NCBI GenBank assembly: GCA_949358305.1
Contig: OX442314.1
Location: 31,806,001-31,870,000, forward strand
Length of the DNA: 64,000 nt
Source: Strigamia acuminata
Taxonomy: Eukaryota
Direction of reading: 5' to 3'
The notes under the pieces: generated by a model
What the model was told of the DNA's origin: nothing
Seen by the model: the letters and a program-made list of their open reading frames with translations, nothing else
The model's database searches: none
Shown: positions 1 to 64,000 of the stretch, one piece after another
Layout: the number at the start of each line of letters is the position of its first letter
Numbering within the stretch: position 1 is the stretch's first letter
Translations under genes and position numbers: made by a program

Positions 1-346
1 ATAAGTGGAAAAGTAAGATATAAAGTAACGCGTGAAACAAAACGAAACAAATCGAGGCGATTCTTTCACTCGGCGCTACCTTTGGTTCCTCGGTGGTCGA
101 CTCGGACGCCGCCGACGTCGTCCGCTGCAGCCGCGGCATGTCGGGAACCACCGCCTCGTCGTCGATCGTGGCCTGTAAATAAGCGATCGAATTAATTAAA
201 TGAATGGATGAATAGATGGTTTACGGAACGACTCTTTCACTTACGGGTTTCGCCGCTACAGCCACGGCATCCGTTTCTTCGACCTCGACCTCCGTTCCGA
301 TGTTGAGCTCGGTCTCATCGACTATTTTTTCTTCTTCTTTTTCCAT
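1..346 (-). CDS. Putative spliced acidic protein, partial (runs off window)
   Basis: ATG at 346 after an AG acceptor. Exon 346-245 (MEKEEEKIVDETELNIGTEVEVEETDAVAVAAKP), GTAAGT donor, TTTACAG acceptor, in-frame exon from 172 (ATIDDEAVVPDMPRLQ...). Confidence 0.4.
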
Positions 347-584
347 CTGGTGTCTACGCGGGAGAAGAAAAATTAAATAAATAAATAATTAAATAAATAA
401 AACAAACGAACAACGTGAAAATGTGAAAATAAATTGAGTGACAAGCGACGATAAACCGGGAACGAGGGATCGAAGATGGGGCGACAGAACACGTCGCGCG
501 AAATCCGCGAGCGGGACACCGAGCCCGCTACCCCGGCCGTTTGCGTCTCGTTATTTTATTTCATTTTATTTTTATTTATTTTTA

Positions 585-618
585 TTAATTAATTAATTAA
601 TTAATTAATTAATTAATT
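585..618. repeat. (TAAT)n microsatellite
   Basis: Direct reading. Confidence 0.9.
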
Positions 619-1160
619 GATCAGTTAGTTAATTAAAACTAATTAAAAAGAAAAAAAAGTTGAAATGAAGCTGTTCCCGCGATCAAGTTTTCTCGCCGCC
701 ATGAGCGACGCGACCGAAACGCGACCAAACGAATTTGCACGCCGTATTGGCGTACGCTGTTCCGCGTGTACGGGTGCATACGTGTGGTCGCGATCGTGGT
801 TAATAGACCAATTTGTTTACTCACTCGACAATCGACAGGCAATTGATAAACGTTGTTGGTGCCAAACAATCGCGCGCTAGGGTGCACCGTGGATAAACAA
901 ACCCGTGTGACATCTGGTGACAAGTCCGCGAACAATTTCATTTCATTTCTAACCTACAAGTAGGCGGTTTAATCAAACCAACCATCGGTTTATATTTAAA
1001 AAAAAACAAAACAAACAAGAGAAAAAAATAAAATAAAATAAAATAAAATAAAATAAAATAAAAGGAGTCGGCGTCAAAGGAAACCGTGGTAGCGGCGCCA
1101 ACGGGACGAATCCGATCTATCAATAAGACGGGCGACCCGGCGCTGGCCGAGGAGGCGCGC

Positions 1161-1200
<40 letters not shown>
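1161..1200. repeat. (GTCT)n microsatellite
   Basis: Direct reading. Confidence 0.95.
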
Positions 1201-1842
1201 GCTTGTCTGTCTCGTTTCGAAGTTGACGGATATGTTGGTCGATTTCTTTTGTTTTATCATCTATTTTGTTGTTCATTCCCTCTCTTACACGGTCGCGCCG
1301 AAACGTAACGACACCACCGCCCCTCGTTACGTCGTTCCCGGCAGCCGTCGCTCGCCCGACGCGCCCTCGCGCGCTCCCGTGTCCCCCGCACGCGCCTAAA
1401 CGCGGTCACGTCGCAGAAGCGCGCCGATCCAGTGCCCTGATCAAAGACGTTTTGTTTCGATTTTATCGTCGCTGCGTGAGGAGAAGACAAAGACGACGAC
1501 GACGACGACGACGAAGTTCGGAAAGAGAGTCGAGAGGCTGACGAGGAAGATGCGGGAGAAGACAAAAGTGGTCGCGTTGAAGTTGAACTTGACGAGGAAG
1601 AGGCTCGGGGGCCCGGGGACCGACCTGTACGAGTTGGGAGCGGATGAGTTGGAGACGGTGGACGACAAGGACGAGTCGTTTGTTTGTAATAATAACGATG
1701 TAATGATGTAATAATAATAATAATAACAACAAAAACAACAACAACAACAATTACAATGGTTAATGTGGATTTATTTATTTTTTTTTTATTTTATTTATTT
1801 TTTTTTTTTATATATTTGAGACAATACAATAAAAGAAAAAGA

Positions 1843-2343
1843 TCAAATTAACGAAATCCTGTGCGCCTCCGTCCAATGGCCAATCAGGTTGTCTGGAGAG
1901 GGTGTCTCCGCACAAAACGGACAGCGTCTGCCGCGTTGGTGCACCTGCCCCAATATCTAAAAGAGGGGGGGGGAAGGGAGGAAGAAACGAATTAGTTGGT
2001 TGGTTAACTAGACGAAGGAGTTAAATGCTCACCAACGCTAGATGAGCGGGCTCGCGCGAATACATTCGTAGCAATCCCCGGATGGCCTCGTCCGCACCTT
2101 CACGGATGTCGTGTCGCTGTCGCCAGTGGCGGAAGATGTCCATGTAAAAGTAGCCGTCCGGGTCTGAAATAAATAAGAAAAATAAAAATAAAATAAAATA
2201 AAAGAAAATGAAAAAATAAAAAGAAAATGGACGACTAATAAGTAGATAAATAGATGTTTCTCACCGTTTGGGTGCTCGCCGCACAAAACGCAGTAATACG
2301 ACCTACCGCCCTCTTCTCTGTGTGGTGCTGGTGCTCCGTTCAT
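1843..2343 (-). CDS. Three-exon gene, 107-aa double C2H2-type zinc-finger protein (paralog 1)
   Basis: Exons 2343-2265, 2163-2033 and 1956-1843 with GT..AG introns. Product contains YYCVLCGEHPNDPDGYFYMDIFRHWRQRH and RCPFCAETPSPDNLIGHWTEAH. Intron phases and the 131-nt middle exon match paralog 2. Confidence 0.75.
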
Positions 2344-2429
2344 CTTTCTTTCTTCCGTGTGGGAGACGAATAAAGAATTAATTAATTAATTGAAAATAAA
2401 TTGGAAAGGGAGATCACACAAAGCATCAA

Positions 2430-2437
2430 ACTTACTC

Positions 2438-2495
<58 letters not shown>
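2430..2495. repeat. (ACTT)n microsatellite, read as repeated GTAAGT donor motifs on the minus strand
   Basis: Lies where paralog 2 has a single AAACTTAC donor (~4801-4808). Confidence 0.85.
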
Positions 2496-2496
<1 letters not shown>

Positions 2497-3058
2497 AACG
2501 AAGACGATGTGGCGACGGGGACCGGGCGGATGATGAAACGCGCACTTGATCCACGTTGTCGTGACACTTGATGTCGAGACCGCAAACCATTTCGTCTGGA
2601 CTACGGAGCGCCCGGAGATGCGCTGTACCGCGCTCGGTACAACGAGGAATTGTACGCGGGCGCGTGTGTGCAAAACATGCGGTCGATTAGCGACGTTCCC
2701 TCCGATATGCACTCGCCGAGTGAACGGGGTCGGCATCCCACGCCGAGAGAACCGTGCCGGAGAAAGAAAGTTGGAGTCGAAGCCAGCAAACGAGACTACC
2801 GGGAAACATCACGACCATCGTTGCGAACAACGTTGGCACGACAAAGACTTTAAAAAGACAGGCACGCTCGGGCACCCGGTGGAAGGCGAATCCTCTCGAT
2901 GGCGCGTCCCATGCCGAGGGAACCGTGCCGGAGAAAGAAAGTTGGAGTCGAAGCCAGGCGGCCGAATTCCGCCACCCGGAAGTGCGTTCGTGTCCAGTTG
3001 ATCGGGGACGGAAAGAAGATCGTGGCTTGCGCGCCCAGAGACGGATGTTTGTTTGAAT

Positions 3059-4020
3059 TTTAACGAGATGGAAAACGACGGAGTTTTGGTTGCCGGATTC
3101 GGTCGTAGCGGGGCACGCCGTTGGTGATGTTCCCGGCGCGCGATTCAAAGTGGTCAAAGTCGCTAATGTTTCGTTGTTGGCTTTGTACGGGGAGAAAAAG
3201 GAAAGACCGAGGTCTTAAAATGTGTTTGTTTTTTTTTTTTGTTTGTTTGCTTGTTTAGTGGCAAATTTGAATTCGATCGAGTTTCAAAAATAAATCGATC
3301 GAAACGTTAAAAACGAGACTTTAACGTAGAATTTCTCATTCGTTTTAATGGCGGCAACGACTTTTTGATCGGACGACACTATCGTTTATTACAAACAAAC
3401 AACGGGGTGGCGAGTAAACCGAGTGACTTCGGGCGCCGCGTTAGCATCCAAGAAACAATTAGCTCACCCGCGTGTTCGTCATCTTTGCTCGCCGCCGAGA
3501 GGATTTGCCTTCCATCGGGTGCCCGAGCGTGTCTGTCTTTTTCGAAGTCTTCGTCGCGCCAAACGTTGTTCGCGACGATGATCACGATGTTTCCTCGCAG
3601 TTCGCCGACCTCGCGGTTTACCCGCTTCGCTCGTTGGATACGGAAGGTCGATCGGTTTATTTTTGAATTTTGGTCGCCGAGTTCGAATTTGCCGCCGAAT
3701 TTGTTCGCGCGGTCTCTCGCCGTAATATGTTTTGTTTCTTTTTTTTTTTCTTTCTTGATTTTCTGTTTAATTTTTATTTATTTATTTATTTATTTATTTT
3801 TTTATTTATTAATTAATTAATTTATTTTTTTTTTTTACGAACCAAAAAAAAAAAAAACACATTTTAAGACCTCGGTCTTTCCTTTTTCTCCCCGTACAAA
3901 GCCAACAACGAAACATTTGCGACTTTGGCCACTTTGAATCGCGCGCCGGGAACATCACCAATGGCGTGCCCCGCTACAACCGAATCCGGCAACCAAAACT
4001 CCGTCGTCCGCCTCGTTAAA
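3059..4020. repeat. Inverted repeat pair (~170-bp arms, ~3059-3230 and ~3850-4020)
   Basis: ACGACGGAGTTTTGGTTGCCGG...GAGGTCTTAAAATGTG recurs as its reverse complement with few mismatches. Confidence 0.85.
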
Positions 4021-4214
4021 TAACAACTACGATTAATGTGGATTTTTTTTTATTTTTATTTTTATTTTTATTCTTATTTTTTTTATTTTTAATTAATTAA
4101 AACAAATAAAAAGAAATGAAGAAGAAGTCATACAATACAAAAAAAAACAAAAAAACAAAAAAACAAAAAAAGGTCAAATAAAATCGAATGCACGGTCCAC
4201 CGATGCTGTCTCCG

Positions 4215-4732
4215 TCATCCCTGGTGGGCGGTCGGTGCTTGAAATCTATGCGCTTCCACCCAATGGGTAGAGAGATCCTCGAAAAAGGGTGTTTCCGCGC
4301 AAAACGGACAGCGTCCGTCGTTGTGTCGGTACACCCGTCTCAGTGCCTTGAAAAAAAAATAAAAAATAAAAAAAAATAAATTAGTTGACTAGTTAACTCG
4401 GCGAAGAAACTAAAAGCTCACCAATGCCAAACGAACGGGGTCGCGCGAATGGATTCGTAGCAGCCCTCGGGTGGAATCGTCCGCATCTCCGCCGATGTTA
4501 TGGTACCGTCGCCAGTGACGAAAGGCATCTTTACAGAAAACACCGTTCGGTTCTGAAACGAGAAAAAATTAAAATCAAATAAAATATACATAATTAAAAA
4601 ATAAATAAATAAATAAATTGAACAACTGATAAGTAAATAAATGGATGTTTGTTTCTTACTGTCGGGGTATTTACCGCAGCACAAAGCGCAGTAATGTGAC
4701 TTGTCGCCCTCTGCATGCTGCGCTCCTTCCAT
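4215..4732 (-). CDS. Three-exon gene, 111-aa double C2H2-type zinc-finger protein (paralog 2)
   Basis: Exons 4732-4660, 4552-4422 and 4346-4215. Product contains HYCALCCGKYPDKPNGVFCKDAFRHWRRYH and RCPFCAETPFFEDLSTHWVEAH; open frame after splicing. Confidence 0.75.
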
Positions 4733-5038
4733 CTTTCTTCTGTGTGGGAGACGAGTAGAGAATTGAAAATAAATTGGAGAGAGAAACCACACAAAACACC
4801 AAACTTACCAACGGAGACGAAGTGCCGATGAAAACCGGGAGGAAAATGAAACACTCGCGCGATATACGCTGTCGGACCAACGTGCGCGTTTGTCGTGACA
4901 TCTGGTGTCGAGCTCGCAAACCATTTCGTGGCCGCGCGAGTCGAGGCCGTCGACTTCGAGTGGTAGCCGAGACCGTAAATGAATTCGCTTTTACCGCGAC
5001 GAATCTCGCGCGACCGCGACTCCGCAAAAATACCGTAT

Positions 5039-5490
5039 ATGGCCCGTAACGGCCCGCCGACGGTCCCGTAACGGTCCCGTCACGACCCCGTCAACGGCTT
5101 GTACGGGCCGTGATGGGGTCGTGACGGGACCGTCGGCGGCCCGTTAACGGACCGTGCGGGCCGTTACGGGATCGTGACGGTCCCGTCACGATCCCGTCAA
5201 CGGCTTGTACGGGCCGTTACGAGATCGTGACGGTCCCGTTGGCGGCTCGTTAACGGCCCGTACAAGCCGTTGACGGGATCGTGACGGTCCCGTCACGATC
5301 CCGTAACGGCTCGCACGGGCCGTTAACGGGCCGCCGACGGTCCCGTGACGGTCCCGTAACGGCCTTCGTTCCCGGACTTCGGCTCGCCGACGGCCCGTAC
5401 GACCTCATGCGGGCCGTTAACGGCCCGTTAACGGGCCGCCGACGGTCCCGTCACGATCCCGTAACGGCCCGTCATGATCCCGTAACGGGC
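5039..5490. repeat. GC-rich array of direct and inverted short motifs (GGCCCGTAACGG, GACGGTCCCGT, CACGATCCCGT, CCGTTAACGG)
   Basis: Direct reading; ~400 bp inside the TTAA junction. Confidence 0.85.
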
Positions 5491-5886
5491 TGAAAACGGG
5501 AAAACTGAGGGAGTCGGGTGCGAGACCACGTGACCCGGAGTGTGGTTTTTGGGGGCGAGGGCCGTCCTCCGACCGCGCCGTGACGCGCCCCGAGTCGGAT
5601 CAAGAGTCACGGCGCGTCGCGGCGCTTTCGGAGCACGCGACCCGATCCCCCCCCTCCCTCCCGTCACAAAAACCACGTTTTAGCGAAACCCTTGACCGGT
5701 CACAAAACCCACCGAACACCGAAAAGCAACGAACAAAACGCGCTCGGTCGCACGAACTACTCGGCCAAAACAACATCCGCAAATTCCGCATCACAGTCGC
5801 GATCAACGAAACAACGTATAGGCCGCCGTAATGTTAAAAAGCGGGACCCTTTCGCCCCCGACAAAATCCGCACACATACCCCAAGG

Positions 5887-8561
5887 TTAAGCTGCGCTTC
5901 GATAATTTCATCTCTAGTCGGCGGAACTATTTTGAGGATATCTGTTAGCGCAGTGTGTACATTTTCGTGATTACAATTGTGGACATCTATATGTCTGCAA
6001 TTTTCTCTCGTACATCCTTCTTCCTCCCCCTTTTCTCCAGAATCATGAAATCTAACTGGATTATATGATTCTGAGAAAAAGTCTAAACTAAGGCCAACAT
6101 TTGTAAGAAAATGTTTGCGCTCAGTTTCCGTCACTTGTAAAGATGCACACCTGTTTCCATTCCAAGTTGGATAGAAATGGGTGATTTCCTCTGGTTCGAT
6201 ATAATCATAATCCGGAGTGTCTAGTGCAGACAGTGGAGCGCGTGATAATGCGTCCGCTACTTGGTTCATTGCACCGCGTCTAAAAATAATTTTAAACGCG
6301 CCACATTGTATTTTGACGGCCCAACGACCAAACCTTCCCGATGGTTCCGGCGTACTCATCAACCAGCTAAGGGCCTTAGCATCGGACTCGAGAGTGAAAG
6401 TCGTGTATTCAATATATGGGCGAAATCTTTCGATTGCCCATACAACGGCCAAACACTCCAATTCCGGCGTAGAATACCTTACTTCGGCCCCGTGTAACAC
6501 TCGACTGGCGTACGCGACTGCTTTCGGGACCATTATTAATTTCTGTTTCTTTTCACAGAATAATTCTACGTCTTGACAGAGTACTGCACCTAAGCCTGAA
6601 TGAGAAGCATCTGTCAAAATGACAAAAGGCTTATTCATATCTGGCATGTGGAGAAGGGCTTGGTCCTTGTCACACAAAATATCTTTGATAGTTTCGAATG
6701 CAGTTGTTTGTGGATCATCCCACACAAACTTTGCTTGATCATGCATAATATTGGTCAATGGACGAGCAATATTTGCGATGTTAGAAATGAATTTTCGGAA
6801 AAAATTCGCCAGTCCTACAAATCTCTGAATGTCTTTAGAACAAGTCGGTTTAGGAAAATTCCTTACAGCCGAGACTTTGTCAGGGTCTGGAAGAAGAGAT
6901 CCCTCCGAAATTAAATGGCCTAAAAATCGTAATGATGTTCGACCAAATTTTGACTTGTCTTTATTGATAGTTAGATTTGCGGCATCTAACTTCTCAAGTA
7001 CGTCTTTAATATGTAATAAATGATTTTCCCATGTGTCAGAAAAAATAATTATATCGTCTAAATAGACCAGAGCATGTTTATATAAAGAGTCACCCAATAC
7101 GGTAGTCATGAGGTGTTGAAAAGAACTAGGTGCATTACAAAGACCAAATGGCAATCTCTTGAATTGAAATTTGCCTTTTGGGGTGTAAAAAGCAGTTTTG
7201 CTCTTATCCTCCTCCTCCATTTCCATTTGATGATAACCTTTAGTTAAATCAATGGACGTAAAGTACTTGGCCTGATTAGTATGATGAATTAACAGGTCAA
7301 TACTTGGCATTTGAATTGCATCAACTTCTGTGATTGCATTCAACCAGCGGTAGTCGATACATAATCGATACTTCCCGCCGGGTTTAGCCACTATGACGGG
7401 GTGACTTATATAGGGGCCGGTGGCAGGTTCGATTAACCCATCGGCCTCTAATTCCTCGACCAATTCCGTCATAATGGCCTTCTTGCCCGGATTGTACATT
7501 CTATATGGCTGGTGTTTCCAAGTAGCACCAGGTTTAAACTTGATGCGGTGCTTGGCAACCTTCGTACAGCCCAATTGGTCTCGAAATACGTTTTTTAATT
7601 GCAAAAGAACGTTTACGAGTAACTGTTTTTCTTCCGCCGAACTGTTGCAGCCTTCCACGAGTTTTTCTGCCCAGTCAGGTGAAGTGGGAGTTCCTTCACC
7701 TTGGAGACCCAAAGTCCTAATGCTTGCTAAGCAACAGTTAAGTTCAGTGGTCTCGTATGGTGCTGTCCATCCGGGCATGTCATCACAGGTGAACACAGCC
7801 CGTCGGGGATTAGGGTTTATCCCCGTTCTACGCATAAAGTTGTGACCCAAAATCAACCCACATACATTCTTGTGTAGAATTATGAAGGTCATAGGTGTAA
7901 CTCTCTTTTTATCGGCCCATTTGACACAAAGACAAACTTGACCGATAGGTCGGTGATCTATTCCGACTGCGCAGACACGCATTCCCCGAGGACATTCTTG
8001 TATGAATTCCACCGGAATTTCTGTGTTTGAAAGGAGTTGTACTCCAATAAAACATTGGGTGGCTCCAGAGTCCATTAGTGCGTTGTAATCCAAACCTCCA
8101 ATTTGGACATTCATACGCGGATCATCTTTGCCACCATTGATTAATTTGCTATTGCAAAGTTTGCCAAGAAATACCTTTCGTTCTTTCTTGTTCCATTTTT
8201 CAAGTTTAAGAAGTTTTCTTAACTTGAAAACCTTAGGTACAAGTGGTTTTTTCGGTGCATTCCAACTTCCACTGAAAATACTCAAATTTTCTAGTTGGTC
8301 GGTCATGAATTTTAAATCTTCATTGACACCACCAGTGGAACTACTCGCTTTCCGACAGACAGGTACTGCTTCGTAAGAAATGACCAATGATGGTGGTTTA
8401 TCCTTCGAATCGTCAACATATGGTACTGTGAGGTGACTAGGTTTATGTCTTAATTTAATTTCTTTTCTATGAAAAAATAAATCATTGGACAATTCCGAGA
8501 GAGGAAACAACTCTTTAGGCGGGGGTTGGGCAACTTGAACAACCCCCTGAATCAGTTTTTT
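5887..8561 (-). pseudogene. pol: pol (protease, RT, RNase H) of A copy 1, cut before integrase
   Basis: LMDSGA protease, YLDD RT and TDAS..GLGAVL RNase H motifs; interrupted at TTAA. Confidence 0.93.
8521..8561 (-). promoter_or_regulatory. -1 ribosomal frameshift signal (A AAA AAC plus GGGGGTTG/CAACCCCC stem)
   Basis: Heptamer abuts the gag stop; pol is in the -1 frame and open from the heptamer. Confidence 0.8.
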
Positions 8562-10603
8562 GTCTCGTCGGGAGTGACTGAATCAGTGGCTGCTGGTAAA
8601 TGCTTAATTAACAGGTCAACCATGTTTTTCTGGAAGTCAGTAAATTTGGAGTCTAAAGTTTCTGACGTAACCCAATTTTGTTTGGGTCGTTTAAACTCGG
8701 GGTTGGGAGCAGAGTGGTTAAATCTTTTATTTGAATTTAACGAGTCTGTTTTCCCTGCTATTTTTTTGGCAAGAGCGGGACATTCTCTTTTAAAATGTCC
8801 AGGCTCGTGACAGAAAAAGCATTTTCCAGTAGTCTTTTCATACTGGGCGGCAAATAATCGCTCCATTGAACCATCGTCAGTTGAGTCGTCGTTTTCCGAC
8901 TCGTCTTCATCTTCAACTTCATCTTGTGTTTGCGTTAAACGTAGTGAAGTTTTAGATGGAAAAATCTTAGATTTTTCGTGAACTTTTGGAGTAGGATGAT
9001 TCTCTCGATTATCGTACTCCAATTTTGCTGCAAGTTGAGCAGAACTTTCAAACTTAGAGCGATTTGCTCCTACATATTGTAGAATGTCATCTACTGTAAA
9101 GTCACCATACATCCCTTGTGTACATAACGCCGTGAAACTTTCTTGGGTTAGATTGTCGAATAATTGCGCACGTCCTGTTTTATCACCTGGCGGCACTTCA
9201 CCTTGTTCTTGCGTATAACGTAGAAGAAAACTATAAAGTGACTCGTCGGCTCGTTGTTTTACATTAAGAAGTCGCCTTTCTCTTGTAAGTGAAACGAGAT
9301 CGAAACAATCGAGGAAAGAGGCTTCGAAAGTTCGCCAACTATTAAAAGTATGACGTTGCTTATGGAACCAACGTTGTGCATGGCCTAATAGTCGTCCAGG
9401 TACAGCAGTGTGTACCATGTCGTCTAAAGGGATGCCTTTCCCGAGTGCGACAGCTTTGACGATTTCAAGGAATCGCGCAACCTCTGTCTGTTTCCCGTCA
9501 AAAATAGGAATCTCGATTCCTTTTCCAAAATTCTGACTGGGATTACTCGGACTTCGGATTTGACCAACTAAACCCTGAATAATTTGTTTTACATTTTCGT
9601 CTGACAAATTAGAAGCAGCGTTCGAGTTGGGTGTAGACCGACTTCCTTGGTCTCTGGATGGCGGATTTGGCTCTCCTCGAAAATTTTGATGTCTATCAGG
9701 TGGCGGTGGAGAACGCGAATTATTTCGTCGGTGGAAATTATTGTTATAATTTCCCCCTCCACCAGCGTGAGATTCGTCACTACTCGAGTTAGGATCGGAA
9801 TCACGAGGATCGCCTGGAGCTCCGGGAAAACGTTGACTTCTCGGCGGAGCTTGTCCACCTTGAGAGCGGGAATTTCTATAATTCCTAAAATCTCCATCAG
9901 ATTGGGCGTGATATTGAAAATTTTGATAATTTTCATTTCTCCCCCTTGGTTGGACCGACAGATTAGTTCGAGGCTGTGGAACTCTGAAAGAATCATTCAA
10001 ATTCCCAGTGGGAGCGGGTAAATTATTATTTACTGCCGTCGCACTTGGCAAATTTCGGGAAATTGGCGCAGAAATATTTCCTTGTCCGGAATTTCCCATT
10101 CTTTCGGCCGAATTCGATCGCCAAGAACTAGCTGGTAACTGAATCGAAGGTTGAACAGATAGTGAAGAATTTAACTGCCCATTGTCGTCACGAGCAACAT
10201 TCATTCGCCATCCTGGCAATTGCTGGTAACGATATGTGGCCGGTGAACGAGGGCCAGTTCGATCTACAGATACACTTTGCTCGTTGGTTACAACTACATC
10301 GGGAGTAATTACACGATTTCTCTCGTGATGATTATTCGCCGTGTATTGCTGAGCCTCACATAAAGTGGAAAACTGCGTCACTTCCAATTGGTAATGGCGA
10401 CAGTAAACCTCTAAATCATGCGGGACGGATAGTGGATCCGTTCGAGAACTACCTGGGTTGGAAACGTCTCTAGGAACATTTTCTTCCCCCTGGCTTTCTA
10501 GATCAGACTCCACAATTCCTCTTGGTGTTTCACACATACCACCACGTTGTCGTGCTCCACGATTTCCTCGTGTTCCACGAACTCTTACAGGTCTACGGGC
10601 CAT
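8552..10603 (-). CDS. gag: Gag of A copy 1
   Basis: Capsid-like IPIFDG..FL..A..WF segment; CCHC knuckle CFFCHEPGHFKREC. Confidence 0.92.
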   Translation of the reverse strand: MARRPVRVRGTRGNRGARQRGGMCETPRGIVESDLESQGEENVPRDVSNPGSSRTDPLSVPHDLEVYCRHYQLEVTQFSTLCEAQQYTANNHHERNRVITPDVVVTNEQSVSVDRTGPRSPATYRYQQLPGWRMNVARDDNGQLNSSLSVQPSIQLPASSWRSNSAERMGNSGQGNISAPISRNLPSATAVNNNLPAPTGNLNDSFRVPQPRTNLSVQPRGRNENYQNFQYHAQSDGDFRNYRNSRSQGGQAPPRSQRFPGAPGDPRDSDPNSSSDESHAGGGGNYNNNFHRRNNSRSPPPPDRHQNFRGEPNPPSRDQGSRSTPNSNAASNLSDENVKQIIQGLVGQIRSPSNPSQNFGKGIEIPIFDGKQTEVARFLEIVKAVALGKGIPLDDMVHTAVPGRLLGHAQRWFHKQRHTFNSWRTFEASFLDCFDLVSLTRERRLLNVKQRADESLYSFLLRYTQEQGEVPPGDKTGRAQLFDNLTQESFTALCTQGMYGDFTVDDILQYVGANRSKFESSAQLAAKLEYDNRENHPTPKVHEKSKIFPSKTSLRLTQTQDEVEDEDESENDDSTDDGSMERLFAAQYEKTTGKCFFCHEPGHFKRECPALAKKIAGKTDSLNSNKRFNHSAPNPEFKRPKQNWVTSETLDSKFTDFQKNMVDLLIKHLPAATDSVTPDETKN

Positions 10604-11461
10604 AATACTCAAAGAAATACACGTACAAAAAGAAAAAATAAAATTTAACTGAACTAGCGTAAATGTAACACGCTTAAGATTAAACTAAGAAATAATTTGA
10701 AAAAAATACAACCTTAGCTGCTGAAACTGAAGTGGCTTCGGGAAAGAACTGTCCTGTTGCGTGGTCAAGAATGGTCCAAACGGGCACTGGTCACAAAGGC
10801 ACAACTGGATGGTCGCACTGTCGAAAAGCAAGTGTGGCTGAATATTGGTTGTCAAACTAGCTTCCAGAAAATCTCCTTTGTCAAGACAGTCTGCTGTGAT
10901 TGGCGATGTTGAAAATTTCAGATAATTTCTAATCCGAAATTCTCAACAATGTCACATCTGGATGACCTACTCCGAGCTGCATCGTGAGTGGCTCTCTTTG
11001 TCACATTCTTTGCCTTGTCAAGGATTAAGAATAATAATCCAGAACGTTGAACAGAACAATAGAAACTTGGTCAAGTTTTTTAACCAGTAAAATAAAATAT
11101 TTTAACTTTTTATTTTTCAGTCAGCAGAATTTCTAGTCAAATTCGTTTTTTGATCGAAATTCAAGGTTTCGAAATTTTTTCCAGAATATAGCCAAATATT
11201 CTGGGAAACTCAATAAACTCAAAATAGATTTTTTTGTAGGAAATTTGGAATTATAATGAGTTTCCAAAATAATCCAAAAATTCGAATTCAGATATTTCCA
11301 AAAGATAATGAGAATTTTTTGAAAACAAATGGATATTTCACAGTAAATTTATAGAGAAAAATCGGAAATTTTCTAATTATAATATCTACATAAAATAATC
11401 AAGAAATTCATTTTTCAATTTTACACTTGATCACAGAGTTCACTTCAATAAAATGCAACCT

Positions 11462-11479
11462 ATCTCGGTGGGACCTCCA
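11462..11479 (-). promoter_or_regulatory. Primer binding site, tRNA-Gln
   Basis: TGGAGGTCCCACCGAGAT, 2 nt from the LTR end; complementary to the tRNA-Gln 3' end. Confidence 0.85.
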
Positions 11480-11481
11480 CG

Positions 11482-13072
11482 TGTGACGATTGACTTGGCG
11501 AGATACAAATTGCTTAACAATTAGAGCGAGAACTCGTGTGAAAGTGTAAAAGTACGGAGGCTTGTGATTTCTCAAATCATGTAACAATTTATTACGAATG
11601 GAAGACTTATATAAAACCTATGCCTACAAATGGCTAAATAACTTCATGTTAAATATACAATGGGTTGGCAAAAGCCCTGAAATAATATCACTTGCGGTTT
11701 TCAGTCGTGCAATAAGAATGTGTATCTTTCTTATTACGGTGACGTAAAAGATGTCGTCTGAGTATGGTTCGGGCTTCCAAATGGTCCTGGATTGGTTCTA
11801 AAATGGTGTGTAATGGTTAGGCTTGGGTGTGTTATATCCGAGAGGTGCGGTTGACTTTGGCACAATCATCACACGTATAATTATTATATTGTTAATAATT
11901 ATACAGCGCGATCATAAGAATGATGAAACAATCGAAATAAATATTCATGTAAATTCTATTGAATTAAACATGATATTGTGTTCGCGAAACTGGATAAATA
12001 ACTATAAAAATAAAGAAATAATTAAAATAGCGCCGAGCTATTTTTGCCCCGAGTGCAATCAACATTTGAGTCAGACTGAAATGTTCCGTCAAACCAACAA
12101 CGAAATGAATCGAAGTATTTCGCAGGAAAGGTTATCCATCGCCGGGAAATTACTCCACTCGGTCCTGGCTGGCGGGAGAGTAACCGGGAAATTACTCCGC
12201 GTCGATTACTCTGATAATGCGTCTGTGAAATATAAATACTCCACTCTAGATTCTACATTACCAATGCGTCTGTGAATTTTACTCCACTCTAGATTCTGCA
12301 TTCTACAACGGAATGTTGGCATGAAGCTGGAGGGAGTGCGTCTGTGGGTTGTACCCCACTCTAGATACTACACTTAAATGTGTCTGTGAATCTCTCCACT
12401 CTAGTTACTACATTTCTACAACGGAATGTTGGCATGAAGAGGCGGGCAGTGTGTCTGTGAGTCTTCTACCCACTCTAGATACTTACACTAAATACAAAGT
12501 ATTTCTACAACGGATTGTCGGAACGCAGAGAAGTATAATATGTGCTCAAGTAATATCAGTATCAAACAAAAACAGAACAAGAGCGAGCTATATCCGTTTT
12601 GCAGGGGGATATATACTCGGTGAGGAGAATAGCTGTTCAGTGATCCAATGGGATCACTGGGCAGTCAAATCCATCCAATCCCAGATCATAGGAAGTGGAT
12701 ACCCAGGACATAGTCTTCTACTAGGTCCACTACAGGAACTGGATACGCAGGACACACTTTGGATTAAGTCCCTTTGACTATAATCCAAAAGGAGTCCAAC
12801 TCACAGTGGGTGATGAAGGGTGACTTCACCAGGTGTAAAGTTTGCACATAATTCAATAGAATTATGTGACAAATAAATCAACTAGTATTTAAACATCCAA
12901 AAGTATTTAAAAGTGTCTAAAGTCGCAGTGGAATAAAATATAAATAGTAATTTATATTTTATTCACTCAAAAATTGTCGAAATTTGAAATTACCGCTAAA
13001 ACGTATCAGCGCCATCTATTGGTGAAGTAATCGTCCTATACTAACAAAGTGTATGACAGTGTAACCGTCACA
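11482..13072 (-). repeat. 5' LTR of A copy 1 (1591 bp)
   Basis: TGTGACG...CGTCACA termini; repeats at 23792 and 55222. Confidence 0.97.
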
Positions 13073-13076
13073 AACT

Positions 13077-14920
13077 ATAACGTCAAAATGGATGCACCCA
13101 TTAAAATTTGTTGGCGTCTTGTATTCATTCACTTTGGTCATCGTGTTTAACGAATAGATATTGTACGCCATGTCTGTTTTTGTGAATATCAAGCAGTCGT
13201 CGTCGTAAGGGACATACAAGAAAACATCACCATCGATGTTCAGCGACGAAACAACACTCCAGCAGTCATTTTCGATGTCGTAGATTAACAGACTGCGATT
13301 TGGGATTTGTTGAACAAAATACAACTTTTCAGAATAACCGTACGCGCGATTCTTACACGTGACGCTTTGCCAATTGCTCGGTAATTTTTCTTTTGTCTCA
13401 CAGGTTTTCGAATGCAAGTTAACAATCTTTATGCGCGTCTTGTCCACATCGAAATAATACCTCCTTTCTTCATCTATCAAAGTTACCAAAAGCAAAGATT
13501 TGCAATTCGAGATGTCATCATGAAAATCAATGATATTCCTCCATTGAAATAGGTAATGAAAACGCAAATAAGTGGAATTTGTTCGTCTAAAGAAGATGTT
13601 TAAACAATCGCCGGTTTCACATGATATATCCATAGCAACTTCCTTGGGATGTTCGAAAATGTTATCCGTAGTCACGTCAATTGCTTGAAGTCCCAATCGA
13701 TTTGGCCTGACAGTCACGCAAACAATCTTTTTCCCATCCAAAATCATCGGATACCAATCCGTTGCGGCGCAGCTGTGATGAGGCTGATCGGCCAAAGTCT
13801 CCCACTCCTCGTGGTTTAAATAAGAAATTTTCGGCCACAAATTTTTTAACCCTTATTTTGACTAGATTTTTATTTTTCCCCCCATCCAAACTCCCCCAAG
13901 TAAACTAAAGGACCCCCCTAACTGTAATATCCCTTAATATTGCATTTTCCCCCCAACCAATTAACCCCCATTTATTTGTAAACTAACTCCCAACATTCAT
14001 ACCACCCCCTACGTTTCCTAAACGTTACCCATTGTTGCAATTCGTTGGCTGGCACACGAGCCACTTCAAAGACGCGCCATGGACCAACAACGGCTTGGAG
14101 TCGACCAACAACATCATAAAAACACAGGAGACATTTCGGGAGAAACTGGCAATGGACGTCTTCATTCAGAAGTTGAAAGGGATGGTGAAATGTTGGTTTT
14201 TGGAAAGGCACATGGAATCCATCAATGTCAAGAAGTTTGCTCTTACTCCAACGGTTACCTACAGCACTACACAGACGGTTACAACTGGAAATGAACAAAA
14301 CCTAGCGTGATTGTCCGTGTACGAGGTAATGTTAAGTCGTACTATGTCACCCCGAGAAGTAGTGTGTGGCAGGTTAGCATTACAAATGATGCATGGAGTA
14401 CGGGAACGTGCACATGCCCCATGTTTGCAAAGATTTACATTTGTAAACACATTGTGCCACCGGAGGCAAAAACCATTCTCATTGGCCAAAAAAGGAAGCG
14501 CGGGCAGCCAGCTAAAGCGAAAAGGGTCTTGTGTACACAGTGAGAAGACAACGTTATGATATTGGGATTACGTGGGAGTACCTTAGAAATTATGGGGGGT
14601 AAAATTGGTTGGGGGGCAAATAAATTACTAGGGGGAAGTAAAATTTGGGGCGGTTATTTAGTTTACCCCCCTGTAAACTTTTGGTTGGGGGAAAATTTTA
14701 TTCCACTTAGGGGGCAAAATTTAGCCAAAATGAGGTGCACTTTTCGCTTGTAACTTCAAAAACAGATATTTCAACTTTTCTCGACATCGTTGTTACCCAC
14801 TTTGAAGTAACGGCTTTGCTTACTGCGCTGTATATTTCTGCTGATTTGGAAACGACGTCGGATGAAATCAATTGGTGAAGCGAATGTTTCGACAATTCCT
14901 CTATACCGCAATTTCGATTT
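13077..14920 (-). pseudogene. BTB-less paralog of the 15857-17596 gene, split by a MULE and by element A
   Basis: SKHSL..SAEIYSAVSK..EISVFEVTS and KISYL..QIPNRSLLIYDIE..NFNGCIHFDV align to the C-terminal half of the BTB gene. Confidence 0.85.
13833..14735 (+). mobile_element. Non-autonomous Mutator-like (MULE) deletion derivative
   Basis: C-rich/G-rich long TIRs; transposase remnants TNNGLESTNNIIK and SWIM finger CTCPMFAKIYICKH; right terminus appears clipped. Confidence 0.8.
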
Positions 14921-15856
14921 ACTGTATACCATCAAATAAAATTGCGTGCTTAAAATGTAAAATGTAACAATGTGCCATAAAACATCACACAACTGTAAAC
15001 ACACGCCGAGACAACTCAGAAATGAGTGCAAGCAGATACTGCAAGTAAAAGCTAAAAGTTCATCCACTAAATGGCGCCATCCGTCACGGAGTATACCCCC
15101 ATTGAAATAAGTATTGCAGTGAAGTAATTTCAGGATGTTGTGTTTGGCAACACACACAAAAAATACATTCAGAAGTAATATTTTTATAGTTATTATTATT
15201 TTGATGATTTTTCTGTATTCAATTTTGAATTGTTGGAGGAGAGAAATGAATTATTTTGTGTGGTGCATTGTTAGCATTATTTATTAATTATTAGGATCTA
15301 ATAGTAGGCTTAAAACTGATGAATGCCGATTGAAATTTATAAATGATCTGTACAGAATGAATATGTTTATTTCATGGAATTTAATATTGTACAGATACAA
15401 CTTGCGCGATGCTTGAGTGACATTTTTTTATTTTGAGGTCTTACAATTTTCTATTTTCATGCAAACATCACTAAAATGCTACATATGAAATTTATGTAGT
15501 TATTTAAATTGTTTATTCTTAGGTATTCACAATATGAAAATTTGAATCTTTTTTGTTTTATGTATGTAGCATCTAGGCATCATACAGATATTTAAAATGT
15601 AGTTATTTAAATTGTTTATTCTTATTGAAATTATTAAATTGCAAACTGAAAAAATGAGATGAAATTAAAGCTTTGTCTTAAACAACAGTAACGTTGGGAG
15701 ATGGCAAAGCCTAGGACAATTAACAACTATAGCAGAAATTCAGTCGTCACTGTACGTCAAAATAATATCATTTGCTTATTTAAAACTGAAGCAAAACCAT
15801 GAGAGTATGAAAACAAGCGAAAGGACATGTCATAAACTAAAAAGCAAAAGGGTTTA

Positions 15857-17596
15857 TCAATCGTCATCGTCATCGTCATCGTCATCATCATCGTCATCAT
15901 CATCGTTATCGTCATCGTCATCATCATCGTCATCATCATCGTCATCATCATCGTCATCGTCATCGTCATCGTCACAAGGCGAGGCAACACTAACATCAAA
16001 ATGGATGCATCCATCAAAATTTGTTGGCATTTTGTATTCATTCACTTTCATCATCGTGTTTAACGAATACACGTTGTACGACACATCTGTTTTTGTGTAT
16101 ATGAGGCAGTCTTCGTCGTAACAAACATACAAAAACACTTCACCATCGATATTTGGCGACGGAACAACACTCCAGCAATCACTTTCGATGTCGTAAATTA
16201 ACAGAGATCTATTGGGGATTTTTTGAACAAAAATCAACGTTTCAGAAGAATTTACGACTCGATTTTTACACGTGACTCTTTGCCAATTGCCCGGTAATTT
16301 CTCCTTCGTTACACAAGTCTCCAAAGCCACGTTAAGAACCTTTATGTGCAACTCGTCCACATCGAAATAATACACCTCAGCATTCACATCATTATTTGCC
16401 AAAAGCAAAGATGTGAAATCCGAAATGTCGTCACAGAAATCGAGGACTAACCATTCCTTTAAGTTTGTCAAAAAGCACGAATAAGTATGACTTGATCTTC
16501 TAAAATAGATTTCCGACCGACTCGCCGTTTCACATGGCACATTATCCACAGCAAAGTCTTCGGCTTGGTCGAAAATGTCACCCGTAGACGCTTCAATTGC
16601 TCGAAGTCCCATTTGATGTGGCAAATGGTTAAAGTAAAACATCTCTTTCGTTCTCGACAACGCCGGACACCGAACTGTCGCCGTGCTGATGTCGTTAATC
16701 CATTCCTCCTCATATTCCCATTCTTCGTGCTTTAAATAGGAGATTTTACGGGTGCAGCTTCCGCTCGTAATTTCGAACACACTTATTTCAACTGACTGCG
16801 ATCTTGTAGCTAACCACCTCGTAGCGACGACCTTGCTTACAGCGCTGTAAACTTCTGCTGATTTATTAACAGCATCCGATAATAACAGCGTGCTAAGCGA
16901 GTGGTCTGACAAATACTGTATGCCGCATTTTGATATAAATTCCAAAAGGTGTTCGGTGTTGCTTTCCATTGCGGATGACTTTAGTTTCCACCAATTTAAG
17001 TAAAACACAATCAACTCGCCTGCATTTTTCACTGTCAGTACCTTATCTAGGCTTGTCATTTGGTTGGTTGTTATAGCGCACAGTCGATCGGTGTCGGAGA
17101 TCAGTCGCGTGTGGTGCGAAACAAACAGTCGAACTTTTTGGACCGTTTCGTCTTCGTTGAACATTTCCGCCAGCCGCCAAATGTCTAAAAAGTTGTTTAT
17201 AGTAATCGAAATTTTATATTCGGTCCAGTAGTTGTCAAATAGTATGTTCAACTGCATCTTGTTAGCGGCAATGAGTGTTTCTCCAAGTAGAGTGTCGGAT
17301 ATTTGGGCACGGACAGGAATATCTTGCGCGTATAAGAATTTGATGATTATTTCCATGACTTCGGAAGATATGTCCGGGAATGTTGCAATGTTGGTTTCGT
17401 CCTCCATGTTGCCGTGGTTGAACATTGCACGGAAATAATCACTTCCAGCGACCAATATCCGTTTATCGGCGAGTACACGTCCGTCATCGTTGCACCGTAG
17501 CACAACCGTGTCGGGTTTTCCTTCCTCTCGCGAATTGTACAAAATAGCACTGACTTGACGAATTCTTCGGGCTTGATCCTTGTTAGCTGAGTCCAT
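15857..17596 (-). CDS. Intronless BTB/BACK protein with a divergent C-terminal (possibly kelch-like) region and poly-Asp tail, 579 aa
   Basis: DTVVLRC..ADKRILVAGSDYFRAMF..ATFPDISSEVMEIIIKFLY..AANKMQL BTB signature; BACK-like ITINNFLDIWRLAEMF. Confidence 0.88.
   Translation of the reverse strand: MDSANKDQARRIRQVSAILYNSREEGKPDTVVLRCNDDGRVLADKRILVAGSDYFRAMFNHGNMEDETNIATFPDISSEVMEIIIKFLYAQDIPVRAQISDTLLGETLIAANKMQLNILFDNYWTEYKISITINNFLDIWRLAEMFNEDETVQKVRLFVSHHTRLISDTDRLCAITTNQMTSLDKVLTVKNAGELIVFYLNWWKLKSSAMESNTEHLLEFISKCGIQYLSDHSLSTLLLSDAVNKSAEVYSAVSKVVATRWLATRSQSVEISVFEITSGSCTRKISYLKHEEWEYEEEWINDISTATVRCPALSRTKEMFYFNHLPHQMGLRAIEASTGDIFDQAEDFAVDNVPCETASRSEIYFRRSSHTYSCFLTNLKEWLVLDFCDDISDFTSLLLANNDVNAEVYYFDVDELHIKVLNVALETCVTKEKLPGNWQRVTCKNRVVNSSETLIFVQKIPNRSLLIYDIESDCWSVVPSPNIDGEVFLYVCYDEDCLIYTKTDVSYNVYSLNTMMKVNEYKMPTNFDGCIHFDVSVASPCDDDDDDDDDDDDDDDDDDDDDDNDDDDDDDDDDDDDDD
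15860..15973 (-). repeat. (GAY)n repeat encoding a 38-residue Asp tract (one Asn)
   Basis: Direct reading; ends at the stop codon. Confidence 0.95.
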
Positions 17597-18831
17597 TTTA
17601 AACTTGCGGGTCCACCAAACTTACAGGATTTGTGGTCACGTCTGTTTATTTCGTTCGTACGTTATAGCTCGATCTGCACGCGTTTTAACGGTAAACCGGA
17701 AGTGATGCGCACGCCTTCTGGGTCGGCCAGATTTCAACAACTCCGTCTGGTGGTGGAGATTCTTATTCGTGATTTGCATATTGGATCCAAGGTGACACAA
17801 ACCTAAAACAACAACGTCGAGGATAACACGTAGGGTGTTTGATTTCTCCAAACGTCAATTTGCCTAATCATTATTATTATTTATTGTCTACACTTGGAAG
17901 AACTCAGAGGAAAAAGATTGAGTGTAGTTTGTCATAAAAGATTTTGTGTAGACTGGCTGTTTAATAAACATTGCTTGAGTTTAGTAGTAAAGTGGAGGCA
18001 ATGATGGTGTTACATCACAATTTTTAATTCCTGTATTATTATTACGGTAGCATTCCTGCAGATTTAGCATGTAGCATGCTGTATTATTTTGCTGTAGGGG
18101 ATTATTTTCGACCAGGAATGTGTTCAAAAATAATGCAAATCGAAAATAATTCTGTTGACCGCCATCTCTCCTAGACTAAGAACTACGGTTTATTTGTAGC
18201 ACATTCCACACACTTTCACTCCGAGCAAAGGAGAAAATCTATTTCTGTCTGTATCTTTGTCAATACTACTTGATTTTTCACACTTTTGCAATAGGTCTAG
18301 TGTCCGTACTTCGTGTACGATAAACTCATTCGATTCATAAATTTTAATGATTTAGAGTGTCATTTTATTTTCATGGGACTTGGAACACAGCAAGGAACAT
18401 GGGTTCATGCACATGTTACCAGAAAAGACATTACTTTGAACTAACTCTTGTATACTTGTAAATGCATAATTGCTGTTTTCCTTTTTCTCGATATTTTGAT
18501 CTGCCAGTTGCATTGGTTGATCCGCTAGAATCTCTCCATTTGGAATGTTGATTGCTGTTTCATTTACAATCAATCTATCTCTACTTTTGCCCTCCTAAGT
18601 ATCGAAACAACGTGATTCGATTCTGGCAAAAAAAAAAATCACATCAAAATAATTGTAAAAAATACGAAATTTTAAATTACCGTAATGTAAACGTGTACGG
18701 TACGGACTTGTGGAACAAACTGTAGGGTTCGACAGAGGTTCACGTTTCACGTTTGAATAACGTTCGCATCAAAGCGACTATATATGTGGCACATATAACT
18801 TATCCCAATCATCTAAACTTTGATTTTCGAC

Positions 18832-20840
18832 ATGTCTGTCTCAAATTTGAACTCGCTCTTGGAAACGATTCATATCGAAACTGTCCGCATTCTTCAGAAC
18901 AAACCAGTTTCTAATGCCGAATGGAAAGCATTCGTTGCCACGGCGCATGCAGTTCATTCCCACGAAGACGGAGAAATAAAAATGTACGCAACCTTCAAAG
19001 AAGATGTTTCGACCGCGATTCGGCACGCAAAACGACGACTGTCGCGTCGAAAGACCCAAGAACTCGTCAAAGCATACATCCATGAATGGAAGAATTTTAA
19101 CGAAGCCAGCAACCTTTTGGCACAAGTAATTCGCCCCGTGCCGACGAAAATTCGGTCGAAATACGACCAAAATCGCGACAAAGTTGGCAGGATCATGCTA
19201 AATGGTTGGAATAATTGCGTGTTATCAAAATTTAAGCAGGATTTACAACGAGTCGTTACTCAATTAATTGAAAAGGAGAGAAACGGGGAAGTGTGCGAAT
19301 CGCAATTGGTAATTGCAGTACGCAAATCCTACGTGGATTTAAACGCCGCTCAACTTCTGACAGTAGCGGAAGACGAAATTTCCCCCGACCTTCAGCGACT
19401 GTTAGGATTGGACGAACCGAACGTCAACTTAAGCAATTTTGGCAACCACAAGTTATCCGTTTATCGAGAACTCTTCGAGAAAGATTACGTAGCGAACACA
19501 AATGCTTTTTACCTCGTTAAAGCGTCCGAGTACTTGGCGACGAACGGAGTCGAGGAATATATGAAATACGCGGATTTGAAGATCAGAGAAGAAGCTGAGA
19601 GAGGACAAAAGAATTTGGAATCGGACGACGCCTCGCAACAAGCGCTGACGAGTATTTGGGGCGATCTATTCGTGGTTCCGTTTAAAGAAACCATCTTAGC
19701 GCAATTTGCCGGGATGGTGAAGCAAAACGACGCCGAAAACCTGCAAATTATGTATCGATTGATGAGTCTAATGCCCGATGACTGCACCGCAATGCTCGCG
19801 AAATTAGAGGAGCCCATAGTGGACGTGTGCTTGAGGATAGCGCGAAATACGTGCAACGACTGCTGGATCTCTTCCACAGGTTCAACCGATTGGTCGACGT
19901 GGCGTATACAAATGACCCGAGAGCTCTTTCGTCGCGAGACAAAGCGTTCAAGACGATCACCAACGATTGCAGCCAATGTGCGGAATTTTTGGCCAATTTT
20001 TGCGACATGTTGTTGCGGAGGACGCAACTGCGCAAGAAACTCACATCCGGAGACATCGACGGCAAGTTGAAGGACGTGATTTCGTTGCTGAAATATTTAG
20101 GCAACAAAACCGTCTTCATGAAATTCTACAAGTCGCATTTGACGAGGCGTTTGGTCTTGGAGACGTCGGCGGACATCGAGAAGGAGGCGGAAGTGGTCGA
20201 AAACATAAAGGACATTGGAATGTCGTCCGATTACCTGTTCAGGTTTAAGCAAATGTTGCGTGACGTTAAAAGCAGCCGCGATTTAAATCACGACTTCCGG
20301 CGAGACCGCTGCAATCTTTATTTTTCGACTAAGGTTTTCAGCGCTTCCGCGTGGGATCGGAATAATGAAGTGGTTCCGGTTTCGTTGCCGGCCGAGCTCG
20401 GGAGATATTGTTCCGACATGGAGGTTTTCTATAAGAAGCAGCACCAGGAGTCAAGGAGGAAACTTATTTGGCAGCATCAGTTGTCGACTGGGACGATTTC
20501 GTTCGCCAATTCGGTGGGCAAGTTTGATTTGGAGGTGACGTGTTTTCAAGTGACGGTGCTGTTCGCTTGGAACGAGCGTCCGCACGAGCTGATTTCGTTC
20601 GGAGAACTTGGGTTGGCAACCGAGCTGTGCGAGGCGGAGTTGAGGAGAACGATGTGGTCGTTGGTTGCGGTGGGTGTTGTTGTGTGTCGTCCGAAAGTTA
20701 AGTCGGCGTCGGAGTTGGAAAAGGACACGCGGTTTTGGATAAACGACGAGTTTGGTTTGGTTAGGAATGGAAAAGTTGAGAAACGAGGAAAGATCAATTT
20801 GATCGGACGATTGCAACTGTCAAGTTGTAGATCGAATTGA
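18832..20840 (+). pseudogene. Intronless CUL5-derived cullin, frameshifted by a 25-bp deletion at ~19833 and ending before the neddylation (WHB) domain
   Basis: LANFCDMLLRRTQLRKKLTS..HLTRRLVLETSAD and KRGKINLIGRLQL match CUL5. Two overlapping ORFs are joined by 25 bp present at 63571-63595. Confidence 0.88.
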
Positions 20841-21372
20841 TGGGGATTCGCAAAAATATTCCCTAAATTTTATTTGTCTTAAGCTTTATGAATTTTAATT
20901 AAACATAATAAACACATTAATTCTTTTTCGAATCATTTTTCACACATTCGATTTGAAAGTTTACATATTTTTATACTATCTTCTACTTGTTCATATGGTT
21001 AATTTTGTAACTTAAACATATTTTATTCCAAACTATCAACAGGGGGAGTTTAGACAACTACTGTGGAAACAGCAGAAACTTTGATGCCAAATTAGTAGAC
21101 ATTGCACGCAGTTTATTTACTTCTGCTGTAAAAATGTCGTCGTTTATGCATTTAAGAGCGACCCGCAGATGGGACAAAATCTCATTTTAATACCTAGATT
21201 TTATTCACCATTTTTGCGTATTTACTTGCCGCATTTCATGCTCTTTCTGCAGTTTTTGCTCCAATGCATCCGTGGTGATTATAATGACCACTGATTAGTT
21301 GTGGGGAAAATATTCTCATTCGCTTCGACGTGTGGGGAATAAGCTATTGAAGAGACAAAAGAAAAATTTAAT

Positions 21373-23298
21373 GGGGACAAATTATTTCACCCTCATTTTT
21401 GACTAATTTCCCCCCCCCCCCCCCAAGTAAACTAAATAACTCCCCTAACTGTACTTTCCCCTAGTAATGTATTTCCCCCCAACCAAATAACACCCCCTAC
21501 GTATCCCAAACGTTACCCATTGTTAAAAGTTTGTTCCTTAGAAAGTGGCGCGAGGATGAAACCACGCACTTGTTTCTGGATTACTTTGAAGCTGAATACT
21601 TGGAACAATTCGTCGGCTGGCACACGGGGCATTTCAGAGGCACGGCATGCACCAACAACGGCTTGGAGGCAACTAACAACAGCATAAAAACACACGAGAC
21701 ATTGCTGAAGAAACTGGCAATTGACGTCTTCACTGGTAAACTGAACGAGATGGTGAAATGTTGCTCTTTGGAAAGGAACATGGAATCCGTCATTCCGTCA
21801 AGATGTTTGCTATTACGGCAACGGTTATAATTGGAAAAGAACAAAACCTAGCATGATTGATAAGATCATCTGAAGTCGTACTATGTGTGGTGATCTCAAA
21901 ATATTTCACCACTTAGAAGATAAATTTATTCTGTCTTCTAATAAATTTGGCTTGGCACACGCCAAGTCAGATCATGTGACCGAGGGGAGGAAATTTCCCT
22001 AGGCACATATCACCCCAGGTTGGCCGGGGTGAAAACGGTAATTAACCGTTATGGTGCAATAATCACTTGTTGCACCAGCTTTAGCTAATTGCGCAGATTA
22101 TCTGCGCAATATTGAAGCGTGCCGGGCTCGCGCCCTCGCTTCAATCGGGACTCTTGACTAAAATACACAACCCACAACATCACTGCTTATTCGCTCCGAA
22201 AAAGTATTGACAGTGGACCGTGTCAACCATCAAGTTTCACCAGCTTTCCTTGTGCAAAACCGTGCAAGGCCAGCTACTCGCGTAAATCAACCGCCGTTGA
22301 TTTTCGCATAACGAGATAAGAAGTTCCCGATCGACGTGAATCACCGCCATCGCTAACGCGCAAACGTTAGCCATCGCCGTCGTACGCCGAACGAAAGCCT
22401 GCCCGACGTGAACCACCGCCATCGCGTCGATCCACATCGTCGCCATCGCCGTCGTACGCTCGAGTGGTAGAACTCGCGTGAACCATCGTCTACGACCATC
22501 GTACGTTGCGCGCCATTTCCATTGTTCTCTTCCATTATTTCGCGACTTGTCGCTTTTATTCACATTTACTGGTATTATTATTCCCATATCATTGTATTAA
22601 ACCGAATAAAAGATTGTGTTTTTATTGATAAAACTGTATTTTTATTTCCATAAATTAACCCTAGATAATTTTAAGGCCGTATCGATATAAGTCCTTCGTG
22701 GCATTCAACTGCGGTTTCAGACTTATTTATTAGAAGTAAGCGTGATAAAACCCGGATCGCAGCATATGTCACCCCTGGTTGTTAACCGAATTTAACCAAC
22801 ACCAGTTTTAACACATACCTGCGTCAAGACGAGTGGAAAAGTTGGCGCCGATTCGACACATACCTGCACTCGAGAAGTAATTTGTGGCAAGTTCGCATTG
22901 CCAAATGATGAATGGAGTACGGGAACTTGTACATACATGCCCTGTGTTCGCAAAGATTTACATTTGCAAGCACATTGTGGGAATACCAATTATTGAGAAC
23001 TTGCTTGTTGTGCCACAGGAATATTTCCATTGGCCAAAAAAGGAAGCGCGGACAACCAGAAAAAGCGAAGAGGGCCTTGTGTACACAGTGAGAAGACAAC
23101 GCTCTAACATTGGAATTACGTGGGGGGTACCTTCGAAATTGTTGGGGGTAAATTGGGTTGGGGGGGAAATATATTAATAGGGGGAAGTAAAGTTAAGGGG
23201 GATTCTTTAGTTTCCATGGGAGGTTTTGGTTGGTGGGAAATTTAAATCAATTTAGGGGAGGAAATTAGGCACAAATGGGGAGTATTTAAATCGATGCC
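21373..23298 (+). mobile_element. MULE derivative, same family as 13833-14735
   Basis: TIRs; 9-bp TSD-like AAATTTAAT / AAACTTAAT; remnants TNNGLEATNNSIK and TCPVFAKIYICKH. Confidence 0.8.
21886..22764. mobile_element. Solo LTR (879 bp) inside the MULE
   Basis: TG...CA ends with imperfect inverted termini; TATG TSD at 21882-21885 and 22765-22768; absent from the sister MULE. Confidence 0.75.
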
Positions 23299-23367
23299 AA
23301 ACTTAATATACACCTGTCTTCAGGCGTACACATGTCATGAAGGAGTATAAGATAGTGGAATTATTAT

Positions 23368-23637
23368 TACTACAACTACATTTCACTTGTGTCAAAAGTT
23401 TAGAAAGTTTCTAAACTTTTGACACAAGTGATGTTTTGAAAATCTCGATTTGTAACTAAACTATATAACTAAATATATGTAACTATAAGTTATTTTAAAC
23501 GAAAAAAATAATTATTTTATTCAAATCTGATGTGATAAATTTGTTTTGCTTGAATTTTGAGTCAAATATTTGGTGTTATTCACTAAGTGAGTGAATTTTT
23601 CACTCACTTTCTAAACTTTTGAAATGTAGTTGTAGTA
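23368..23637. mobile_element. MITE-like element
   Basis: TACTACAACTACATTTCA ... TGAAATGTAGTTGTAGTA inverted termini (possible TA TSD); internal 24-bp-arm hairpin at 23383-23431. Confidence 0.5.
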
Positions 23638-23791
23638 TTGTACGTGTTGAAATAAGTTTCAAAAGTTTTATTACCGGTATGTACAGTAGATAAGCACACA
23701 CAAACACACTAATACTCAAGCATTCAGAAAGTTGAATCTGAGTCCAACACAAACAAAAATAAGATAAATTCAATCCTGCTATTCATCAACT

Positions 23792-25397
23792 TGTGACGAT
23801 TGACTTGGCGAGATACAAATTGCTTAACAATTAGAGCGAGAACTCGTGTGAAAGTGTAAAAGTACGGAGGCTTGTGATTTCTCAAATCATGTAACAATTT
23901 ATTACGAATGGAAGACTTATATAAAACCTATGCCTACAAATGGCTAAATAACTTCATGTTAAATATACAATGGGTTGGCAAAAGCCCTGAAATAATATCA
24001 CTTGCGGTTTTCAGTCGTGCAATAAGAATGTGTATCTTTCTTATTACGGTGACGTAAAAGATGTCGTCTGAGTATGGTTCGGGCTTCCAAATGGTCCTGG
24101 ATTGGTTCTAAAATGGTGTGTAATGGTTAGGCTTGGGTGTGTTATATCCGAGAGGTGCGGTTGACTTTGGCACAATCATCACACGTATAATTATTATATT
24201 GTTAATAATTATACAGCGCGATCATAAGAATGATGAAACAATCGAAATAAATATTCATGTAAATTCTATTGAATTAAACATGATATTGTGTTCGCGAAAC
24301 TGGATAAATAACTATAAAAATAAAGAAATAATTAAAATAGCGCCGAGCTATTTTTGCCCCGAGTGCAATCAACATTTGAGTCAGACTGAAATGTTCCGTC
24401 AAACCAACAACGAAATGAATCGAAGTATTTCGCAGGAAAGGTTATCCATCGCCGGGAAATTACTCCACTCGGTCCTGGCTGGCGGGAGAGTAACCGGGAA
24501 ATTACTCCGCGTCGATTACTCTGATAATGCGTCTGTGAAATATAAATACTCCACTCTAGATTCTACATTACCAATGCGTCTGTGAATTTTACTCCACTCT
24601 AGATTCTGCATTCTACAACGGAATGTTGGCATGAAGCTGGAGGGAGTGCGTCTGTGGGTTGTACCCCACTCTAGATACTACACTTAAATGTGTCTGTGAA
24701 TCTCTCCACTCTAGTTACTACATTTCTACAACGGAATGTTGGCATGAAGAGGCGGGCAGTGTGTCTGTGAGTCTTCTACCCACTCTAGATACTTACACTA
24801 AATACAAAGTATTTCTACAACGGATTGTCGGAACGCAGAGAAGTATAATATGTGCTCAAGTAATATCAGTATCAAACAAAAACAGAACAAGAGCGAGCTA
24901 TATCCGTTTTGCAGGGGGATATATACTCGGTGAGGAGAATAGCTGTTCAGTGATCCAATGGGATCACTGGGCAGTCAAATCCATCCAATCCCAGATCATA
25001 GGAAGTGGATACCCAGGACATAGTCTTCTACTAGGTCCACTACAGGAACTGGATACGCAGGACACACTTTGGATTAAGTCCCTTTGACTATAATCCAAAA
25101 GGAGTCCAACTCACAGTGGGTGATGAAGGGTGACTTCACCAGGTGTAAAGTTTGCACATAATTCAATAGAATTATGTGACAAATAAATCAACTAGTATTT
25201 AAACATCCAAAAGTATTTAAAAGTGTCTAAACTTTAGACACTTTTAAATACTTTTGGATGTTTAAATACTAGTAATTTATATTTTATTCACTCAAAAATT
25301 GTCGAAATTTGAAATTACCGCTAAAACGTATCAGCGCCATCTATTGGTGAAGTAATCGTCCTATACTAACAAAGTGTATGACAGTGTAACCGTCACA
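23792..25397 (-). repeat. 3' LTR of A (1606 bp, carries an extra hairpin)
   Basis: Matches the 5' LTR except at 25232-25269. Confidence 0.97.
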
Positions 25398-25968
25398 AGT
25401 CCCCCTTAAATATATGTTAATACCTGTATTAACATACTATTTATCCCGAATATCTTGAGGATCAAGACCACACTGTCATCTATGAAACTGGAGCTGTAAT
25501 CCTTGGTAAGTAAAAACCTTTATCTTATATCTTAATAGTATAAATAAAGAGTATTTCTTAATCAAAATGCTTCAAAATATTTATTAAGATTTTTAGAAAA
25601 ATCAGAATAATCAAAACCTGTACATTAAGTGACCTTAATACTAACAAAAATCTTTTCCATTGCAGAGAGACTTATCTCAACAATAGATCGAATCAACGGA
25701 ATAACATCAAAAGTGTAACTTATTAATAAAATGACAAATTTGAACATGAATTTTTACAGTCTTCAACTTGAAAATGTAAAAATCACACAGAATAAATCTT
25801 GTTACGGGTTAAAACTTGTTAATAAAATTCAATAATTATCTAAATTCTGCCGTTGGACTACTCTAAAAAATTATCACAAAAAAGGAATTCCTGTAGACCG
25901 TGTTGCTTCTGGCTTTTAGAAGGAAGTTGAGGAAAGCAACATATCCCCAACCTACAAGCGCTTTTCCT

Positions 25969-27678
25969 TCAGTCTAACTCGGAATCCTCCAATAACTCTT
26001 CCGCGGCGGTTGAAGTGGTATACGCTGGCGTAGTCGGAATTCCAATTATCGCGGCGGTGACAATTGCGGCAGCGATTTCTGGACTCATGGGTACCTCCTG
26101 GATCTCCGTGGTTTCAGGTTCCACGTCCAATCGCAATGGGTCTACTGCTGCCCCATGTTGTTGCTCAGTGAATGCCTCGAGTGGGTCTGGGCCTCCCAAA
26201 GGTGAAGCTCGGGCAGGAGCCGACTCAACATACAAAAGGTGGTGGTCCGGTAGCCCCTCGTGCCATCCATTCTTGATGGTGGAGTGAGTGTCGTACGAGA
26301 TCTTGTTCAAGAGCTGGCACCACACATAGGATCGGGTCTGGAAGGTCTCAGCTCGCATCGGGTGGAAGATCCACTGCATAATGGTCAAAGGAATTGAATA
26401 ATCAGGATTTGTACCTTCTCTTAGTGCTAGGCTGATCTGTTTTGCTGCCTCGATGAGAACAGGACGATAGTGCTGGATTTCCGCGTTTGCCCGCTCCTGA
26501 ATGGTCATCTCGGGTGATGGTAGAAACGGAGCGACCATCAGGATGACTGGCTCGAGTGTAACCTGAATATTAACCGTCGGAATCGCAGCTTCGGTCGTTT
26601 CGACAACTTGTCCTTCCATTGGAGAAGCAGCAGAAGTTGTGGGCGCCGTCATCTCAGGAGTGGTCGCCAAATTCAATGTTGAGACAACCTGACTCACTTG
26701 GGCAACGGTGGAGTCCGATTCTGTATCGGGCTGCGGTTCGGTAAGTCCTCCTCGCGGGGTTGAGCTGCTAGGCATTTGCGCCGGGTCTACATAAATAGCT
26801 TGCTCCGGGCCCTGGTGGATGAGGCCACATTCGCGGCACATCGCCCAATTGCGTGCTGTCGGCGTACTTAGCCCTTTGACGATGAATGGAAGAATTTCCT
26901 CGTTCCACATACTGGAAATTGCGACACGCTTACCACCGTGACAGTTCACGCAGACTACGGCGTGAATGCCGGACAATAATGAGGACAACCAACCACATCC
27001 TGCGCATAAAGGGCAGAACATAAGCTTTGATTTCGGCATGATGTTTGTTCCCAAGGCGGCAGCTTCCATATCGCGAAACACGCGTTCTCGCCGTTGCTTA
27101 CGATAACTTGGTAAGTTGAGCTCCGATAATGAGCGAGCTTGCGAGGTTGGGCGGGTCAACGCTTCGGATGAAGATGCCAACGTGGACTTGGTGGGTCCTT
27201 TGGGTTTGCCGGTTTTTCCTCGACTAGCGGTATCGCGAGGATTTCGTGGTCGAGCAAACGGTCTGTTGGTAGTCTGGGGCGGAGCTTCTTCATAAGATTC
27301 TTCTTCTTGTGAGAAGTCGTCTTGGCGCCGTCTCCTAGACGCGGAACGGGAATGATGTGACGAGTCGTCAGAAAAATCCCAATTCGGAGTCTCGCGGGGA
27401 GCATCATAGGTGACAACACGCTGACTAGCTTGACGGCCTCTGGAAGGACGCGAGTCGGTCGGGCTAACACCCATGGCGGTCCTAATTCGTGGTGGTACGA
27501 GATCCGGATTATCTCGGGCCCAGTTGGCGACGAGCTCGGGGTCAGAGGAGGGATTAACAAAGCGATAATCCGTCTCTTCCGACTCTTCTGGATCCCAATG
27601 TACGTACTGTCGCTTGCTAGCACGACCTCGGCGACTCATTGCGTCTTCAAAACAATATAAATTTTTATTTGAGAACAT
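25969..27678 (-). CDS. Accessory ORF3 of A, Cys-rich putative zinc-binding protein (non-Env); likely start 27639
   Basis: 569-codon ORF in the env position; CPLCAGCGW..CVNCHG..WAMCREC..AIYVDP homologous to ORF3 of B. Confidence 0.8.
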   Translation of the reverse strand: MFSNKNLYCFEDAMSRRGRASKRQYVHWDPEESEETDYRFVNPSSDPELVANWARDNPDLVPPRIRTAMGVSPTDSRPSRGRQASQRVVTYDAPRETPNWDFSDDSSHHSRSASRRRRQDDFSQEEESYEEAPPQTTNRPFARPRNPRDTASRGKTGKPKGPTKSTLASSSEALTRPTSQARSLSELNLPSYRKQRRERVFRDMEAAALGTNIMPKSKLMFCPLCAGCGWLSSLLSGIHAVVCVNCHGGKRVAISSMWNEEILPFIVKGLSTPTARNWAMCRECGLIHQGPEQAIYVDPAQMPSSSTPRGGLTEPQPDTESDSTVAQVSQVVSTLNLATTPEMTAPTTSAASPMEGQVVETTEAAIPTVNIQVTLEPVILMVAPFLPSPEMTIQERANAEIQHYRPVLIEAAKQISLALREGTNPDYSIPLTIMQWIFHPMRAETFQTRSYVWCQLLNKISYDTHSTIKNGWHEGLPDHHLLYVESAPARASPLGGPDPLEAFTEQQHGAAVDPLRLDVEPETTEIQEVPMSPEIAAAIVTAAIIGIPTTPAYTTSTAAEELLEDSELD

Positions 27679-28708
27679 GAATCAAACCGTCGGTAATTAA
27701 TTTAATTTCAAATTAAATTAATTGTTGACCAACAACTAGATCAATGTCACAATTAATTCTTAAGTTCCTTTTGTTAGAGTGTTTTCTTCATTTGTCGAAT
27801 AATCATTGAAATTAATAATTATTCTTGACTCGGTAGATAATTTCATATTATCTTTTAAACAATATCGTTGACAAAGTATTCAAATTAGTGTTTATTAAAT
27901 AAAATAAACCTAATTTTTGCATCTAAACGACATAATAACTAAAAAACCTGTCAAAATATTAAAAAATATTTTTGCAAGTATTTTTAGTACCTGACAATAG
28001 TCACTTTACATGATTTTAACTGTACGAATAACTCTTTAATTCGTCCGAGTAAATAATCTATCACCGACATCTGGTGGTGTTTGTTAGTATCATACACGTG
28101 ACTTGTTAATACATGTATGCTCACCAATTTCAAAGGAATTTAAGCGATATTTTTATCTTTCATAAAATAAACACTTACTAACTAGGTGCAGTCCTAACAG
28201 GGTATATCTGGCTAGTTTAACGTCTAGCTTCACGTATTTGCGAGGGCTGCTCGGTTCCGGTGATGTCGGCCGATAAAAACGTTGTGCGGCGCGTGCGAAT
28301 TCTAGGTCCGCCGTAATTAGCACTTTATGAAATAAATCATTATTAACTGTCAAAATATTCAAAGGAAATTTTGACACAATAAATATCGGAAATATTTTTA
28401 CCGGAGAATTACAACGTGATCACGTGGTGAGATTTTCTTTCGAGAAAATTCGACGAGTGAGTGGAATCCGTCAATTTCCTAAGTTAACTGATATTTGGAC
28501 ACAAATTCAGTTAAAGTTTATGTAAAGTCGTTTAAGATAAAACATAGTTTAACTCACTAGAACTCGGGAAAATCACGTAGTTTTCGTGGAAAGTTGAGAG
28601 TTGTCCAGAGTTGTGTCCGTGTATGAAAACTTAACAACAAGTGTCAACTACTCTCCAACGAGGGGTTAAGGGGAGTTTCGAGGAGTAATCTGATTGGTTT
28701 GTAATTAC

Positions 28709-30463
28709 TGTGATGATTACAAATCCGTATTTATCAATGTTCACAATAGATGGCGCTGTTTACCAAACGCGCGTAATTCAAACTCGATAAAACCAATAAG
28801 TGTGATAAATAATTATTTAGACACGGTGAATAAAATATAATTATTTTATTCGATATAAACTAAGTATTATTTACTTGACAATGTTGATTCTATCGAATCA
28901 ATATCCACATTACTTACCTGTCGAAGGGAACCAATTGGACCCTTCCTGCCCCCAACTGGGCCCATCTGGACATAGTCATATTTTAGGTCCGGACTAGTGA
29001 CCCACGAATCCGCCGATTCGTACGCTGATTGGCTGCCGCCGATCTAGTAGTTCTACAGAACTATATAAGCTCCAGTTTCTCACCCACTAACCCCCCTGGC
29101 TTGATAACTGAACTTGTATATTGTCTGTAGTTGAATTGTTATCGTTTGATTTCATTATTCTCTATCGACACATCAGGCCACCTCAGCTCTCCACAGTTAG
29201 TATTCATTACTATTTGTTATTGCTGTTGTAGGGCTATTTCGGGAAGGCTAACTCCGGTAATAGACATGCATTCGCATGAAATGGCCCCGTAACGTTAGCC
29301 AGCTGTTCTACGGGACAGTAGGACTTCGTACGGTGGCTTAATATAACGGTCGTATACAGTACGACCTTGCTAAATGAAAGTAGGTCCCTCAGCTAACTGG
29401 CCACAGTCCGCTGCAGGATGGTTGTTGTAAACAGCCCACGCAGGTTCCCGTCTTTCTACGATTGGTCCTTCCGCTCGTTAAAAGTCGGTAAAGGCCTAAT
29501 GCACAGGTAACACGCCGGGTTGGTAGCCCGTGAGTAATATCTTCAAGATGTTGCGATAAATAACTACCTGGATAATGGTAATCCAACGGCAGTGGCCAAA
29601 TAATATTTTACCCGGTGCTCGATCAATGGATCCCGTCATCGTAAGGCATGCTGGCGGATGGAGGAGTCAAATCCTCCCGCGATGGTTCTCTCGACCGTCG
29701 TGACGGTCCCCGCCCCATCGTACCCTCCGGGTTAGTAACCCGTGAACGATATATAAAATATATCGTGTTAAACAAATTACTCGGGCATTGGTAATCCTGT
29801 ATTGGCAATATCTTTTAAACCCGGTAAGTCCATAGAAATGTTTACCTGGTGGTTGGTACCACCGATAGCGAATTAAAGCGTACAATTAAATACTCGGCGC
29901 CTGATCACGAGATCTTGTCGTCGTAAGGCATGCTGGCGGATGGAGTCTCAACAACTCCCGCGACGTTCTCTCAATTGTCGTGACGGTCCCCGCCCAATTA
30001 ATATTTATATAACAATTCATTTGTTATATTCCATTAATCACTTTACTCTTATTCATTTGAAACAATGGAATATTCTGCCGAATATTCCTGTTTATGCGAA
30101 GGACTCTTCGCATATTTAGATAATCGAGCTGCGGACCAAATACGTCTCCGTAGCGCTATTTGTGACGATGCCGCAAGTCAGCCGTATCCCTCTGGCTTTG
30201 CCCGGATCCTCAACCAGTTGATGCCGCCGTTTACACGCGTCAAGAACCCACAAATTTTGTTATTATTATTCAGTAATAAATATGTTATGTCACACTAAGG
30301 AAACTGTAAGTTATTTCTGCTCAATCATGAATTCATATTTTTACACAGACTTCTGTAAGCTTATCTCGGTTAGGTTGTTGCTACTCCTAGCAACGTCTTG
30401 TTTAAACCGATTATTTATCTATCTTAAATGGCTATTAAATCAGCCAAAAGTAGAATCGTCACA
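28709..30463 (+). repeat. 5' LTR of B (1755 bp)
   Basis: TGTGATGATT...AATCGTCACA termini. Confidence 0.97.
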
Positions 30464-30465
30464 AG

Positions 30466-30483
30466 TGGAGGTTCTACCGAGAT
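30466..30483 (+). promoter_or_regulatory. Primer binding site, tRNA-Gln
   Basis: TGGAGGTTCTACCGAGAT. Confidence 0.8.
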
Positions 30484-31592
30484 AGGCTGCAAAAATTCAA
30501 ATGAATTTTGAAGTTTTGTGTGCCTATGATGAATTCGAGTAGTGTAATTTTTGCAGTAAAATTTTTGTGTGTAAAATAAATTTTGTTTGAAATTTATATT
30601 TGTGTTTAATATATTTTATTCTGTTTTAGAACTTCTCGCAAGAAAATAAGTGTAATTCACTTTATTCCGATTTTCCGTCGGAGAAATTATGTGTTTTAAC
30701 AAAACTAATAATTTCTACCGCGTGGTCAGGCCTAAAGGCCCAACCCCGAGAATAGGAGTCTTGCCCGAACTTGTTGAAGTTGGTTCCGCCCGGGTAACGT
30801 CATTTTGTCGTCGACAATCTGACAAAACCACGCGGTCGGGCCTAATTTTGAAAAGTTGACCTTCTGACAACATTCTTAAAGAATTCTATCAATTTAACAG
30901 TTGTTTTAATTTTAGAATATTCTTTTATATGTATTTGCTTGAGACTTCAAGTTAAACCTAAATTTATTTGCCTAAATAAATTAGAAAGAAAATTGACATT
31001 TTCGAAGGAATTAAAATTTATATTTTATTTCAAATGGTTTACCTTATTTTACAGACCTGATCTACATTAAAATGTTGGTTAAAATCGTGATCTCAAGCCA
31101 TTGAAATCGAATTTTACGAATGGAATACCATTCGAATTTTAGCGAAGAAGAATTCTCGCTGTTGTGTTGCCTAGCAACCCGTGTGGTGCAGAAAAGCCGT
31201 CGATTCAAACGAATCGGCGCGTCTTTTGAAATTACGAGTTTTAAAAAAAACCTTTAAAAAATTCCATAAAGGTGATCATTCATTTATTAATAAATGCGGT
31301 GATATTTTAAAAATACTTTGAAAAGTATCCATTTTGTTTGGTGACTACGTCATAACACTGGAATCTGTCAAGATTACGGTTCCACAAACTTGATGATTTC
31401 CACCAATCTCGGACGAGATTGGACTCTCGCGAGACTAGCGTTGATACTTGACCAATCAGAGAGGTGTATCGAAGTACCCATACTTTCATTCGAACTAGTG
31501 TGACCACTGCTTCGTTTGCGATCCTCCTGAACGTTTGCAACTTCATCGTTATCTCTCAGACTTAGGAAATTTTCTTGGTTTTAAGTTTAGTT

Positions 31593-33839
31593 ATGACTAA
31601 TAACCAGCATCACATGAACACCCGTGGTAAGGAAAGAACTTGTTTGACCGGTGGAATGAATCTATCTGGGTTTATACCTGTTCCTAATGGAACTGAAGAA
31701 GTGGAAAACCACGCGGTCCATAATGGCGTTTCAAATGAAACAGCCGGACCATCTGGAGAGAATAGGGCTTCACGTGAACCTACTCCGCCTGGAGAAGAGG
31801 AATGCATTCCTGAAGGTTCTCATTTAGGTCGAGGCGGTCTATTATTTTGTCAGGATCACGGTTTGAACCCAAACCAATTTAGATCTTTGACCGAAGTATT
31901 AGATTTTGTACACACGCGTCGTACTACGTCGGAGCAACCTAATTCCCCAGCCAGCCAAAGATTAAATAATTTTAGTCCCACTCCTTCGACGCCTATTTCT
32001 AGATATAGAAATAAAACTGCACAACCTCCTCGTCAAGATCAGTCGAATTTGACACCAGGAGATTTTAATCGTGCTTTTCAACAACGATTACGAGCGAATA
32101 ACTTCGCTCGCAACCAACAAAGGGGATTTACAAATCCCGGAAATTTTGAGAACACGTTCAATAGAGCGAATATGGGTCCGCCGAATATGGCCAATCCCAA
32201 TCCAAGTTTCCCAAACGGATCAAATAGTTGTCCGAATCTCGCTGGAAATTTGAATTCAAATTTAAATGTGACTAGAGGTCCAAACTACCGTTTTGATCCA
32301 AATTCTAGATTTGCAAACAATTCTAGTCCCGCACCTAACTTGCAAAAGGGTCACCCAGTTCCTCCGAACTCGAATAACCCAAATAATCCGAACGATTTAA
32401 ATAATCCTTCTACTGGAACTCCAGGAAATTCAAATAACTATTTGAATCGGGGTACGCCAGGTAATTCGAACTATCGTCCGAATTTTGGTAATCAAGAAAG
32501 TTCGAACAACCGTCCGAATTTTGACAATCAGGGTAATTCTAATAATCATTCGAATTATGGGAACCAAGGCAATTCGAATAACCATTCAAACTTTGGTAAC
32601 CACGGTAGGTCAAATCAAGGAGGGTCGAATAATTTCAACCCCAATAGTGGTGGCTCAAGTCAAAATAACTCGAGTCAACCAAACAATGGCGGATCGTCAA
32701 ACGACAACTCGCGCCCCCCCAGTAGCTTTGGAATGACGGCTGATGACCTCGCGTCCATTGCCACGACCATGCACAAGTTGATGCAGGCAGGAAAAAGTTC
32801 CGCCACTGTCCCTCAAACTAACTGTTTGAAACCGCCAGATATCCCTGTATTCTCCGGAAAAGCAGAAGAAAGCGAACGCTTTCTCAACATTGTAAAAAAT
32901 GTCGCTTTCCTGCGAAACATGTCACTCGATGACATGCTTGTTAAAGGCGTAGCCGGTTATCTAACCGAGCAAGCGCATGGTTGGTTTCATGAAAGGAGAG
33001 AAGATTTCATATCTTGGGAAGTATTTGAACAGGCGTTCAAAGAGCGGTTTGTAGCCACTCGACAAGAGCGGACGAACCAACTAACTAAGTTGAAACAACT
33101 GGAAACAGAAAGTCTTTACGACTTTATGCACAAATATTACCAGTTATGGATATTACAAGACAGTCTTGATGCAAAAGGGGCTGGATGTCTTTTTATCGGG
33201 AGTGTAACTCCTGCTAATGATTTGCTTTTGCATACGCAAGGCATAGCGGATTTACCTCTGACAGAGATTTATACCGTTATAACGAAAAATAAAGGTTTGT
33301 ACAGTCGTACAGCTAATGGAGCAAGGGAAAATATTTCCAATCCAGTTGTTTTCCCACCTCGGAAAACTGACACTCGTCCTCAGCCGAAGACAAATGCTAA
33401 ATCTTTAACTTTGGATTCACAAGAACAACTTAATATTTGTGAGGAAGAGTTACCTGAGGAGTGCGAGGCTGTTTATTTAATAAATGGAGTAGTAGATCAG
33501 ACCAGACGTGGTCAATTAGTTTGTTACCACTGTAAGAAACCAGGACACATGCGTCGAGAATGTCCAGATTTAAAACCACGTGCAAATTTCAACTCTGAAG
33601 AGTTGCAAAAACGAAGTACCCCGGATTCCTCGACTGTGGATCCTACTTCTAAACGTCCTAATAACAGATGGATAACTCAAGAAGTGTTGGATGCAACACT
33701 AGATGCTAAACTTGATGCGAAACTTAATACTTTTGAAAATAAGTTACAAACTTCGCTGACTAACTCGTTGGCAGAAATGGTCAAGACTTTGATCAAGCCC
33801 GAATCTGCTGATTCAAGTGCGACTAGTTCAAAAAACTAG
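31593..33839 (+). CDS. gag: Gag of B (Asn-rich disordered N-half, capsid, CCHC)
   Basis: IPVFSG..FL..AHGWF segment; CYHCKKPGHMRREC knuckle. Confidence 0.93.
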   Translation: MTNNQHHMNTRGKERTCLTGGMNLSGFIPVPNGTEEVENHAVHNGVSNETAGPSGENRASREPTPPGEEECIPEGSHLGRGGLLFCQDHGLNPNQFRSLTEVLDFVHTRRTTSEQPNSPASQRLNNFSPTPSTPISRYRNKTAQPPRQDQSNLTPGDFNRAFQQRLRANNFARNQQRGFTNPGNFENTFNRANMGPPNMANPNPSFPNGSNSCPNLAGNLNSNLNVTRGPNYRFDPNSRFANNSSPAPNLQKGHPVPPNSNNPNNPNDLNNPSTGTPGNSNNYLNRGTPGNSNYRPNFGNQESSNNRPNFDNQGNSNNHSNYGNQGNSNNHSNFGNHGRSNQGGSNNFNPNSGGSSQNNSSQPNNGGSSNDNSRPPSSFGMTADDLASIATTMHKLMQAGKSSATVPQTNCLKPPDIPVFSGKAEESERFLNIVKNVAFLRNMSLDDMLVKGVAGYLTEQAHGWFHERREDFISWEVFEQAFKERFVATRQERTNQLTKLKQLETESLYDFMHKYYQLWILQDSLDAKGAGCLFIGSVTPANDLLLHTQGIADLPLTEIYTVITKNKGLYSRTANGARENISNPVVFPPRKTDTRPQPKTNAKSLTLDSQEQLNICEEELPEECEAVYLINGVVDQTRRGQLVCYHCKKPGHMRRECPDLKPRANFNSEELQKRSTPDSSTVDPTSKRPNNRWITQEVLDATLDAKLDAKLNTFENKLQTSLTNSLAEMVKTLIKPESADSSATSSKN

Positions 33840-33870
33840 ATCCGGGGGACGAAGGTTTATTCCATCCCCC
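33830..33870 (+). promoter_or_regulatory. -1 frameshift signal (A AAA AAC plus GGGGGA/TCCCCC stem)
   Basis: pol frame is open from 33836. Confidence 0.8.
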
Positions 33871-36800
33871 AGAAGTAGCTAATGCTACATCGGAGACTTT
33901 ATTTATGGATGTAGACACTGTTTGTCTAGACACAGCCACTAGTCATAGTGGCGGAGTAGAGGAAAATCTGCAAGAAATGACAGAACAATTAAAAAATCTG
34001 ACATTGTTTCCACACAAGTGCTACACGAAGAAATTCTGTAGACTCCGCCGACTCAATCGAGTCATAGGTGGTAACAATTTGCACAATATTACTTTAGGTA
34101 ATAATAAAGATGATCCTCGAATGAAGATCACAATTGGTGGGCTCACCTTCAACGCGCTCATGGATACAGGAGCATCTCAATGTTACATCGGGGAACAACT
34201 CTTGTCTGAAACTCAGGCTTTGCCAGAATTTTTGCAAGAGGCCCCCAGAAATATGTTGGTTAACGCTGTAGGCGTAGCACACAAGCCTGTCGGACAAATA
34301 ACTTTGTGCGTGCAATGGGCTGATGAATTTACACCAATGAATTTCATCGTTTTAGCAAAACGAGTTTGTGGCTTGATACTTGGTCACAATTTCATGCGCA
34401 GACAGAAAATTAGTCCGCATCCACATTTACAAGAGTTCTCTTGTGCAGATAAACCTAATTGGTCCGCTCCTTATGAATCGGAAGAAGCCAATTTGGCCCT
34501 CGCCCCGTTAAATCGAATTACATTTGATTATTTAGGACTGTCGTCCACTCTCAACTCAATTGAGTTAACAGACACTCCTGTGTTGACTTGGGATGAAAAA
34601 TTAGTTGAGGAGAGCGACTGCACTCCGGAACAAAGACTAGCACTTCGCGAAGTGGTTAACTCGATACCGAATGTATTTCGTGATCAAGTTGGGTGCACTA
34701 ACGTGACCCAACATCGTATTAAGTTTAAAGAAGGGCATTCATTGCCCAAAATGCAGTATAGAATGTATAACCCGGCCAAGAGAGCCATTATGACCAAACT
34801 AGCTGCAGAATTGGAACAGGATGGACTCATTGAAAAGGCCAAAGGGCCCTTCATAAGTCATCCCGTCATTGTTGCGAAGCCTGACGGCTCGTATAGGATG
34901 TGCATTGACTACCGGTGGCTAAATGCCATCACTGAAGTCGAAGTAATACAAATGCCAAGTATTGACCTTTTGTTGCATAATACTGGTCTGGCAAAGTATT
35001 TTACGTCTATTGACCTTGTTAAAGGTTACTACCAAGTCGAAATGTGTGAAGAAGATCGTCCAAAAACGGCGTTTTATACGCCAAACGGCCCTTATCAATT
35101 TGTGCGAATGCCGTTCGGCCTTTGCAATGCGCCTTGTACTTTCCAGCGTCTGATGGAAGGCATTTTAGGCTCAGCTTTGCAAGACTACGCGTTAGTTTAT
35201 TTGGATGACGTAATTGTGTATTCAGATAATTGGGATGATCATCTCAAACATGTTCGAGATGTTTTGGAAAGGCTTAACCAAGCCAACATGACAATAAATA
35301 AAGCGAAATCTCGTTTTGGGCGTACAGAATTAAAATTCTTGGGCCACTGGATTAAACCCGAAGGTCTCTTCGGTGATCCCGATAAAATATCGGCGATCAT
35401 GAAATTTCCCACCCCCACGTGTGCTAAAGACATTCAACGCTTTCACGGCATGACTAACTTCTTCAGGAAGTTTGTTCCAAATCACGGAACTATTGCCGCA
35501 CCATACACTCGTATGATGAATGAGAAAACTCCATTTGAATGGGGAGATGAGCAGACAGTAGCTTTTAATAAAATTAAAGAGCTACTTTGTGGTGACAATT
35601 GTCTACACAAACCAGATATGACTTTGCCATTTGTTGTCATGACTGACGCTTCACATGAAGGCTTAGGAGCTGTCCTTTGCCAAGACGTCGATATATTCGA
35701 TGAAAAGAAGCAGAAAAACATTTCTGTACCCAGACCTGTAGCTTATGCAAGCAGAGTTTTACGTGGAGCGGAGAAGCGTTATACAACGCCGGAACTCGAA
35801 TGTCTCGCAGTCGTGTGGGCTATTGATCGATTTAAACCATATCTCGAATATGGTACATTCACTTTAGAGTCAGATGCAGAAGCACTGAAATGGTTGATGC
35901 GAACGCCTGAACCATCTGGGAAATTTGGCCGATGGGCCTTAAGAATCCAATGTGGAAATTTTAAAATTGTTTTTCGAAAAGGTGCTGCTAACCAAGTTGC
36001 AGATGCACTTTCTAGAGCCCCACTAACAGAGGAAGACATTCCTCTTCGTGATCATGTGGAACCTGTTGAAATTAAACAATACTGGCCTGAGTGGGACGGA
36101 AATCCTTCTGTTTCATTAAATCGTGCCCCAGAGAAACGAGAATATTTGGCTAGTGTGCGTGTCCATTTTTCAGAAAATTCTAAAGAATGTTCTGAAGAAA
36201 AGGAGGGGGAGGAAGTACAAGAAACCTTGTACAGTGCGTTGACTGAAGTACTTAAAGAAGTCCCTCCTACAAGGAGAGAAATAATAGATGCTCAGTTACT
36301 AGATACTGAATGCAAACGCATTCGAGAATATTTATTGAATGACAAGGTTGTTGGGATACCACAATCTGAAATAAAAGAATGGAAAAACAAAGTCAAAAAC
36401 TATTGTTTAGACAAAAAAGAAGTTGATGGTGATCAAATGATCATCTATTTTAACCCTTCGTTCGAAGAGGAATTAAACGATTCGGGAAACGGCTTTAAAG
36501 CCGTTGTACCCAGTTCACTCGTAAAACGAGTACTCTTCGCTTGTCATGGCCACCCCCTAAGCGGTCACGCTGGGATGAGTAAGACGCTTGAGAAAACGCG
36601 TTTAATATATTTCTGGCCTGGTATGAGTAGAAGTGTCAGGAACTACGTCAAAAGCTGCACGCACTGTGCTCAGTACAAGCCTATTCAACAGAAAAGGCAC
36701 GCAGCTCCTTACACACCACACAACATGACCAATCCTTGGGAATGTATTAACATGGACTTGATGGGCCCGAAACCCGCGGGAAGGTCCCAAAACCAGTATA

Positions 36801-38035
36801 TCTTTGTCATTATTGACAATTGTACCAAGTTCGTTGAAATTAAGGCTTTGACAAAAGCCACGAGCGCTAACTGCGTTCAAGAATTAAGATCTGTTACAAA
36901 CAGATGGGGACACCCCAAAAAGATTGTGAGCGATAACGGAAAACAATTTGTTTCCGATATTTACAATGAGTATTGCGAAATGTACAACATTCGCCCGTCC
37001 CATACAAGCACGTATCATGCCCAGGCGAACCCGACAGAGCGAGCCAATAGAGATATAAAGACGATGCTGGCCCTGTACACAGATGTGCACACGCAATGGC
37101 CACGTTATTTAGACGAATTTGCGTTTGCAATGCGAAATAATGTGTCATCGGCAACGGGATCAAGCCCGATGCTGCTTAACACGGGAAGGATCGTAACATT
37201 ACCTTTCGACCCAAGGATTATTAAACATGCCAATCCATTTGACAAAGAAAATCCAGAAAAATATGTCAGAGTACTATTGGATGTATTGCGCAGATCACAT
37301 CAAGAGATGCATCGCAGAATTCAATTGAATTTTGAACGACATAGGAAAATACACGAACAGAAGTTCGTAATTACGGAGTTCGAAGTTGGAGATTTAGTTT
37401 GGAAACAGACTCACATTCTCTCGTGCGCAGATAAAAATATCTCCGCTGGATTTGCCGAGAAGAGAGATGGACCGCGGGAAATTACTAAAGTACTTCCTGG
37501 CGGAGCGTATAAATTACGCAAATTAGCTGATGGTTCGATTGAAAAATCAGTAAATATTAAAGCGTTGTACCCCTATACGCCTTCATACCCGATTGAGACG
37601 TGGAAAGTAGGACAAAAGTCCGCCTCTTACTCGCCTCAAGAAAATCCTAAATGGATGGACGAAAGTAATCAACTTCCGGATGCTGAGGAAATGGAATTAA
37701 TTCCTGAAACTTCCTCAGAAATTCCAATGGAATTATCCGACTCAACTTCAGTGCAGATTGACAAATCTGCGCCCACAAAGTCTAAACATAGACATAGACA
37801 ACGCTTAACTGCTATGGAAAGGAAAGCGGCGTTAAAAAGAGGCGAAGTTCCAAAGAAACCGCCTCGAAAACCCCGCAAACCCCAACCGATAGTTCCACGA
37901 ACTAGCACTCGTCCACGACGAGAACGAAAACCAAATCCTAAATATGCAGATGAAAATTTCGTGCGAAACATCACTGCAGTATTTAAAAAACCTTACCAAC
38001 AACGAGGAAAAGCCTCAAAGTTCTGTTGGAATTAA
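33836..38035 (+). CDS. pol: Pol of B (protease-RT-RNase H-integrase), intact
   Basis: LMDTGA, YLDD, TDAS; HHCC motif (HGHPLSGHAG..CTHC); DDE core (MDLMGP, SDNG, TERAN). Confidence 0.96.
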   Translation, partial: LDPGDEGLFHPPEVANATSETLFMDVDTVCLDTATSHSGGVEENLQEMTEQLKNLTLFPHKCYTKKFCRLRRLNRVIGGNNLHNITLGNNKDDPRMKITIGGLTFNALMDTGASQCYIGEQLLSETQALPEFLQEAPRNMLVNAVGVAHKPVGQITLCVQWADEFTPMNFIVLAKRVCGLILGHNFMRRQKISPHPHLQEFSCADKPNWSAPYESEEANLALAPLNRITFDYLGLSSTLNSIELTDTPVLTWDEKLVEESDCTPEQRLALREVVNSIPNVFRDQVGCTNVTQHRIKFKEGHSLPKMQYRMYNPAKRAIMTKLAAELEQDGLIEKAKGPFISHPVIVAKPDGSYRMCIDYRWLNAITEVEVIQMPSIDLLLHNTGLAKYFTSIDLVKGYYQVEMCEEDRPKTAFYTPNGPYQFVRMPFGLCNAPCTFQRLMEGILGSALQDYALVYLDDVIVYSDNWDDHLKHVRDVLERLNQANMTINKAKSRFGRTELKFLGHWIKPEGLFGDPDKISAIMKFPTPTCAKDIQRFHGMTNFFRKFVPNHGTIAAPYTRMMNEKTPFEWGDEQTVAFNKIKELLCGDNCLHKPDMTLPFVVMTDASHEGLGAVLCQDVDIFDEKKQKNISVPRPVAYASRVLRGAEKRYTTPELECLAVVWAIDRFKPYLEYGTFTLESDAEALKWLMRTPEPSGKFGRWALRIQCGNFKIVFRKGAANQVADALSRAPLTEEDIPLRDHVEPVEIKQYWPEWDGNPSVSLNRAPEKREYLASVRVHFSENSKECSEEKEGEEVQETLYSALTEVLKEVPPTRREIIDAQLLDTECKRIREYLLNDKVVGIPQSEIKEWKNKVKNYCLDKKEVDGDQMIIYFNPSFEEELNDSGNGFKAVVPSSLVKRVLFACHGHPLSGHAGMSKTLEKTRLIYFWPGMSRSVRNYVKSCTHCAQYKPIQQKRHAAPYTPHNMTNPWECINMDLMGPKPAGRSQNQYIFVIIDNCTKFVEIKALTKATSANCVQELRSVTNRWGHPKKIVSDNGKQFVSDIYNEYCEMYNIRPSHTSTYHAQANPTERANRDIKTMLALYTDVHTQWPRYLDEFAFAMRNNVSSATGSSPMLLNTGRIVTLPFDPRIIKHANPFDKENPEKYVRVLLDVLRRSHQEMHRRIQLNFERHRKIHEQKFVITEFEVGDLVWKQTHILSCADKNISAGFAEKRDGPREITKVLPGGAYKLRKLADGSIEKSVNIKALYPYTPSYPIETWKVGQKSASYSPQENPKWMDESNQLPDAEEMELIPETSSEIPMELSDSTSVQIDKSAPTKSKHRHRQRLTAMERKAALKRGEVPKKPPRKPRKPQPIVPRTSTRPRRERKPNPKYADENFVRNITAVFKKPYQQRGKASKFCWN

Positions 38036-39095
38036 TAAGTTTTATTCAAAACTCAAAGACTGTAATTATTTACATGTCTGACAGGTGTAGTGATTTATAA
38101 TCTCAACACCGGGGGACAAGATATTACGATATTTATGGAAATTTAAATTAAAAATATGAATTTGTTGCGATGAATTAAATATTCGATAGAATACTTTAAT
38201 TTTTGGTCGTATTTAGAAGTATTCTAAATAATATACGGAGAATTACTTTGAAAAGTGATAATCTCGCCTCTTCACGAGGATACGAGACTTACGAGGTGTG
38301 ATTAAACCTCGAACCCGACAATTAATAGGGAATAAAATTCCCAGGGTTCTTTGCACCAAACACTTCGTAACACACGTGGATACAAGTTGACTTCGTCTCT
38401 TCGCTTCCGCTTCACTTTTCGACTCAGAAATTTCAGCGCTAATTCAATTAGCAACTTCAGTAAAAGCAAGGAAAACAAGCTTCAACAGTAAGTAGTTTTC
38501 GAAATTATTCTTTGACCAAAGAATTACAAAAAATTGTTCGCAACAATTGAAAAAATATCGGCGTCCCGATAAAAGTTAGAAATTCACGTGTCGTTATAAG
38601 CGTGAATCGGCATTAAATCACTCTGGAAGTTTAGCTATTCAGTCGAATAGTTGGGTTAAATATTAATAATGAATTATTAAGATTTAAGTACGTAGGCACT
38701 AATTATTTAAATCAAGTCGCGGTCGAGGCTTGTATAAATTATTTGGCGATGAATTTTCGATGTAAGATATTTATTAGACTAAGTGTTAATTAATTAATAC
38801 GAAAGTTATTTTTGATACTCGAAAGTTGGATTAAATAGTTTAAAGAAACTAAAAGAATTTTTTCTTTTGAAAAATCAACAAGTTGCGATTTTCGATGAAA
38901 ATCCCTGTCGGCGAGTCCATTCTCGTGTCATAAACACAAGGGGAATGTGACTCATTAGTGTCACGTGTTAAGGGTTATAAATAACTCGAGTTGTGTATTT
39001 TCGTTGCGAACAATACGTTTTAAATTCTTTGGACTCAAGGAATGACTATTTAGAGTGGAATTATTTTTAATAAAATAATTTATTTGCTTGTGCAG

Positions 39096-40613
39096 ATGGG
39101 AGGTGGTAAACACCGTTCAAAACGGAGTCATCGACGTCACCGTCACGAAAGCTCCAGCTCGTCCACCTCGTCTAGTGACGAGCAACGCCGTTCAGCGGAA
39201 CGTGCTTACATGAGGGCCCAACCGATACCGACGGCGCCCGCCTCGATGTACGCCCTGACGCCGCTGCAACTCGCAACGCTTAATTGGCTGAGCGTCCATC
39301 CGGACGGACTTCCGCTCGAATTGAATTCGATGATGCAGGCCCCGTCCACATCTGCGCAGCCAACCGTTTATGAGTCGGCGCAATTGGCCCCGTTGGCCCA
39401 GGTGGCACATCCGCCCGCGAACGTTATCAACGTCCCGTTGGCCCCGCATTCAACAGAATTTCGGCCGCCAACTGCGAGCGTGGCGCCTACCGTCGCCAAC
39501 ACGTCGAATGCGACTGCACCAACTGTAGCGGGACAATCAACGTCTGATGTACGTCTTCCTGCCGGTGCTGAATCTTCGGCATCCGAATACGGATGGAACG
39601 AGCCGCCGCCGGGCGCTTTGCGTTTTTCAGAACCCGTATCTCGCAACCGCGAGTACCGAGCAGCCAACAAGGCAAGGAAGAAAGACGAGAAGGCCCGTTT
39701 GCGCAAGGAGCAATGCGAACGTGACATGGCAGCTGGAATTCCGCACGATAACATCGTGACCGACCAAGCCACGGAGACGATCTGCCCATTTTGCGTCGGC
39801 TGTGGGTGGTGCTGCGGTGCATCCGCAGGTTCTTCACTAATGCGTTGTCCGAACTGCCGTGGAAGGAAAACGCGACCGCGTTTGGAGCCTTGGAGAAAGG
39901 AGGTTCAGCCCCACGTAGTGAAAGGCATTAAGCCTAACGAGAAGCGATGTTGGGCTCACTGCCCCAAGTGTCGATTGTTTTTGAACAGCCGCGGCGAGGC
40001 TGTGTACATCGACCCACGCTTCCTCACCTGGACCCGTGCTGAAGCCAACGCCGGCGTAAGAGTCGAACTCCTTCGACAGTCACCGCCGCCGTCCGAGGAC
40101 TCTGAAGTTTCTACTGAAACTGTCCAGGCCGCCGAAAGCATTGGAAGCGAGGTCGTAGAAGAAAACGTTCGACCGAAAACGATGTCGCGTGGTCGAGGCT
40201 GTCTGACGCTCGACCGAGCGAAAGAAATTGCCAAGGTTCAACGAACCAACATCTTGGCACGAGGGCGAGCCCGTAAGCTTCAACAGGCCGTAGAAGCGTC
40301 GTCCAAAACCGTGGAGGATCCTCCGGCGGCAGTAACCGACGTGTCTAGCGCCCCTCCGGCTTCTAAGTCTGAAACTTCGGACGAGGCACAGTTCGAAGAC
40401 GCCGAGGAGATGATTTCTGTCATCGATTTCGTGGCGGAATTGCTCGAGGATCTACCGTTCCCACCTCCGAGCCCAGAGGAAATTGAAGCGCCGGAGGAAG
40501 CTGTGTTTTCCGCCGTCTCGACAGAGGCGACTGAAGAGTCGGATTTTCTGACTTCTGCTGAAGTCGAGAAGAAGGAAGAGAAAGATTCGACTGACGTCGA
40601 AAAGAAGAAATAG
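39096..40613 (+). CDS. Accessory ORF3 of B, Cys-rich putative zinc-binding protein (non-Env)
   Basis: ATG directly after a TGCAG acceptor; CPFCVGCGW..CPNCRG..WAHCPKC..AVYIDP. Confidence 0.8.
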   Translation: MGGGKHRSKRSHRRHRHESSSSSTSSSDEQRRSAERAYMRAQPIPTAPASMYALTPLQLATLNWLSVHPDGLPLELNSMMQAPSTSAQPTVYESAQLAPLAQVAHPPANVINVPLAPHSTEFRPPTASVAPTVANTSNATAPTVAGQSTSDVRLPAGAESSASEYGWNEPPPGALRFSEPVSRNREYRAANKARKKDEKARLRKEQCERDMAAGIPHDNIVTDQATETICPFCVGCGWCCGASAGSSLMRCPNCRGRKTRPRLEPWRKEVQPHVVKGIKPNEKRCWAHCPKCRLFLNSRGEAVYIDPRFLTWTRAEANAGVRVELLRQSPPPSEDSEVSTETVQAAESIGSEVVEENVRPKTMSRGRGCLTLDRAKEIAKVQRTNILARGRARKLQQAVEASSKTVEDPPAAVTDVSSAPPASKSETSDEAQFEDAEEMISVIDFVAELLEDLPFPPPSPEEIEAPEEAVFSAVSTEATEESDFLTSAEVEKKEEKDSTDVEKKK

Positions 40614-41353
40614 AAGGGACAAATTAACATTCGTTATTTTCCGAGTGGATATTTTTGACTAAAAATAATCCAAGTGTTTTGTTGTGTTTGCTATTTTTCC
40701 AGTATTCTCATGAGTAGTGTGTTCAGTTTTATTTAAAATTAGAACTAATTATTTAAATATTCTGACGAATATAGTTTGATTAAAAATTGGATTCAATTTA
40801 ATTGTTCTTTCCGAATTCAATTTGATTTTGTTTGAACTAATCATATTAATATATGTTTTGTTTGATTTATTTACAAATTTCATAATTATTTGTGGAAACT
40901 TTGTGTTTATTTTGCTTTGATCGAAGCGTTAAAGAATTTCAAGTTGAAATTCGCTGAATTTTTTATGACAAACGTAATAAAAAATTAGTAGTTAGATTCT
41001 CGATAAATAAAATTTTGCATAAGTTAATTTTTTATTGATTATCTTGTTGATTAATAAGCTATGATGAAGTTTATTTGACGGAGAAAATAAAAATTTCTAT
41101 CGAAATTAATTTTCTCGAACATGTATCCATGTTCGAACGAGTCCATTTCCGTCGCTTAGCAACCGGGAGTTGCGCTGTACAGAGAAGCCGATTAGTCTAA
41201 TCGGGTGACGAAATTTCTGAAAGAAATAGCATGATTAAGTTTAATAAAAATACTTACTAAGTGGATTAATTCGATAGAATTAGGTGAACATTTCTTATAC
41301 ATTAAGAATGACAATTAAAAGTTGGTAAACTCTATGATTGTCACCGGGGGATG

Positions 41354-43107
41354 TGTGATGATTACAAATCCGTATTTATCAATGTTCACAATAGATGGCG
41401 CTGTTTACCAAACGCGCGTAATTCAAACTCGATAAAACCAATAAGTGTGATAAATAATTATTTAGACACGGTGAATAAAATATAACTATTTTATTCGATA
41501 TAAACTAAGTATTATTTACTTGACAATGTTGATTCTATCGAATCAATATCCACATTACTTACCTGTCGAAGGGAACCAATTGGACCCTTCCTGCCCCCAA
41601 CTGGGCCCATCTGGACATAGTCATATTTTAGGTCCGGACTAGTGACCCACGAATCCGCCGATTCGTACGCTGATTGGCTGCCGCCGATCTAGTAGTTCTA
41701 CAGAACTATATAAGCTCCAGTTTCTCACCCACTAACCCCTCTGGCTTGATAACTGAACTTGTATATTGTCTGTAGTTGAATTGTTATCGTTTGATTTCAT
41801 TATTCTCTATCGACACATCAGGCCACCTCAGCTCTCCACAGTTAGTATTCATTACTATTTGTTATTGCTGTTGTAGGGCTATTTCGGGAAGGCTAACTCC
41901 GGTAATAGACATGCATTCGCATGAAATGGCCCCGTAACGTTAGCCAGCTGTTCTACGGGACAGTAGGACTTCGTACGGTGGCTTAATATAACGGTCGTAT
42001 ACAGTACGACCTTGCTAAATGAAAGTAGGTCCCTCAGCTAACTGGCCACAGTCCGCTGCAGGATGGTTGTTGTAAACAGCCCACGCAGGTTCCCGTCTTT
42101 CTACGATTGGTCCTTCCGCTCGTTAAAAGTCGGTAAAGGCCTAATGCACAGGTAACACGCCGGGTTGGTAGCCCGTGAGTAATATCTTCAAGATGTTGCG
42201 ATAAATAACTACCTGGATAATGGTAATCCAACGGCAGTGGCCAAATAATATTTTACCCGGTGCTCGATCAATGGATCCCGTCATCGTAAGGCATGCTGGC
42301 GGATGGAGGAGTCAAATCCTCCCGCGATGGTTCTCTCGACCGTCGTGACGGTCCCCGCCCCATCGTACCCTCCGGGTTAGTAACCCGTGAACGATATATA
42401 AAATATATCGTGTTAAACAAATTACTCGGGCATTGGTAATCCTGTATTGGCAATATCTTTTAAACCCGGTAAGTCCATAGAAATGTTTACCTGGTGGTTG
42501 GTACCACCGATAGCGAATTAAAGCGTACAATTAAATACTCGGCGCCTGATCACGAGATCTTGTCGTCGTAAGGCATGCTGGCGGATGGAGTCTCAACAAC
42601 TCCCGCGACGTTCTCTCAATTGTCGTGACGGTCCCCGCCAATTAATATTTATATAACAATTCATTTGTTATATTCCATTAATCACTTTACTCTTATTCAT
42701 TTGAAACAATGGAATATTCTGCCGAATATTCCTGTTTATGCGAAGGACTCTTCGCATATTTAGATAACCGAGCTGCGGACCAAATACGTCTCCGTAGCGC
42801 TATTTGTGACGATGCCGCAAGTCAGCCGTATCCCTCTGGCTTCGCCCGGATCCTCAACCAGTTGATGTCGCCGTTTACACGCGTCAAGAACCCACAAATT
42901 TTGTTATTATTATTCAGTAATAAATATGTTATGTCACACTAAGGAAACTGTAAGTTATTTCTGCTCAATCATGAATTCATATTTTTACACAGACTTCTGT
43001 AAGCTTATCTCGGTTAGGTTGTTGCTACTCCTAGCAACGTCTTGTTTAAACCGATTATTTATCTATCTTAAATGGCTATTAAATCAGCCAAAAGTAGAAT
43101 CGTCACA
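41354..43107 (+). repeat. 3' LTR of B (1754 bp)
   Basis: Repeat of 28709-30463. Confidence 0.97.
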
Positions 43108-43332
43108 TTACTCATCTCGAAGTTTCTATTAACCCAAAGGGGGAAACATAGTTTCAAGTAAATGTTTACACGTAGATTAATTTAAATACAATCGGCCGTG
43201 TAAAAATAACTCAAACATTTGTTAAATTTTATCTACATTGGTGAAATGTTCTTATTAATAAAATTTAACAATCCTTCGTGAATATGATTGGAAATATTTA
43301 TTTAAAATAAAATATTTTCAATATATTGTGTC

Positions 43333-44367
43333 CTAACCCAACTTGACTTGTTTTAAACAATTTATGAGTTGTACAAAATCGGTCACGTATTTTGTGTTCG
43401 GCTTGGGTCTACGTTTAGACTGTCGAACGGGAGATGGAAATCTTTTCCTCTTTTTAGATGGATTTTGAGGAGTTTCGTCCTCTTTAGAAGAAATCTGAGA
43501 AGTTTCCTCCTCTTTCTCTTCAACTAAATCCTCTGTTTCCATGGACACAGGTTCATTTATTAATTCTGGAGAATTAATAACCTGACCTGCCATCCAATCT
43601 GGAGTCGGGTGTGACTCGTTGGTACCGACTTTCTGATCTAATGTCCATTCCTCAATCGGGTAACTTGGGATATAAGGCATTAAATCCTGTATGTTGATCG
43701 CTTTTGCTTTCGTGTTATCGGAAAGCTTCCGTAGTGTGTAGGAACCTCCGCCGAGAACAGCCGTAATTTCCCAAGGTCCATCACGTTTCTCAGCGAATCC
43801 TGCCGAAATCCCTTTATCTTTATTCGATAAAATATGTGTGGCTTTCCACACGAGATCTCCTTTGGCAAATTGACAAATATAATATTTGTCTTTATGTAGT
43901 CGATCATGCTTTTCGTAATTCGATTGAATTTTCCGATGCATTTCGCTGTGTGCACGTCTAATTACGTCTAAAATGCTGTAGACGTAGGCTTCGGGGTTCT
44001 CTTTGTCGAATTTGATGGCGTGTTTAGTAATACGCGGGTCAAATGGCAAAGGAACGATTCTTCCCGTATTAAGAATCATCGGAGAACAATTTGTTGCCTC
44101 GGACTTAGCGGTGCGCATCGCAAAGGCAAAAGAATTTAAATATTTTGGCCAGTGGGAGTGAATGTCCGAGTATAAAGCTAACATCATTTTTAAAGTCCTG
44201 TTAGCCCGCTCTGTAATATTAGCGGCAGCGTGATATGGGCTAATGTGAGCAATATCTACGTGATTTTTTCGACAAAAATCATTAAATATTGTCGACACGA
44301 ATTGTTTGCCGTTGTCGGAGATTATCTTTTTTGGATATCCCCAACGGTGGAAAACTTCGCTCATCTT
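43333..44367 (-). pseudogene. pol: C-terminal integrase fragment of A pol
   Basis: SDNGKQF..TERAN..RDGPW; joins in frame to 49050 once C and one TSD are removed. Confidence 0.92.
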
Positions 44368-47300
44368 TGTGGTGTAGTGTTTACCTGTTTGATGTCAAAG
44401 ACCGCCACGAGAGGGCGGCATTGTATGACGAGATTATAAAGGTGTGAGAGAGGCAATAAACATCCAGTTTGGAATCAGATGATGAATGGAAATGTGTGTG
44501 TGTGTCATTGACATTGGGACATATAGATGGACATTACATTGGCGACAAGCGGGATAATTTTGTATCGGGAACGTTTGACGGACAATTGAACGTGTGAGTT
44601 ACGATTTTGTGCGGACGTCGGCGTGTTTGAACTTTTTCCAAGATGGCGGAGACGAAGCCGGTGGTGGGCGTGGCGCCGGGACCAGCTAGTTTCGTGCAAG
44701 CGCTGGGGCTGCCTGCTTTTGACGTTCACGGAGAGGCGACAACGCAGAACCAACGTTGGACCAGATGGGTGAAACGTCTGGAGACGTATATGGTCGCCGC
44801 GGGAATAACTGATGATGCGAGGAAGGCGGCGATGTTACTTCATCATGCAGGCGAGGAGGTGTTCGTGATATACGAAACGCTTACGTTGGCGGACGGTAAA
44901 TATGAGACTATTAAAACTGGGCTAGCAGCATATTTCGCACCGAGAAAAAACGTGGAATTTTGCAAATATAATTTTCGGATGAGTAGCCAGAGGGCGGGCG
45001 AGACGCTGGACGAATTCCGCACGCGTTTGAAGCAGTTGTCGGTCGGATGCGATTTTGTGGACGATAATATGGAAATTAAATCGCAGATCATCATGGGAAC
45101 GTCGATGGGTCATTTGCGTCAGCGAGGTCTTCGAGAGGCGTCGTGGGTTTTGAAGGATTTGTTGGATGCGGGCCGTGGATATGAAGTCTCTGGGTGGCAG
45201 GCCAAACAAATGGAGGCTGTGAGTAATTCGGATGAATTAGACATTAATTTGGTTCGTTTTGGCAATTCCAGACGTGGTACGGACAAAGGAAGTTTCTCGA
45301 AGGGAGGTGGACAGGTTAGGAGATGTTTCAACTGCGGGAGGAATTGGCCGCATGCGGAGGGACAGGTGTGCCCCGCGAAGAGTGTTAAATGTCATGGATG
45401 CGGCAGAGTTAGACATTTCATCAGGTTTTGTAAAAATAAGCAGGATGGTAAGGAGGATACGAAGCAGAAGGTTAATGTCGTGGATAAAGCGTCGGGCCGA
45501 GACGATAGTTTTGAGGATGAGATGCCGATTTGGAATATTGGCCAAGTTGGTTCACAGGAAGGAATGCCAAAGGTGGAGTTGCTGATGGGAAAACAAAAGG
45601 TGAAAATCTTGTTTGTGGTGGACTCGGGTACGTCGGTGAATATTTTAAGTAGGGAGGTTTTTAGACAATTGAGACCGGTGCCGGAGTTAAGGAGGAGTGA
45701 TGTTCGATTGTTACCATATGGGGCGACGGAGCCGTTTCCTTTGTTGGGGCGTATGAAGACGAAGTTGGAAGTCGGAGACGGAGAAGAGATTGTGGTGGAT
45801 TTGTTTGTGGTCGACCGTCCAGGGGAATCGTTGTTAACTTACGAGACGGCGCGTCGTTTGGAAGTTATTGGACCTGTTAACAGCGTGGTACAAAGGGATT
45901 TAGCGGCGCAGATAGAGGGTCAATATCCGGAACTTTTTTGTGGGATAGGAAAGTTGGTTGGACGGCAAGTTCACTTGCACGTGGATGAGTCGGTCCCGCC
46001 GGTGGCTCAGAGATATAGGCCATTACCATTCAATTTACGAAGGAAGGTAGAAAAGGAGCTGAAGCGGTTGGTGGATATGGATATCATTGAGCGAGTGGAT
46101 GAGTCGATGGGGCCCACATCATGGATTTCACCGATACACGTGGTCGACAAACCGAAGGATCCAAATCCGGATGCGATTCGCATCTGCATGGACGCTAGGG
46201 AGGTGAATCGGGCAATTAAGCGGGTGAGGCACACGTCCCCACGTCTGGAGGATCTTATTGCGATGGCCGAGGGAGCGACTGTGTTTTCAAAGCTAGATTT
46301 AAACCATGGATTTCACCAGTTGGAATTAGACGAAGTGTCGCGCCAATACATGGTTTTCGCGACGCATGTTGGTTTATTTCGTTTCAAGCGCTTGGGTTTC
46401 GGAGTAAATTCAGCGCCAGAAATCTTTCAGGATTCCGTAGAAAAGGTGATTGAGGAGGTGGATAACACCATAAACATTATGGATGACATCTTTGTGGTTG
46501 GTAAAAAGGACAGTGATCATGGAGTGGCGCTACACGGAGTTTTACGGAAACTTAAGGAAAAAAAGCTCACGTTGAATAAGCAGAAGTGCGAGTTCGGAAA
46601 GAAGGAGTTGGTGTTCTTTGGACATGTATTTTCGGAGCAGGGGATCGCTGTCGACCCAAAGAAAGTTGAAGCAGTGCTCAAAATGGAAACACCAACGAAT
46701 GCGGGGGAAGTTAAAAGTCTGCTTGGGATGATTGTTTATTGCGCGCGATTTGTGCGTAACATGGCCGATAAAACGAAGGCTCTGAGAGATTTGACAAAGA
46801 AGAGCGTGGTATTTGCGTGGAAACCGGAACATCAAAGTGCGTGGGAATATGTAAAGCGAGAGCTGAGCAATAATGAGATTTTGGCCTATTATGATTCGAC
46901 GGCGAAAATCCATTTGACAGTCGACGCGGGTCCGCACGGATTGGGGGCGATTTTGGCTCAGCTGCGAGAGGGAGAAGTTGAACCACGGGTCGTTGCGTAT
47001 GCTAGTAGAGCATTGTCTGAGGTGGAATCACGGTATTCGCAGATAGAAAGAGAGACATTGGCGGTTGTTTGGTCGGTGGAACATTTCTACTTATATTTGT
47101 ACGGGACGACGTTTGTGATTTTCACAGATCATAAACCGTTGGTGAGCATCTTTAATAACCGTAGAGCGAGACCATCGGCGAGGATTGAACGCTTGTGTCT
47201 TCGGATACAACAATACGAGTTCGAGGTTCGACATACAACAGGAGCCACGAATCCGAGTGATTATTTATCACGACATCCGGGGACACGGTTGGGATTGACA

Positions 47301-49044
47301 GAGAAGGTGGTCGAGCGATATGTGAATTTTGTGGTGGAGTCGCGGTTGCCGACAACAATAACGAGAGATGAGGTGGTTCGGGAGACTGGAGGGGATGAGG
47401 TTTTGCAATTGTTGAGGAAAGCTTTACACGGATTGGGAGGTGAAGGGGAGAAGCTGTGGCGAGATGAGCGGCTGAAACCATTCACGATGATGAGGGATGA
47501 GTTTACGAGTACGGAGGATGGTATTCTATTGCGAGGGGATCGAATTTTAATCCCGGAATCGTTGAGATCGAGAGTGGTAGAGATAGCGCATAGAGGACAT
47601 CAAGGAATAGTGAAAACGAAGAGTTTATTGAGGGAGAAGGTGTGGTTTCCGGGCCTGGATAGGCGAGTCGAGCGGAGGATCGCACAATGTGTGCCGTGTC
47701 AAGCTAGTTTGGTGGTTTCGCGGAGAGAACCTTTGCAAATGACTGTACTGCCAGAAAGACCATGGCAGAGGTTGGCGATGGATTTCCTCGGGCCATTTCC
47801 AGATGGGAGAATGTTGTTGGTGATCGTTGACGAATATTCGCGTTTCCCATTCGTTGATGAGGTGAATTCTACGGCGGCAAGGACTGTAATTCCTGTTCTT
47901 GAGAAGAGATTTGCAGAATTGGGCATTCCGGAGTCGATCAAATCGGATAACGGTCCTCCATTCGCTTCAGAGGAGATGCGAGTTTTTATGGACAGTTCGG
48001 GGATACGACACAGAAGGGTGACCCCACTATGGCCGGAAGCGAATGGAGAAGTTGAAAGAATGATGCGGACTTTGAACAAAGGAATACTTACAGCGGTAAC
48101 AGAGGGAAGAGTGTGGAGTAAGGAGATTCACGAATTTCTTTTAAATTATTGTGCGACTCCACATTCAACAACGGGTGTGGCACCGGCGAAATTGCTATAT
48201 CAGCGAGCATTACAGACGAGACTGCCACAGAATTTTGAGAAAGTAAATGATGAGACAGTGCGACAACGAGATGAGGAAGGAAAGGAGAAGATGAAGCTGG
48301 AGGCAGATGATCGAAGGAGAGTATGCCCGCATGGTTTGACGGTCGGTGATCAGGTCTTGGTAAGAAGACGGAAAACAAATAAGTTAATGACCCCATATGA
48401 CCCTGAGTTGATGACGGTGGCGAAGGTCGAGGGCTCGCGGATTACAGCCAAGCGAGGACAATATCAGGTAGTAAGGAATTCCTCGTTCTTCAAAAAGATA
48501 GAGCGAGAGGTGGATGATGGAGAGGAAACAGAAAATGGTGAGATGGAGCAGTCGGTGTTGGAGGAGGAGGAGGGGATGGTCGAGAGAGAAGAATCCCAAC
48601 AACCTGGTGAAGTTCAACAACCGATTGTCCAGCAGGCCATTGAACAGCAGCAACAGATAGTGAGCCCGGAACGAACGAGACCAGTGCGTGAGCGACGGGA
48701 ACCGGACCGATACACGAATGCGAAGGCGTCAGTGAAACGAAAATGAATTTGAACATTGTATTTTATTGTTTATATTGTGATGCTGATTCTGAGTTTATTT
48801 GATTTCAATTTTGTTTAAGTATGATTCCGAATTTTGATGTGAATAGATTTATGTTATTGTAAGGGGGAAGGGATGTGGTGTAGTGTTTACCTGTTTGATG
48901 TCAAAGACCGCCACGAGAGGGCGGCATTGTATGACGAGATTATAAAGGTGTGAGAGAGGCAATAAACATCCAGTTTGGAATCAGATGATGAATGGAAATG
49001 TGTGTGTGTGTCATTGACATTGGGACATATAGATGGACATTACA
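44368..49044 (+). mobile_element. Gypsy element C, Mag-like, intact, 4677 bp
   Basis: Identical 171-bp LTRs at 44368-44538 and 48874-49044; ATCTT TSD; PBS TGGCGAC at 44540; PPT AAGGGGGAAGGGA. Confidence 0.96.
44643..48746 (+). CDS. Single Gag-Pol polyprotein of C
   Basis: Double Cys knuckle, VVDSGT protease, MDD RT, RNase H, HHCC/DDE integrase. Confidence 0.96.
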   Translation: MAETKPVVGVAPGPASFVQALGLPAFDVHGEATTQNQRWTRWVKRLETYMVAAGITDDARKAAMLLHHAGEEVFVIYETLTLADGKYETIKTGLAAYFAPRKNVEFCKYNFRMSSQRAGETLDEFRTRLKQLSVGCDFVDDNMEIKSQIIMGTSMGHLRQRGLREASWVLKDLLDAGRGYEVSGWQAKQMEAVSNSDELDINLVRFGNSRRGTDKGSFSKGGGQVRRCFNCGRNWPHAEGQVCPAKSVKCHGCGRVRHFIRFCKNKQDGKEDTKQKVNVVDKASGRDDSFEDEMPIWNIGQVGSQEGMPKVELLMGKQKVKILFVVDSGTSVNILSREVFRQLRPVPELRRSDVRLLPYGATEPFPLLGRMKTKLEVGDGEEIVVDLFVVDRPGESLLTYETARRLEVIGPVNSVVQRDLAAQIEGQYPELFCGIGKLVGRQVHLHVDESVPPVAQRYRPLPFNLRRKVEKELKRLVDMDIIERVDESMGPTSWISPIHVVDKPKDPNPDAIRICMDAREVNRAIKRVRHTSPRLEDLIAMAEGATVFSKLDLNHGFHQLELDEVSRQYMVFATHVGLFRFKRLGFGVNSAPEIFQDSVEKVIEEVDNTINIMDDIFVVGKKDSDHGVALHGVLRKLKEKKLTLNKQKCEFGKKELVFFGHVFSEQGIAVDPKKVEAVLKMETPTNAGEVKSLLGMIVYCARFVRNMADKTKALRDLTKKSVVFAWKPEHQSAWEYVKRELSNNEILAYYDSTAKIHLTVDAGPHGLGAILAQLREGEVEPRVVAYASRALSEVESRYSQIERETLAVVWSVEHFYLYLYGTTFVIFTDHKPLVSIFNNRRARPSARIERLCLRIQQYEFEVRHTTGATNPSDYLSRHPGTRLGLTEKVVERYVNFVVESRLPTTITRDEVVRETGGDEVLQLLRKALHGLGGEGEKLWRDERLKPFTMMRDEFTSTEDGILLRGDRILIPESLRSRVVEIAHRGHQGIVKTKSLLREKVWFPGLDRRVERRIAQCVPCQASLVVSRREPLQMTVLPERPWQRLAMDFLGPFPDGRMLLVIVDEYSRFPFVDEVNSTAARTVIPVLEKRFAELGIPESIKSDNGPPFASEEMRVFMDSSGIRHRRVTPLWPEANGEVERMMRTLNKGILTAVTEGRVWSKEIHEFLLNYCATPHSTTGVAPAKLLYQRALQTRLPQNFEKVNDETVRQRDEEGKEKMKLEADDRRRVCPHGLTVGDQVLVRRRKTNKLMTPYDPELMTVAKVEGSRITAKRGQYQVVRNSSFFKKIEREVDDGEETENGEMEQSVLEEEEGMVEREESQQPGEVQQPIVQQAIEQQQQIVSPERTRPVRERREPDRYTNAKASVKRK

Positions 49045-52000
49045 ATCTTATTAACAATGCATTCACTTGATGCGGTCGCTAGTGGAAAGACTTCAATCCA
49101 TTTTGTACAATTATCAATGATTACTAAAATCCATTTTAATTGTGAACGACCGGCTGGTTTTGGTCCCATCAGGTCAATGCTTATTGTCTCCCACGGGTTG
49201 GTCATGTTGTGGGGTGTATAGCTTGCCCGATGCTTTTGGTGTTGACTAGGTTTGTATTGTTGGCAATGAGTGCAACTGCGAACGTAGTTTCGAGTGTCTT
49301 TGCTCATTCTAGGCCAGAAATACATCTTTTTTGCTCTATCTAGGGTTTTGCTCATGCCGGCATGTCCTGTAAGTGGGTGGCCATGGCATGCGAATAATGC
49401 ACGTCTCACGAGAGAGCGTGGAATTACCGCCTTAAACCCGTTGCCGGAGTCGTTTAACTCTTCCTCATCGGTCGGAGCAAAATAAATTAGCATAACACCT
49501 TTATTTTCTTCCGGTTCGTCGAGAGTATAGCCACGAATCGCATTTAACCAATGTTTATCCGTGATACGATTTTATAATTTTTTGTCTCCTTTTAGGTAAA
49601 CAAGGATTTTACTACATGCTGGATCTTTAAGCTGCGCTTCGATAATTTCATCTCTAGTCGGCGGAACTATTTTGAGGATATCTGTTAGCGCAGTGTGTAC
49701 ATTTTCGTGATTACAATTGTGGACATCTATATGTCTGCAATTTTCTCTCGTACATCCTTCTTCCTCCCCCTTTTCTCCAGAATCATGAAATCTAACTGGA
49801 TTATATGATTCTGAGAAAAAGTCTAAACTAAGGCCAACATTTGTAAGAAAATGTTTGCGCTCAGTTTCCGTCACTTGTAAAGATGCACACCTGTTTCCAT
49901 TCCAAGTTGGATAGAAATGGGTGATTTCCTCTGGTTCGATATAATCATAATCCGGAGTGTCTAGTGCAGACAGTGGAGCGCGTGATAATGCGTCCGCTAC
50001 TTGGTTCATTGCACCGCGTCTAAAAATAATTTTAAACGCGCCACATTGTATTTTGACGGCCCAACGACCAAACCTTCCCGATGGTTCCGGCGTACTCATC
50101 AACCAGCTAAGGGCCTTAGCATCGGACTCGAGAGTGAAAGTCGTGTATTCAATATATGGGCGAAATCTTTCGATTGCCCATACAACGGCCAAACACTCCA
50201 ATTCCGGCGTAGAATACCTTACTTCGGCCCCGTGTAACACTCGACTGGCGTACGCGACTGCTTTCGGGACCATTATTAATTTCTGTTTCTTTTCACAGAA
50301 TAATTCTACGTCTTGACAGAGTACTGCACCTAAGCCTGAATGAGAAGCATCTGTCAAAATGACAAAAGGCTTATTCATATCTGGCATGTGGAGAAGGGCT
50401 TGGTCCTTGTCACACAAAATATCTTTGATAGTTTCGAATGCAGTTGTTTGTGGATCATCCCACACAAACTTTGCTTGATCATGCATAATATTGGTCAATG
50501 GACGAGCAATATTTGCGATGTTAGAAATGAATTTTCGGAAAAAATTCGCCAGTCCTACAAATCTCTGAATGTCTTTAGAACAAGTCGGTTTAGGAAAATT
50601 CCTTACAGCCGAGACTTTGTCAGGGTCTGGAAGAAGAGATCCCTCCGAAATTAAATGGCCTAAAAATCGTAATGATGTTCGACCAAATTTTGACTTGTCT
50701 TTATTGATAGTTAGATTTGCGGCATCTAACTTCTCAAGTACGTCTTTAATATGTAATAAATGATTTTCCCATGTGTCAGAAAAAATAATTATATCGTCTA
50801 AATAGACCAGAGCATGTTTATATAAAGAGTCACCCAATACGGTAGTCATGAGGTGTTGAAAAGAACTAGGTGCATTACAAAGACCAAATGGCAATCTCTT
50901 GAATTGAAATTTGCCTTTTGGGGTGTAAAAAGCAGTTTTGCTCTTATCCTCCTCCTCCATTTCCATTTGATGATAACCTTTAGTTAAATCAATGGACGTA
51001 AAGTACTTGGCCTGATTAGTATGATGACTTAACAGGTCAATACTTGGCATTTGAATTGCATCAACTTCTGTGATTGCATTCAACCAGCGGTAGTCAATAC
51101 ATAATCGATACTTCCCGCCGGGTTTAGCCACTATGACGGGGTGACTTATATAGGGGCCGGTGGCAGGTTCGATTAACCCATCGGCCTCTAATTCCTCGAC
51201 CAATTCCGTCATAATGGCCTTCTTGCCCGGATTGTACATTCTATATGGCTGGTGTTTCCAAGTAGCACCAGGTTTAAACTTGATGCGGTGCTTGGCAACC
51301 TTCGTACAGCCCAATTGGTCTCGAAATACGTTTTTTAATTGCAAAAGAACGTTTACGAGTAACTGTTTTTCTTCCGCCGAACTGTTGCAGCCTTCCACGA
51401 GTTTTTCTGCCCAGTCAGGTGAAGTGGGAGTTCCTTCACCTTGGAGACCCAAAGTCCTAATGCTTGCTAAGCAACAGTTAAGTTCAGTGGTCTCGTATGG
51501 TGCTGTCCATCCGGGCATGTCATCACAGGTGAACACAGCCCGTCGGGGATTAGGGTTTATCCCCGTTCTACGCATAAAGTTGTGACCCAAAATCAACCCA
51601 CATACATTCTTGTGTAGAATTATGAAGGTCATAGGTGTAACTCTCTTTTTATCGGCCCATTTGACACAAAGACAAACTTGACCGATAGGTCGGTGATCTA
51701 TTCCGACTGCGCAGACATGCATTCCCCGAGGACATTCTTGTATGAATTCCACCGGAATTTCTGTGTTTGAAAGGAGTTGTACTCCAATAAAACATTGGGT
51801 GGCTCCAGAGTCCATTAGTGCGTTGTAATCCAAACCTCCAATTTGGACATTCATACGCGGATCATCTTTGCCACCATTGATTAATTTGCTATTGCAAAGT
51901 TTGCCAAGAAATACCTTTCGTTCTTTCTTGTTCCATTTTTCAAGTTTAAGAAGTTTTCTTAACTTGAAAACCTTAGGTACAAGTGGTTTTTTCGGTGCAT

Positions 52001-52301
52001 TCCAACTTCCACTGAAAATACTCAAATTTTCTAGTTGGTCGGTCATGAATTTTAAATCTTCATTGACACCACCAGTGGAACTACTCGCTTTCCGACAGAC
52101 AGGTACTGCTTCGTAAGAAATGACCAATGATGGTGGTTTATCCTTCGAATCGTCAACATATGGTACTGTGAGGTGACTAGGTTTATGTCTTAATTTAATT
52201 TCTTTTCTATGAAAAAATAAATCATTGGACAATTCCGAGAGAGGAAACAACTCTTTAGGCGGGGGTTGGGCAACTTGAACAACCCCCTGAATCAGTTTTT
52301 T
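49045..52301 (-). pseudogene. pol: pol of A copy 2, with in-frame TAA at 49572-49574 and split by C
   Basis: ORFs 49572-52250 and 49011-49493 share a frame and are separated by one stop. Confidence 0.92.
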
Positions 52302-54343
52302 GTCTCGTCGGGAGTGACTGAATCAGTGGCTGCTGGTAAATGCTTAATTAACAGGTCAACCATGTTTTTCTGGAAGTCAGTAAATTTGGAGTCTAAAGTT
52401 TCTGACGTAACCCAATTTTGTTTGGGTCGTTTAAACTCGGGGTTGGGAGCAGAGTGGTTAAATCTTTTATTTGAATTTAACGAGTCTGTTTTCCCTGCTA
52501 TTTTTTTGGCAAGAGCGGGACATTCTCTTTTAAAATGTCCAGGCTCGTGACAGAAAAAGCATTTTCCAGTAGTCTTTTCATACTGGGCGGCAAATAATCG
52601 CTCCATTGAACCATCGTCAGTTGAGTCGTCGTTTTCCGACTCGTCTTCATCTTCAACTTCATCTTGTGTTTGCGTTAAACGTAGTGAAGTTTTAGATGGA
52701 AAAATCTTAGATTTTTCGTGAACTTTTGGAGTAGGATGATTCTCTCGATTATCGTACTCCAATTTTGCTGCAAGTTGAGCAGAACTTTCAAACTTAGAGC
52801 GATTTGCTCCTACATATTGTAGAATGTCATCTACTGTAAAGTCACCATACATCCCTTGTGTACATAACGCCGTGAAACTTTCTTGGGTTAGATTGTCGAA
52901 TAATTGCGCACGTCCTGTTTTATCACCTGGCGGCACTTCACCTTGTTCTTGCGTATAACGTAGAAGAAAACTATAAAGTGACTCGTCGGCTCGTTGTTTT
53001 ACATTAAGAAGTCGCCTTTCTCTTGTAAGTGAAACGAGATCGAAACAATCGAGGAAAGAGGCTTCGAAAGTTCGCCAACTATTAAAAGTATGACGTTGCT
53101 TATGGAACCAACGTTGTGCATGGCCTAATAGTCGTCCAGGTACAGCAGTGTGTACCATGTCGTCTAAAGGGATGCCTTTCCCGAGTGCGACAGCTTTGAC
53201 GATTTCAAGGAATCGCGCAACCTCTGTCTGTTTCCCGTCAAAAATAGGAATCTCGATTCCTTTTCCAAAATTCTGACTGGGATTACTCGGACTTCGGATT
53301 TGACCAACTAAACCCTGAATAATTTGTTTTACATTTTCGTCTGACAAATTAGAAGCAGCGTTCGAGTTGGGTGTAGACCGACTTCCTTGGTCTCTGGGTG
53401 GCGGATTTGGCTCTCCTCGAAAATTTTGATGTCTATCAGGTGGCGGTGGAGAACGCGAATTATTTCGTCGGTGGAAATTATTGTTATAATTTCCCCCTCC
53501 ACCAGCGTGAGATTCGTCACTACTCGAGTTAGGATCGGAATCACGAGGATCGCCTGGAGCTCCGGGAAAACGTTGACTTCTCGGCGGAGCTTGTCCACCT
53601 TGAGAGCGGGAATTTCTATAATTCCTAAAATCTCCATCAGATTGGGCGTGATATTGAAAATTTTGATAATTTTCATTTCTCCCCCTTGGTTGGACCGACA
53701 GATTAGTTCGAGGCTGTGGAACTCTGAAAGAATCATTCAAATTCCCAGTGGGAGCGGGTAAATTATTATTTACTGCCGTCGCACTTGGCAAATTTCGGGA
53801 AATTGGCGCAGAAATATTTCCTTGTCCGGAATTTCCCATTCTTTCGGCCGAATTCGATCGCCAAGAACTAGCTGGTAACTGAATCGAAGGTTGAACAGAT
53901 AGTGAAGAATTTAACTGCCCATTGTCGTCACGAGCAACATTCATTCGCCATCCTGGCAATTGCTGGTAACGATATGTGGCCGGTGAACGAGGGCCAGTTC
54001 GATCTACAGATACACTTTGCTCGTTGGTTACAACTACATCGGGAGTAATTACACGATTTCTCTCGTGATGATTATTCGCCGTGTATTGCTGAGCCTCACA
54101 TAAAGTGGAAAACTGCGTCACTTCCAATTGGTAATGGCGACAGTAAACCTCTAAATCATGCGGGACGGATAGTGGATCCGTTCGAGAACTACCTGGGTTG
54201 GAAACGTCTCTAGGAACATTTTCTTCCCCCTGGCTTTCTAGATCAGACTCCACAATTCCTCTTGGTGTTTCACACATACCACCACGTTGTCGTGCTCCAC
54301 GATTTCCTCGTGTTCCACGAACTCTTACAGGTCTACGGGCCAT
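52292..54343 (-). CDS. gag: Gag of A copy 2
   Basis: Copy of 8552-10603. Confidence 0.92.
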   Translation of the reverse strand: MARRPVRVRGTRGNRGARQRGGMCETPRGIVESDLESQGEENVPRDVSNPGSSRTDPLSVPHDLEVYCRHYQLEVTQFSTLCEAQQYTANNHHERNRVITPDVVVTNEQSVSVDRTGPRSPATYRYQQLPGWRMNVARDDNGQLNSSLSVQPSIQLPASSWRSNSAERMGNSGQGNISAPISRNLPSATAVNNNLPAPTGNLNDSFRVPQPRTNLSVQPRGRNENYQNFQYHAQSDGDFRNYRNSRSQGGQAPPRSQRFPGAPGDPRDSDPNSSSDESHAGGGGNYNNNFHRRNNSRSPPPPDRHQNFRGEPNPPPRDQGSRSTPNSNAASNLSDENVKQIIQGLVGQIRSPSNPSQNFGKGIEIPIFDGKQTEVARFLEIVKAVALGKGIPLDDMVHTAVPGRLLGHAQRWFHKQRHTFNSWRTFEASFLDCFDLVSLTRERRLLNVKQRADESLYSFLLRYTQEQGEVPPGDKTGRAQLFDNLTQESFTALCTQGMYGDFTVDDILQYVGANRSKFESSAQLAAKLEYDNRENHPTPKVHEKSKIFPSKTSLRLTQTQDEVEDEDESENDDSTDDGSMERLFAAQYEKTTGKCFFCHEPGHFKRECPALAKKIAGKTDSLNSNKRFNHSAPNPEFKRPKQNWVTSETLDSKFTDFQKNMVDLLIKHLPAATDSVTPDETKN

Positions 54344-55221
54344 AATACTCAAAGAAATACACGTACAAAAAGAAAAAAGAAAATTTAACTGAACTAGCGT
54401 AAATGTAACACGCTTAAGATTAAACTAAGAAATAATTTGAAAAAAATACAACCTTAGCTGCTGAAACTGAAGTGGCTTCGGGAAAGAACTGTCCTGTTGC
54501 GTGGTCAAGAATGGTCCAAACGGGCACTGGTCACAAAGGCACAACTGGATGGTCGCACTGTCGAAAAGCAAGTGTGGCTGAATATTGGTTGTCAAACTAG
54601 CTTCCAGAAAATCTCCTTTGTCAAGACAGTCTGCTGTGATTGGCGATGTTGAAAATTTCAGATAATTTCTAATCCGAAATTCTCAACAATGTCACATCTG
54701 GATGACCTACTCCGAGCTGCATCGTGAGTGGCTCTCTTTGTCACATTCTTTGCCTTGTCAAGGATTAAGAATAATAATCCAGAACGTTGAACAGAACAAT
54801 AGAAACTTGGTCAAGTTTTTTAACCAGTAAAATAAAATATTTTAACTTTTTATTTTTCAGTCAGCAGAATTTCTAGTCAAATTCGTTTTTTGATCGAAAT
54901 TCAAGGTTTCGAAATTTTTTCCAGAATATAGCCAAATATTCTGGGAAACTCAATAAACTCAAAATAGATTTTTTTGTAGGAAATTTGGAATTATAATGAG
55001 TTTCCAAAATAATCCAAAAATTCGAATTCAGATATTTCCAAAAGATAATGAGAATTTTTTGAAAACAAATGGATATTTCACAGTAAATTTATAGAGAAAA
55101 ATCGGAAATTTTCTAATTATAATATCTACATAAAATAATCAAGAAATTCATTTTTCAATTTTACACTTGATCACAGAGTTCACTTCAATAAAATGCAACC
55201 TATCTCGGTGGGACCTCCACG

Positions 55222-56812
55222 TGTGACGATTGACTTGGCGAGATACAAATTGCTTAACAATTAGAGCGAGAACTCGTGTGAAAGTGTAAAAGTACGGAGG
55301 CTTGTGATTTCTCAAATCATGTAACAATTTATTACGAATGGAAGACTTATATAAAACCTATGCCTACAAATGGCTAAATAACTTCATGTTAAATATACAA
55401 TGGGTTGGCAAAAGCCCTGAAATAATATCACTTGCGGTTTTCAGTCGTGCAATAAGAATGTGTATCTTTCTTATTACGGTGACGTAAAAGATGTCGTCTG
55501 AGTATGGTTCGGGCTTCCAAATGGTCCTGGATTGGTTCTAAAATGGTGTGTAATGGTTAGGCTTGGGTGTGTTATATCCGAGAGGTGCGGTTGACTTTGG
55601 CACAATCATCACACGTATAATTATTATATTGTTAATAATTATACAGCGCGATCATAAGAATGATGAAACAATCGAAATAAATATTCATGTAAATTCTATT
55701 GAATTAAACATGATATTGTGTTCGCGAAACTGGATAAATAACTATAAAAATAAAGAAATAATTAAAATAGCGCCGAGCTATTTTTGCCCCGAGTGCAATC
55801 AACATTTGAGTCAGACTGAAATGTTCCGTCAAACCAACAACGAAATGAATCGAAGTATTTCGCAGGAAAGGTTATCCATCGCCGGGAAATTACTCCACTC
55901 GGTCCTGGCTGGCGGGAGAGTAACCGGGAAATTACTCCGCGTCGATTACTCTGATAATGCGTCTGTGAAATATAAATACTCCACTCTAGATTCTACATTA
56001 CCAATGCGTCTGTGAATTTTACTCCACTCTAGATTCTGCATTCTACAACGGAATGTTGGCATGAAGCTGGAGGGAGTGCGTCTGTGGGTTGTACCCCACT
56101 CTAGATACTACACTTAAATGTGTCTGTGAATCTCTCCACTCTAGTTACTACATTTCTACAACGGAATGTTGGCATGAAGAGGCGGGCAGTGTGTCTGTGA
56201 GTCTTCTACCCACTCTAGATACTTACACTAAATACAAAGTATTTCTACAACGGATTGTCGGAACGCAGAGAAGTATAATATGTGCTCAAGTAATATCAGT
56301 ATCAAACAAAAACAGAACAAGAGCGAGCTATATCCGTTTTGCAGGGGGATATATACTCGGTGAGGAGAATAGCTGTTCAGTGATCCAATGGGATCACTGG
56401 GCAGTCAAATCCATCCAATCCCAGATCATAGGAAGTGGATACCCAGGACATAGTCTTCTACTAGGTCCACTACAGGAACTGGATACGCAGGACACACTTT
56501 GGATTAAGTCCCTTTGACTATAATCCAAAAGGAGTCCAACTCACAGTGGGTGATGAAGGGTGACTTCACCAGGTGTAAAGTTTGCACATAATTCAATAGA
56601 ATTATGTGACAAATAAATCAACTAGTATTTAAACATCCAAAAGTATTTAAAAGTGTCTAAAGTCGCAGTGGAATAAAATATAAATAGTAATTTATATTTT
56701 ATTCACTCAAAAATTGTCGAAATTTGAAATTACCGCTAAAACGTATCAGCGCCATCTATTGGTGAAGTAATCGTCCTATACTAACAAAGTGTATGACAGT
56801 GTAACCGTCACA
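55222..56812 (-). repeat. 5' LTR of A copy 2 (1591 bp)
   Basis: Adjacent tRNA-Gln PBS at 55202-55219. Confidence 0.97.
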
Positions 56813-56816
56813 AACT

Positions 56817-58660
56817 ATAACGTCAAAATGGATGCACCCATTAAAATTTGTTGGCGTCTTGTATTCATTCACTTTGGTCATCGTGTTTAACGAATAGATA
56901 TTGTACGCCATGTCTGTTTTTGTGAATATCAAGCAGTCGTCGTCGTAAGGGACATACAAGAAAACATCACCATCGATGTTCAGCGACGAAACAACACTCC
57001 AGCAGTCATTTTCGATGTCGTAGATTAACAGACTGCGATTTGGGATTTGTTGAACAAAATACAACTTTTCAGAATAACCGTACGCGCGATTCTTACACGT
57101 GACGCTTTGCCAATTGCTCGGTAATTTTTCTTTTGTCTCACAGGTTTTCGAATGCAAGTTAACAATCTTTATGCGCGTCTTGTCCACATCGAAATAATAC
57201 CTCCTTTCTTCATCTATCAAAGTTACCAAAAGCAAAGATTTGCAATTCGAGATGTCATCATGAAAATCAATGATATTCCTCCATTGAAATAGGTAATGAA
57301 AACGCAAATAAGTGGAATTTGTTCGTCTAAAGAAGATGTTTAAACAATCGCCGGTTTCACATGATATATCCATAGCAACTTCCTTGGGATGTTCGAAAAT
57401 GTTATCCGTAGTCACGTCAATTGCTTGAAGTCCCAATCGATTTGGCCTGACAGTCACGCAAACAATCTTTTTCCCATCCAAAATCATCGGATACCAATCC
57501 GTTGCGGCGCAGCTGTGATGAGGCTGATCGGCCAAAGTCTCCCACTCCTCGTGGTTTAAATAAGAAATTTTCGGCCACAAATTTTTTAACCCTTATTTTG
57601 ACTAGATTTTTATTTTTCCCCCCATCCAAACTCCCCCAAGTAAACTAAAGGACCCCCCTAACTGTAATATCCCTTAATATTGCATTTTCCCCCCAACCAA
57701 TTAACCCCCATTTATTTGTAAACTAACTCCCAACATTCATACCACCCCCTACGTTTCCTAAACGTTACCCATTGTTGCAATTCGTTGGCTGGCACACGAG
57801 CCACTTCAAAGACGCGCCATGGACCAACAACGGCTTGGAGTCGACCAACAACATCATAAAAACACACGAGACATTTCGGGAGAAACTGGCAATGGACGTC
57901 TTCATTCAGAAGTTGAAAGGGATGGTGAAATGTTGGTTTTTGGAAAGGCACATGGAATCCATCAATGTCAAGAAGTTTGCTCTTACTCCAACGGTTACCT
58001 ACAGCACTACACAGACGGTTACAACTGGAAATGAACAAAACCTAGCGTGATTGTCCGTGTACGAGGTAATGTTAAGTCGTACTATGTCACCCCGAGAAGT
58101 AGTGTGTGGCAGGTTAGCATTACAAATGATGCATGGAGTACGGGAACGTGCACATGCCCCATGTTTGCAAAGATTTACATTTGTAAACACATTGTGCCAC
58201 CGGAGGCAAAAACCATTCTCATTGGCCAAAAAAGGAAGCGCGGGCAGCCAGCTAAAGCGAAAAGGGTCTTGTGTACACAGTGAGAAGACAACGTTATGAT
58301 ATTGGGATTACGTGGGAGTACCTTAGAAATTATGGGGGGTAAAATTGGTTGGGGGGCAAATAAATTACTAGGGGGAAGTAAAATTTGGGGCGGTTATTTA
58401 GTTTACCCCCCTGTAAACTTTTGGTTGGGGGAAAATTTTATTCCACTTAGGGGGCAAAATTTAGCCAAAATGAGGTGCACTTTTCGCTTGTAACTTCAAA
58501 AACAGATATTTCAACTTTTCTCGACATCGTTGTTACCCACTTTGAAGTAACGGCTTTGCTTACTGCGCTGTATATTTCTGCTGATTTGGAAACGACGTCG
58601 GATGAAATCAATTGGTGAAGCGAATGTTTCGACAATTCCTCTATACCGCAATTTCGATTT
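56817..58660 (-). pseudogene. BTB-less paralog pseudogene, copy 2
   Basis: Copy of 13077-14920; its last codons (DE-stop) lie across element A at ~23779-23787. Confidence 0.85.
57573..58475 (+). mobile_element. MULE derivative, copy 2
   Basis: Copy of 13833-14735. Confidence 0.8.
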
Positions 58661-59596
58661 ACTGTATACCATCAAATAAAATTGCGTGCTTAAAATGTAA
58701 AATGTAACAATGTGCCATAAAACATCACACAACTGTAAACACACGCCGAGACAACTCAGAAATGAGTGCAAGCAGATACTGCAAGTAAAAGCTAAAAGTT
58801 CATCCACTAAATGGCGCCATCCGTCACGGAGTATACCCCCATTGAAATAAGTATTGCAGTGAAGTAATTTCAGGATGTTGTGTTTGGCAACACACACAAA
58901 AAATACATTCAGAAGTAATATTTTTATAGTTATTATTATTTTGATGATTTTTCTGTATTCAATTTTGAATTGTTGGAGGAGAGAAATGAATTATTTTGTG
59001 TGGTGCATTGTTAGCATTATTTATTAATTATTAGGATCTAATAGTAGGCTTAAAACTGATGAATGCCGATTGAAATTTATAAATGATCTGTACAGAATGA
59101 ATATGTTTATTTCATGGAATTTAATATTGTACAGATACAACTTGCGCGATGCTTGAGTGACATTTTTTTATTTTGAGGTCTTACAATTTTCTATTTTCAT
59201 GCAAACATCACTAAAATGCTACATATGAAATTTATGTAGTTATTTAAATTGTTTATTCTTAGGTATTCACAATATGAAAATTTGAATCTTTTTTGTTTTA
59301 TGTATGTAGCATCTAGGCATCATACAGATATTTAAAATGTAGTTATTTAAATTGTTTATTCTTATTGAAATTATTAAATTGCAAACTGAAAAAATGAGAT
59401 GAAATTAAAGCTTTGTCTTAAACAACAGTAACGTTGGGAGATGGCAAAGCCTAGGACAATTAACAACTATAGCAGAAATTCAGTCGTCACTGTACGTCAA
59501 AATAATATCATTTGCTTATTTAAAACTGAAGCAAAACCATGAGAGTATGAAAACAAGCGAAAGGACATGTCATAAACTAAAAAGCAAAAGGGTTTA

Positions 59597-61336
59597 TCAA
59601 TCGTCATCGTCATCGTCATCGTCATCATCATCGTCATCATCATCGTTATCGTCATCGTCATCATCATCGTCATCATCATCGTCATCATCATCGTCATCGT
59701 CATCGTCATCGTCACAAGGCGAGGCAACACTAACATCAAAATGGATGCATCCATCAAAATTTGTTGGCATTTTGTATTCATTCACTTTCATCATCGTGTT
59801 TAACGAATACACGTTGTACGACACATCTGTTTTTGTGTATATGAGGCAGTCTTCGTCGTAACAAACATACAAAAACACTTCACCATCGATATTTGGCGAC
59901 GGAACAACACTCCAGCAATCACTTTCGATGTCGTAAATTAACAGAGATCTATTGGGGATTTTTTGAACAAAAATCAACGTTTCAGAAGAATTTACGACTC
60001 GATTTTTACACGTGACTCTTTGCCAATTGCCCGGTAATTTCTCCTTCGTTACACAAGTCTCCAAAGCCACGTTAAGAACCTTTATGTGCAACTCGTCCAC
60101 ATCGAAATAATACACCTCAGCATTCACATCATTATTTGCCAAAAGCAAAGATGTGAAATCCGAAATGTCGTCACAGAAATCGAGGACTAACCATTCCTTT
60201 AAGTTTGTCAAAAAGCACGAATAAGTATGACTTGATCTTCTAAAATAGATTTCCGACCGACTCGCCGTTTCACATGGCACATTATCCACAGCAAAGTCTT
60301 CGGCTTGGTCGAAAATGTCACCCGTAGACGCTTCAATTGCTCGAAGTCCCATTTGATGTGGCAAATGGTTAAAGTAAAACATCTCTTTCGTTCTCGACAA
60401 CGCCGGACACCGAACTGTCGCCGTGCTGATGTCGTTAATCCATTCCTCCTCATATTCCCATTCTTCGTGCTTTAAATAGGAGATTTTACGGGTGCAGCTT
60501 CCGCTCGTAATTTCGAACACACTTATTTCAACTGACTGCGATCTTGTAGCTAACCACCTCGTAGCGACGACCTTGCTTACAGCGCTGTAAACTTCTGCTG
60601 ATTTATTAACAGCATCCGATAATAACAGCGTGCTAAGCGAGTGGTCTGACAAATACTGTATGCCGCATTTTGATATAAATTCCAAAAGGTGTTCGGTGTT
60701 GCTTTCCATTGCGGATGACTTTAGTTTCCACCAATTTAAGTAAAACACAATCAACTCGCCTGCATTTTTCACTGTCAGTACCTTATCTAGGCTTGTCATT
60801 TGGTTGGTTGTTATAGCGCACAGTCGATCGGTGTCGGAGATCAGTCGCGTGTGGTGCGAAACAAACAGTCGAACTTTTTGGACCGTTTCGTCTTCGTTGA
60901 ACATTTCCGCCAGCCGCCAAATGTCTAAAAAGTTGTTTATAGTAATCGAAATTTTATATTCGGTCCAGTAGTTGTCAAATAGTATGTTCAACTGCATCTT
61001 GTTAGCGGCAATGAGTGTTTCTCCAAGTAGAGTGTCGGATATTTGGGCACGGACAGGAATATCTTGCGCGTATAAGAATTTGATGATTATTTCCATGACT
61101 TCGGAAGATATGTCCGGGAATGTTGCAATGTTGGTTTCGTCCTCCATGTTGCCGTGGTTGAACATTGCACGGAAATAATCACTTCCAGCGACCAATATCC
61201 GTTTATCGGCGAGTACACGTCCGTCATCGTTGCACCGTAGCACAACCGTGTCGGGTTTTCCTTCCTCTCGCGAATTGTACAAAATAGCACTGACTTGACG
61301 AATTCTTCGGGCTTGATCCTTGTTAGCTGAGTCCAT
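59597..61336 (-). CDS. BTB/BACK poly-Asp protein, copy 2
   Basis: Translation identical to copy 1. Confidence 0.88.
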   Translation of the reverse strand: MDSANKDQARRIRQVSAILYNSREEGKPDTVVLRCNDDGRVLADKRILVAGSDYFRAMFNHGNMEDETNIATFPDISSEVMEIIIKFLYAQDIPVRAQISDTLLGETLIAANKMQLNILFDNYWTEYKISITINNFLDIWRLAEMFNEDETVQKVRLFVSHHTRLISDTDRLCAITTNQMTSLDKVLTVKNAGELIVFYLNWWKLKSSAMESNTEHLLEFISKCGIQYLSDHSLSTLLLSDAVNKSAEVYSAVSKVVATRWLATRSQSVEISVFEITSGSCTRKISYLKHEEWEYEEEWINDISTATVRCPALSRTKEMFYFNHLPHQMGLRAIEASTGDIFDQAEDFAVDNVPCETASRSEIYFRRSSHTYSCFLTNLKEWLVLDFCDDISDFTSLLLANNDVNAEVYYFDVDELHIKVLNVALETCVTKEKLPGNWQRVTCKNRVVNSSETLIFVQKIPNRSLLIYDIESDCWSVVPSPNIDGEVFLYVCYDEDCLIYTKTDVSYNVYSLNTMMKVNEYKMPTNFDGCIHFDVSVASPCDDDDDDDDDDDDDDDDDDDDDDNDDDDDDDDDDDDDDD

Positions 61337-62571
61337 TTTAAACTTGCGGGTCCACCAAACTTACAGGATTTGTGGTCACGTCTGTTTATTTCGTTCGTAC
61401 GTTATAGCTCGATCTGCACGCGTTTTAACGGTAAACCGGAAGTGATGCGCACGCCTTCTGGGTCGGCCAGATTTCAACAACTCCGTCTGGTGGTGGAGAT
61501 TCTTATTCGTGATTTGCATATTGGATCCAAGGTGACACAAACCTAAAACAACAACGTCGAGGATAACACGTAGGGTGTTTGATTTCTCCAAACGTCAATT
61601 TGCCTAATCATTATTATTATTTATTGTCTACACTTGGAAGAACTCAGAGGAAAAAGATTGAGTGTAGTTTGTCATAAAAGATTTTGTGTAGACTGGCTGT
61701 TTAATAAACATTGCTTGAGTTTAGTAGTAAAGTGGAGGCAATGATGGTGTTACATCACAATTTTTAATTCCTGTATTATTATTACGGTAGCATTCCTGCA
61801 GATTTAGCATGTAGCATGCTGTATTATTTTGCTGTAGGGGATTATTTTCGACCAGGAATGTGTTCAAAAATAATGCAAATCGAAAATAATTCTGTTGACC
61901 GCCATCTCTCCTAGACTAAGAACTACGGTTTATTTGTAGCACATTCCACACACTTTCACTCCGAGCAAAGGAGAAAATCTATTTCTGTCTGTATCTTTGT
62001 CAATACTACTTGATTTTTCACACTTTTGCAATAGGTCTAGTGTCCGTACTTCGTGTACGATAAACTCATTCGATTCATAAATTTTAATGATTTAGAGTGT
62101 CATTTTATTTTCATGGGACTTGGAACACAGCAAGGAACATGGGTTCATGCACATGTTACCAGAAAAGACATTACTTTGAACTAACTCTTGTATACTTGTA
62201 AATGCATAATTGCTGTTTTCCTTTTTCTCGATATTTTGATCTGCCAGTTGCATTGGTTGATCCGCTAGAATCTCTCCATTTGGAATGTTGATTGCTGTTT
62301 CATTTACAATCAATCTATCTCTACTTTTGCCCTCCTAAGTATCGAAACAACGTGATTCGATTCTGGCAAAAAAAAAAATCACATCAAAATAATTGTAAAA
62401 AATACGAAATTTTAAATTACCGTAATGTAAACGTGTACGGTACGGACTTGTGGAACAAACTGTAGGGTTCGACAGAGGTTCACGTTTCACGTTTGAATAA
62501 CGTTCGCATCAAAGCGACTATATATGTGGCACATATAACTTATCCCAATCATCTAAACTTTGATTTTCGAC

Positions 62572-64000
62572 ATGTCTGTCTCAAATTTGAACTCGCTCTT
62601 GGAAACGATTCATATCGAAACTGTCCGCATTCTTCAGAACAAACCAGTTTCTAATGCCGAATGGAAAGCATTCGTTGCCACGGCGCATGCAGTTCATTCC
62701 CACGAAGACGGAGAAATAAAAATGTACGCAACCTTCAAAGAAGATGTTTCGACCGCGATTCGGCACGCAAAACGACGACTGTCGCGTCGAAAGACCCAAG
62801 AACTCGTCAAAGCATACATCCATGAATGGAAGAATTTTAACGAAGCCAGCAACCTTTTGGCACAAGTAATTCGCCCCGTGCCGACGAAAATTCGGTCGAA
62901 ATACGACCAAAATCGCGACAAAGTTGGCAGGATCATGCTAAATGGTTGGAATAATTGCGTGTTATCAAAATTTAAGCAGGATTTACAACGAGTCGTTACT
63001 CAATTAATTGAAAAGGAGAGAAACGGGGAAGTGTGCGAATCGCAATTGGTAATTGCAGTACGCAAATCCTACGTGGATTTAAACGCCGCTCAACTTCTGA
63101 CAGTAGCGGAAGACGAAATTTCCCCCGACCTTCAGCGACTGTTAGGATTGGACGAACCGAACGTCAACTTAAGCAATTTTGGCAACCACAAGTTATCCGT
63201 TTATCGAGAACTCTTCGAGAAAGATTACGTAGCGAACACAAATGCTTTTTACCTCGTTAAAGCGTCCGAGTACTTGGCGACGAACGGAGTCGAGGAATAT
63301 ATGAAATACGCGGATTTGAAGATCAGAGAAGAAGCTGAGAGAGGACAAAAGAATTTGGAATCGGACGACGCCTCGCAACAAGCGCTGACGAGTATTTGGG
63401 GCGATCTATTCGTGGTTCCGTTTAAAGAAACCATCTTAGCGCAATTTGCCGGGATGGTGAAGCAAAACGACGCCGAAAACCTGCAAATTATGTATCGATT
63501 GATGAGTCTAATGCCCGATGACTGCACCGCAATGCTCGCGAAATTAGAGGAGCCCATAGTGGACGTGTGCTTGGCGGAGATGTCCGGAAGTGTTCTTGAG
63601 GATAGCGCGAAATACGTGCAACGACTGCTGGATCTCTTCCACAGGTTCAACCGATTGGTCGACGTGGCGTATTTAAATGACCCGACGGCTCTTTCGTCTC
63701 GAGACAAAGCGTTCAAGACAATCACCAACGATTGCAGCCAATGTGCGGAGTTTTTGGCCAATTTTTGTGACATGTTGTTGCGGAGGACGCAACTGCGCAA
63801 GAAACTCACTTCCGGAGACATCGACGGCAAGTTGAAAGACGTGATTTCGTTGATAAAATATTTAGGCAACAAAATCGTCTTCATGAAATTCTACAAGTCG
63901 CATTTGACGAGGCGTTTGGTCTTGGAGACGTCGGCGGACATCGAGATGGAGGCGGAAGTGGTCGAAAACATGAAGGACATTGGAATGTCGTCCGATTACC
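62572..64000 (+). CDS. CUL5-derived cullin, in-frame copy (partial, runs off window)
   Basis: Contains the 25 bp (63571-63595) restoring VCLAEMSGSVLEDSAKY; open to the window end. Confidence 0.85.
   Translation, partial: MSVSNLNSLLETIHIETVRILQNKPVSNAEWKAFVATAHAVHSHEDGEIKMYATFKEDVSTAIRHAKRRLSRRKTQELVKAYIHEWKNFNEASNLLAQVIRPVPTKIRSKYDQNRDKVGRIMLNGWNNCVLSKFKQDLQRVVTQLIEKERNGEVCESQLVIAVRKSYVDLNAAQLLTVAEDEISPDLQRLLGLDEPNVNLSNFGNHKLSVYRELFEKDYVANTNAFYLVKASEYLATNGVEEYMKYADLKIREEAERGQKNLESDDASQQALTSIWGDLFVVPFKETILAQFAGMVKQNDAENLQIMYRLMSLMPDDCTAMLAKLEEPIVDVCLAEMSGSVLEDSAKYVQRLLDLFHRFNRLVDVAYLNDPTALSSRDKAFKTITNDCSQCAEFLANFCDMLLRRTQLRKKLTSGDIDGKLKDVISLIKYLGNKIVFMKFYKSHLTRRLVLETSADIEMEAEVVENMKDIGMSSDY

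What the first reader, a model, noticed from the sequence alone, without database searches (positions are those of the whole stretch)
39096..40613. Conserved non-Env third ORF with an unrecognised Cys-rich domain in two Gypsy families
Seen: both A (25969-27678) and B carry a 500-570 aa sense ORF between pol and the 3' LTR. The flanks are unalignable low-complexity sequence (Arg/Ser N-terminus, acidic C-terminus). A ~100-aa core is conserved: RDM..NI..CPxCxGCGW-x13-CxNCxG..W..E..P..VKG..WAxCxxC..A[IV]Y[VI]DP. I see no signal peptide or transmembrane segment, so it is not an errantivirus Env. Known: CxxCxGxG resembles DnaJ-type zinc-finger repeats. Inference: a selected accessory protein, possibly anti-silencing or a nucleic-acid/chromatin regulator, defining a ~14 kb tRNA-Gln-primed lineage.
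Basis: partly seen in the sequence, partly recalled or inferred. Interest (0 to 1): 0.85.

Follow-up and report, generated by a model that had tools for sequence, protein, structure and literature searches.

The report
Zinc-finger accessory gene in Gypsy retrotransposons
Two jumping-gene families in this window carry, where an envelope gene usually sits, an extra gene under strong selection with a cysteine-rich, likely zinc-binding core that is also found in centipede relatives, and it likely regulates the element's own RNA in the nucleus.

Summary
Elements A (13.9 kb, minus strand) and B (14.4 kb, nested inside A) each carry a separate sense ORF of 556 and 505 aa between pol and the 3' LTR. 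The two share a 105-aa core (35% identity, E 5e-20). Among copies of B, 36 of the 40 best-supported core variants are synonymous against 11.2 expected, so the protein is under purifying selection. The only convincing homologues are four Strigamia maritima (centipede) gene models; three place the core downstream of a related Gypsy integrase. Corrections: the conserved motif is three CxxC pairs (the Cys of 'GCGW' is not conserved), and the flanks are not all unalignable, because A shares a second C-terminal domain with the centipede protein. It fails the Env tests run here and matches no Pfam family, solved structure or Atlas cluster; structure models were low-confidence. Function is inferred, not shown: most likely a nuclear zinc-binding regulator of the element's RNA (CERV/Rev-like, 0.4), with transcriptional or anti-silencing action close behind (0.3). 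Verdict: a new accessory-protein family in a known kind of slot. Repbase, Dfam and GyDB could not be searched.

The parts
39096..40613 (+). ORF3 of element B, 505 aa: basic/Ser/His-rich N-terminus, Pro/Ala/Thr-rich linker, basic helix plus Cys core, acidic tail
39702..40016 (+). Conserved core of ORF3-B (residues 203-307)
   Evidence: blastp to ORF3-A E 5e-20; 36 of 40 listed variants in 39660-40060 synonymous
39783..39863 (+). First two CxxC pairs (C230/C233 and C251/C254), DnaJ/Anti-TRAP-like spacing; predicted single zinc site
   Evidence: invariant in 6 of 6 aligned cores; weak Anti-TRAP score; zinc binding inferred
39960..39971 (+). Third CxxC pair (C289/C292), without a conserved partner pair in the monomer
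   Evidence: kept in 5 of 5 sequences that reach it
39078..39095 (+). Splice-acceptor-like site (pyrimidine tract plus CAG) directly before the ORF3-B ATG
   Evidence: sequence; use not shown
38488..38493 (+). Donor-like GTAAGT 608 bp upstream of the ORF3-B ATG (A has one 539 bp upstream); weak, expected by chance in 36% and 28% of shuffles
28709..30463 (+). Element B 5' LTR
30466..30483 (+). Element B primer-binding site (tRNA-Gln label recalled, not tested)
31566..33839 (+). Element B gag (Retrotrans_gag, zf-CCHC), stop-to-stop
33827..38035 (+). Element B pol in the -1 frame, order PR-RT-RH-IN
41354..43107 (+). Element B 3' LTR
25969..27639 (-). ORF3 of element A, 556 aa
26782..27093 (-). 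Conserved core of ORF3-A
26299..26520 (-). Second conserved domain of ORF3-A, shared with centipede P0016 and not detected in ORF3-B
55222..56812 (-). Element A 5' LTR
55202..55219 (-). Element A primer-binding site
52292..54424 (-). Element A gag, stop-to-stop
43333..52322 (-). Element A pol, interrupted in the integrase by element C (44368-49044)
23792..25397 (-). Element A 3' LTR (98.4% identical to the 5' LTR)

Best explanation
ORF3 is a selected accessory gene of one Ty3/Gypsy lineage, and its product is likely a nuclear, zinc-binding regulator that would act on the element's own RNA, most likely by helping unspliced genomic RNA escape splicing or nuclear retention, as CERV and Rev do. 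Shown: the gene, its position, its conservation across families and in a centipede, purifying selection on the core, and the lack of Env features. Inferred steps: (1) it is translated from a subgenomic, probably spliced mRNA, because 10 ATGs lie between the pol stop and the ORF3-B start and an acceptor-like site abuts the ATG; (2) the first two CxxC pairs bind one zinc ion in a DnaJ/Anti-TRAP-type hairpin, and the unpaired third CxxC may share a zinc ion between two subunits; (3) the basic, Ser/His-rich N-terminus and the basic helix before the zinc module take it to the nucleus and contact RNA; (4) the variable C-terminus recruits host factors.
For: Selection: 36 of 40 listed core variants synonymous, 11.2 expected, maximum 24 in 1,000,000 simulations, pN/pS about 0.04; 3 of the 4 non-synonymous calls share a codon with a second listed variant and together keep the residue; no indel listed in the core in 3 of 3 covering runs. 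Linkage to the lineage: 3 centipede gene models hold pol or integrase pieces followed by the core; their integrase is 55-63% identical to A and B and 25-28% to element C, which has no ORF3. Composition: basic N-terminal block (+7), basic core block (+11), acidic tail (-24 over residues 401-500) in B. Acceptor-like site at the ATG. Precedent: CERV of Cer1 is a 517-aa nuclear protein from a spliced mRNA whose Cys loop is needed for genomic RNA export (PMC10309623, abstract, sections 9 and 15, passages).
Against: No RNA run was available, so splicing and expression are not shown. No sequence or fold link to CERV, Rev or any RNA-binding family: Pfam best hits are below cut-off; CERV has different Cys spacing (C193, C195, C200, C269) and lies in the gag region. 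Export-signal-like patterns occur at about chance level (4 vs 2.3 in B, 6 vs 4.4 in A) and B has no 4-residue classical NLS pattern. A has no equally clear acceptor at its ATG. The acidic tails fit a transcriptional activator equally well. Structure models were low-confidence (mean pLDDT 53 and 46).
Confidence: 0.4

Rival explanations
1. ORF3 acts on transcription or chromatin: it binds the LTR or an internal promoter and activates it, or removes silencing marks from its own family (foamy-virus Tas-like or plant VANC-like; both comparisons recalled).
For: Zinc module plus acidic tail; both pol-ORF3 gaps are over 1 kb and hold CACGTG boxes and a donor-like site, compatible with an internal promoter; internal promoters after pol are known in Oikopleura Tor elements (PMC4402516 passages); S. 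maritima methylates transposon regions and a Copia family there captured an MBD (PMC6673714 passages).
Against: No match to any DNA- or chromatin-binding family above cut-off; the A and B gaps share no blastn match at E 0.05; the donor-like sites are near chance level.
Confidence: 0.3
2. ORF3 is a counter-defence adaptor that binds and neutralises a host restriction or small-RNA factor, as zinc-binding viral accessory proteins such as Vif do (recalled).
For: Small conserved zinc core with fast-changing flanks and a C-terminal domain present in A and the centipede protein but not B; DnaJ/Anti-TRAP-type zinc modules mainly bind proteins (established knowledge).
Against: The core is under strong purifying selection rather than rapid change; no ligase-recruiting motif was identified; the neighbouring BTB and cullin genes lie outside the elements and give no support.
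Confidence: 0.17
3. The core is an integration-targeting or particle-associated domain, made as an integrase fusion by splicing, like a chromodomain or CopiaMBD.
For: All three long centipede gene models join pol pieces to ORF3 in one predicted protein.
Against: The three models join at three different places in pol, as expected of gene-prediction artefacts; in the window ORF3 has its own ATG more than 1 kb after the pol stop in both families.
Confidence: 0.08
4. ORF3 is a highly diverged envelope or fusogen for cell-to-cell spread.
For: It occupies the env slot and has an acceptor-like site; A has one hydrophobic window of 1.75 near the C-terminus.
Against: Charged N-termini with no signal-peptide-like stretch; no transmembrane-like segment in B; 2 and 0 N-glycosylation sequons; CxxC pairs typical of intracellular zinc sites; no Env family in Pfam.
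Confidence: 0.03
5. The ORF is a captured, non-functional passenger.
For: Flanks diverge quickly.
Against: pN/pS about 0.04 in the core, intact in two families whose pol is 55-64% identical, and present in a centipede lineage.
Confidence: 0.02

Closest known systems
CERV of C. elegans Cer1 (Gypsy/Ty3 LTR retrotransposon; PMC10309623)
   Same: About 500-aa non-Env accessory protein of an animal LTR retrotransposon with an essential Cys-rich, possibly C4 zinc-binding region; divergent flanks; no homologues outside its host group.
   Different: CERV is spliced from the gag region and shares exons with gag; its Cys spacing is CxC-x4-C-x68-C and it has a G-protein-like domain. ORF3 sits after pol and has three CxxC pairs. 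No homology was detected or directly tested.
Errantivirus and Tor Env (third ORF between pol and 3' LTR; PMC4402516)
   Same: Genomic slot, sense orientation, about 500 aa, probable subgenomic mRNA.
   Different: No signal peptide, no conserved transmembrane segment, almost no glycosylation sequons, no Env family match.
Plant additional ORFs between pol and 3' LTR (Retand TRP28, Grande, RIRE2; PMC11963269)
   Same: Lineage-wide conserved extra ORF after pol, proposed to be regulatory; Grande's product is nuclear.
   Different: Those are mostly antisense, plant-specific and carry TRP28 (PF04195); this one is sense, found in an arthropod lineage, and has no Pfam family.
MDG1-group sORF1 and sORF2 (bioRxiv 10.1101/2025.03.14.642691)
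   Same: Selected accessory ORFs of arthropod Gypsy elements without env; sORF1 is nuclear with unknown function.
   Different: They are 70-110 aa and lie upstream of gag; sORF2 is a membrane fusogen.
CopiaMBD of Strigamia maritima (PMC6673714)
   Same: Accessory domain in an LTR retrotransposon of the same centipede in which the ORF3 homologues occur.
   Different: Copia, host-derived recognisable MBD with shown DNA binding; ORF3 is Gypsy, a separate ORF, with no recognisable host source.
DnaJ central domain (PF00684) and Anti-TRAP (PF15777) zinc modules
   Same: CxxCxGxG-like pair spacing in the first half of the core.
   Different: Scores are below cut-off; the repeats are degenerate (CxxCxxxGW, CxNCxG), there is only one pair of repeats, and a third unrelated CxxC follows.

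Membership tests
Ty3/Gypsy LTR retrotransposon (elements A and B) | pol order protease-RT-RNase H-integrase | tested here: met
   Pfam domain order in B pol and A pol pieces
Ty3/Gypsy LTR retrotransposon (elements A and B) | TG...CA LTRs, primer-binding site, polypurine tract, target-site duplication | tested here: met
   the purine tracts are short (a G5 run next to each 3' LTR)
Ty3/Gypsy LTR retrotransposon (elements A and B) | RT phylogeny placing it in a named clade | not testable with these tools
   no reference RT set on hand; viral-contig scan with the B RT region found no relative
tRNA-Gln-primed lineage | PBS complementary to the host tRNA-Gln 3' end | tested here: inconclusive
   A and B sites 16/18 identical; identity as Gln recalled; no tRNA gene in the window and no genome held
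Errantivirus/Tor-type Env | N-terminal signal peptide | tested here: not met
   hydropathy scan only, no SignalP; both N-termini are charged
Errantivirus/Tor-type Env | conserved C-terminal transmembrane anchor | tested here: not met
   B maximum 1.12; A has one window of 1.75 that is not shared
Errantivirus/Tor-type Env | homology to a fusion-protein family | tested here: not met
   no Env or fusion family at E up to 1 for either full ORF
sORF2/FAST fusogens | small protein with a central hydrophobic helix followed by a polybasic region | tested here: not met
   505 and 556 aa, no shared hydrophobic helix; description
CERV | Cys loop C193/C195/C200/C269 and H, M, G domains; encoded in the gag region | tested here: not met
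   different Cys spacing and position; the CERV sequence itself was not aligned
CERV/Rev-like function | nuclear protein needed for export of unspliced genomic RNA | not testable with these tools
   needs localisation and knock-down
DnaJ central domain / Anti-TRAP | score above the curated cut-off | tested here: not met
   Anti-TRAP 18.7 bits vs cut-off 32, matched by 4 of 5 members at E up to 10; DnaJ chain E 2
DnaJ central domain / Anti-TRAP | shared fold | tested here: inconclusive
   models too poor in this region; no Foldseek match at E 0.001 in PDB or BFVD and no VIA Z of 2 or more
Plant TRP28 additional ORF | PF04195 domain, antisense | tested here: not met
   sense ORF, no PF04195 match

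The most novel reading that the evidence does not exclude
A centipede-associated Gypsy lineage has replaced the envelope gene with a dedicated regulatory gene, as complex retroviruses did: a new zinc-linked oligomeric protein family that switches on or shields its own elements in an arthropod that methylates transposons. It would be an animal LTR-retrotransposon counterpart of Rev, Tas or plant VANC, with a fold not yet described.
Probability: 0.35. Interest if true: 0.8.

Novelty: new variant of a known kind. Interest (0 to 1): 0.6.

Why it matters
Very few accessory proteins of animal LTR retrotransposons other than Env have a known job; CERV is the main example found in these searches. This family is intact, young (LTRs 98.4-99.7% identical), multi-copy and strongly constrained, and its relatives occur in an arthropod known to methylate transposons. 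It offers a direct test of whether retrotransposons encode their own RNA-export or anti-silencing factors, and its core may be an undescribed zinc fold. It also explains four mis-annotated UniProt centipede gene models.

Tried and rejected
Word-index protein searches with the B core (177 candidates) and the two-sequence profile (1028 candidates) found nothing; the exhaustive search and the five-sequence profile did. Of 10 hits, 3 are accepted; 7 were dropped as repeat or composition matches (P0005, P0006, P0007, P0009, P0010) or generic DnaJ-type zinc repeats (P0011, P0012). Viral and metagenome contig scans: no relative. No whole genome held. ESM Atlas: no usable hit for either protein. PDB sequence searches: nothing credible (the PPR hit is a sum of weak repeats). 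AlphaFold models were low-confidence and only the first was fold-searched, with no match. Complex prediction of a homodimer was not available. The second domain of the centipede protein was not scanned against Pfam on its own; the whole A protein had no family and P0016 lists only integrase families. Sequencing runs: no RNA holder listed; run X6 did not cover the core. The joint 30484-37318 looked like an ORF3-only deletion derivative but falls on a look-alike of about 19 bases, so it was set aside. The antisense ORF 39368-39904 does not explain the variants better (23 vs 36 synonymous). Earlier findings: none returned. Nine paper searches listed no paper that describes this ORF in title or abstract start; no supplements were read, and Repbase, Dfam and GyDB entries could not be searched.

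Full report
Anatomy. The window holds three nested Ty3/Gypsy elements. Element A runs on the minus strand from 56812 to 23792: 5' LTR, gag, pol, ORF3, 3' LTR, about 13.9 kb once the nested elements are removed. Its two ends carry the same 4-bp duplication, so the ORF at 27639-25969 belongs to it. Element B (28709-43107, plus strand, 14,399 bp) is inserted between A's pol and A's ORF3; its LTRs are 99.66% identical. Element C (44368-49044, 171-bp LTRs, one gag-pol ORF, no third ORF) interrupts A's integrase. Pfam gives protease, RT, RNase H, integrase in Gypsy order. A and B share 55-64% pol identity, 31% gag identity, the last ten LTR bases, a 16/18 identical primer site and an A6C run before the gag stop with pol in the -1 frame. 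The tRNA-Gln label is recalled.

The observation. ORF3-B is 505 aa and ORF3-A 556 aa. Both are GC-rich islands (57% and 54%) in flanks of 28-32%. They align over 105 residues at 35%, E 5e-20.

Selection. Four public runs were laid on 39660-40060; three covered it, all as contigs, and one may be the source sample. The tool listed the 40 best-supported of 67 variants. Scored one at a time against the window codon, 36 are synonymous; 11.2 are expected if the same substitution types fall at random, and 1,000,000 simulations reached at most 24. 33 of 40 are at third codon positions. Three of the four non-synonymous calls share a codon with another listed variant and the pair keeps the residue; their phasing is suggested by similar depths, not shown. 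No indel was listed in the core. Limits: 27 rows were not shown, contigs had to be 80% alike, and this is not a codon-model test. For scale, the best-supported rows over the whole element gave 8 of 13 synonymous in gag, 8 of 11 in pol and 3 of 4 in ORF3.

Homologues. An exhaustive profile search of 1.84 billion representatives gave 10 hits at E up to 0.001; three are true relatives (E 3e-30, 6e-28, 9e-10), all Strigamia maritima gene models: T1IMA5, T1IH97, T1IU31. A second profile search added T1IRW1. The three long models read protease or integrase first and the core later. The integrase of T1IRW1 is 55-63% identical to A and B and 25-28% to C. So the core travels with this pol lineage and lies downstream of it in another assembly. 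The three models join pol to ORF3 at different points, which points to gene-prediction artefacts rather than a real fusion. The genomic context of T1IU31 is unknown. The host of the window is not known; transposon ORFs are usually masked in annotations, so the narrow range is weak evidence.

The protein. In six aligned cores the invariant positions are R, A, C-x2-C, G-W, C-x-N-C-x-G, W and V; a third CxxC is kept in the five that reach it. The first two pairs resemble DnaJ and Anti-TRAP zinc repeats but stay below cut-off. Six conserved cysteines make one and a half four-cysteine sites, so the third pair may share zinc between subunits; this is inference and the dimer could not be modelled. 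Outside the core, A shares a second domain with T1IRW1 (z 14.8) and weakly with T1IH97 (z 3.0, 22 of 2000 shuffles); B lacks it (z -0.1) but its N-terminal part follows T1IH97 (z 7.0). The core of T1IRW1 is closer to B (46%) than to A (32%). The gene is thus old in the lineage and modular. No Pfam family, PDB sequence, Atlas cluster or fold matched, but the models were poor (pLDDT 53 and 46), so a new fold is not shown.

Not Env. Both N-termini are charged, B has no window above 1.12, and sequons number 2 and 0. Against this, A has one window of 1.75 near its end, not shared with B. No dedicated signal-peptide or membrane predictor was run.

Expression. Ten ATGs separate B's pol stop from ORF3, so a subgenomic mRNA is likely. 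A pyrimidine tract plus CAG abuts B's ATG; it ranked second of 11 acceptor-like sites in the gap, and A has no equally clear site at its ATG. Each gap has one GTAAGT about 540-610 bp upstream and CACGTG boxes, but GTAAGT appears in 28-36% of shuffles. No RNA holder was listed.

Mechanism. I commit to a nuclear regulator of the element's RNA (0.4): the basic, Ser/His-rich N-terminus recalls RNA-processing factors (own knowledge), the gene looks spliced, and the one worked-out precedent found, CERV, is a Cys-rich 517-aa export factor (PMC10309623: abstract, sections 9 and 15, passages). A transcriptional or anti-silencing role is nearly as likely (0.3), given the acidic tails and transposon methylation in S. 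maritima (PMC6673714: passages). Counter-defence adaptor 0.17, integrase fusion 0.08, Env 0.03, passenger 0.02. Nothing here separates the top three directly.

Known versus new. Extra ORFs after pol are known in plants (PMC11963269: passages), Tor elements express env from an internal promoter (PMC4402516: passages), MDG1 elements have small accessory ORFs (10.1101/2025.03.14.642691: passages), and accessory domains in retrotransposon polyproteins are reviewed in PMC6338049 (first quarter read). None of what I read describes this family, and nine searches listed no paper on it; most listed papers were seen only as listings, no supplements were read, and curated repeat databases were out of reach. 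Verdict: real, selected, a new protein family in a known kind of slot; interest 0.6.

Noticed in passing
window 5887-20235 and 49627-64000: A 14.4-kb segmental duplication at 99.7% identity; it copies A's 5' LTR, gag and part of pol together with the flanking BTB and cullin genes. The left copy of A is cut off in pol at 5887. Could be a recent duplication or an assembly artefact.
   Followed up: partly
window 13016-20840 and 56756-64000 (minus strand): Intronless BTB-BACK-Kelch-like gene (587 aa, poly-Asp tail) next to an intronless cullin gene, with a paralogous fragment beside A's 5' LTR. The cullin is split over two frames in the left copy (18817-20070 and 19782-20840) and open in the right copy as far as the window goes. 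High CpG observed/expected (1.4-1.6).
   Followed up: partly
window 44368-49044: Element C: compact 4.7-kb Gypsy with identical 171-bp LTRs, 5-bp target duplication, a single 1371-aa ORF and strong G skew; a very recent insertion into A's integrase.
   Followed up: partly
window 5023-5488: GC-rich array of 53/106-bp units with internal inverted repeats, just left of the truncated A copy; 3059-3246 and 3837-4020 form a 94% inverted pair. Unexplained.
   Followed up: no
window 55956-56233, 24526-24803, 12216-12493: The A LTR holds tandem repeats of 113 and 43 bp; A and B LTRs share a short motif near their 5' ends and their last ten bases despite otherwise unalignable sequence.
   Followed up: no
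window 39053-39735 (table 5): One contig each in runs X1 and X2 skips 681 bases, removing the ORF3-B start and N-terminal part; low depth, probably a deleted copy.
   Followed up: no
proteins P0003, P0004, P0016 (UniProt T1IMA5, T1IH97, T1IRW1): Annotated as retropepsin or RNA-directed DNA polymerase proteins of Strigamia maritima, but they appear to be gene-model fusions of Gypsy pol pieces with this ORF3.
   Followed up: yes
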